NCBI GenBank assembly: GCA_021650915.1
Contig: CP091279.1
Coordinates: forward strand, 1,440,001 to 1,472,000
DNA: 32,000 nucleotides
Source of the DNA: Candidatus Brocadia sp.
GTDB taxonomy: Bacteria; Planctomycetota; Brocadiia; Brocadiales; Brocadiaceae
Direction: 5' to 3'
Notes under the pieces: model-generated
The model's database searches: none
Told to the model about the DNA's origin: nothing
Seen by the model: only the letters and a program-made list of their open reading frames with translations
Program-made: the position numbers and the translations under genes
Shown here: piece by piece, positions 1-32,000 of the stretch
Numbering within the stretch: position 1 is the first letter of the stretch
Layout of the letters: every line of letters begins with the position of its first letter

Positions 1-1
1 A

Positions 2-1558
2 CTCGACACCCTCGCTGGCGTTGTTCAATTAATCACCGAATTAAGGGACGAAATCGAAAGCAAGGAAAAGAATCTCGATGAAACCCAAGCGCGTGAAGAG
101 AGATTGGAAATTAAGAAGGACATTGATAAACTCAATGAACGGCTGGAATCCCTGAAAACAAATTTTGAGGAGATTGCCACGGGTTTGGATCTGGAGGCAT
201 TTTATCAAAAACCACAAAAACGTTTTGACTGGAAGGAAGAAATCCAGACCCTCGTAGGGCCGATTGTAAATGACTTAAAAAATATGACCGCTCGCCCCCG
301 GTTAATTGAAAATTTGCGGACACAAGTGGCCTACTACGAAAAGCAAATTTCCCTGGTAAAAGAGGCGCTGGAAAACATCCAGACGATTGCTGTCCAGGTC
401 AAAGATGAAGCCTTGAAAAATCAACTCATCGGCCTGAAAAATGACTGGACTAGCAAAGGGAGGCAGATTTCAAGCCAGCTTACCATCGCAAAATATCAAT
501 TGACCGACAAATTGGGCGAAAGAAAGACATTCCTTGAATCGAGTAAAAATATCGTGAGGGTATTTTTCAAGAGCCGGGGGAGAAATTTTGTCTTATCCGT
601 ACTCGCATTCCTGTTTGTATTCTTCTTGCTTCGTTATATTCACCGGCATCTTTACAAAGGGAGCGCCATCCACAGGACGTTGGCAGGCTCATTCTACATC
701 CGTCTTGCAGAAGTGTTGTACCAGGTACTCACCTTTGTTGGCGCCACCGGGGCGCTGCTGATCGTATTGTACGTTTGTGGCGACTGGGTACTTTTGGGTA
801 TAGCGTTCATTTTTATCTTAGGCCTCATCTGGACGGCAAAACAGACCCTTCCCCGTTTCTACGAGCAGGGCACACTCCTCTTAAACCTTGGGCCAGTCAA
901 GGAAAATGAACGGGTAATATACAACGGCCTTCCCTGGAAGGTGGTCTCACTACACTTCTATACGCAGCTGGTGAATCCGGAATTGAAGGGAGGAATGATC
1001 AGGCTTCCCCTGAATGAACTCAAGGATATCAGGTCACGCCCCTATCATCACGATGAACCCTGGTTTCCGTGCAAAGAAAAGGACTGGGTTATCCTTAATG
1101 ACGGAACTATGGGGAACGTGACGATACAGACTCCTGAAATTGTGCAGCTTGCTGTTGCCGGAGGAAGTTTTAAAACGTATCCCACGGCGGTATTTTTAAA
1201 CCAGAACCCCCTCAACCTCTCCAGGAACTTTAGTGTCAGGGTTACTTTTGGCATTGCATACCAACATCAGGCAATTGGTATTACCGAAGTCCCTCAAAAA
1301 CTGAAAGAGGCAGTAAACGCAGGACTTATCAGGGAAGGATATCAGGGTGATCTCATGAATCTGAATGTGGAATTTAAAGAAGCGGCCGATTCATCCCTGG
1401 ACTACCTGATTTTTGCCGAGTTCTCAGGACGAGTCGCAAAAGACTATTATAAACTTTCCCGAATCATTCAAAAGATCGCATTGGAAGCATCCAATACAAA
1501 CGGATGGGAAATTCCTTTCACGACATACACGGTTCATACGGTTCCGTCTCACCAATAG
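2..1558 (+). CDS. MscS-family mechanosensitive-channel-like membrane protein (5' end outside window)
   Basis: The frame is open from base 2 with no stop upstream of the listed TTG at 104. It has a coiled-coil-like N-terminus and hydrophobic TM blocks (FVLSVLAFLFVFFLL, LLIVLYVCGDWVLLGIAFIFILGLIW). A beta-domain-like pattern follows (KDWVILNDGTMGNVTIQTPEIVQL...YPTAVFLNQNPLNLSRN), as in MscS family proteins. Confidence 0.6.
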   Translation, partial: LDTLAGVVQLITELRDEIESKEKNLDETQAREERLEIKKDIDKLNERLESLKTNFEEIATGLDLEAFYQKPQKRFDWKEEIQTLVGPIVNDLKNMTARPRLIENLRTQVAYYEKQISLVKEALENIQTIAVQVKDEALKNQLIGLKNDWTSKGRQISSQLTIAKYQLTDKLGERKTFLESSKNIVRVFFKSRGRNFVLSVLAFLFVFFLLRYIHRHLYKGSAIHRTLAGSFYIRLAEVLYQVLTFVGATGALLIVLYVCGDWVLLGIAFIFILGLIWTAKQTLPRFYEQGTLLLNLGPVKENERVIYNGLPWKVVSLHFYTQLVNPELKGGMIRLPLNELKDIRSRPYHHDEPWFPCKEKDWVILNDGTMGNVTIQTPEIVQLAVAGGSFKTYPTAVFLNQNPLNLSRNFSVRVTFGIAYQHQAIGITEVPQKLKEAVNAGLIREGYQGDLMNLNVEFKEAADSSLDYLIFAEFSGRVAKDYYKLSRIIQKIALEASNTNGWEIPFTTYTVHTVPSHQ

Positions 1559-1626
1559 TCTTCTGAGAACAACGCCATCCGCTTGACGGGATTATAATGG
1601 CCATGAGCAAACGATCCTTTTAGGCA

Positions 1627-2262
1627 TTACGAATGCCCTCTTAAAACGACCCGCGCCGGACTGCCGTCACCGTCCTTTATCTTCAATGGCAACGCGATCA
1701 GTTCGTACTCCCCCGGTTTTACCTCATTCAAATCAAGCCCTTCAATGATAATGATACCCTTGTTCAAAAGTATGTGGTGGACGTCTGCATGCACACGGTC
1801 AAACTTATCGACCGACAGATAATCAATCCCGACCAATTTCACGTTATGCATCGCTAAATATGCGGCAGCCGCCTGGGTCAGATAGACAAAATCCTCGATA
1901 AATGCCGAGTGTTTCCAATAGGTAGAGTTAATCGTCTTAAAAATAACCCGTTCGCACTTTTCTATTTCTAATGATTTTAAATTCTCCGCATCAATTTTTT
2001 CTTTATTCTTTATCTCAAATACCTTCGCATTTCCGATAAGTGTGTCCAGGGGAATGTGGTCAACAGAAATACCGTTTTCCTTAAGGTGATACGGGGCGTC
2101 GATATGGGTGCCACAGTGAGAGCCGAAAGTCAGTTCGGACAGATTACACGGGTCACCGCGGGAAATCAGGCTTGTTTTTCGAATGGAAACCGCAGGGTCA
2201 GCAGGCCATGTAATGAGCGTGTCAGAAATGGTAAGTGTTACGTCGTAGAAAGGCGGTTTCAT
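1627..2262 (-). CDS. Cyclase family protein / kynurenine formamidase-like
   Basis: Carries the HCGTHIDAPYH motif (HxGTHxDxPxH) typical of the cyclase/arylformamidase family. The start is set at the ATG (MKPPFYD) preceded by AAGGGAG, not the longer track ORF. Confidence 0.8.
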   Translation of the reverse strand: MKPPFYDVTLTISDTLITWPADPAVSIRKTSLISRGDPCNLSELTFGSHCGTHIDAPYHLKENGISVDHIPLDTLIGNAKVFEIKNKEKIDAENLKSLEIEKCERVIFKTINSTYWKHSAFIEDFVYLTQAAAAYLAMHNVKLVGIDYLSVDKFDRVHADVHHILLNKGIIIIEGLDLNEVKPGEYELIALPLKIKDGDGSPARVVLRGHS

Positions 2263-2411
2263 GGCTCCCTTTGTGTGTATGCACAATCTTTTTTGTCAGA
2301 GAGATTCTGGCATCACATCACTGTATTAGCGCGGTAGCCCAGCACGAAATACGGGAATCTAAGGCGTTGATTGAATAAGGCATTCGCCATCGTAGATACC
2401 TGTATTGAGAA

Positions 2412-3239
2412 TCATTGAGAGGTCAGGGTTGCGGCAAACCGTAGCATCTCGCTTTTATTCAAATCAGAGGTAAGACAATAGGTGACACCGTCTTCTTCCC
2501 ACAATACGGAATTAAAGCCCCGACGATTTCCTATGTAAAATTCTTTATGCCCTACGCGGGTTCTTTCGAGGTTCGTAATGGGAAAGCCGCCTTTTCGTAC
2601 AACCTGGAGTGACAGCTTATTTCCCCCCTTATCAAAAATTACACACGGACTGCTTGTGCCGTAAACTCTGGCAGGCATCCCTTCTCTCATGCCGATTTGT
2701 TTCGTGCTGAGGAAGGGGGACGAATTGCCCAACCTGGTATTTATTGTATTTCCAAGATATTTATTAATATTATCAACCACAGAAGTTTTTTCATTGAACA
2801 CCAAATTGTCATTTACTGCGACCACATGATTTTTTATTGCGTTGTCAACAATAGTTATGGAATCGGGTTGATAGTAGTTAGTATAATAAAAGATGCCACC
2901 TGTTATGGAAATGAGGATAGAGGCTGCTATAGCATAGGAACGGAAGGAAAGGAACGGGATGGATACCTTCCTTTGATGTCTTCTCTCTTTGCCGGCTTCC
3001 GCCCGGTCGTCTGCTTCGGCAAAATCGATACCCTTGAGAATTCTGTCGTAGAGATATGCAGGGGCTGTTATCTTGACACAACAGGTTTTCACTAAAGACC
3101 GGACATCCATTTCAAATTGGTATCTTCTCTGGCAATCATCACAATCATCAATATGCTCTTTCACAACCAGATAATGAGACTTATCTAATTCTCTATCCAC
3201 GAACTCATGAAAATGTTTCATAGCTTCGGTACACGTCAT
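2412..3239 (-). CDS. Anti-sigma factor, zf-HC2 type, single-pass membrane protein
   Basis: The N-terminus has an H..C..C zinc-finger pattern (HIDDCDDCQRRYQFE) and a central TM segment (YAIAASILISITGGIFYY). Its start overlaps the sigma-factor stop by 1 nt (TAATG). Confidence 0.75.
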   Translation of the reverse strand: MTCTEAMKHFHEFVDRELDKSHYLVVKEHIDDCDDCQRRYQFEMDVRSLVKTCCVKITAPAYLYDRILKGIDFAEADDRAEAGKERRHQRKVSIPFLSFRSYAIAASILISITGGIFYYTNYYQPDSITIVDNAIKNHVVAVNDNLVFNEKTSVVDNINKYLGNTINTRLGNSSPFLSTKQIGMREGMPARVYGTSSPCVIFDKGGNKLSLQVVRKGGFPITNLERTRVGHKEFYIGNRRGFNSVLWEEDGVTYCLTSDLNKSEMLRFAATLTSQ

Positions 3240-3829
3240 TATTTTTCCCTCTTAATAAAACCCCTGTCTTTCGCATATGCCAATAAACTTTTTTGTAGCA
3301 ATCCTCTGCCCCGGTTCAGTCTTGATTTTACCGTGCCAATGGGCACATTTGTAATCTCTGAAATGTCTTTATACGATAATTCTTCTACATCGGAAAGCAA
3401 GATAGCCTCGCGATATTCAATGGGTAAGCTATCCAAGGCACTCTTGACTTCGTCGTCCAGCAAACTGCCCAGGTCATTATACTTCTTCTCTAAGGTATCG
3501 ACAGCCTCACCGGACTTGGTTGCTTCTTCGTTTGGTGCACTTATCTGAATCGACTCAATATCATCGAAAAAAATTTCACCCGGCATACTTGCCGTTTTCC
3601 GGTAATTATTTATAAAGGTATTTCTCAGAATCTTGAAAAGCCATGCCTTTAAGTTGGTTCCTTTTTGAAAGGTGTCGAAAAAACGATATGCTTTTAAATA
3701 CGTTTCCTGAACGAGGTCCTCGGCTTCCTCCTTATTGAATACCATTCTGAGCGCCATATTATAAAGGGAATCGACGTGTGCCATTGCATGCTCTTCGAAT
3801 TCTCTTCTTCTCGTATTGTCATCCCTCAT
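3239..3829 (-). CDS. ECF (sigma-70 group 4) RNA polymerase sigma factor
   Basis: Region 2 ([17 protein letters not shown]) and region 4 ([31 protein letters not shown]) signatures are present. It is translationally coupled to the downstream anti-sigma gene. Confidence 0.9.
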
Positions 3830-4446
3830 TGCTTACATTTCCTTAGAACAATAAATTTTTGAATAAAGTTCCTGCTTTTACTGAAATGGCATTACAGAAT
3901 TCTATCTGCTTAAATTCAAGGGAGCGCGGGATTTGCAAGTAAAAAGCAGATTTGACATACGAGTCAGAAAGAAAAGTCTATGGTGAACAGACGGTAAGGA
4001 CAGGAATTAAGGCTCCACCGCAATGCCGTGTGAAGCTATCTTTTGGACCCGTATTTCACGGTGGTTTACCCAATGATAGTAATAATACATTTCTCTGTTG
4101 AGAAGGTACGTTTACTAACAAAGACGGGTTCCCAAGATATTCTGGTATAGGTCCTTAAAAATAACGCCTCAAACACGTACATGGCAGAGCCTCAGCACTT
4201 ATAAGTATACGTTGGTTATACTAGCAATTAATATAACCCTACGCAAGGAAAAAACCTTCCCTGCCAGGGTAACCATAACCAGAATACCCATGACGCGGGA
4301 AATTCGTCCGGATTGATCTCCGTGATCAGGCGCACCATAGCGGCATCGGTGCGGTTCCTGAAGAGCGCAACCATTGATGATAATACGCCCGCGTGCTGGA
4401 GCCAGTAGTAAGACAAGGCGGATTCATGCCCCCTCAAAACCCACGT

Positions 4447-4811
4447 GAATAAAATAGAAATTCCGTAACACTTTAGTACCAAAGTAGAAACCCACACTCT
4501 CTGAGTGTAGCCAGAGCAAGGTTGTGAAGTAATAGAAGTGAATGTGCAGATAGATCATGTGCATCTGATAGCGATGGTAGTACCCAAGATATCGATATCA
4601 TAATTTGTGGGAACAGTGAAAGGTTGAACAGCGATACGAATATTTAATAAGTGTCAGCATTTAAAGCAGAAGCCGTATTGGAGGGGATCACTTTTGGTCA
4701 AAGGGGTACTGTGTAGATACCGTGGGATTAGATGCAGAAAAGCTGCACAAATACGTGAAATATCAAGAGCAGAAAGAACGTCAAGAAGAACAAAAGAATT
4801 TTAAAAGGTAA
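4447..4811 (+). pseudogene. tnpA: IS200/IS605-type Y1 (HUH) transposase tnpA remnant
   Basis: The translation reads ..KFRNTLVPK*KPTLSECSQSKVVK / IEVNVQIDHVHLIAMVVPKISIS*FVGTVKG*TAIRIFNKCQHLKQKPYW / FWSKGYCVDTVGLDAEKLHKYVKYQEQKE. HUH (HVH) and C-terminal Tyr motifs are recognisable. The frame is broken by at least 4 in-frame stops and 2 frameshifts. Confidence 0.75.
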
Positions 4812-4946
4812 AATAGCACGGGGACAAATCTCCCTTGCTTCCTTTGGGAGCAAGACATATTTATCCTCTTCTGGGTTATCCCAAATCCACCTGCTCCGCG
4901 GGTGGATTCTTTACTTTATGCGCAAGCCCTATAATCCCGGGAAAAT

Positions 4947-5099
4947 CGTAACGCTTTAGTTTTTTGAAAAAGCAGGGGCGAAGCATTTGCCTGCTTGGGG
5001 TGTGAATACATTTATATCAATTTATGGCAAATGCTTCGCCCTTACACCGTGCGGTAACATTGTTATTATTGTAATTTTTCAAAAAACTAAAGTGTTACG
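4947..5099. repeat. Composite inverted repeat (25-bp outer arms, 16-bp perfect inner arms)
   Basis: Outer arms are 4947-4971 cgtaacgctttagttttttgaaaaa and 5075-5099 (24/25 complementary). Inner arms are 4976-4991 gggcgaagcatttgcc and 5026-5041 (16/16). Confidence 0.8.
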
Positions 5100-5317
5100 G
5101 AAAATCGAAATTCAATTCAAATTTTTTTCACATCTCTATGATGCTACGCTGTCACAGAGATGTTTCCGTCCGTGGTACAACCACGAATGATACGCACCAT
5201 AGTGTCTAATAAAAAAATATTTTGACATTATTGGCAAAAATGTGAATAGGCATACCTCTGTCAGGGTTTTGAACCCTGACAGGGGTGGCTCGCTTTTCCG
5301 ATTCGTTCGGTTTGGGG

Positions 5318-6406
5318 TTACTTCACATGATTCTTCAACTCTGTCATATAGGCAGGAAGATGCTTATATAAATATTTTTTCTTCCGTGACTTCTTCTCTG
5401 ACATAACATATCCTGCAATGATCGGCATGGCTATCGTTGCGTCGCTGTAAACAACCACATGGTTTTTTACCTCCTCGCTGCGTATCTTACCCCATGATAT
5501 AGCCTCTGTTGGTGTTGCCCCTGAAAGCCCGCCCCACTGCGGCGCATCGGTGGTAATCTGGATAAAGTAATCATGACCACCTTTATGAATATCAAGTATC
5601 TGTGCAAGGGTAGGTTGTGTCTGCATATAGAAATTTTTTGGAGAACCGCCGCCGATACTCACAACACCATTCTTTTCACCGCTGAAAACAATAGCCGTGG
5701 TTTGAAGGACATCGAGGTCAGTATCAATCGTGATACCTTTATCCTTTATTTTCAGATAAGAAAGATTCATCCCGATCGAAGAATCTCCCGGAGAAGAGAC
5801 AAAGACGGGGACATCGTATCGTGCCGCCTGGGCAACAAAACTTAACTGAGGCGATGGGGTATCCGAAAGAACTGCCTTGCCTAACATATAATGAAAGTCG
5901 GCAGTCGAGACGGGCTGAGCGAGAGAATTCTTTTTCGCTACATCCTGAATAAATTTGTCCGTCTTAAACAACAGCTCATCCGTAATAAAGATATCGTAGA
6001 TACGTTCGATCCCGGCTTCGTAAAGTTTTGTATCGTCAACCCGAAAATCTCCCTGATGTATTGGCAGGTCAAGGGCAAAGTGAAGATCATGATACAGATT
6101 CGCACCAGTCGAAATGATAAAATCCACAAAGCCATTTTCAAGAAGCGCAATAAGAACGCCTCCCATCCCCGTAGGAGTCATAGCGCCTGAAAGGGTAAGG
6201 CCTATCGTCGCACCCTCATCAATCATATGGGAGTAAAGTTTACATGCCTCTGCTAACCGTCCCGCATTAAATGCCCCGGAGCGACTATATTCATCAACAA
6301 GGTCTTTGACCTTCATACCCTTCTTCAGGACCTGAGGAGTTATACGCGGCTTACAGAGATATTTATGCTGCAACTGGCACTGTTTCGATTTTTTCGACAT
6401 AGACAT
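5318..6406 (-). CDS. Deoxyhypusine synthase-like (homospermidine synthase family) protein
   Basis: A 362-aa ORF with DHS-family blocks (GLTLSGAMTPTGMGG, FIISTGANLYHD, VSSPGDSSIG, ISWGK). Assignment is from memory of the family and was not searched. Confidence 0.75.
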   Translation of the reverse strand: MSMSKKSKQCQLQHKYLCKPRITPQVLKKGMKVKDLVDEYSRSGAFNAGRLAEACKLYSHMIDEGATIGLTLSGAMTPTGMGGVLIALLENGFVDFIISTGANLYHDLHFALDLPIHQGDFRVDDTKLYEAGIERIYDIFITDELLFKTDKFIQDVAKKNSLAQPVSTADFHYMLGKAVLSDTPSPQLSFVAQAARYDVPVFVSSPGDSSIGMNLSYLKIKDKGITIDTDLDVLQTTAIVFSGEKNGVVSIGGGSPKNFYMQTQPTLAQILDIHKGGHDYFIQITTDAPQWGGLSGATPTEAISWGKIRSEEVKNHVVVYSDATIAMPIIAGYVMSEKKSRKKKYLYKHLPAYMTELKNHVK

Positions 6407-6464
6407 TTTGCGTTTCCTTACGTGAATAATTACCTATGGATTCAGATATCGATACAAGTTACGA

Positions 6465-6554
6465 GTAGGGTGGATTAAGGCGTTGGTTTTTACGCCGAAT
6501 CCACCACAACTATTTCCTGGAAAGGTGGATTCGCTCTCGCTTAATCCACCCTAC
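6465..6554. repeat. Nested inverted-repeat element, GGTGGAT family, copy 1
   Basis: Outer IR is gtagggtggattaag (6465-6479) with cttaatccaccctac (6540-6554). Inner IR is cgaatccacc (6496-6505) with ggtggattcg (6524-6533). A small hairpin ggcgt..acgcc is also present. Confidence 0.8.
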
Positions 6555-6689
6555 CGTAAACCAGCTTAAATAAAATGAAAATTCCTATACAATCCAGTTA
6601 TAAAAACGAAAGGGAGTCAAAGTATATAAAACGGGGACAGGCCAGTCAATTGAAAAGAATAATGCCAAGGAATTTCCGTATACTTTTTT

Positions 6690-7571
6690 TCAATTCCTCT
6701 GCCGTATTTCACGCATGACATCTTCAATCTGTATGTTTTCCAAACATCTTTGTGTAATACAATCTTTCCTCGTTTCCGCCCTGCATGGACTGCAAGACAC
6801 TTTTTGATAAAGGATTTTTACCAACTTACCCCGAGGCCCCCAAACTTTTGGATCAGTCGGGCCAAAGAGGGCAATGGTATGAATACCAAGAGCAGCGGCT
6901 AAGTGCGTGACCCCAGAATCATTTCCAATAAAGAGATTGCATCGTTTTATTACCGAGGCCAGTTTCGATAAGGGAAGTTGATCGGCTACGGTAAAATCAT
7001 CACCCACTTGCCCCTTTAATCGTTCAGGAATTCCTTGGTCAGCAGGACCGGAAACAATAATGGCATGCGCTTGTAGTTCCTGATTGAGCCAGTTTATCAG
7101 TGCGACAAATCTTTTCACCGGCCAGCATTTTTGTTTGCTGCCACTGCCGGGGTGAATGGCAACCAGCATGCTTTTTGAACCAGGAATGCTGTTTTTTACA
7201 AAATCATCACCAAACCTGACGTCCTCATCGTTTAAAAATATCTTTGGGATTATATCCGCACAGGTAATATCCAGGGCGTCCAAGGATCGCAGAAAATGAT
7301 CAATCATGTGAATAACTTCATCACCAGCAGGAAACGGATCATAGTGAATAATGCGCCCGGCCTTTACCGTATTCAGATTTTGAGAGAAAACCCCCTCCTT
7401 GTCAGAAACAAACGATATAATCAAATCCATAGAAGAAAGTCTTTCCCGGAATCGCCGCGGTATCTCAGCATTTTTAACAAAGAGATGAGAAATGTCCGAT
7501 TGATCAAACCGGCTGACCGCATCCGCATAATAGCGCCCGTTGATAAGTTCCAGGTACATGGGGTAACCCAT
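6690..7571 (-). CDS. Glycosyltransferase family 9 (heptosyltransferase-like); start unresolved
   Basis: C-terminal GT9 blocks are present (LFIGNDSGVTHLAAALG, TIALFGPTDP). The conserved N-terminal GT9 segment KRILIIRPGAIGDIIVTLPAL is in frame upstream of the first ATG (see findings). Confidence 0.8.
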   Translation of the reverse strand: MGYPMYLELINGRYYADAVSRFDQSDISHLFVKNAEIPRRFRERLSSMDLIISFVSDKEGVFSQNLNTVKAGRIIHYDPFPAGDEVIHMIDHFLRSLDALDITCADIIPKIFLNDEDVRFGDDFVKNSIPGSKSMLVAIHPGSGSKQKCWPVKRFVALINWLNQELQAHAIIVSGPADQGIPERLKGQVGDDFTVADQLPLSKLASVIKRCNLFIGNDSGVTHLAAALGIHTIALFGPTDPKVWGPRGKLVKILYQKVSCSPCRAETRKDCITQRCLENIQIEDVMREIRQRN

Positions 7572-7763
7572 TATTTCAATGCAGGCATGGGGGAAACGAT
7601 CACGAATTGCCCCAAGGGCAGGCAGGGTGACAATTATATCGCCAATAGCCCCTGGACGTATAATTAAGATGCGTTTTCCTGAGGATTTAGATTTAGCCGA
7701 TGTTTGTAAAATGGGTTAACAGGATGTTAGATTTGATACTTATCAGCGCAGATGAAAAATTTG

Positions 7764-8087
7764 TTACGACGATTCCTCTTTCTTTTTTTTAATCATTTCA
7801 GTCACATTCTCAAAGAATTTGGGATTTCCGTCAGCTGCAGCCCGTTTTTTTGCCTCCGCCTGTATCTTTTTTACATCCAGAATATCGCCCATGCACTCCT
7901 CGGCGGATTTACACCACTCTACGCAGGTTGGAACCTTGTCTTTAAAAATAGTTGTGCCGCACTTATGGCAATCCGTCTTTTCTTCATCACTCCACATCTC
8001 TACCATCACACCACAATTATGGCATTTGCGATCTATCGGTGTAGGGGTCGCATTTCGTATACTACCTGGACATTTTACTTTACTCAT
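7764..8087 (-). CDS. Small Cys-rich (zinc-ribbon-like) protein, function unknown
   Basis: The ATG at 8087 is preceded by AAGGAG. It has CxxC pairs (CHNCG, CHKCG) plus further Cys residues and a Lys-rich tail. Confidence 0.55.
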   Translation of the reverse strand: MSKVKCPGSIRNATPTPIDRKCHNCGVMVEMWSDEEKTDCHKCGTTIFKDKVPTCVEWCKSAEECMGDILDVKKIQAEAKKRAAADGNPKFFENVTEMIKKKKEESS

Positions 8088-8394
8088 AATCTGTAATCTC
8101 CTTAACCTTACCAAAGAGATATTCCATCTTTGTTTTATAAAACGGAATTTTATGCCAAATTGTTTCCTTGGTCAAGCATTTTCTCAAGAAGAGGCCGTGT
8201 CAAAAGTTTTTCATCTTCATAGAAGCAAGGGTTATCACATCATAAACACGGCTACATCGCAACCAAAGCCCTCCCTCATTTGGTAAAGTTTACCCTATCG
8301 CCACGTTTCCATCCGGACATCGTGGAATGGCCGAAACAGGACTGTGATAAGGGCGTGAAAAGGTCACCTTATTTTCTTGCGTTTTTGTTAAATA

Positions 8395-10244
8395 GTGTTT
8401 GAACGGAAACCTCCCAGAGCCCTGTAAAGTAAGGAGAAGCTGGTGAAAAATGTTCATGAAAGTCATTGAATTTTTTCGGGTAAAAGGGTAAAATATGGCG
8501 AAAATGAAGGGATTCTGGGTATAAAGAGTCCAAATATTCGGTTCATTAACCCACTAGCCAAAGGACATTCGATAGAAGATGAGAAAGAGATTTGAGCAGC
8601 AATTGAAGCTTGGCATCATACCCATTTCAGGGGTAAAACTGCCAATAAAGAGTCGAGATGAGCTACCACCGATACTGAGGGCGTTGCAACATATCTATGT
8701 TACACCGGAGTTGAACGAGGAGGTATTCCGGATATTAGAGGCGAAGGTAACGAAGGGGAAGAAAAAGACGGGAAGATATGGGATGGATTTATGGCATATT
8801 TTGGTGTTGTCGGTGGTAAGATTAGGGTTAGATGCCGATTATGACAGGTTGGAGGATTTTGCCAACCATCACAAACTTATCAGGCAGATAATGGGGGTTG
8901 AGACGGCATTTGGAGAGGCGAAGGTTTTTTCGATGCAGAGCATCAAGGACAATATAAGATTGTTGGATGAGGAGACCCTCAGGCAGATAAATGAAGTGGT
9001 GATATCATCGGGGCATCAGTTGGTTAAAAAAAAGGACGAAGGACTGTGTATTAAGGTGGATACGTATGTGTTAGAGACGAATGTACACTTTCCGACCGAT
9101 ATGAATTTATTGTGGGATGCGGGACGCAAGAGTCTGGACATGATAGAGGATGCAATAGAGGAAGGCATCCTGGCGGGGAAAGGATGGCGCAAGAGCAAAT
9201 ATTGGAGGAGAGAGTTAAAAAAGCTGATGAGGATAAGCGCAAAGGCGTCAAGCAGCGGGGGGGAAAAACAAGGAAGAGCATGTGAGGAGTTACTTGGAAT
9301 TATCGAGGGGTTTGAGTGAAAAGATAGGAGCGAGTCTGTTAGCCATCTACGAAAAGGTGCTAACGACGAACCAGGTAGACAAGCATGCAGGGAAAATAGG
9401 GACACTGGAGTATTTTCACGGGATGTTGAATAAACAGATAGACCTGGTGGAGAGAAGGGTGATCCGGGATGAGGTAATACCGGCGGCAGAAAAGGTTCAT
9501 TCGTTGTTTGAGCCGCATACGGAGTGGCTGTACAAAGGCAAGTCAAACAAAAGGGTAGAGTTGGGACATAATATTCTGGTAGCAAGCGATCAGTGGGGTT
9601 TCATCGTGGACCATGTGGTAGGAGAAAAACAGGCGGATGTATCGTTGGTAATTCCATTGGCAGATAGGTTGTTGAGCCGTTACGGAGAAGGCACAATAAA
9701 GAGTATAAGTTTTGATAAAGGTTTTTACAAGAAAGAGAATAAAGAGTTGCTGAGTTTGTATATACCAGAGGTAATCCTTCCCAAGAAGGGCAAGAAGAAT
9801 AAGGCGGAACAGGAAGAGGAATCGGGTAAGACATTTAAGAAGCTAAGGCACAAGCACTCGGCGGTAGAATCGGATATCAATCGTTTGGAGCATCACGGCT
9901 TGGATAGGTGTCCGGACAAAGGGCTGCATGCCTTTAAAAGATATTGTGCAATGGGCGTGTTAGCTGCGAATTTGCACAAGCTGGGAAACGTGCTGCAGGA
10001 GAAGGCACGGAAGCAGTGCGAAAAGTTGCGAAAAGCCGCCTAAGCAAGCAAAAAACACGAAGAAAAACAGTCTGCCGGGAGGCAGGTACGCCCAGACAAG
10101 GCTAAAATAAAGGGGAAAACAAGGGAAATATGTAAAAGAACAGTATTTTTGCCAAAAACCCTAATCTCAAATCTTAAAATTATCTATTGGTAAATAGAAA
10201 ATCGACCTCGCACTTTTACAAAAAGTGCGTTTTCGTTCAGACAC
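8395..10244 (+). mobile_element. DDE insertion sequence, copy A (frameshifted transposase)
   Basis: Near-identical to 20436-22284. Terminal IRs are GTGTTTGAACGGAAAC and rc GTGTCTGAACGAAAAC. It is flanked by the direct repeat TAAATA (8389-8394 and 10245-10250). The exact end is ambiguous by 2 nt because the terminal TA could belong to the IR. Confidence 0.9.
8579..10043 (+). pseudogene. DDE transposase (IS4/IS5-superfamily-like), split by a +1 G in a homopolymer
   Basis: The 246-aa and 253-aa ORFs together equal the intact 487-aa ORF of copy B. The G tract is G7 at 9257-9263 versus G6 at 21298-21303. DDE-type blocks are HFPTD, SFDKGF and SAVESDINRLEHHGLDRC. Confidence 0.85.
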
Positions 10245-10314
10245 TAAATACTTGTTAATAATGTTTGCACAGCGAAAATCACGCTTATTTATCCCAATTC
10301 AAAGACGAGGCCCC

Positions 10315-10785
10315 ATGAGAATTCTATCCGGTTTAAAACTTTTTGCTATGTCCCTCTGTTGCTGTGGGGGAATTTTTGTTGGTTTATGCTGCTACACATT
10401 TTATTATGCAAACGGGGCATCCTATTTGTCCAACGAGCCTGCAGCATGCGTTAACTGCCATATCATGCGGGAACAATACGATGACTGGCAAAAGGCAAAT
10501 CATCATGCGGTTGCAACCTGCAACGATTGCCATATACCCCATGAGTTTATCGCAAAATATGTTACCAAGCTCAAAAACGGCTTCTGGCACTCAAAGGGTT
10601 TTACCTTGCAGGATTTTCATGAACCCATCCGGATTCTGCCGGCAAACCGTGTTGTTTTGCAAAAGAATTGTTTGTATTGTCATAGGGCATTTGTAAGCGA
10701 GATTGCTACCCATCCGGGCAATGATCAGCAAATGCTGGACTGTATCCACTGTCATAGTCGTGTCGGCCACGGCCCGTCGCGCTAA
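10315..10785 (+). CDS. nrfH: Cytochrome c nitrite reductase small subunit NrfH (NapC/NirT tetrahaem family)
   Basis: An N-terminal TM helix and four CxxCH motifs (CVNCH, CNDCH, CLYCH, CIHCH). The start is set at the ATG at 10315 after GACGAGG, because the track ORF start at 10225 lies inside the IS end. Confidence 0.9.
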   Translation: MRILSGLKLFAMSLCCCGGIFVGLCCYTFYYANGASYLSNEPAACVNCHIMREQYDDWQKANHHAVATCNDCHIPHEFIAKYVTKLKNGFWHSKGFTLQDFHEPIRILPANRVVLQKNCLYCHRAFVSEIATHPGNDQQMLDCIHCHSRVGHGPSR

Positions 10786-10804
10786 CGTTAGGAGAAACTA
10801 CCTT

Positions 10805-12259
10805 ATGAATCATCAACCACCAGCACCCCTCCGGTATCGTTCAAAGATTCTCTATTTATCCATAACTCTCGCGTTTGCGGCGGCAACGGTGGGTATTATT
10901 TTTCTTTTAAAAAATGTCATGCAGCGGAAAGAAGAGGCAAAGCAACATGTGTTTCGGGTAGTGGAACTAACGGAGGACACCATTGACCCTGTTATCTGGG
11001 GGAAAAATTATCCGCGTCAATACGACGGCTATCGCCGTACGGTTGATACAGAACGTACCCGGCATGGCGGAAGCGAGGCCTTCAACAGACTTGAAGAATA
11101 TCCGCGCTGGCGTGAGATCTTTTTGGGATATGCCTTCGGTGTGGATTATCGGGAAGACCGAGGCCATGCCTACATGCTGTCTGACCAGGACATAACGGAA
11201 CGAATCAAAATCATCAAACAGACGGGGGCATGCCTGCACTGTCATGCATCCATCCTGACTGCCTATCGCGAGACGGGCTTGAAGGCCGGAATACCAGCGG
11301 ACGAAGCACACCGACAGGAACAGATCATAAAAGGTTTTGAAATAGTCTGCGCCATGCCCTATAGTGAGGCCCGCACCCTGGTCTCTCATCCGGTATCATG
11401 CGTGGATTGTCATGATCCGGACACCCTGCAATTACGCGTTACCCGGCCAGCCTTTCTTAAGGCGCTTCAGGCGCTCGCCAGCTCAGACAGCCCCTTACCT
11501 CATTTACCCAGCATTGAACGCTGGCGCAAAGACGGTCGTAAAGGCGAGTATGATGTCAACACCATGGCAACACGGCAGGAGATGCGTTCGTTTGCCTGCG
11601 GTCAATGCCACGTGGAGTATTACTTTAAAGGTGATGGTAAGCTCGTAACGTATCCGTGGCACAACGGCATGAGGGTAGACCAGATCGAGGCCTATTATGA
11701 TGAAACGGGCTTCAAGGATTGGACGCACAAAACCAGCGGTGCACCCATGCTCAAAGCACAACACCCTGAGTTTGAAATGTGGAGTCAGGGAATTCACGCC
11801 CGCAGCGGTGTGTCTTGCGCAGATTGCCACATGCCTTTCAAACGCGAAGGCGCAATAAAAATCAGCGACCACCATGTACGGAGCCCGTTGCTTAATATCT
11901 CCAATGCGTGCCAAACCTGTCATCACATCCCCGAATCGGAACTCAAGGCGCGCATCACATTGATCCAGGACAACACAAGGGACTTGATGAGTCGCACTGA
12001 GGTTGCAGTCGTTGACCTTATTCACGCCTTGCAACGTGCACAGGAATTGGGAATACCTGCAGAATCATTGAAAACGGCACAATCCCTGCACCGCAAGGCG
12101 CAGTGGAGGTTAGACTTTGTGGCAGCAGAAAATTCGATGGGTTTTCATGCCCCCCAGGAAGCCGCACGTATCCTGGGTGAAGCAATCGATTATGCACGGC
12201 AGGGACAGCTTGAAACCCTGAGATTACAAGCCCTGGCGACGACAAAGGACAAACCGTAA
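10805..12259 (+). CDS. nrfA: Pentahaem cytochrome c nitrite reductase NrfA (ammonia-forming), membrane-anchored N-terminus
   Basis: Five CxxCH motifs (CLHCH, CVDCH, CGQCH, CADCH, CQTCH) and the NrfA block KAQHPEFEMWSQGIHARSGVSCADCHMP. The ATG at 10805 follows AGGAG. The gene lies directly downstream of nrfH. Confidence 0.9.
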   Translation: MNHQPPAPLRYRSKILYLSITLAFAAATVGIIFLLKNVMQRKEEAKQHVFRVVELTEDTIDPVIWGKNYPRQYDGYRRTVDTERTRHGGSEAFNRLEEYPRWREIFLGYAFGVDYREDRGHAYMLSDQDITERIKIIKQTGACLHCHASILTAYRETGLKAGIPADEAHRQEQIIKGFEIVCAMPYSEARTLVSHPVSCVDCHDPDTLQLRVTRPAFLKALQALASSDSPLPHLPSIERWRKDGRKGEYDVNTMATRQEMRSFACGQCHVEYYFKGDGKLVTYPWHNGMRVDQIEAYYDETGFKDWTHKTSGAPMLKAQHPEFEMWSQGIHARSGVSCADCHMPFKREGAIKISDHHVRSPLLNISNACQTCHHIPESELKARITLIQDNTRDLMSRTEVAVVDLIHALQRAQELGIPAESLKTAQSLHRKAQWRLDFVAAENSMGFHAPQEAARILGEAIDYARQGQLETLRLQALATTKDKP

Positions 12260-12510
12260 AATCCCATTGCCCGTGAAACGAGATTCATCTTGTCAAGAAC
12301 ATCAACAGGAATTATCATTTTATCCATGCTGGTTTCGTAAACGTAATGCGCGATCAAATACAGTTGGATTAGAGATACGACGGCGGAGTCCTGCCCTCAG
12401 ACCGGTTATCGTCTTGAAGAAATTGGGAAACACCGATTATCCTTCTTTAACTCAAAACCCAAGATAGGGTTTTGAGACGAGAGAATTGCAAGAAAATCGG
12501 TGCCGATTTT

Positions 12511-13906
12511 TCAAGAACTTAACGCCTTCAGCGGACTTTCACTCAACACACTCCATGGTATAGTTATTACACCCTGGACATCCGATTGCTCATACTTACC
12601 TCTTTTTATCTCATTCAACTCATCATAAATCACCCCATACCGGGGATGCCATATCGTGCAAATGTCCATCTCTTGACCACACTGCGGACAGACTAAAGGG
12701 TCTTTCCCGGTGCCCGCCCGATATCTCTCTCGATACCTCTTCTGCGCAATTATACTCCACAGGCTCACAATTTGTGATTTATAGTAGTTCAGCACGGACA
12801 AGCAGAGTTTGTCCATGCCATCTTATTATCAATTTAAAATTCACATTTTATGAGCATCTTGAGTATATCTTCACCGCTCCCTTCAATACCCTTTTAACTT
12901 TTGACAAGACTTCTCGAATAATCTCCTGCACCTGTTCAAACGTCTTTGTCGCTTGCACCCCATAATATCTTATCCTTTTAAACCCTTTCGGAAGTGCATG
13001 CTGGATCATCCTCCCGATAAACGTATACACGTCCACCCGTTCTTCCTCTACCTGCTCCGTCTTATATGATCGGTAATGATATCTTACCGTCTCACCATCA
13101 TATCCATCTATTCTCCTTATCGATATCGGTGGACTCACCACGTATTTCGCCAAATATCTCGCCAAACTCTCATATCGACCAGGCACCTCCCCCTTCTGCA
13201 CATTCGCTACAAACCCTTTCGGATAGCTCCTGTAACAACTATCCACCAACTCCTCTATCTCTTCCGTATCTATCCCCTCCCTCACCATCTCCAGTAAATA
13301 CCACTGCCACTTCTTATGCAACATCGGATACGGTAAATACTCCAAATGCTCCCACCTCCGGCTATTTTTATCCATCCCACCGCTCGTCGCTATAATATGA
13401 AGATGCGGATTATACTGCCCGTTTCTTCCATGGGTCTGTAACACTACTATGTATCTGCCCCTTATCTCCTTCCTGCTGACTCTACTAAAAAATTCATCCA
13501 AACACTTTACCCCTCCCGACATCAGCTTTCCCAATAACTCTTCTGTATGATTGTAAAACGTTTTCCTTAATCTCTCCGGCACCGTCAACACGATATGCCG
13601 ATAGATTATCCCTTCATGCAACATCTTGCTTACCTGACTTACCCACTCATTCACATACACCTTCCCACATCTCAAACACATTGCACTCTTACAACTCATC
13701 GATACCACTCGGTTTCCCTCTCCACAGCAAAAACATAAATACCTTCTATATCCCATCTCTTCCGGATTACCGCACTGCAACATCTTTTTTACTTGTTCAT
13801 CATAGCATTGCTTACTATACCTCGGATACTTCCTCTTAAATCCTTCCCAATGTTCTGAGAATATCTGCTTGAATACATTCCATCCCTTCACTGGTTCTGC
13901 CTTCAT
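12511..13906 (-). pseudogene. IS91-family (Y2 HUH, rolling-circle) transposase, split into 352-aa and 101-aa ORFs in different frames
   Basis: An N-terminal Zn-binding Cys cluster, HGRNGQYNPHLHIIAT (HxH) and YLAKYVVSPPIS / RIRYYG blocks. The C-terminal CPQCGQEM part is in another frame after the stop at 12848. Element ends are not resolved. Confidence 0.75.
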
Positions 13907-14032
13907 AGGTATATCATTATAGACACTGGCATATCATATTACCACCCCGAAACCCGCTTAAATAAAATGAAAATTCCTATACAATCAAAATAGTGCAATA
14001 AAATTGTTTTTTCATAACGAAAAGGAACTCTT

Positions 14033-14146
14033 ATGCTCAAACCGAAATTACTGGATCAGGTGCGTGATGCAATTATGGGTAAAGCACGACGCATGATGAC
14101 CGAAGAGGCGTATGTGTATTGGATTAAGCAGTGTATCCTATTTATG
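14033..14146 (+). pseudogene. intI: Integron-integrase (IntI) N-terminal remnant 1
   Basis: MLKPKLLDQVRDAI..TEEAYVYWIKQCILF matches the typical IntI N-terminus (KLLDQVRxAIRxKHYSxRTExAYVxWIKRFILFH). A local compensated double frameshift replaces RVKHYS. Homology ends at a 12-bp-stem hairpin (14146-14172). Confidence 0.6.
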
Positions 14147-14332
14147 CTGGTTCAAACTTACAGTTTGAACCAGACGTTTTGCGCCACACCATATGCGCTG
14201 AACAAGCGCCAATCTTGGAAAATGCCAAACGTTCCGGTTCAATCGGGAACGAGTGGACCAGCAAGGAATTTTTAACGTTTCCTCTTGCGATACGCGCTGT
14301 TTGTGGTTGACACATGATTGGTGTATTGTTTC

Positions 14333-14530
14333 TTACCACTTTTTCTTCATGAAGTAGTACACCATGGTAATGCCTGTAGCAGCCATTATCAGCAAGACCA
14401 TTGGATATCCCCAGCGCCACTCAAGCTCAGGCATGTATTTAAAATTCATCCCGTAGATGCCGGCGAGGAATGTAAGCGGCATAAATATGGTAGCAATCAT
14501 GGTAAGCACCTTGGCTGGTTGTAGAGTAAA
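14333..14530 (-). pseudogene. corA: corA (Mg/Co transporter) 3'-terminal fragment
   Basis: The minus-strand translation is ..KVLTMIATIFMPLTFLAGIYGMNFKYMPELEWRWGYPMVLLIMAATGITMVYYFMKKKW*. It has the YGMNF signature and two C-terminal TM helices. No N-terminal part is present. Confidence 0.8.
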
Positions 14531-14589
14531 ACACTGGCGTAGTGGCTCCAGGCTGAGGTTTGTGTTCCCCGTTTCTCTTCGTTTCCTCC

Positions 14590-14833
14590 GAGAGTGTCAC
14601 ACGATCACAACCATACCCTATTTCCAGCATCTTCTCATCAAACCGTACGTGAGGTTTTCTCTCATACGGCTTTCCTGTTCCCTTCTCAGTAAGGCATTAT
14701 CCACCTATCGACCTAGGGCGGCTTTCAGGAGAAGGTATTGTATTCGATAGTCATTGTACAATCCCCATTTCTGATATATTTCCTCCCTATTCCACAGCTT
14801 CCAGCCGAAGCCCTTCCGTTTCCTCCGCTTCAT
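14590..14833 (-). mobile_element. Group II intron 3' fragment (RT/maturase C-terminal tail, domain V, probable domain VI)
   Basis: The minus strand at 14671-14640 reads AGCCGTATGAGAGAAAACCTCACGTACGGTTT, which is the domain V consensus shape (AGC..GTAT..GAAA-type loop..ACGTACGG). Upstream, the ORF tail KRRKRKGFGWKLWNREEIYQKWGLYNDYRIQY* (14833-14705) resembles intron-encoded protein C-termini. The 3' boundary is approximate. Confidence 0.7.
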
Positions 14834-14854
14834 GACAAACCGTCTCACCTAGCT

Positions 14855-14887
14855 GGTAGGGAGGAGGCGATTCGCCTCCTCCCTACC
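14855..14887. repeat. Perfect 16-bp-arm palindrome
   Basis: ggtagggaggaggcga t tcgcctcctccctacc. It lies immediately upstream (minus-strand sense) of the intron fragment. Confidence 0.9.
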
Positions 14888-14895
14888 AATTGTAT

Positions 14896-15021
14896 TTTAA
14901 CGGCACCATTGACGACATCCGTATACACAATCGTGCATTAAGCGACCAGGCGGTGCTGGACGCCTATCATAATTTTTGGTACCAAAACAGGGCAAGCATG
15001 TATCACGCGGGTGCTGGCTAA
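14896..15021 (+). pseudogene. LamG/concanavalin-like domain C-terminal fragment
   Basis: FNGTIDDIRIHNRALSDQAVLDAYHNF matches the common LamG-domain tail pattern FxGxIDDVRIYNRALSxxEI. No upstream coding continuation is present. Confidence 0.55.
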
Positions 15022-15029
15022 CAACCAGG

Positions 15030-15191
15030 GTAGGGTGGATTAAGTGAAGCGTATCCACCAAATAAGATCATCTTAGGCGGGTTCAGGTTTGCAATCTGCA
15101 TCCATACGTTAAACGATTTCAAACGGGTTTATTTCATCAGAAGCGAAAGGTGGATACGGCGACACAAGACAATCGCCTTAATCCACCCTAC
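15030..15191. repeat. Nested inverted-repeat element, GGTGGAT family, copy 2
   Basis: It has the same 15-bp outer IR as copy 1 (gtagggtggattaag at 15030-15044, cttaatccaccctac at 15177-15191). The inner IR is gcgtatccacc (15049-15059) with ggtggatacgg (15149-15159). An extra gcgtatccaccaaat copy lies at 15226-15240. Confidence 0.8.
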
Positions 15192-15268
15192 CCGATCTAA
15201 CATATAAGAGTGAATGAAGCGGAGCGTATCCACCAAATGAAAGACTATGGGATTCGAGGGCGTCATGC

Positions 15269-15946
15269 TTAAATAAGAACGTACGGAATCGGGTCTTTGA
15301 CTCCGGCATCCAGAAAGGCCTTTAGGCGCAAGAAGCAACTATGGCACTGACCGCACGCCTTTTCGGTGTTTTTGTAACATGACCAGCTCAGATTGAGCGG
15401 CGCCCCTAGAGAAATGCCCAGTTTTACAATCTCTGATTTCCTCATGTGTATCAGGGGCGTCTCCACCTCGATACGCGTTGTTGGCCTGGTACCCACCCTG
15501 ACGAGGTTATTGAAGGCCTCGTAATAGACAGGTCTGCAATCGGGATAGCCCGGGTTGTCCTGCTCTACAGCGCCGATAAATATCTTCCGCGCGCCGATAA
15601 CTTCACCCCATGAGACGGCAATAGTCAGGAGGTGGGTATTCCGGAACGGGACATACGAAGTGGGGATTTCTCTGGCAGGTACCTGAGCGTCCTGCACGTT
15701 CATACGCGGGTCGGTCAGGCTCGATCCTCCGATCTTACTCAGGTAGTCGATGCTTGTTATAAGAATTCTCTCCTTCGGTACGCGGTAGTGCGATGCAATG
15801 TCGTGAAAGGCCTTGAGTTCTCTCGACTCCGTACGCTGACCGTAGTTCACGTGCAGGAGGGCGAGTTCATGCTGTGTACGTGCAAGAGCTGCCGTTATAC
15901 AACTATCCATGCCGCCGCTGACCAGTACAATTGCCAAGTCATTCAT
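15269..15946 (-). CDS. queC: 7-cyano-7-deazaguanine synthase QueC
   Basis: The PP-loop VLVSGGMDS and the C-terminal Zn cluster CYKNTEKACGQCHSCFLR. Confidence 0.9.
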   Translation of the reverse strand: MNDLAIVLVSGGMDSCITAALARTQHELALLHVNYGQRTESRELKAFHDIASHYRVPKERILITSIDYLSKIGGSSLTDPRMNVQDAQVPAREIPTSYVPFRNTHLLTIAVSWGEVIGARKIFIGAVEQDNPGYPDCRPVYYEAFNNLVRVGTRPTTRIEVETPLIHMRKSEIVKLGISLGAPLNLSWSCYKNTEKACGQCHSCFLRLKAFLDAGVKDPIPYVLI

Positions 15947-15952
15947 GCGCTC

Positions 15953-16588
15953 TTAAACACCCCGTGCCTGAGGGTCCCAGATACATTTATGGAGTTGCAG
16001 TTGGAATCGCACCGGGAGATTGTCGTCTAAAATCCACTGGGCTACCGTGCTTGGCAGCAGGGCGTCAAAAACCGTCCCCATCAATACCTGTGCAATCTCT
16101 GATAAACGATACTTCCCTATCACGTCTTTTGCCCATTCGTAATCACTTCGGGAATGCAGGACAAATTTCACCTCGTCTCTTTTCGTTAAATACTTAATAT
16201 TTTGCCAGTGCATCAAATGACTCATCCCGCTGTCAGGGCACTTAATGTCCATAATTTTTATGGCTCCTTGCGGAATCATACGAATGTCGTAGCTGCCGTT
16301 GGTTTCAACGAGAACCGTGTAATTTTTGCCGAGTAATTCTTCTATCAGGGATGGTGTATCCTTATCCGACAGAGGTTCACCGCCGGTTACGCAGACTAAT
16401 TTGATATTGAATCCGGCAACGCGCTCAAGGATGGAGCCAATGGGCATCTCCGTCCCTTCTTCATAGGCATAGGTGGTATCGCAGTAGCTGCACCGCAGAT
16501 TGCATCCCGTGATGCGTATGAAGATACACGGCAGGCCGGCATACGAAGTCTCACCCTGAATGCTTTTAAAGATCTCATTTATTTTCAT
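15953..16588 (-). CDS. queE: 7-carboxy-7-deazaguanine synthase QueE (radical SAM)
   Basis: FKSIQGETSYAGLPCIFIRITGCNLRCSYCDT (CxxxCxxC radical SAM cluster). It sits 6 nt upstream of queC. Confidence 0.9.
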   Translation of the reverse strand: MKINEIFKSIQGETSYAGLPCIFIRITGCNLRCSYCDTTYAYEEGTEMPIGSILERVAGFNIKLVCVTGGEPLSDKDTPSLIEELLGKNYTVLVETNGSYDIRMIPQGAIKIMDIKCPDSGMSHLMHWQNIKYLTKRDEVKFVLHSRSDYEWAKDVIGKYRLSEIAQVLMGTVFDALLPSTVAQWILDDNLPVRFQLQLHKCIWDPQARGV

Positions 16589-16644
16589 ATGATTTAAGGC
16601 CCTGCTTCCCTGCTAGCTTGCTGTACAGGAATTTCAAAGTTGCG

Positions 16645-16700
16645 GTTGTAGAGCGACGAGCCTCGTCGCTCTACATTGAGAAGATCGCCGAAGGCCTAAT
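16645..16700. repeat. 56-bp hairpin repeat (REP-like), copy 1
   Basis: gttgtagagcgacgagcctcgtcgctctacattgagaagatcgccgaaggcctaat has a tagagcgacgag/ctcgtcgctcta stem. A second copy lies at 30021-30076 with a few substitutions. Confidence 0.8.
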
Positions 16701-17089
16701 TTCCCAGGCAGTTCACGTAATATAAGAGCTGGCCGTAATTTCCCTTCTTTTTGATCAGTTTGAGGAAATTTGAAGAGAACAATTTGGCCTTTAGTAATCA
16801 TGAAAAGGTTTCCTTTAAATCATTCATAGAATATGGAGATTTTTCGTCTTCCATTCCTCGCATAGCTGACGAAAGCGAAAGGTCATTCCATTCGATTTTT
16901 TCTTCTTTTTCTGCTCTTGATCATAAATATTCAACAAAATCGAGTGCAATCAAATTCTATCATGTATTCAGGTATATAATCAATATTTTCACCAACATCA
17001 TCAAGTTTATTTTGGCTTTCCAATTCTCTCAATTGTTTAATATTCTTATACGTTTCGTCAATTAAAATATTCCTTTTCTACAGATACTT
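16697..17089. repeat. Degenerate duplicate (X') of 19533-20027
   Basis: Collinear with 19533-20027 apart from a few SNPs and a roughly 104-bp internal deletion (19780-19883 missing). It carries only toxin codons 1-35, a gutted antitoxin and the 3' end of the 240-aa gene. Confidence 0.85.
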
Positions 17090-17094
17090 CAATT

Positions 17095-17175
17095 CTCCGT
17101 TGGAATATCGCAATCCATGAGCCAGGTGCGCCGAAATTTCCCATACCGCCCTTCGATCCGATTCAAATCACTAAT
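17095..17175. repeat. 81-bp direct repeat R, copy 1
   Basis: ctccgttggaatatcgcaatccatgagccaggtgcgccgaaatttcccataccgcccttcgatccgattcaaatcactaat. It has 4 mismatches to 19053-19133. Confidence 0.85.
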
Positions 17176-17213
17176 CCCCCCCCTTCCTTTTCCCCCCTTC
17201 TTCTACTTCTTCG

Positions 17214-17241
17214 TTGACATTTAAGATTATGCTTTTATAAA
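17214..17241 (+). promoter_or_regulatory. Sigma-70-like promoter candidate for the MBL-fold gene
   Basis: TTGACA (17214-17219), a 16-nt spacer, then TATAAA (17236-17241), about 90 nt upstream of the TTG start at 17328. Confidence 0.5.
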
Positions 17242-17327
17242 ATTGAGAGCGTGAAATAAACACGGAAAAAACATTTATCGATATTATGAGCATAACCAAA
17301 GGAACAATACTGCCTTGACTGACTGCC

Positions 17328-18818
17328 TTGACTGCAAAATATCTATTCGCTGGATACCCCTCCGCCATCGTATATGAGCTTGGGGCTGACACCAAGCCTC
17401 CTTCCAAGCTGAAGGCGGTGAAACAATTACTCTGGGGAGATTATATGCGTGTGGTCCGCAGCTCCGGTGAATATTATCATGTGAAGATACGTGGCGTGGA
17501 AGGCTGGATCAAGGCGAGCGATACGCAACAGGAGCGGCTGCTGGAAATCGTATTTGTAGACATCGGCCAAGGTGACGGCGCACTGGTTATTACGCCCGAC
17601 GATCGCAAGTATATAATCGATGCTGGCGAGGGCGACAACATGTACCGGTTTCTGCGGTGGCGATTTGGAAAATTCCGACAGCCTGTAATTTTTGATGCGG
17701 CGATTATCTCGCATTCTGACTCGGACCATTATGGTGGATTCGAGGAGATATTTAAAGAGCCAAACGTGAAATTTCGCGCCGTGTATCACAATGGACTTAT
17801 GGAACGCACATCGGTAAGAAAAGCAGGAATATTGGGCCAACCAAAGAAATCTGGCGCTCATTCTTATATTACAGACCTCGTGCCAACGCTGGAAGCCTTG
17901 AGAACGTTTCTCTCAAAGCCTTCAGCATGGAAGGATAAGAGATATCCGACTATGCTGAACAAGGCATTGGAGGCTGGCCGGTTTGAAGACTTTAAAATGC
18001 TCAGCGCAGGTGATCGCCATTTCCCAGGTCATGGACCCGGTTCCACGCTTGAGATACAGGTGTTAGGCCCTTATCCGGAGACAGTAAATGACACATTAGC
18101 CCTGCGGTGGCTGGGAGATGTGGGCAAGACAAAGAATGGTCACTCCATTGTGTTTCGCTTCCTTATCGGCGGGGTATCTATCTTTATGGGAGGGGATTTG
18201 AACTTGGAATCCTGTCGTCTGCTGCTTGAGAAACACACGGGGTTATCCCCGCAACCGAAAACTTCCGAGGACGAAGCTGCGCTTGTGGCTGGCGGCCAAC
18301 GCATTTTCGGCTGTGACATCGCAAAAGCGTGCCATCACGGCAGCGCGGATTTATTCATTCCATTCCTGAAGTCTATTCACCCTATTGCCACGGTCGTCTC
18401 CAGCGGGGACGATGAACCGCACGCCCATCCGCGAGCCGATGCTCTTGGGGCTATGGGACGATGCGGTCGTGGAGAGAGACCACTGATTTTCAGTACCGAG
18501 TTATCCCGCTCAGCCAAGGAAAGCATCAAGCACCCCAACGTACTTCGCGAACAACTGGCGGCCTTGTTAAAACGGATTACCGACGCAAAGACTGACAAGC
18601 AAAGGGCGTTAGCCCAAAAAAAATTCGACGAGGCAACAGCAAACCTTGACCGGAGCGTCGCAGTCTTCGGTGCGATTAACCTCCGCACTGATGGCAGGAA
18701 GGTTGTTATGGCATACAAGCTGGAACAATCCACACCTTCTAAAGGTTGGGACATTTACCAGATGGAGCCGATCGGAATCAATGGTCCTCTGGGATATCAG
18801 AGCAAGTATGACAAATGA
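17328..18818 (+). CDS. MBL-fold metallo-hydrolase (ComEC/Rec2-type beta-lactamase-like domain) with N-terminal SH3-like region
   Basis: FVDIGQGDGALVITPDDRKYIIDAGEG ... IISHSDSDHYGG (HxDxDH variant) ... CHHGS ... SSGDDEPHAHP. A TTG start is the only option after the in-frame TGA at 17310. Confidence 0.75.
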   Translation: MTAKYLFAGYPSAIVYELGADTKPPSKLKAVKQLLWGDYMRVVRSSGEYYHVKIRGVEGWIKASDTQQERLLEIVFVDIGQGDGALVITPDDRKYIIDAGEGDNMYRFLRWRFGKFRQPVIFDAAIISHSDSDHYGGFEEIFKEPNVKFRAVYHNGLMERTSVRKAGILGQPKKSGAHSYITDLVPTLEALRTFLSKPSAWKDKRYPTMLNKALEAGRFEDFKMLSAGDRHFPGHGPGSTLEIQVLGPYPETVNDTLALRWLGDVGKTKNGHSIVFRFLIGGVSIFMGGDLNLESCRLLLEKHTGLSPQPKTSEDEAALVAGGQRIFGCDIAKACHHGSADLFIPFLKSIHPIATVVSSGDDEPHAHPRADALGAMGRCGRGERPLIFSTELSRSAKESIKHPNVLREQLAALLKRITDAKTDKQRALAQKKFDEATANLDRSVAVFGAINLRTDGRKVVMAYKLEQSTPSKGWDIYQMEPIGINGPLGYQSKYDK

Positions 18819-19052
18819 CGAAAAGAACCATGCGTTTTGCTGTGTGGAGATAAAAAACCGAAAAGAAAATATTCAATTCTTCGTTCCAGCTGGCGCCATA
18901 TAAGGGTGGATGGAAAGAGATCCCTTTAAATCTTAAATGCCTGTTCAATCCACGTCTTTTTCAGCAACGGTTTTTCCACCCGCGTCAAAATGTCCCTTCG
19001 GAGTCCCAGCCGGATAATCAATCCCCCGGGAGCGCATCTTTTCCAACATATC

Positions 19053-19133
19053 CTCCGTTAGAATAACGCAATCCATGAGCCAGGTGCTCCGAAATTTCCC
19101 ATACCGCCTTTCGATCCGATTCAAATCACTAAT
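19053..19133. repeat. 81-bp direct repeat R, copy 2
   Basis: See 17095-17175. On the minus strand it lies inside a start-less open frame (..ISDLNRIERRYGKFRSTWLMDCVILTEDMLEKMRSRGIDYPAGTPKGHFDAGGKTVAEKDVD*; a TAA lies upstream and there is no start codon before the internal M of LMDC). Confidence 0.85.
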
Positions 19134-19231
19134 GGGTGACCACCTTCTCCTTTACAGAACCTGAGCGGGATAGTAGGTAAGCATCCTGGAGGATTTTTTG
19201 ATGGTGTATCAGAAGCAGCAATTACCATGTG

Positions 19232-19294
19232 TTAGAACCTAATGAATGCCGAACTGCTGCGAAGCAAAAAACTACGTGCTATGATTTGTTATGC
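19232..19294 (-). other. Candidate attC site (attC-E)
   Basis: The minus strand reads GCATAAC-AAATCATAGCACG...CGGCATTCATTAG-GTTCTAA. The toxin stop codon TAA lies inside the R''-like GCATAAC. Arm pairing is only partial and the R' core is non-canonical. Confidence 0.35.
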
Positions 19295-19636
19295 GCTAAG
19301 AATCCATTTGGATAGTTTTTGCCTTATTTTGTGTAGTCTTTCTGTGTTAATCTGTCCCAATGTACCAAGGAGTGCCTTTCCATCAACAACGGCAAGCCTG
19401 CTGCCTCGAATAATGCTTGGCACCTTCAAACCAGATTGAATAAAATCAGAAGCTTCAGGAGCGATAAGTTCGTCTAACTCAGGGATTAGTTGATCAATAT
19501 TAGAAGATATCATACAAATAAGCCAGTCGTTAAATTTTCCAGGCAGTTCACGTAATATAAGAGCTGGCCGTAATTTTCCTTCTTTTTGATCAGTTTGAGG
19601 AAATTTGAAGAGAACAATTTGGCCTTCAGTAATCAT
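19289..19636 (-). CDS. Type II toxin, PemK/MazF family
   Basis: MITEGQIVLFKFPQTDQKEGKLRPALIL..DWLICMISS.. matches the MazF/PemK fold pattern. It overlaps the upstream antitoxin gene by 4 nt. Confidence 0.8.
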   Translation of the reverse strand: MITEGQIVLFKFPQTDQKEGKLRPALILRELPGKFNDWLICMISSNIDQLIPELDELIAPEASDFIQSGLKVPSIIRGSRLAVVDGKALLGTLGQINTERLHKIRQKLSKWILSA

Positions 19637-19845
19637 GAAAAGGTTTCCTTTAAATCATTCATAGAATATGGAGATTTTTCGTCTTCCATTCCTCGCATAG
19701 CTGACGAAAGCGAAAGGGCATTCCATTCGATTTTTTCTTCTTTTTCTGCTCTTGATCGTAAATATTCAACAAAATCGAGAACTTCTCTTTGTTTTAGTTC
19801 GGGCAATGTTTTTACATTTTCAATAATTCTTTCTGTAAGGCTCAT
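19633..19845 (-). CDS. Antitoxin, DUF2281-like
   Basis: MSLTERIIENVKTLPELKQREVLDFVEYL. The ATG at 19845 is preceded by GGAGGA. The longer track ORF start was rejected. Confidence 0.65.
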   Translation of the reverse strand: MSLTERIIENVKTLPELKQREVLDFVEYLRSRAEKEEKIEWNALSLSSAMRGMEDEKSPYSMNDLKETFS

Positions 19846-19901
19846 ATCATATCCTCCACTTACCCATAATAACAACCTCAAGCGCAATCAAATTCTATCA
19901 T

Positions 19902-20429
19902 TTATTCAGGTATATAATCAATATTTTCACCAACATCATCAAGTTTATTTTGGCTTTCCAATTCTCTCAATTGTTTAATATTCTTATACGTTTCGTCAAT
20001 TAAAATATTCCTTTTCTGCAGATACTTGGGCAGAGGAACTTTAATTTCTTCGTTTTCTCTACAAATATCAAGATATCTTTTTATTATTTCTAACTCTCCT
20101 TTCGTTTTTTCTTGATTATTACGATACCATAAATCTTTTACCATTTCTCTGATTTCCTTTAATATTTTACCAATACCTTGAAAACTGAAACCACCAGGAG
20201 ATGATATTCTAATACGATAGACTTGTAGTCTTTCGTGTTCATTTGAGTAAAAGTCTAAATTGTTAAAAATATATTCTATATCAGGAGTTCCTTTATCTAA
20301 AGACAACATTGCTTGATTAGGAAGATTAAACGGAGGAAATGGAGGTAGTGGATAATGTAATTTTGTTTTACGCCACAAACTGAGAGTTTCTTTCCATATT
20401 TTATAGGAATCATACACAATCGGATGATC
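19902..20429 (-). pseudogene. 3' part of a 240-aa gene of unknown function, interrupted by IS copy B
   Basis: The first 24 residues of the track ORF are encoded by the IS left end. The authentic sequence resumes at ..DHPIVYDSYKIWKE.. and joins in frame to 22285-22479 once the IS and one TATATA copy are removed. Confidence 0.8.
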
Positions 20430-20435
20430 TATATA

Positions 20436-22284
20436 GTGTTTGAACGGAAACCCCCCAGAGCCCTGTAAAGTAAGGAGAAGCTGGTGAAAAATGTTCATGA
20501 AAGTCATTGAATTTTTTCGGGTAAAAGGGTAAAATATGGCGAAAATGAAGGGATTCTGGGTATAAAGAGTCCAAATATTCGGTTCATTAACCCACTAGCC
20601 AAAGGACATTCGATAGAAGATGAGAAAGAGATTTGAGCAGCAATTGAAGCTTGGCATCATACCCATTTCAGGGGTAAAACTGCCAATAAAGAGTCGAGAT
20701 GAGCTACCACCGATACTGAGGGCGTTGCAACATATCTATGTTACACCGGAGTTGAACGAGGAGGTATTCCGGATATTAGAGGCGAAGGTAACGAAGGGGA
20801 AGAAAAAGACGGGAAGATATGGGATGGATTTATGGCATATTTTGGTGTTGTCGGTGGTAAGATTAGGGTTAGATGCCGATTATGACAGGTTGGAGGATTT
20901 TGCCAACCATCACAAACTTATCAGGCAGATAATGGGGGTTGAGACGGCATTTGGAGAGGCGAAGGTTTTTTCGATGCAGAGCATCAAGGACAATATAAGA
21001 TTGTTGGATGAGGAGACCCTCAGGCAGATAAATGAAGTGGTGATATCATCGGGGCATCAGTTGGTTAAAAAAAAGGACGAAGGACTGTGTATTAAGGTGG
21101 ATACGTATGTGTTAGAGACGAATGTACACTTTCCGACCGATATGAATTTATTGTGGGATGCGGGACGCAAGAGTCTGGACATGATAGAGGATGCAATAGA
21201 GGAAGGCATCCTGGCGGGGAAAGGATGGCGCAAGAGCAAATATTGGAGGAGAGAGTTAAAAAAGCTGATGAGGATAAGCGCAAAGGCGTCAAGCAGCGGG
21301 GGGAAAAACAAGGAAGAGCATGTGAGGAGTTACTTGGAATTATCGAGGGGTTTGAGTGAAAAGATAGGAGCGAGTCTGTTAGCCATCTACGAAAAGGTGC
21401 TAACGACGAACCAGGTAGACAAGCATGCAGGGAAAATAGGGACACTGGAGTATTTTCACGGGATGTTGAATAAACAGATAGACCTGGTGGAGAGAAGGGT
21501 GATCCGGGATGAGGTAATACCGGCGGCAGAAAAGGTTCATTCGTTGTTTGAGCCGCATACGGAGTGGCTGTACAAAGGCAAGTCAAACAAAAGGGTAGAG
21601 TTGGGACATAATATTCTGGTAGCAAGCGATCAGTGGGGTTTCATCGTGGACCATGTGGTAGGAGAAAAACAGGCGGATGTATCGTTGGTAATTCCATTGG
21701 CAGATAGGTTGTTGAGCCGTTACGGAGAAGGCACAATAAAGAGTATAAGTTTTGATAAAGGTTTTTACAAGAAAGAGAATAAAGAGTTGCTGAGTTTGTA
21801 TATACCAGAGGTAATCCTTCCCAAGAAGGGCAAGAAGAATAAGGCGGAACAGGAAGAGGAATCGGGTAAGACATTTAAGAAGCTAAGGCACAAGCACTCG
21901 GCGGTAGAATCGGATATCAATCGTTTGGAGCATCACGGCTTGGATAGGTGTCCGGACAAAGGGCTGCATGCCTTTAAAAGATATTGTGCAATGGGCGTGT
22001 TAGCTGCGAATTTGCACAAGCTGGGAAACGTGCTGCAGGAGAAGGCACGGAAGCAGTGCGAAAAGTTGCGAAAAGCCGCCTAAGCAAGCAAAAAACACGA
22101 AGAAAAACAGTCTGCCGGGAGGCAGGTACGCCCAGACAAGGCTAAAATAAAGGGGAAAACAAGGGAAATATGTAAAAGAACAGTATTTTTGCCAAAAACC
22201 CTAATCTCAAATCTTAAAATTATCTATTGGTAAATAGAAAATCGACCTCGCACTTTTACAAAAAGTGCGTTTTCGTTCAGACAC
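20436..22284 (+). mobile_element. DDE insertion sequence, copy B (intact)
   Basis: It has the same IRs as copy A and is flanked by the direct repeat TATATA (20430-20435 and 22285-22290). By eye it differs from copy A only at 20453 (C versus T at 8412) and in G-tract length. Confidence 0.9.
20620..22083 (+). CDS. DDE transposase (IS4/IS5-superfamily-like), intact 487 aa
   Basis: An uninterrupted ORF with DDE-type blocks HFPTD, SFDKGF and SAVESDINRLEHHGLDRC. Confidence 0.9.
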   Translation: MRKRFEQQLKLGIIPISGVKLPIKSRDELPPILRALQHIYVTPELNEEVFRILEAKVTKGKKKTGRYGMDLWHILVLSVVRLGLDADYDRLEDFANHHKLIRQIMGVETAFGEAKVFSMQSIKDNIRLLDEETLRQINEVVISSGHQLVKKKDEGLCIKVDTYVLETNVHFPTDMNLLWDAGRKSLDMIEDAIEEGILAGKGWRKSKYWRRELKKLMRISAKASSSGGKNKEEHVRSYLELSRGLSEKIGASLLAIYEKVLTTNQVDKHAGKIGTLEYFHGMLNKQIDLVERRVIRDEVIPAAEKVHSLFEPHTEWLYKGKSNKRVELGHNILVASDQWGFIVDHVVGEKQADVSLVIPLADRLLSRYGEGTIKSISFDKGFYKKENKELLSLYIPEVILPKKGKKNKAEQEEESGKTFKKLRHKHSAVESDINRLEHHGLDRCPDKGLHAFKRYCAMGVLAANLHKLGNVLQEKARKQCEKLRKAA

Positions 22285-22479
22285 TATATATTTTTCATAC
22301 TCATGAAACCAATGATCTAAATTTTCCCAATAGCTAACTTGAGATTTATGGAAAATATTTTTGGTAAGAAATAAATCATATATGTTTCCTATACTGGTGG
22401 ATAACAAAGTAAGATCATTAGTTGTCCATATTCCCCTTGTCCGAAAACCTATAGTTACTGTATTTGATTTTTCATTCAC
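22285..22479 (-). pseudogene. 5' part of the IS-interrupted 240-aa gene
   Basis: A GTG start at 22479 follows GGAGAG. It encodes ..VSYWENLDHWFHEYEKYI and then runs into the IS right end. Confidence 0.75.
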
Positions 22480-22501
22480 TTTTTCTCTCCTATTTTAAAT
22501 C

Positions 22502-22584
22502 ATATAACGTGCAGCTTGAGGGGCGCGTGGAAACAGGCGGCGAAGCCAGTTGTTAGAGCATCCCTCTCGAAACGATTGTTAGGT
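22502..22584 (-). other. attC-like site (attC-A), possibly composite
   Basis: The minus strand reads ACCTAAC-AATCGTTTCG...(inner CTCTAAC-AACTGGCTTCG)...CAAGCTGCAC-GTTATAT. The R''-proximal sequence CCTAACAATCG is shared with attC-C. The next ORF starts 23 nt after the R'. Confidence 0.55.
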
Positions 22585-22691
22585 ACCTGGGGTCAAAATG
22601 GGTGACCCCTGCCCCTAAAGACCAAACTATCGAATCTCTACTCTATGAAATGCCACCGCGAAGCAGTTTCGTTCAACAATGATTACTGCGG

Positions 22692-23012
22692 TCAGGTGGA
22701 GCGATTTGTTAGGCGTGACTGTCTTTGATTTAACCATTTTTTAAATGAAGTTTGACTCTCTCCTGATGGTTTACCCGCTAATAATCCTTTCACGCTTATA
22801 TCTTCGTCAATGTCTTCCCAATGAATACCATGACCTTTACCTATTAGCCTCCAGTTATTTCGCTCTTCTAATGAAGCATGCACCAGGCGTGGAAACCACT
22901 CAAGCGGGACAGATATTGTCCTTCCATCGCTTAGATCGACACTCAAGGTATCATCTGTTACTTTTACATCTGCTGCTTTTGGAATTTCTGTTTCAATTGC
23001 CGAAATATTCAT
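22692..23012 (-). CDS. DUF2442-like protein (putative antitoxin-like partner)
   Basis: VKVTDDTLSVDLSDGRTISVPLEWFPRLVHASLEERNNWRLIGKGHGIHWEDIDEDISV fits the DUF2442 pattern. The start is set at MNISAIE. Confidence 0.7.
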   Translation of the reverse strand: MNISAIETEIPKAADVKVTDDTLSVDLSDGRTISVPLEWFPRLVHASLEERNNWRLIGKGHGIHWEDIDEDISVKGLLAGKPSGESQTSFKKWLNQRQSRLTNRST

Positions 23013-23229
23013 GCCATGCCTCCAACAATTTTGAATGATACTCATTAATAATCCTCCGGATTTTACCTATTTCCGCACGGCTAAATCCCTCACTACTTTG
23101 CAGTCTAACTGGATCAAGCCAGAATTTTGCAATTTTGTCATCGCGCTCAACGTGAACATGCAGCGGTTCATCTCGGTCTCCCGCATAAAAGAAAAAACGG
23201 TATGCTTCAACTCTTAAGACAGTTGGCAT
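22993..23229 (-). CDS. DUF4160-like protein (putative toxin-like partner)
   Basis: YRFFFYAGDRDEPLHVHVERDDKIAKFWLDPV fits the DUF4160 pattern. It overlaps the DUF2442-like gene, a commonly seen pairing. Confidence 0.7.
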   Translation of the reverse strand: MPTVLRVEAYRFFFYAGDRDEPLHVHVERDDKIAKFWLDPVRLQSSEGFSRAEIGKIRRIINEYHSKLLEAWHEYFGN

Positions 23230-23420
23230 TGATATTATATCACCTTTATACGCGCTTCAGCACCGAAGCGGTTGTTACATTACTTTATTAAAAAACGTTT
23301 GTGAAAAGAGGATTAAAGGGTCACCTTGACTTTTCTTTATGGTTTCGTTTCTTTTATCAATATCAAAACTATTTTTACCCTATTTGGAGGGCTTTTTCTT
23401 TAGCCTGGTCTCTCCTTTTT

Positions 23421-23636
23421 CTACTCTACCAAATTTTTCTCAACTTCAAGCGTGTAAGATAGGATTGTTTTTAAATCCATCTTTTTAGAGGCGTGAAGGA
23501 TTTCAATCCCTACAATCTTGTCCTCAGAAGTCGTATCTAAATTAACCCCTTCAGATAGTTCTATAACTCCTTCTGGAATCTCATCACCCAGCTTTAGGTA
23601 CAACGCATCTACTTCATCATCATAATATACTTTCAT
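23421..23636 (-). CDS. DUF2283-like protein
   Basis: MKVYYDDEVDALYLKLGDE...VGIEILHASK fits the DUF2283 pattern. Confidence 0.7.
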   Translation of the reverse strand: MKVYYDDEVDALYLKLGDEIPEGVIELSEGVNLDTTSEDKIVGIEILHASKKMDLKTILSYTLEVEKNLVE

Positions 23637-23859
23637 CTTTTTCTTCCTTTCTTCAAAGGATAGTTTGTTATTACTGTTGTTATATCATCATCAACGGAAA
23701 CAGCAATCTTTAATGGGTATTTAAAACCTTCAACATTTTCTATAATTTTTGATTACCTTGAATCAATTCTTTACCTGCCAGAATCTTTCTAACTGTTTCC
23801 TCTGGAATTTTATATAATTCTCCCCTTCTTTTTGCATGGCGAGAGAACTTTATTTCCAA
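23633..23859 (-). pseudogene. DUF4258-like protein, frameshifted
   Basis: A TTG start is followed by LEIKFSRHAKRRGELYKIPEETVRKILAGKELIQGNQKL*. The remainder, (I)IENVEGFKYPLKIAVSVDDDITTVITNYPLKKGRKR*, is in another frame. Its stop overlaps the DUF2283 ATG (ATGA). The length of 227 nt is not a multiple of 3. Confidence 0.6.
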
Positions 23860-23891
23860 AGCGATTTGTCCTTTTATTCTCTTATCTTAAG

Positions 23892-23949
23892 CAATAACGC
23901 CGCTGTTCAGCGGCGGCGGTACGCCATCCGCTGCAACCGATTGTTAGGC
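23892..23949 (-). other. attC site (attC-C), 58 bp
   Basis: The minus strand reads GCCTAAC-AATCGGTTGCAGCGG-ATGGCGTACCG-CCGCTGAACAGCGGC-GTTATTG. R'' matches RYYYAAC. The arms are imperfectly complementary with unpaired bases. The DJ-1 stop codon TAA lies inside R''. Confidence 0.75.
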
Positions 23950-24633
23950 ACTTCTCTCAAGAGCCTTGAGCAACAATTCAGCGACGGCATCACCCGAAGC
24001 CGGGTTTTGGCCACTAATGAGTCTCCCGTCTTCAACAGCATATGCTGCCCAAGGCTCATCCGCCTTGTGGTAGATGGCTCCGCGATTAACCAACTCGGTC
24101 TCGGTCAAGAAGGGCACATACTTATCAAGCTCGGCTAGTTTCTCCTCTTCGTTTGAGAAGCCTGTGACCTTCTTCCCTTTCACGAGCAGGGTGCCATCGG
24201 ACATCTTTATGTTCAGCAGGCCCGCGGCTCCATGACAAACCGACGACACATAGCCACCGCTTTCATAAATCCTTCGGCTAATGGCCTGGAGTTCCTCGTT
24301 GTCTGGAAAATCCCAAATGACACCATGGCCGCCTGCAAAGTAGATGGCCACATAATCATCTGGCTTGACTTCACTTGGCTTCAACGTGGCGCCAAGCCGA
24401 TTCATAAACTCCTTTGTCTGATACCATGTCCAGTCAGTGTCATCTGCCATAGCAAGGCTATGGGGGTCAATCGGTGTATAGCCGCCTCTGGGACTGACAT
24501 AGTCCACTTGATAGCCAGCCGCTTCGACCTTCTTCACAAAGTGCACAGCCTCTCCTAGTCAGAGACCGGTAGCGCGCTTCAGATTGGGATACTTCTCGAT
24601 GCTGGTCAGAACGACAAGAATCTTCTTTCTCAT
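23944..24633 (-). pseudogene. DJ-1/PfpI-family (class I glutamine amidotransferase-like) protein with premature TGA at codon 25
   Basis: The ATG at 24633 follows GGAGGA. The sequence is MRKKILVVLTSIEKYPNLKRATGL*LGEAVHFVKK..., with TGA at 24561-24559 where a Trp codon (TGG) would fit. Downstream, SSVCHGAAGL contains the nucleophile-elbow Cys. Confidence 0.8.
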
Positions 24634-24669
24634 GAGGAATTCCTCCTATTGCTTTGAATGGGTAGTGGT

Positions 24670-24799
24670 GCCTAACGGTGGGCGTTACCCGCTGGTGGGC
24701 GGGACGAGAGAACGCCTCTTTGCCGGAATCAACTTCAAGCCACACAAACTGCTTGAAAACGCGCAGACTCCCACCAGTCGGGTGCACGCATTGTTAGCC
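24670..24799 (-). other. attC site (attC-D), 130 bp
   Basis: The minus strand reads GGCTAAC-AATGCGTGCACCCGACTGGTGGGAG...CCCACCAGCGGGTAACGCCCACC-GTTAGGC. R' is a perfect GTTRRRY. CTGGTGGG pairs with CCCACCAG. It lies 28 nt after the protease stop and 37 nt before the DJ-1 ATG. Confidence 0.75.
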
Positions 24800-24826
24800 G
24801 CCGTTATTGCGATTCATGCTGCGCAT

Positions 24827-25234
24827 TTATACCCAATGCCAACTTTGTGAATCAAAGCCCAGTTCAACTGCCGCTTGTATGGTCTCTAAGCCGATTATCG
24901 CAGGGCTATTGCCAGAGGGATGAAAGATAATTTTTGTTGTTGGTAAAGGCTTACCTTCAAACTTGAATCCGACGTTAGGATATAAATCCATCGTAGTTGT
25001 CGAACCATCCGCCAACATAACACTTTGCTTAATGCTAGTGGATGGAGATAATTTTATTGCCGTTGCTATTGCCTGAGGAAATTGAGTAAATACTGCCCCG
25101 GTGTCAACTACTGCCCAAATTGTGGTAGCAACAATCCCTGTAGGTCCAATTACTTCTACGGTTGCATAGGCTTGCTTGAATTGCCCTGTCTGACCCACAT
25201 AGTATCTACTGGATGGATAAGTAATCTTTTTCAT
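24827..25234 (-). CDS. Retropepsin-like (clan AA) aspartyl protease, single domain
   Basis: WAVVDTGAVFTQFP (DTG active-site motif) and the C-terminal AIIGLETIQAA block. Confidence 0.7.
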   Translation of the reverse strand: MKKITYPSSRYYVGQTGQFKQAYATVEVIGPTGIVATTIWAVVDTGAVFTQFPQAIATAIKLSPSTSIKQSVMLADGSTTTMDLYPNVGFKFEGKPLPTTKIIFHPSGNSPAIIGLETIQAAVELGFDSQSWHWV

Positions 25235-25443
25235 TCTCGCACCCTCACATCAAATGTCACAAATGCAAATGTAAGCCTTGAAATGTCAAGTCTGCGTTCT
25301 CTAATCGCTGCCATTAAATCGTCAAGTGATCTTCTGGAATCCACAAAACCTTCTGGATTAACTACTATCCATGAATTATTGAATTCACGCAATTCATTCC
25401 AATGAGTAGACAACCAATCCGAACCACTAAATACTTGAGCCAT
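25231..25443 (-). CDS. Small DUF5678-like protein
   Basis: A 70-aa ORF overlapping the protease start (ATGA). The pattern NELREFNNSWIVVNPEGFVDSRRSLDDLMAAIRE resembles DUF5678 proteins that often precede retropepsin-like genes. Assignment is from memory. Confidence 0.45.
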   Translation of the reverse strand: MAQVFSGSDWLSTHWNELREFNNSWIVVNPEGFVDSRRSLDDLMAAIRERRLDISRLTFAFVTFDVRVRE

Positions 25444-25449
25444 AAGTCA

Positions 25450-25917
25450 TCACTCCTTTTTAGATGTATCAGGTGGCTGAATAGTCCAGCCTGGTGGAAG
25501 ATTTTCAGCCGAGTTCACTGGTATAGCGGGTGCTTGCGGCGCTGGCTGATTTGCAATAGGCTGATATTTCAAGGTGATTTTGTTCGAGTGTGTTTCTTTT
25601 GAGGATCCTCCCAATTCTACAGCATAAACTTGAGGTATTTCACTTTTTGATTTCAGATCAGTTTGCGATTCGGCTTCAAAGGCAACCTCTATGGTACACT
25701 CTTGAAACTGCATGGTTTTCTCATGAGTGCTTTTATGGACTTCGGCTATCTGTCTCGATACCTCAATCAAAAGATCTTTTAAGATAGCAACACGTCGTGG
25801 TGCGGGTAACTTCGCACGATTAATTAGATAACCGACATAGTAACCAACTATTCCCGCTATCATAGTGCCAAGAGCAAAAGCACAAGTAAGAAGAGAAATC
25901 AACACTGATGTTTCCAT
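25450..25917 (-). CDS. Membrane-anchored protein with trypco2-like (trypsin co-occurring domain 2) C-terminal region
   Basis: An N-terminal TM helix (VLISLLTCAFALGTMIAGIVGYYVGYL) is followed by MQFQECTIEVAFEAESQ...VYAVELGGSSKETHSNKITLKYQP. This resembles the trypco2 pattern F.V..VELEF.V......G.....THR.KL.L.P. The start is uncertain (25917 or 25923; AGGAGA lies upstream). Confidence 0.45.
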   Translation of the reverse strand: METSVLISLLTCAFALGTMIAGIVGYYVGYLINRAKLPAPRRVAILKDLLIEVSRQIAEVHKSTHEKTMQFQECTIEVAFEAESQTDLKSKSEIPQVYAVELGGSSKETHSNKITLKYQPIANQPAPQAPAIPVNSAENLPPGWTIQPPDTSKKE

Positions 25918-25953
25918 TTCCATTCTCCTAAAATTCAAGATAGTTAACCAGGC

Positions 25954-26029
25954 GGCTAACATGAATTATCCGTACGAACAGCCGCATTGTTTTACGGCTG
26001 TTCGTACATATAATACGTCTACTGTTAAC
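25954..26029 (-). other. attC-like site (attC-F) bordering the intI remnant
   Basis: The minus strand reads AGTTAAC-(16 nt)-GTACGAACAGCCG-TAAAACAATG-CGGCTGTTCGTAC-(11 nt)-GTTAGCC. The stem is a perfect 13 bp, the spacers are partly complementary, and AACAATGCGG is shared with attC-D. Confidence 0.5.
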
Positions 26030-26146
26030 TTATTATACGGCTATTTGGGCATATAATAAGGTGCACGAATATCTTGCCGGGAGTATACCTTACATTACCA
26101 AAATAGTGCAATACCTTTTATTTTTTCAAAGCAAAAATTAACTCTT

Positions 26147-26306
26147 ATACCCAAACCTAAATTATTAGATCAGATGCGTGATGCAATCCGGGTAAAGCAC
26201 TACAGCATGAGAACAGAAGAGGCGTATGTTCATTGGATTAAAGAAACACTCTTACAAAAATCGGTAAAAGCGGCGATCCGTGCCGCAGGGATCAATAAAC
26301 CTGCAA
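26147..26306 (+). pseudogene. intI: Integron-integrase (IntI) remnant 2: start codon lost, internal deletion, 3' truncation
   Basis: (ATA)PKPKLLDQMRDAIRVKHYSMRTEEAYVHWIKE is joined directly to TLLQKSVKAAIRAAGINKPAS, which resembles the IntI region just before the HxLRHSFATHLL box. ATA stands where remnant 1 has ATG. It ends where the convergent ABC gene stops. Confidence 0.65.
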
Positions 26307-26309
26307 GTT

Positions 26310-28319
26310 TTATGACCACTTTGGGTGCTGAGGCGCCTCGTTCAAGTCGATAGCGGGTTCTTGAATTATGGTGTCCCCTGCTTTTTCTATTCCTGCTTCA
26401 GCCTCTTCGAATTTCATCTTTTCCTGGGTATTGAACTGCATCTCGAAGAGTTTTTTGTAAAGCCCTCCATGGGCAAGCAGTTCGTGATGAAGTCCCGTTT
26501 CAACGATCCGCCCCTTCTCCAGCACCATGATCAGATCGGCATGGAGTATGGTTGACAGCCGGTGCGCAATAACGAACGTGGTCCGGTCTTTTATCAGGCG
26601 GTAGATGGCGTTTTGAATAAGTTGCTCGGTCTCCGTATCAACCGATGCTGTGGCCTCGTCCAGGATAAGGATTCTGGGGTTGGCAAGGATGGCACGGGCA
26701 ATGGCGATGCGTTGTTTCTGTCCGCCGGAGAGCTTTACCCCGCGTTCACCAATCAGGGAATCATATTGCTTTGGCAGCTCGCAGATAAAGTCATGCGCAT
26801 TGGCGGCGCGGGCAGCCTCTTCAATTTCGTTGCCCGCCGCATCAGACCGGGCATAGGCGATGTTTGCCTTTATGGTGTCATTAAACAAAAAAGGCTCCTG
26901 GAGCACCATGGCCATTTGCCTGCGCAGGGAGTGGAGTCTGACGTCCTTTATGTTATATCCATCAATGAAAATCCCTCCTTTGGTGGGGTCATAAAATCGG
27001 GGGATGAGTTTTGTCAGGGTGGTCTTGCCACTGCCGCTGGGACCTACAAACGCAATCATCTGGCCCGGACGCGCAGTGAGGTTGATGTCTGACAGGACTT
27101 CGGTGTCCTGATTATAGGCGAAGTGGACGTGCCTGAATTCTACCATACCCCGCACAGGTGGCAAATCAATGGCATAGGGAGCATCTTTTAAATCGCACGG
27201 CGTATCCAGTATCTCAAAGATGCGCTCGGTGGATGCGATGGCGCGCTGCACCTGGTTGTAAAAACGGGTCAGTCCGGTAATCGGACTGTACATCATCTGG
27301 AGATAGGGAAAGAATATGACAAACGTCCCTGCGGAGAGCTGTCCCTGGAGTACTTTATATCCGCCCAGGCAGATGACAACGACCGCGCCCGTTTCGGTTA
27401 TCAGGTCCACGATGGGCCTTAATGCAGAAACAAGTTTTAATATCCGAACGTAGAGGTGGTAGTTATCATAGTTCTTGCTCCGGAATCGTTCCATCTCCTC
27501 GGCTTCTTTTGCAAATCCCGCAATGACCCGTATTCCCGAGATGTTGTCCTGAATGAGGGAGTTGAGTTCGGCCGTTTTGTCCCTGAGGGAGCGAAAGACC
27601 TTTCGGATCCTTTTGCCAAAATTGTAGGTGCAGAGGGAGATGAAGGGACAAACACCCAGGGCAATGCTGGTGAGTTGCCAGTCAAGTTTTAAGCAAAAAT
27701 AGAGTATCCAGCCAAATTTAAACATATCCGTTATGAAACTCATCACCGGTCCCACAATTGCCTGCTCCAGGGAATTCACGTCATTCATGAGACGGCTCAT
27801 GATATCGCCGGTCTTGGTATTTTCAAAATATTGCAAGGGGAATCGCTGGATATGGCCGTAGAGATGATTCCGCATATCGTAAATGAGCCTTTGGCCGAGC
27901 TCTGAAGTAAGGAATCCATGGACCAGCGTAAGTCCGCTGTGAAAGACGTGCATAACGATGAAGCTTACGGCGAGAAAGACGAGGGTAACGATGGTGTCAT
28001 GATACCCTGCAAACCAGTGCTTATGAACATAGTGGGATGCCCGGAGCAGGGGTTTTGCCAGCGGGATGGGATTCTTTGGTACGTGAGGGCTGGTTTTGCC
28101 GGATGCTTTTTCCTCAGATGAAGCGTTGTGCGGTGTTTTGATAAAGGTGTCGGCTATCCTTATTTCATCCACGGCAATGCCCAGTATTTGGGTTGGCAAC
28201 ACAGCAATGTAAGCGCTGACGGCCGAAAGGATGAGGATAATTACCGATTTATGCCAGTACGGCTGCAGATAACCGAGGAGTCTGACATAGGTGTTTCTTA
28301 AAGAAGCGTCATTTTTCAT
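26310..28319 (-). CDS. ABC exporter, fused permease/ATPase (MsbA/ABCB-like)
   Basis: Walker A GPSGSGKTT, signature LSGGQKQRIAIARA, Walker B ILILDEATS and an N-terminal six-TM-type domain. The start is set at MKNDASL (28319). Confidence 0.9.
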   Translation of the reverse strand: MKNDASLRNTYVRLLGYLQPYWHKSVIILILSAVSAYIAVLPTQILGIAVDEIRIADTFIKTPHNASSEEKASGKTSPHVPKNPIPLAKPLLRASHYVHKHWFAGYHDTIVTLVFLAVSFIVMHVFHSGLTLVHGFLTSELGQRLIYDMRNHLYGHIQRFPLQYFENTKTGDIMSRLMNDVNSLEQAIVGPVMSFITDMFKFGWILYFCLKLDWQLTSIALGVCPFISLCTYNFGKRIRKVFRSLRDKTAELNSLIQDNISGIRVIAGFAKEAEEMERFRSKNYDNYHLYVRILKLVSALRPIVDLITETGAVVVICLGGYKVLQGQLSAGTFVIFFPYLQMMYSPITGLTRFYNQVQRAIASTERIFEILDTPCDLKDAPYAIDLPPVRGMVEFRHVHFAYNQDTEVLSDINLTARPGQMIAFVGPSGSGKTTLTKLIPRFYDPTKGGIFIDGYNIKDVRLHSLRRQMAMVLQEPFLFNDTIKANIAYARSDAAGNEIEEAARAANAHDFICELPKQYDSLIGERGVKLSGGQKQRIAIARAILANPRILILDEATASVDTETEQLIQNAIYRLIKDRTTFVIAHRLSTILHADLIMVLEKGRIVETGLHHELLAHGGLYKKLFEMQFNTQEKMKFEEAEAGIEKAGDTIIQEPAIDLNEAPQHPKWS

Positions 28320-28512
28320 GGTACAGCACAACCGCAACCAAGTCCCCACCCCTTACAAATGGCAAACAATCTCCCTGGATACCACTGTGCCAACAGGGAT
28401 TTGTTCGGCAGGTAGCTTAACTGAGTGACATTCGGCTGCATTGCTGAATCAATGAGCCAGGGAGAACATCCTGAAAGGGGAAAGGGCGGGAGATGGTGTA
28501 GTTCACTCCTTT

Positions 28513-28556
28513 TCAAAAAAAAAGGCAGTTGTTTACTTCCCCTAACAACTGCCTTT
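28513..28556 (-). terminator. Rho-independent terminator
   Basis: The minus strand reads AAAGGCAGTTGTT-aggggaagta-AACAACTGCCTTT followed by a T9 run, about 40 nt downstream of the stop at 28599. Confidence 0.7.
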
Positions 28557-28598
28557 CCTAAATATGTTTCGAAAAAAACTTCAGTTCTTTACCACGCC

Positions 28599-28943
28599 TT
28601 AGTGATGTCCGCTTGGATGAAGCGCAGCAGAGCCTAAATCTAAGGAAATGAACCGAATGTCTTTTTCTTCAAGATTTACGCTGGTATGAGCGCTTGCACC
28701 GCCATGCTCATGCACGCTGATTTCGTACGATCCTGGTCTCAGTTCAAATACACAGGTACCATTCTTTCCGGTTGTACACGTATTATCACCGACCTTAATT
28801 TCTGCTCCTTCAATAGGTGTACCAATAGCAATTGCCGTAACCCATAATTTTGCAGGCTTCACCTGATATGCCTGTACCTTTGTCATGCCAATCCCTGCAA
28901 CCAATGCAACACCCAGAAATCCTGCACATATCTTCTTAAACAT
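28599..28943 (-). CDS. Small secreted protein, carboxypeptidase-regulatory-like beta-sandwich pattern
   Basis: A signal-peptide-like N-terminus (MFKKICAGFLGVALVAGIGMTKVQA). GAEIKVGDNTCTTGKNGTCVFELRPGSYEISV resembles CarboxypepD_reg-type domains. A His-rich tail follows. Confidence 0.5.
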   Translation of the reverse strand: MFKKICAGFLGVALVAGIGMTKVQAYQVKPAKLWVTAIAIGTPIEGAEIKVGDNTCTTGKNGTCVFELRPGSYEISVHEHGGASAHTSVNLEEKDIRFISLDLGSAALHPSGHH

Positions 28944-29204
28944 AACCCCTTTCTCCTTTCTTCGCTAGATTTGATAGTACTATCTTAAAATCGTAATAGA
29001 AATACGGTAATACCTGTCTCCTTTTTGTTCCCCCCTTCCGTTCCACCCCCTTTCGCTCTCGGTAATACTTATGAATAATCATCCTTTGGTTAACAAATAT
29101 TACCATTATACATTTTAATTTTTTCTCGTCAAGACATAATATTTGTACCCATTATTCGTATTCTGATTGCTCGACTTCGTTTTTCTGGTCTCCTTCCCGG
29201 GATT

Positions 29205-29846
29205 CTACTTTAATTCTTTGATGATAAACATCCCCTCCGGAGGATTCATCAGCACGATCTTAATCCGTTCGTGCCATAGTTCCCCGAACTCCTTTATCTC
29301 GGCATCGCTCCCCTTGCCCGTGACCGCCAGCGGCATCAAATCACCCATCTTCGGATTTGCAGGAAGCATGTAGTTGCTGTAAGAAATTTCGATCTTTTTG
29401 TTATTATCCATCCTTTCAAACACCACGGTACAAACGGCATCCTCTTTCGCCTGCTGCGTTTCATTAAAAGAAAGTAAATTATGCCGGTTATATCTGCCGC
29501 CGCCAAGCCCTTTAAACCCACTCTCGCCTGCAGCGCCCGTTATCAGAGTAACAACCTGCGATATCGGCCCGTTCACCTTATAATCGATCCCCCCTTTAAA
29601 CGTCACCTTGATTTGTCCCCGGACGGGGACTTCACTTCCGTACAGGCTTTTCAGCGCCAGGAGGGTTAATTTGTAAGCGCCGGAAACCGCAGGACACGAG
29701 TGCCCTGCAAACTTGACGGCATCCGTGTACGTAAATACAAATGCCTCGTTTTTATCCATCGCACCCAGGGTAATGGCAAGAGGGTCCTTGATCCTGATCG
29801 TTTCTACCGAGTCAAAAAAGGATTTATTAAATTTTGTCTGCTCCAT
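29205..29846 (-). CDS. Hypothetical protein, FmdE-like motif
   Basis: A 213-aa ORF with GGAGAAAG upstream. FAGHSCPAVSGAYK resembles the GHxCPG motif of FmdE-family proteins. The assignment is weak. Confidence 0.4.
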   Translation of the reverse strand: MEQTKFNKSFFDSVETIRIKDPLAITLGAMDKNEAFVFTYTDAVKFAGHSCPAVSGAYKLTLLALKSLYGSEVPVRGQIKVTFKGGIDYKVNGPISQVVTLITGAAGESGFKGLGGGRYNRHNLLSFNETQQAKEDAVCTVVFERMDNNKKIEISYSNYMLPANPKMGDLMPLAVTGKGSDAEIKEFGELWHERIKIVLMNPPEGMFIIKELK

Positions 29847-30020
29847 GGATCTTTCTCCTTATAATATAGTATTACCGTATAAAATCTTTCTTTTTTTATA
29901 AGTTTTCACAACCCCCTCCACCCCCTTTGCTAAGGGGGACTTAATGTATATGTATAGGAATTTCAATCTTTTGAGCCCCCTCTAGAAAGAGAAAACACAC
30001 CCCCGACTACTCTTTTTAGA

Positions 30021-30076
30021 GTTGTAGGGCGACGAGGCTCGTCGCTCTACATTGAAAAGGTCGCCAAAGGCCTAAT
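30021..30076. repeat. 56-bp hairpin repeat (REP-like), copy 2
   Basis: gttgtagggcgacgaggctcgtcgctctacattgaaaaggtcgccaaaggcctaat. It is collinear with 16645-16700. Confidence 0.8.
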
Positions 30077-30106
30077 TAACAGGCAAACACGGAGGCAATG
30101 GTCTGT

Positions 30107-31846
30107 CTAATCTTCGAGCGTAGAGATATCTCCCGTTGGCAGTCCAAGGTCTCTTGCCTTTAACAACCGGCGCATGATTTTACCGCTGCGGGTCTTGGGT
30201 AAATTGCCGCAAAATTCGATTTCTCGCGGGTATGCATGTGCCGCTAAACGATGCTTGATAAAGACCTTTATCTCCTCTTCTAATGCTTTTGATATTGCAA
30301 ACCCCTCCCGGAGCACCACAAACGCCTTGATAATCTCTCCCCGCTCCACGTCTGGCTTCCCAATTACCCCTGCCTCTGCCACCGCCCGGTGTTCGAGGAG
30401 CGCGCTCTCTACCTCAAAGGGCCCCACCCTGTGGCCGGAGGTATTAATGACATCATCTGCCCTTCCCACAAACCAGAAATACCCGTCCTCATCTTTATAC
30501 GCCGTGTCGCCCGTTGCATACCATCCATTAATGCTGAAATATTCCCGAAACCGCTTTTCGTCACCCCATACCGCCCGCAACATAGAAGGCCACCCCGGCT
30601 GTAATGCCAGAAGTCCATGTTGCCCTGCCGGTAACTCATTCCCTTTACCATCAATGATCGCCGCCTTCGTGCCCGGGAATGGCTTGCCCATGGAGCCAGG
30701 CTTAATCGGCAGGCAGGGATAATTTGCAATCATAATAGCGCCCGTTTCCGTCTGCCACCAGGTATCATGAATGGGTAACTGATACACCTTTACGCCCCAT
30801 CTGATTACCTCCGGGTTCAGAGGTTCCCCGACGCTGCAGATATACCGCAGGCTGGTTAAATCATACTTTTTTATCAGATCATCACCCGCCTTCATAAGCA
30901 TCCGTAACGCCGTAGGGGCGGTATACCATACGGTAATTTTATATGTCTGGATGATCTCATACCACTTTGCGGCATCAAATCGTCCGTCATAGATATACGA
31001 AGAGACGCCATTCAGCCACGGCCCCCATAGTCCATATACCGTACCCGTTACCCAGCCAGGGTCCGCGGTACACCAATAAATATCCTCATCCCGCAGGTCA
31101 AGTACCCACTTGGTGGTAATATAATATGAAATCATATCATAATGGACGTGGGTTATTCCTTTGGATTTCCCCGTGGTGCCAGATGTGTACAGGATATACA
31201 AAGGGTCTTCCAGTTCCAACCCCACCGCCTCAAACTTGTCGGAGGCATCTTTCATCAGGGTTGCGTAACACACATCCTTCTCTTCCAGCTCATATTCCTT
31301 CCGGTAGTCTACCAGTACGATACGTTCCAGCTTTGGCAATTCCCACAGCACCGTATCAACCCGCTCTTTCAGTTCCTGAGTGGTAATCAAGACCTTTGCC
31401 TCGCTATTCTGCAAGCGGTCGCGAACGGCGTCCGGTCCAAAGGCGGAAAACATAGGCCCGGCAATAGCGCCAAGCTTTGCAATGGCTATGATGCTGATGT
31501 AGAGTTCCGGCAAACGGGGAAGAAAAATAAAGACCCGGTCGCCCTTTTTCACCCCAATCGACCGCAGCATATTCGCGCACTTATCAGAGAGGTTTTTCAG
31601 TTCCAGAAAGGTGTATTTCTGGCGGGTACCGTCAGGGCCTTCCCAGTACAATGCCACCTTATTTTTCCGCCATGACTGCGCATGCTTATCAATCGCTTCG
31701 TAGGCAATATTGGCTTTCTTCGCAGGATTATCAGGCAAGAAAAGTTCCTTCTTAACGGCTTCCCACGAAAATTCCTTACCAGCCTGCTCGTAATTTACAA
31801 GACCGGTTACGACCGGCGCTTTGTTTATTATTTCTCCACTTTTCAT
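30107..31846 (-). CDS. AMP-forming acyl-CoA synthetase (acetate-CoA ligase-like)
   Basis: The AMP-binding motif YTSGTTGKSKG plus the YATGD, GRADDVINTSGHRVG and LPKTRSGKIMRR blocks. The start is ambiguous among 31846, 31861 and 31888. Confidence 0.85.
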   Translation of the reverse strand: MKSGEIINKAPVVTGLVNYEQAGKEFSWEAVKKELFLPDNPAKKANIAYEAIDKHAQSWRKNKVALYWEGPDGTRQKYTFLELKNLSDKCANMLRSIGVKKGDRVFIFLPRLPELYISIIAIAKLGAIAGPMFSAFGPDAVRDRLQNSEAKVLITTQELKERVDTVLWELPKLERIVLVDYRKEYELEEKDVCYATLMKDASDKFEAVGLELEDPLYILYTSGTTGKSKGITHVHYDMISYYITTKWVLDLRDEDIYWCTADPGWVTGTVYGLWGPWLNGVSSYIYDGRFDAAKWYEIIQTYKITVWYTAPTALRMLMKAGDDLIKKYDLTSLRYICSVGEPLNPEVIRWGVKVYQLPIHDTWWQTETGAIMIANYPCLPIKPGSMGKPFPGTKAAIIDGKGNELPAGQHGLLALQPGWPSMLRAVWGDEKRFREYFSINGWYATGDTAYKDEDGYFWFVGRADDVINTSGHRVGPFEVESALLEHRAVAEAGVIGKPDVERGEIIKAFVVLREGFAISKALEEEIKVFIKHRLAAHAYPREIEFCGNLPKTRSGKIMRRLLKARDLGLPTGDISTLED

Positions 31847-32000
31847 GACCCCGGTTACCATAGATAATTGAGACAAAATAAAACACAATCTTATATCACT
31901 TATAATGATAAGTCAATGAGAAAGGTATCGTATTGGTAAATCTGGTTAGGGGCGGCTTCGGCAGCACTTTAGCTGCAGGGCTACGTCAAGTATAAGCGCA

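Follow-up and report, generated by a model that had tools for sequence, protein, structure and literature searches.

The locus described here lies in a window of 32,000 nt (the whole stretch of DNA that was analysed) from a Candidatus Brocadia fulgida-type genome (an anammox bacterium), and is almost certainly the wreck of a chromosomal integron, of a type that is still intact in some Candidatus Brocadia genomes. In an integron, promoterless cassettes are stacked beside attI, the newest first, and IntI, a tyrosine recombinase, recombines the folded bottom strand of an attC with double-stranded attI at G|TT. Here, an intI stub on the plus strand points away from a minus-strand array with three validated attC sites and one half-deleted attC, instead of the five attC sites claimed in an earlier, sequence-only reading. 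The core of that reading, a decayed chromosomal integron or CALIN with a destroyed intI divergent from a minus-strand array, was borne out by covariance-model matches at the positions it had named, by the alignment of both intI segments to IntI, and by related loci; its sites F and E and its single attC family were not. The sequences and coordinates were as it gave them, except that 26030, not 26029, is the first position of AGTTAAC in site F. In IntegronFinder terms, the locus is a CALIN (cluster of attC sites lacking an integron integrase; definition of Cury et al, 2016, PMC4889954) flanked by an intI pseudogene, which is a known and well documented kind of relic and no new system.

The window contains two remnants of intI:
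26147..26309, plus strand: intI pseudogene, codons 1-32 fused to codons 242-265 of the 320-codon Brocadia integron integrase
13986..14143, plus strand: second intI stub, 48 nt of upstream region and codons 1-37

In the main stub, the start ATG is mutated to ATA, 209 internal codons and the last 55 codons are gone, and in place of its own 3′ end stands the end of an ABC transporter gene. Because no catalytic residue is left, the integrase cannot act, and without an integrase supplied from another locus the array would now be frozen. The deletion was mapped by blastn against L100 (ERZ25039527 contig_13486), a complete Candidatus Brocadia chromosomal integron with an intact intI: window positions 25952-26242 correspond to 9806-10096 of L100, and 26237-26309 to 10724-10796. 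That an N-terminal IntI remnant lies divergently at the array head, as had been read from the sequence, is confirmed by this two-piece homology, by tblastn against Brocadia IntI (E = 3e-16), by Pfam PF13495 (E = 1.4e-7), by NCBIfam (top matches, "integron integrase"), and by PDB 2A3V (IntI4), which also matches in two pieces (residues 7-34 and 239-266). The second stub, 82% identical in DNA to 26099-26241, likewise aligns to Brocadia IntI (tblastn, E = 3e-11), with a PF13495 match (E = 0.0014) under the family cut-off. An IS91-family element (12307-13978; transposase, 224 bits) has cut it off on its attI side, and the attC covariance model (32 kb, both strands) gave no match near it.

Ca. B. 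fulgida LAQJ01000253 carries the same array. Another relative, L095, has an orthologue of the ABC transporter gene as neighbour and exactly the same deletion junction in intI, yet its attI-proximal cassettes, whose boundaries follow the cassette rule (the core at the cassette start complements the cassette's own R′′), are entirely different from those of the window. Between the two loci, the divergence of the intI stub (86.5% identity) and that of the flanking gene (85.7%) are similar, so that the deletion, judged from these sequences, seems to predate the separation of the two lineages. A shared deletion beside different attI-proximal cassettes is a hint of turnover, either in trans or through homologous exchange. 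The array might not be a fossil: an integrase encoded elsewhere in the genome could insert at attI or excise cassettes, irrespective of the dead local intI. Besides the old junction with its different cassettes in L095, this is favoured by intact 320-aa intI genes in other Brocadia (about 90-93% identical to the partial L016 IntI used as the query), by one genome that carries both an intact and a truncated copy, and by the second stub in the window. However, the 32-kb window holds no intact intI, all samples with the array have it in identical form, and the half attC and the pseudogenes argue against frequent turnover; moreover, homologous exchange of the whole variable block, bounded by the conserved attI region and the shared cassette start (22617-22676), would give the same pattern without an integrase. 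Continued service in trans is, on this evidence, possible but rather unlikely. In the wrecked integron, the attI region, the crossover point, and the cassette boundaries are all preserved, and the attI-proximal cassettes would have been gained singly, upstream of an older cassette shared among relatives:
22617..22676, minus strand: start of the old shared cassette (TTGAACGAAAC...), 87-92% identical to L100 3789-3849, L095 103-162, and L015 8992-9052

In the window, L100, and L015, the R′ box GTTGAAC that immediately precedes this start belongs to the attC, or attC remnant, before it; L095 has ATTGAAC as this box.

For detection of attC sites, a covariance model (R2) was trained exclusively on sites of non-anammox genomes, 50 in number and all located upstream of intI. 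The training sites were chosen by a hand-made pairing rule whose geometry had been checked against window sites C and D, and against the aadA1 geometry, so that the model is not fully blind; its E-values are rough owing to a short calibration. When applied to 80 intI loci (∼1 Mb), R2 gave 138 matches, all of them lying upstream of intI on the opposite strand or downstream of it on its own strand; the two wrong compartments of strand and position (the controls) stayed empty. In the class 1 array of plasmid pLK75, it found four of four attCs (24-49 bits). Both the distribution of its matches by strand and position and the class 1 control speak for R2 being a genuine attC model. In the window, it gave three end-to-end matches, all on the minus strand and at the coordinates previously proposed for sites D, C, and A; beyond these, nothing better than E = 1.7 was found in 32 kb on both strands (next-best match, 10 bits).

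Between the stub and the first cassette lies a region that had been taken for an attC (site F, 25954-26029):
25954..26146, minus strand: attI region and intI-cassette intergenic region, conserved among Brocadia loci as far as G|TT

It comprises a direct repeat (26030-26058 / 25987-26015), a hairpin with a 13-bp stem (25965-26014), a candidate L box (GGATAAT), and an R box (GTTAGCC, 25960-25954); the crossover falls between 25960 and 25959. When seven Brocadia sequences were compared, with intact and decayed intI alike, the region was found to be kept in L016, L015, L032, L095, L098, and L100, the similarity ending exactly at the G|TT of the window's G|TTAGCC and giving way to differing cassettes; the hairpin arms carry two compensatory changes between the window and L016/L015. 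A cassette promoter (Pc) was not demonstrable, the promoter scan being at chance level. Site F is attC-sized, has AAC and GTT at its flanks, forms a strong hairpin (z = −5.8), and has additional unpaired bases on the R′′-side arm, as would befit a real but non-canonical attC, the first cassette then being empty or lost rather than inserted at attI. Against this, neither attC model (R1 or R2) gives the site a score, its whole hairpin accompanies all the Brocadia intI genes examined (intact ones and one without cassettes among them), its R′′-like GTTAAC is GTCACC in L016, L015, L032, L098, and L100, and pairing of the R boxes by force costs 7.6 kcal/mol; it is very improbable that site F is an attC.

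The sites that do belong to the attC class, and one remnant, are as follows:
24670..24799, minus strand: attC D, 130 nt; R2 58.1 bits, E = 1.7e-11
23892..23949, minus strand: attC C, 58 nt; R2 42.2 bits, E = 7.6e-8; R1 40.2 bits
22502..22584, minus strand: attC A, 83 nt; R2 30.1 bits, E = 4.5e-5; the weakest of the three valid sites
22671..22714, minus strand: half-deleted attC, R′′ GCCTAAC and L′′ retained, 3′ arm gone, then R′ GTTGAAC

Sites D, C, and A, upheld as attCs by their end-to-end R2 matches, keep the canonical R′′-L′′...L′-R′ geometry with extrahelical bases on the R′′-L′′ arm. The expectation that folding would pair the R and L boxes held for D, in the minimum-free-energy fold of the bottom strand, but not for C and A, whose unconstrained folds are not attC-shaped; the attC fold lies 1.9 (C) and 2.5 (A) kcal/mol above the minimum. 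Site C has the geometry of an aadA-type attC, its L box is paired at 8 of 8 positions, and it shares 75% identity with one attC from another Brocadia; the score of A lies between the lowest and the highest found for textbook class 1 attCs. Over its 130 nt, site D shares 70-74% identity with attCs that neighbour intI in Chloroflexi (L030 and L089), and it belongs to a long subtype that is also present in Chloroflexi integrons. Among themselves, the three sites are only 37-54% identical, each being nearer to attCs of other genomes, which contradicts the single sequence family previously claimed; the shared TAACAA that had been its mark is general attC consensus. The half-deleted attC was not detected by R2, but its 5′ half matches a complete attC (L100 2584-2656; ATCTAACAAGTCGCTCCACCTGA...), and homology to other arrays begins directly after the G of GTTGAAC. 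Site E (19232-19294) was not recovered as an attC: its fold is no better than that of shuffled sequences (z = +0.4), and R2 gives a local match to the R box only (19248-19294, E = 6). A merely coincidental likeness to attCs, the palindromes being ordinary hairpins between genes (terminators or REP-like repeats), as the folds of C and A, one terminator-like match inside site C, and unrelated REP-like repeats in the window might suggest, is already contradicted by model scores of 30-58 bits against a next-best 10, by the empty control compartments, by the Chloroflexi counterparts of site D, by the exact cassette rule and the adjoining intI stub and attI, and by the 10 of 50 training sites, all from beside intI genes, that likewise lack attC shape when folded without constraint, and has next to no probability left.

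The array comprises the following genes, those of cassette 1 being labelled from Pfam and NCBIfam matches:
24676..25959, minus strand: cassette 1, three tightly packed ORFs, terminating in attC D
25450-25917, minus strand: cassette 1 ORF, weak Trypco2 match
25231-25443, minus strand: cassette 1 ORF, 70 aa
24827-25234, minus strand: cassette 1 ORF, clan AA aspartic protease-like
23898..24675, minus strand: cassette 2, DJ-1/PfpI gene 23944-24633 (Pfam PF01965)
23230..23897, minus strand: cassette-like segment, frameshifted DUF4258 gene (about 23680-23858) and DUF2283 gene (23421-23636)
22677..23229, minus strand: DUF4160/DUF2442 cassette, DUF4160 gene 22993-23229 (Pfam, E = 5e-17) and DUF2442 gene 22692-23045 (E = 1e-23)
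19232..19887, minus strand: DUF2281 antitoxin-like gene 19633-19887 and MazF/PemK toxin gene 19289-19636 (Pfam), then the former site E

The cassette rule, noted before for two cassettes, holds at 7 of 7 positions in both: TTAGCC at 25959-25954 complements R′′ GGCTAAC of site D, and TTAGGC at 24675-24670 complements R′′ GCCTAAC of site C. It also holds (7/7) for the first cassettes of L095 (TTATGT / ACATAAC) and L100 (TTGGGC / GCCCAAC). As had also been observed, the TAA stops of two cassette genes lie inside R′′ sequences (DJ-1, 23946-23944 in GCCTAAC; mazF, 19291-19289 in GCATAAC). In the segment 23230-23897, DUF2283 is well matched (PF10049, E = 1.5e-15), and DUF4258 is matched after frame correction (E = 0.004); R2 found no valid attC there, and a 43-nt hairpin (23240-23282; z = −1.7) may be a collapsed one. 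Beyond 22502, the array is assigned from cassette-like gene content alone, and this includes 19232-19887, where an attC is not supported. The toxin-antitoxin-like cassettes (DUF4258/DUF2283, DUF4160/DUF2442, and DUF2281/MazF) may aid persistence of the array. The G+C content of the cassettes is 0.30 to 0.52, that of flanking housekeeping genes ∼0.50.

Decay of the array, correctly anticipated from the gutted intI and the cassette pseudogenes, is shown by a nonsense codon in DJ-1 (an in-frame TGA replacing a Trp codon, also present in LAQJ01000253), the DUF4258 frameshift, the attC without its 3′ arm, and two rearrangements:
20430..22293, plus strand: ISNCY-family insertion sequence, transposase 20620-22083 (NCBIfam NF033593, 444 bits)
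16634..17175, minus strand: scrambled partial duplicate of 19050-20027 (repeats D1-D3, 94-98% identical)

The insertion sequence (terminal inverted repeats 20430-20451 and 22269-22290; a second copy, 99.7% identical, at 8389-10253) divides one cassette ORF into 22294-22479 and 19902-20429. In the duplicate, mazF is truncated, the DUF2281 gene is represented by one part, and the split ORF by its tail.

The window and L100 have in common the attI region (85% identical) with the same crossover, the old cassette start, the attC geometry, and an array that lies on the opposite strand to intI and has small cassettes, toxin-antitoxin and unknown ones. In L100, however, the 320-aa IntI is intact and the model validates four attCs, whereas in the window intI is gutted and the array is decaying. 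Like other CALINs, the locus has at least two attCs within 4 kb on one strand, no functional intI, cassettes of unknown function, an IS, and an intI pseudogene beside the array (PMC4889954), the last being found in 15 of 279 CALINs (PMC4889954). As a difference, the window stub lacks the IntI-specific C-terminal region and PF00589, so that the pseudogene screen of that study would miss it; a further difference is that attI and its crossover are still recognisable by comparison with relatives. Sedentary chromosomal integrons such as the Vibrio cholerae superintegron are similarly chromosomal, with a divergent intI and frequent unknown-function and toxin-antitoxin cassettes, but the window array is small, its integrase is dead, and its attCs are heterogeneous, as opposed to one homogeneous repeat family. 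The attCs of class 1 cassettes (aadA, dfrA, arr-3, and aac(6′)-Ib) have the same R′′-5 nt-L′′(bulge)...L′-5 to 7 nt-R′ geometry and score 24-49 bits with the same model that gives the window sites 30-58 bits; unlike class 1 mobile integrons, the window contains no resistance genes, 3′ conserved segment, or transposon context, and its attI is unrelated.

The array lies beside an ABC transporter gene and a short ORF that resembles the start of an integron integrase; beyond the 190-nt intergenic region that follows, small minus-strand ORFs alternate with GC-rich imperfect palindromes.

Genes of the array and its flank, in order of decreasing coordinate
26310-28349, minus strand, ABC transporter gene adjoining the integrase (intI) stub
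26147-26309, plus strand, short ORF like an integron integrase start, then the 190-nt intergenic region
group 1, minus strand, ORF with a weak Trypco2 match, 70-aa ORF and clan AA aspartic-protease-like ORF
group 2, minus strand, DJ-1/PfpI gene with an in-frame TGA
group 3, minus strand, DUF4258 gene (frameshifted) and DUF2283 gene
group 4, minus strand, DUF4160 gene and DUF2442 gene
group 5, minus strand, ORF interrupted by an ISNCY element
group 6, minus strand, DUF2281 gene and MazF gene

The G+C of the cassettes ranged from 0.30 to 0.52, and a PADLOC defence-system search with the cassette proteins gave no match. The array recurs near-identically (few base differences) on contig LAQJ01000253 of assembly GCA_000987375.1 and in many anammox-reactor assemblies. 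Within the cassette-like zone, a 496-aa MBL-fold protein is encoded on the opposite strand (17328-18818); it weakly resembles ComEC and MBL proteins of anti-phage systems (LmuA, Avs1a), and no score comes near its family cut-off.

Because Rfam at gathering thresholds detected no attC in the window, only a group II intron domain, an attC covariance model was built. A genome-wide search with the IntI N-terminus yielded 80 loci from many phyla, most with an intact IntI of ~318 aa. Relaxed pairing rules had almost no specificity (2-5 matches per 10 kb everywhere); enrichment was seen only for strict canonical geometry, which occurred 1.28 times per 10 kb on the cassette strand upstream of intI, versus 0.06-0.45 in three control compartments. 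Counting the motif SCNTAACAAW was uninformative (3 observed versus 1.1 expected, not significant). The first model, R1, a spliced "mini-attC", detected site C (see below) and was unable to span long attCs; it was replaced by R2, a model from an alignment of 50 full-length strict-rule sites, anammox genomes excluded. Applied to the 80 loci, R2 gave 138 matches at E <= 0.01, including 88 new ones. They were confined to two compartments, opposite-strand sequence upstream of intI and same-strand sequence downstream of it; the remaining two compartments had none. When R2 was applied to two class 1 integron plasmids, all cassette-end attCs of an aac(6')-Ib / arr-3 / dfrA27 / aadA16 array were detected, at 24-49 bits. 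The downstream, same-strand matches (28/138) represent an "inverted" integron layout, found at loci L020, L022, L036, L043, L056, L057, L069, L070, L072 and L083.

Run on the window with filters off, R2 matched three sites at exactly the coordinates that the sequence-only reading had given for attCs; the next-best match scored 10 bits.

attC sites detected by R2
24670-24799, minus strand, attC D, 58.1 bits, full length, 130 nt
23892-23949, minus strand, attC C, 42.2 bits, full length, 58 nt
22502-22584, minus strand, attC A, 30.1 bits, full length, 83 nt

Each of the three has an R'' box of the form ...AAC, an R' box of the form GTT..., L''/L' pairing and extrahelical bases on the R''-L'' arm; in the R2 alignments this arm carries two unpaired bases, with both bulges in 3/3 sites. 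Unconstrained folding was ambiguous alone (D was attC-like, C and A were not) and was therefore calibrated on attCs adjoining intI genes: when the 50 training attCs were folded, 40 were canonical, and the largest penalty was 4.1 kcal/mol. For the bottom strand of D the attC fold was the minimum free energy structure, and for C and A it was 1.9 and 2.5 kcal/mol, respectively, above the minimum. The length of attCs varies, and their sequence is conserved at the ends only. The sites of the window had been taken for one sequence family, a claim that did not hold: pairwise identity among D, C and A is 37-54%, D is nearer to long attCs of Chloroflexi integrons (70-74%) and C to an attC from another Brocadia (75%), and the TAACAA common to them is general attC consensus. 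Together with the G+C range of the cassettes, this marks a small array put together from a mixed cassette pool. A further candidate, site E (19232-19294), was not upheld as an attC, giving a local match to the R box only (E = 6) and a fold z of +0.4; it might conceivably be a decayed attC. Array membership beyond 22502 is judged from cassette-like gene content only. Elsewhere in the window, both strands of a 155-bp near-perfect palindrome (4946-5100) satisfy the attC pairing rule, with no match to the attC model.

That the core at the 5' boundary of a cassette is the complement of its own R'' box had been proposed for two cassettes and was borne out. The six bases past each crossover are complementary to their own cassette's R'' box rather than to the one in the neighbouring attC, and the first cassettes of L100, a complete Candidatus Brocadia integron with an intact 320-aa IntI, and of L095, a relative with the intI deletion junction of the window, behave likewise.

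Cassette boundaries (bases past the crossover / R'' box of the same cassette, match)
window cassette 1, minus strand, TTAGCC / GGCTAAC, 7/7
window cassette 2, minus strand, TTAGGC / GCCTAAC, 7/7
L095 cassette 1, TTATGT / ACATAAC, 7/7
L100 cassette 1, TTGGGC / GCCCAAC, 7/7

Four differing box variants, each matching at 7/7, would be hard to get by chance. Excision and insertion at G|TT produce such matches.

Site F (25954-26029), at the head of the array, matched neither R1 nor R2. The region upstream of intI was conserved throughout in Brocadia, both beside decayed intI (L016, L015, L032, L095) and beside intact intI (L098, L100), in alignments of four Brocadia loci, of five, and then of four including two with intact intI; the conserved block takes in the hairpin and direct repeat of F. 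Conservation stops exactly at ...TAATTCAT G|TT, and a different sequence follows G|TT in every locus, which is the signature of an attI and its crossover point. By this comparison, site F is part of an attI that adjoins intI and has its crossover at G|TTRRRY (GTTAGCC in the window, 25960-25954): the sequence-only reading had correctly placed a cassette boundary at G|TTAGCC, and its attC label was wrong. The hairpin arms are GAACAG / CTGTTC in the window versus TAATAG / CTATTA in L016 and L015, a difference of two compensatory changes. A scan for a cassette promoter (Pc) reading into the array gave one sigma-70-like match at 26129-26100 (minus strand); as a whole the scan was at chance level, with a tool whose rules do not cover Planctomycetota.

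The two segments that had been read as IntI remnants both align to IntI proteins. Both have the N-terminal SAM-like domain and match integron integrase models best. The stub at 26 kb scored 32.3 bits against Pfam PF13495 (cut-off 27), its best NCBIfam families were the two integron-integrase models NF011946 and TIGR02249 (E = 1e-9 and 1e-8), and two of its segments aligned to structure 2A3V of Vibrio IntI4 (residues 7-34 and 239-266). At the nucleotide level, 25952-26242 aligned to the attI region and intI nucleotides 1-96 of L100, and 26237-26309 to intI nucleotides 724-796; the window intI therefore lacks 627 internal bases and the final 167 bases. Only codons 1-32 and 242-265 are retained, the start codon is ATA, and the remnant breaks off just ahead of the HxxRHSFATHLL box, the catalytic Tyr being absent. 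The second stub (13986-14143, plus strand) retains codons 1-37, and its DNA, with 48 nt of upstream sequence included, shares 82% identity with the first; it scored 19.4 bits against PF13495, below the cut-off, and E = 3e-11 by tblastn. The R2 search found no attC near it, and an IS91-family element truncates it on the attI side. As tblastn with ten IntI proteins detected no intI in the window beyond these two stubs, the functional integrase of a complete integron (catalytic R-H-R-Y and the IntI-specific extra domain) is absent from it.

With the stub protein as query, all proteins returned were short ones from anammox metagenomes, which prompted the idea that every anammox intI is dead; this was ruled out when a partial Brocadia IntI from L016 (225 aa), used as query, brought up intact 320-aa integron integrases in Brocadia. 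A proposal that the stub ORF (59 aa) encodes a conserved mini-protein was likewise rejected, because the pN/pS of a control frame (0.35) was similar to that of the ORF (0.26-0.47).

The IS91-family element beside the second stub (12307-13978) has 31-nt inverted ends and abuts the stub. Its end sequence recurs in the window (6558-6594) and in L032 from Ca. Brocadia sapporoensis (10722-10772), there ~330 nt past the end of intI homology, which suggests that the element struck intI repeatedly. Between queC and the second stub, two leftovers lie side by side (14333-14674): a group II intron domain V/VI (Rfam RF00029, 43.7 bits) and, immediately downstream of it, a C-terminal CorA fragment with the GMN motif. 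An ~80-nt repeat, which may be a small mobile element, occurs at 29863-29939 in the window, at the intI truncation point in L016 (10659-10737), and ~150 nt past the end of intI homology in L032 (10537-10573).

Cury et al. 2016 define a CALIN (attC cluster lacking an integron integrase) by at least two attCs on one strand, no more than 4 kb apart, with no integron integrase gene nearby. In the window, three attCs are clustered on the minus strand at spacings of 720 and 1307 nt (R2), and only two non-functional stubs are present; in these terms the locus is thus a CALIN with an adjoining intI pseudogene. It is real, well supported and ordinary, and reveals no new mechanism. An adjoining intI pseudogene was reported for 15 of 279 CALINs, and integrons have been reported in Planctomycetes (Cury et al. 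2016, PMC4889954). The literature collection searched yielded no article about anammox integrons. The interest of the locus is that it shows stepwise integron decay in an uncultured anammox planctomycete, from a group that the mainly proteobacterial literature on integrons does not usually cover, and that it yields a comparatively defined attI for the Brocadia integron lineage, with direct repeats, hairpin and crossover point.

Decay is seen throughout the array. The DJ-1 gene has a nonsense codon (the same TGA is present in LAQJ01000253), the DUF4258 gene is frameshifted, the ISNCY element is inserted in a cassette ORF, and a scrambled partial duplicate lies at 16634-17175. After the DUF2442 gene, a 44-nt piece (22671-22714) has a 5' half that matches an attC complete in L100, and it lacks the 3' arm. 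Directly past its GTTGAAC begins a 60-nt segment (22617-22676). In L100, L095 and L015 this segment likewise comes after an R' box (ATTGAAC in L095) belonging to an attC or to what remains of one. The segment appears to be the beginning of an old cassette common by descent, and lineage-specific cassettes appear to have been added between it and attI. The ISNCY-family IS (1865 bp) is present in two direct copies (8389-10253 and 20430-22293; 99.7% identical), the former with its transposase broken into two ORFs. A ~60-nt REP-like repeat with a hairpin occurs at 16645-16701 and 30021-30077 and in L015 (857-918); one copy sits at the cut point of the duplicated mazF fragment.

The ABC transporter of L095 is orthologous to that of the window, and the intI of L095 has the identical deletion junction; homology between L095 and the window (86%) extends from the attI crossover through stub and transporter and then ends. 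The L095 cassettes are unlike those of the window, namely a 193-aa ORF with a 49.5-bit attC and then a NOV_C-domain ORF. There is thus a hint of turnover after the deletion, either by an integrase acting in trans or by homologous exchange of the variable block between conserved flanks. Divergence of the stub between window and L095 is about that of the transporter gene; over stub and attI (25957-26309 vs L095 1913-2266), ~10-17% of sites differ, compared with 43% of synonymous sites in the adjacent transporter gene. By this measure, the 26-kb stub has changed less than would be expected of neutral sequence, possibly owing to promoter or attI constraint, gene conversion, or more recent exchange. 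The low divergence and the hairpin pairing kept through compensatory changes prompted a further reading, which we put forward tentatively and consider rather unlikely: cassettes would have kept loading or swapping at attI after the locus lost its own integrase, and the attI/5'-intI stub would have been retained as still serving, either as the landing site of a Brocadia integrase that acts in trans or as a cassette promoter region. Mobility of CALIN cassettes in trans is an open possibility raised by Cury et al. 2016 (PMC4889954), of which relatives with the same dead integrase and other cassettes provide a small natural test. In one Brocadia genome, an intact intI that has no cassettes (L098) coexists with a truncated one (L015). 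In L016, the single cassette adjoining the truncated intI (7705-9779) is a two-gene restriction-modification system (N6_N4 methylase and NotI-like endonuclease) that ends in a 52.6-bit attC.

Follow-up and report, generated by a model that had tools for sequence, protein, structure and literature searches.

Three adjoining genes in a 32,000-nucleotide stretch of Candidatus Brocadia DNA (hereafter the window) form one integron cassette. By sequence, they encode a divergent Trypco2/Pepco protein (gene 1), a small protein (gene 2) and a retropepsin-like aspartic protease (gene 3), and we consider it somewhat probable that the cassette is a complete membrane toxin module gated by its protease, as a variant of the Pepco-protease immunity pairs.

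The domain names Trypco1 and Trypco2 date from Kaur et al. 2020, eLife (PMC7159879). Pepco (Trypco1/2) is described as a beta-barrel pore toxin, activated by cutting off an unstructured, Pro-rich and charged C-terminal tail past a conserved Ile, which in SsPepco is Ile97; the partner protease is encoded alongside (Evans et al. 2025, bioRxiv 10.1101/2025.11.14.688446). For the characterised Pepco, cleavage was reported to activate the protein, the full-length form to be non-toxic and the beta-barrel to be a 9-10-mer (10.1101/2025.11.14.688446). Because current work describes Trypco2/Pepco as a pore-forming effector that a protease activates, gene 1 is more likely to be the killing component than an adaptor, and the role of membrane adaptor that an earlier note on this DNA had proposed for it is revised here (bioRxiv 10.1101/2025.11.14.688446).

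A recent proposal holds that protease-activated death effectors are a dominant principle in bacterial immunity, so far with serine or cysteine proteases fused to large sensors. If our reading is true, the pairing of a conserved Pepco clade with a tiny aspartic protease that stands alone would represent a third catalytic class, and three genes in a 1.3-kb cassette would provide a small system for studying Pepco activation. It would also point to a role for orphan retropepsin-like proteases of bacteria and for DUF5678-like small proteins, and integron cassettes would be able to carry an entire cell-death module of several genes from one bacterium to a distant relative, as between Candidatus Brocadia and Anaerolinea.

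Cassette structure and boundaries

The open reading frames of the trio, all on the minus strand, lie at 25450..25962 (170 aa), 25231..25443 (70 aa) and 24827..25234 (135 aa). Genes 1 and 2 are separated by a 6-nt gap and genes 2 and 3 overlap in ATGA, which bears out the tight minus-strand arrangement lacking an internal attC that had been noted before; the non-coding space within the trio is too short for any attC. Coding sequence accounts for ~1.1 kb of the 1.3-kb cassette. The features in and beside the cassette, in window coordinates, are as follows.

25924..25929, minus strand: AGGAGA, ribosome-binding site 6 nt upstream of the conserved gene 1 start codon, aligned and kept in loci L001, L005 and L007
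25450..25917, minus strand: gene 1, 155-aa divergent Trypco2/Pepco protein as judged from Pfam Trypco2, profile search and family alignment
25231..25443, minus strand: gene 2, 70-aa small protein, weakly DUF5678-like (open reading frame; its stop overlaps the gene 3 start in ATGA)
24827..25234, minus strand: gene 3, 135-aa protein assigned to the retropepsin-like (clan AA) aspartic proteases by Asp_protease_2
24670..24799, minus strand: attC of the cassette, 130 nt, from a pattern-and-fold scan; folds as single-stranded DNA
24793-24799, minus strand: R'' box GGCTAAC of this attC
24670-24676, minus strand: R' box GTTAGGC of this attC; the cassette ends at G 24676
25951..25960, minus strand: 5' junction of the cassette, GTTAGCCGCC (R' core); first cassette base, T 25959
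25972..26007, no strand assigned: inverted repeat with perfectly matching 13-bp arms (GTACGAACAGCCG and CGGCTGTTCGTAC) around a 10-nt spacer, where attI is presumed to lie
26168..26308, plus strand: remnant of intI, the integron integrase gene, recognised by translation, with an internal deletion and a truncation

The cassette carries at its 3' end an attC with inverted R'' and R' cores and at its 5' end a sequence that completes the R' core. The 5' junction GTTAGCCGCC, which pairs base for base with the R'' region of the same cassette (GGCGGCTAAC), is invariant and is the point at which similarity starts in four loci. In DNA alignments with two unrelated contigs carrying the trio, similarity extended from exactly GTTAGCCGC to within or after the attC. 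As this similarity starts and stops at the cassette cores, the trio is therefore one integron cassette, 24676-25959, with identical boundaries in other contexts (L001 and L007/L005); the earlier proposal of a single cassette is thus upheld by the attC and by the shared boundaries. The R'' region is kept in both L001 and L007, the complete attC in L001, and the attC of L007/L005 is collapsed. A strict attC scan returned no site and a relaxed scan solely the cassette's own attC; the remaining attC sites of the array were spot-checked via their R'' boxes. In L001, the cassette sits in another array.

On the upstream side, the intI remnant spans ~47 codons and matches VchIntIA (2a3v) at residues 7-33 and 239-265 only; this remnant alone was found beside the cassette, in place of a functional intI. 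Because the upstream site adjoins the intI remnant, it is probably the attI side, and the trio cassette is probably the first of the array. Of the two flanking attCs assigned previously, the downstream one stands, and the upstream site is not clearly an attC. The palindrome at 25972-26007 was considered as an upstream attC and rejected, as conservation between loci begins at GTTAGCC and not at the palindrome. Like the toxin-antitoxin cassettes of sedentary chromosomal integrons, the window cassette is multi-gene with one attC and belongs to an array with toxin-antitoxin pairs; it differs in having three genes, none in a known toxin-antitoxin family, and in the decay of the adjoining intI.

Relationship of gene 1 to Trypco2 and Pepco

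The 170-aa start was rejected, since its ATG lies across the recombination junction and lacks conservation. The start that is conserved is the second ATG, downstream of AGGAGA and at 25917; it replaces the start of the earlier reading and gives a protein of 155 aa, compared with 153-157 aa in the homologs. Along this protein we distinguished the following segments.

residues ~4-32: predicted N-terminal membrane helix
residues 41-68: predicted helix
residues ~69-118: predicted amphipathic beta core
residue I121: conserved
residues 122-155: Pro-rich tail

Gene 1 matched Pfam Trypco2 (PF19631) over profile positions 3-78 of 78 with 21.1 bits (E 3.8e-4), below the cut-off of 24.2, and the six close homologs all matched Trypco2 full-length, likewise below the cut-off. 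Although these direct matches fall short, a search of 1.84 billion proteins with a profile of the gene 1 family retrieved 22 at E<=1e-3, including the representative of the family's own cluster, and all 21 matches outside that cluster are Trypco2 proteins by Pfam (best 1.2e-13); one of the 21 additionally matched Pfam Pepco. The resemblance to Trypco2 noted earlier is thereby substantiated, with homology reached through intermediate sequences. Gene 1 shares with its Trypco2 relatives the motifs MQFxECExE and SN[TK]I.[IVL]K[FY], and its segments follow the order helix, strands alternating acidic and hydrophobic residues (E73 C74. I76 E77 V78. F80 E81), invariant NKITLKYxPI and variable tail.

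The tail architecture appears conserved across the clade. In 29 of 31 members, position +3 past the final strand holds an I or L (L in 13 of the 31), and the tails measure 18-53 aa, with a median of 29 aa; that of the window protein is 24% Pro and 14% charged. The transmembrane helix described earlier is found in the window subfamily and is absent from most clade relatives, so it does not typify the clade. An AlphaFold2 model of gene 1, built on a 6-sequence alignment, reached a pLDDT of 41 and was unusable, and a tblastn search of plasmids with gene 1 gave no match.

Gene 3 as a predicted retropepsin-like protease

Gene 3 matched Pfam Asp_protease_2 (PF13650) with 28.0 bits, above the cut-off of 24.3, and its homologs carry precomputed PF13650 and PF13975 matches. 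Its catalytic motif is predicted to be VDTGA (D44) and its psi-psi-Gly motif I114-G115-L116. In six close homologs, D44, T45, G46, A47, I114, G115 and L116 are invariant; in the wider clade (11 aligned proteases), D44, G46 and A47 do not vary, and conservation of T45 and G115 is at least 90%. D-T-G-A is intact in all aligned proteases but L027 (DPG), and the psi-psi-Gly glycine is present in all but L036. This score and the conserved D44-T45-G46-A47 agree with the earlier assignment of gene 3 as a retropepsin-like protease, and the enzyme looks catalytically competent.

Gene 3 resembles the known stand-alone retropepsin-like proteases (PF13650, TIGR03698, RimB; PMC11957791) in its single-domain size, D-T-G-A, psi-psi-Gly and expected homodimeric active site, and from that size (135 aa) it is presumed to act as a homodimer, the sole active form of such enzymes. 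In contrast to RimB of RimABK, its partners are unrelated to RimA and RimK. It further differs from the known stand-alone enzymes in a clade-specific C-terminal motif, GF...W.W, and in giving no profile match to a solved structure; profile searches of solved structures with genes 2 and 3 returned nothing significant. Membership in NCBIfam TIGR03698 (clan_AA_DTGF) was rejected on a score of 24.8 bits against a cut-off of 57.35; the motif here is DTGA-V/D.

The small protein encoded by gene 2

The close family of gene 2 has six members. AlphaFold2 predicted an alpha-beta-beta-alpha-beta order (pLDDT 79), a fold for which no match was found in PDB. The earlier label of DUF5678-like holds weakly: two of the six close homologs (E 0.023) and three of 13 clade members (best 9.7e-4) matched DUF5678, whereas the window protein itself gave no match to DUF5678 (PF18929) at E<=10. 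DUF5678 is nevertheless the sole family matched by more than one gene 2 member. In distant loci, too, a homologous small gene separates Trypco2 from the protease, and its overlap with the protease gene is kept there as well. At their C termini, several of the small proteins have a hydrophobic residue and then Gln; a hydrophobic-Q-A-[P/V] motif occurs in many Trypco2 tails.

Conserved synteny and distribution of the trio

All close relatives for which sufficient sequence exists, and distant relatives too, carry the trio with an unchanged gene order; because this order recurs in both groups, the adjacency is beyond chance. According to our own count, a Trypco2 protein, a 61-80-aa protein and a ~130-aa retropepsin occur together in 17 of 19 informative distinct loci, at 23-34% identity. 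The earlier note would have taken a lack of co-occurrence elsewhere as refuting its proposal, and the trio does co-occur elsewhere. In the same 17 of 19, the Trypco2 gene has an adjoining protease gene, and the protease is aspartic, not serine or cysteine. The order Trypco2, small protein, retropepsin was seen in L008-10, L012-14, L015-16, L017, L018, L022, L029-34, L033, L036, L037 and L038; L027/28 has the trio in a different gene order, and in the P0019 locus it was recognised by gene sizes only. No protease was found nearby in L023-26, a related Trypco2 group. At the edge of the profile search, P0035 adjoins a protein read as a CHAT-type cysteine protease, which ties the clade to the known protease-Pepco logic.

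Close homologs are rare (5-6 among 5.8 billion proteins) and their distribution is patchy. The cassette is mobile, with the same cassette in the window's Candidatus Brocadia genome and in an Anaerolinea MAG, organisms that we take to belong to different phyla (Planctomycetota and Chloroflexota, respectively). Scanning species-representative genomes with the protease alignment yielded one locus only, in the Anaerolinea MAG.

This distribution bears on whether the trio might be a non-lethal membrane or housekeeping module, in which a small membrane-associated protein is matured by a dedicated protease and carriage on a cassette is incidental. Most genomic contexts are not defence islands, and L017, L007 and the P0019 locus lie among ordinary metabolic or regulatory genes, with those of L017 and L007 being housekeeping genes. 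Defence databases gave the trio no match: PADLOC-DB 2.0 contained no family at E<=1 for any trio protein. Such a module is nonetheless quite improbable in our view, given the rare and patchy close homologs, the presence of the same cassette in Candidatus Brocadia and Anaerolinea, the carriage on integron cassettes and integrase elements, and the homology of gene 1 to a demonstrated toxin family. Searches of PHROGs gave no match for any trio protein and NCBIfam no useful one.

Proposed mechanism and comparison with known systems

For a protease-gated membrane toxin, we infer how gene 1 would be cut and become toxic, what gene 2 would do and what would set the module off, as follows. By analogy with SsPepco, gene 1 would form a latent oligomeric beta-barrel at the inner membrane, where its extra N-terminal helix would anchor it; the positive-inside rule (NRAKLPAPRR past the helix) predicts that the Trypco2 domain and tail are cytoplasmic. 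A gene 3 homodimer would then cut off the Pro-rich C-terminal tail, with candidate cut sites after the conserved I/L (I121) or at a conserved PQA motif (residues 127-129), and tail removal would convert gene 1 into an active pore, leading to cell arrest or death. Gene 2 is translationally coupled to gene 3 and occupies the place of the fused sensor domain in canonical systems. It may restrain the protease or link its activity to a trigger, perhaps by mimicking the product or the dimer interface. Should gene 2 be lost, titrated or displaced, as upon phage infection or cassette loss, the protease would be freed, and the outcome could be abortive-infection-type defence, cassette stabilisation or both. 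The addiction or defence role put forward in the earlier note is plausible.

The roles might also be reversed, with the protease steadily degrading or trimming the Pepco protein or gene 2 as an antidote, and its inhibition, for example by a phage inhibitor, leading to toxicity. The same synteny data and the absence of a sensor domain from gene 3 would fit such an arrangement, and guard-type logic is known in other defence systems. We regard it as very unlikely, however: the sole characterised Pepco system is activated by cleavage, its full-length Pepco being non-toxic, and the conserved tail architecture fits a removable inhibitory tail.

Activation by tail removal would place the trio close to the described Pepco-protease modules. 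As with SsPepco and the trypsin-like domain of SsAvs4 (10.1101/2025.11.14.688446), gene 1 is homologous to Trypco2 and adjoins a protease gene, and the trio is likewise found in mobile or defence-type settings. Unlike those modules, the partner here is a ~130-aa stand-alone retropepsin-like aspartic protease, with no STAND, FGE or other sensor fused to gene 3; domain searches detected no sensor domain in any trio protein. The trio also adds a small gene between effector and protease (the order differs in L027/28), the window subfamily adds the N-terminal transmembrane helix, and carriage is on an integron cassette. Bacterial gasdermin-protease systems follow the same logic, in which a neighbouring protease removes an inhibitory C-terminal segment and thereby activates a latent pore-former; gene 1 has no sequence relationship to the gasdermins, is a much smaller effector and is paired with a different protease class.

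A broader reading, to which we give tentative credence, is that retropepsin-like proteases are a third, as yet unrecognised class gating Pepco effectors in the conflict systems of prokaryotes, that a ~70-aa DUF5678-like protein controls the protease in this minimal, sensor-less trio, and that the trio is spread both by an integron cassette and by small integrase elements that carry it as cargo. The earlier note knew of no described system combining a membrane protein, a small protein and a retropepsin, and our searches of the literature (Trypco2, Pepco, DUF5678 and retropepsin with defence or toxin-antitoxin) likewise found no description of a Trypco2-retropepsin pairing.

Genomic context of the cassette

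The window array is rich in toxin-antitoxin modules (MazF/PemK-DUF2281, DUF4160-DUF2442 and DUF4258-DUF2283), a setting that would also suit addiction rather than phage defence. Gene 2 would then be a labile antitoxin acting on the protease or on the Pepco protein, and its decay after cassette loss or stress would free the protease to activate Pepco and kill the cell, which would stabilise the cassette or array; the effector mechanism would be common to this reading and to the protease-gated toxin, with trigger and biological role differing. The translational coupling of the small gene to the protease gene and the lack of a sensor domain are compatible with addiction, as are loci in which the trio is the sole cargo of small integrative elements. 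Against it, the trio matches no known toxin or antitoxin family, no DNA-binding motif or evidence of autoregulation was found for gene 2, and the restriction or patatin neighbours of some loci fit defence equally. We consider a module serving addiction rather than phage defence unlikely and retain the protease-gated toxin as the working interpretation. Among the individual loci, L027 has a type I restriction R subunit nearby, L037 carries the trio as integrase cargo, and L036 has a P4-type integrase with SRAP and patatin genes.

Three adjacent genes form one integron cassette

Three minus-strand ORFs occupy positions 24827-25962, and they are predicted to encode a Trypco2/Pepco protein (gene 1), a small protein (gene 2) and a retropepsin-like aspartic protease (gene 3). 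These ORFs and the integron features around them are as follows.

25450-25962, minus strand: gene 1, longest ORF, 170 aa
25231-25443, minus strand: gene 2, 70 aa
24827-25234, minus strand: gene 3, 135 aa
24670-24799, minus strand: attC of the trio cassette, 130 nt, 3′ of gene 3, R″ GGCTAAC and R′ GTTAGGC
26168-26308, plus strand: intI remnant, about 47 codons, matching only residues 7-33 and 239-265 of the reference integrase VchIntIA

Genes 1 and 2 are 6 nt apart, genes 2 and 3 overlap by ATGA, and inspection of the spacing within 24827-25962 found no room for an attC between the genes. The minus strand 5′ of gene 1 reads TCATGTTAGCCGCC, and GTTAGCCGCC exactly complements the R″ region of the cassette itself, GGCGGCTAAC, as for an R′ core that recombination has split between G and TT, which places the ends of a single cassette at 24676-25959. 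The window was aligned with three trio-carrying contigs (L001, L005 and L007, the last two being one Anaerolinea locus sampled twice). Similarity begins on the 5′ side exactly at GTTAGCCGC, CGGCGGCTAACA is unchanged on the 3′ side, and L001 retains the entire attC through to CCGTTAGGC. The proposal of the earlier note that the genes move as one unit is thus borne out by their spacing and by the recurrence of the boundaries.

The 170-aa start of gene 1 was rejected: its ATG spans the recombination junction, and none of the other loci has it. Translation from the conserved ATG at 25917, 6 nt past AGGAGA, yields 155 aa, and the homologs measure 153-157 aa. In the Anaerolinea MAG (L007, 4440-4460), the attC of the same cassette has collapsed to GGCTAACAAAACGCTAGCC, after which comes a terminator-like hairpin, and this copy is a lone, fixed cassette with no surrounding array.

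The decayed integron and its array

The intI remnant, about 200 nt past the cassette junction, translates as DQMRDAIRVKHYSMRTEEAYVHWIKE..SVKAAIRAAGINKPAS. Because only two segments of VchIntIA (2a3v) are matched, the gene is internally deleted and truncated, and its adjacency makes the trio probably the first cassette of a decayed integron, on the attI side. The site called attC-D in the earlier note adjoins this remnant and is better read as the attI-side junction than as an attC. Abutting the remnant is the minus-strand gene of an ABC transporter (26310-28349); with so little of intI left, the array is therefore beyond the service of its own integrase. Between remnant and junction, the 13-bp arms of a perfect inverted repeat enclose a 10-nt loop (25972-26007); this repeat occurs once in the window and is not conserved in the other loci.

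Downstream of the trio, the array contains MazF/PemK-DUF2281, DUF4160-DUF2442 and DUF2283 modules, a DJ-1/PfpI gene and an IS transposase, with R″-type boxes 3′ of cassette stop codons. The next cassette (23944-24633, minus strand) encodes the DJ-1/PfpI-family protein, and its reading frame is interrupted once, by a TGA at codon 25 (24559-24561), where Trp would be expected in this family (TGLWLGE); it is probably a recent pseudogene. A short minus-strand ORF at 23740-23859 ends in a stop and resembles by eye the start of a DUF4258-type toxin; together with the intact DUF2283 gene that follows it (23421-23636, minus strand), it may represent a decaying toxin-antitoxin cassette. A DDE_Tnp_1 transposase gene (20620-22083, plus strand) lies on the opposite strand within the array, hence an IS element has inserted there.

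Assignment of the three proteins

Gene 1 scores 21.1 bits against Pfam Trypco2, under the cut-off of 24.2, over profile positions 3-78 of 78, and five of five close homologs likewise match below the cut-off. An exhaustive search of 1.84 billion representative proteins with the gene-1 family alignment (E ≤ 1e-3) returned 22 proteins, including the cluster representative of the family itself. Each of the other 21 matches Trypco2 (best 1.2e-13), one of them matching Pfam Pepco too, and the alignment reveals the motifs MQFxECExExAxE and SN[TK]I.[IVL]K[FY] in gene 1 and its distant relatives alike. These matches and motifs identify gene 1, by sequence, as a divergent Trypco2/Pepco protein with an extra N-terminal hydrophobic helix, so the Trypco2 resemblance noted earlier stands despite the low direct score.

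The N-terminal helix recurs in P0017, P0018 and P0033 among the proteins found and is missing from most relatives. NRAKLPAPRR directly follows it, and by the positive-inside rule the domain and tail would lie in the cytoplasm, the compartment also expected for the signal-less protease. Residues 41-68 are predicted with low confidence to be helical, and the strand E73 C74 T75 I76 E77 V78 A79 F80 E81 alternates acidic and hydrophobic residues throughout the clade of gene-1 relatives. In the family alignment NKITLKYxPI is invariant, after which conservation drops sharply into a variable tail. Among 31 clade members the tails measure 18-53 aa, position +3 past the last strand is I in 16 and L in 13, and 14 members have Q-[AV]-[PVSTM] within the tail, 5-16 residues in; in the close family this motif is the invariant P127-Q128-A129.

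Gene 3 exceeds the curated cut-off of Pfam Asp_protease_2 (28.0 against 24.3 bits) and also matches gag-asp_proteas; its score against TIGR03698 falls short of the cut-off. D44-T45-G46-A47 and I114-G115-L116 are invariant in the close family and the catalytic triplet is kept in distant relatives, confirming the predicted retropepsin-like aspartic protease. The L027 protease has DPG in place of DTG.

The description of gene 2 as DUF5678-like holds for some relatives only, and weakly: gene 2 has no Pfam match, DUF5678 is matched by 2 of 6 close-family members (E 0.023) and 3 of 13 in the wider clade (best 9.7e-4), and it is the sole family matched by more than one clade member. The AlphaFold2 model (pLDDT 79) has alpha-beta-beta-alpha-beta order and no meaningful match in the PDB. 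An identical protein in NCBI is named as from a Candidatus Brocadia sp. MAG.

The trio recurs in distant loci

The close family comprises 5-6 clusters among 5.8 billion proteins, and the same trio, in the same order, is present in each member whose flanking DNA is long enough (L001/L002, L004-L007; L003 up to the contig end). Distant Trypco2 relatives, 23-34% identical to gene 1, are followed by a 61-80-aa gene and then a 127-135-aa Asp_protease_2-type gene (234 aa in L018).

Distant loci carrying the trio
Protein look-ups: P0017 (L008-10), P0033 (L012-14), P0021 (L015/16), P0024 (L038)
Metagenome scan: L017, L018, L022, L029-34, L033
Viral-contig scans: L036, L037

The P0019 trio, from a protein look-up, was recognised by gene sizes only, and the L020 sequence from the metagenome scan breaks off soon after the small gene begins. 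Local HMMs made from the first trio examples gave E values of 1e-7 to 1e-23 for the small proteins of the metagenome-scan loci and of 1e-13 to 1e-32 for their proteases. The small gene lies between its partners, except in L027/28 (order small gene, protease, Trypco2). Its overlap with the protease start codon, present in the window, is shared by 11 of 14 other loci with both genes read.

Altogether, 17 of 19 informative distinct loci carry the trio. Both points on which the earlier note made its proposal depend, the similarities and the co-occurrence elsewhere, were looked at and found. One exception (L023-26) has only a putative HNH-type endonuclease gene nearby, identified by eye. In the other (L040/41), P0035, the weakest profile match examined and at the weak end of the match list, lies behind a large putative CHAT-type cysteine protease; we read this as the canonical cysteine-protease arrangement, here with a small intervening gene too. 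The preceding protein (L040 1-2642; L041) has at least 648 aa, ends at the contig edge and was read as a TPR-plus-CHAT protease; the intervening protein has 80 aa. In the P0017 loci, a 495-aa protein without a Pfam match stops 22 nt short of the Trypco2 gene (L008 3492-4979; L009 1763-3250) and could be a fourth component in this subclade, perhaps a sensor.

Several copies lie among ordinary genes. The L036 trio has a P4-type integrase with SRAP on one side and a patatin gene on the other. In the IMG/VR contig L037 (578-3265), the trio is flanked by a tyrosine integrase gene and by a duplicated 3′ end of that gene, as if it were all that a very small integrative element carries. The L027 set (2080-3288; also L028) immediately precedes a gene for a type I restriction R subunit.

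A candidate protease-gated effector module

Trypco1 and Trypco2 were named as neighbours of trypsin-like peptidases (Kaur et al., PMC7159879) and later renamed Pepco (Evans et al., bioRxiv 10.1101/2025.11.14.688446). The characterised toxin SsPepco is a pre-assembled 9-10-mer beta-barrel whose lumen is charged and which has a basal amphipathic helix; it becomes toxic when the adjacent protease cuts after a conserved Ile, removing a C-terminal tail of ~2 kDa that is unstructured, Pro-rich and charged (10.1101/2025.11.14.688446). Neither study mentions aspartic proteases or retropepsins, the literature searched yielded no description of a Trypco2-retropepsin pairing, and PADLOC has no model for any trio component, in agreement with the earlier note, whose author knew of no described system of this architecture. 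Like canonical modules, the trio places a predicted Trypco2/Pepco effector beside a protease gene; unlike them, it has an aspartic rather than a serine or cysteine protease, no sensor fused to the protease, an obligatory small third protein and integron-cassette carriage. It is best described as a putative Pepco-protease effector module with an aspartic protease, of a kind found in neither PADLOC nor the searchable literature.

By analogy, we lean towards a protease-gated module in which a homodimeric gene 3 protease would remove the gene 1 tail and release a membrane-damaging form, while gene 2 would replace the fused sensor as an inhibitor or trigger-coupling subunit. The opposite role, a protease acting as antidote by degrading Pepco, seems improbable given that cleavage activates SsPepco. 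Non-lethal maturation is a similarly remote prospect in view of the patchy, mobile distribution: the same cassette occurs in a Candidatus Brocadia genome and an Anaerolinea MAG, which we take to represent different phyla. For protease gating, we infer that either cassette addiction or abortive infection could be the outcome; toxin-antitoxin modules abound in the array, and other copies lie near integrase, patatin, restriction or ordinary genes. That the same effector logic serves addiction purely is unlikely in our estimation.

In five loci (L015, L018, L029, L033 and L037), the small protein ends exactly in a hydrophobic residue plus Gln and the Trypco2 tail carries hydrophobic-Q-A-[P/V]; many clade Trypco2 tails end in [KR]-Q. 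These features might reflect protease recognition or product mimicry.
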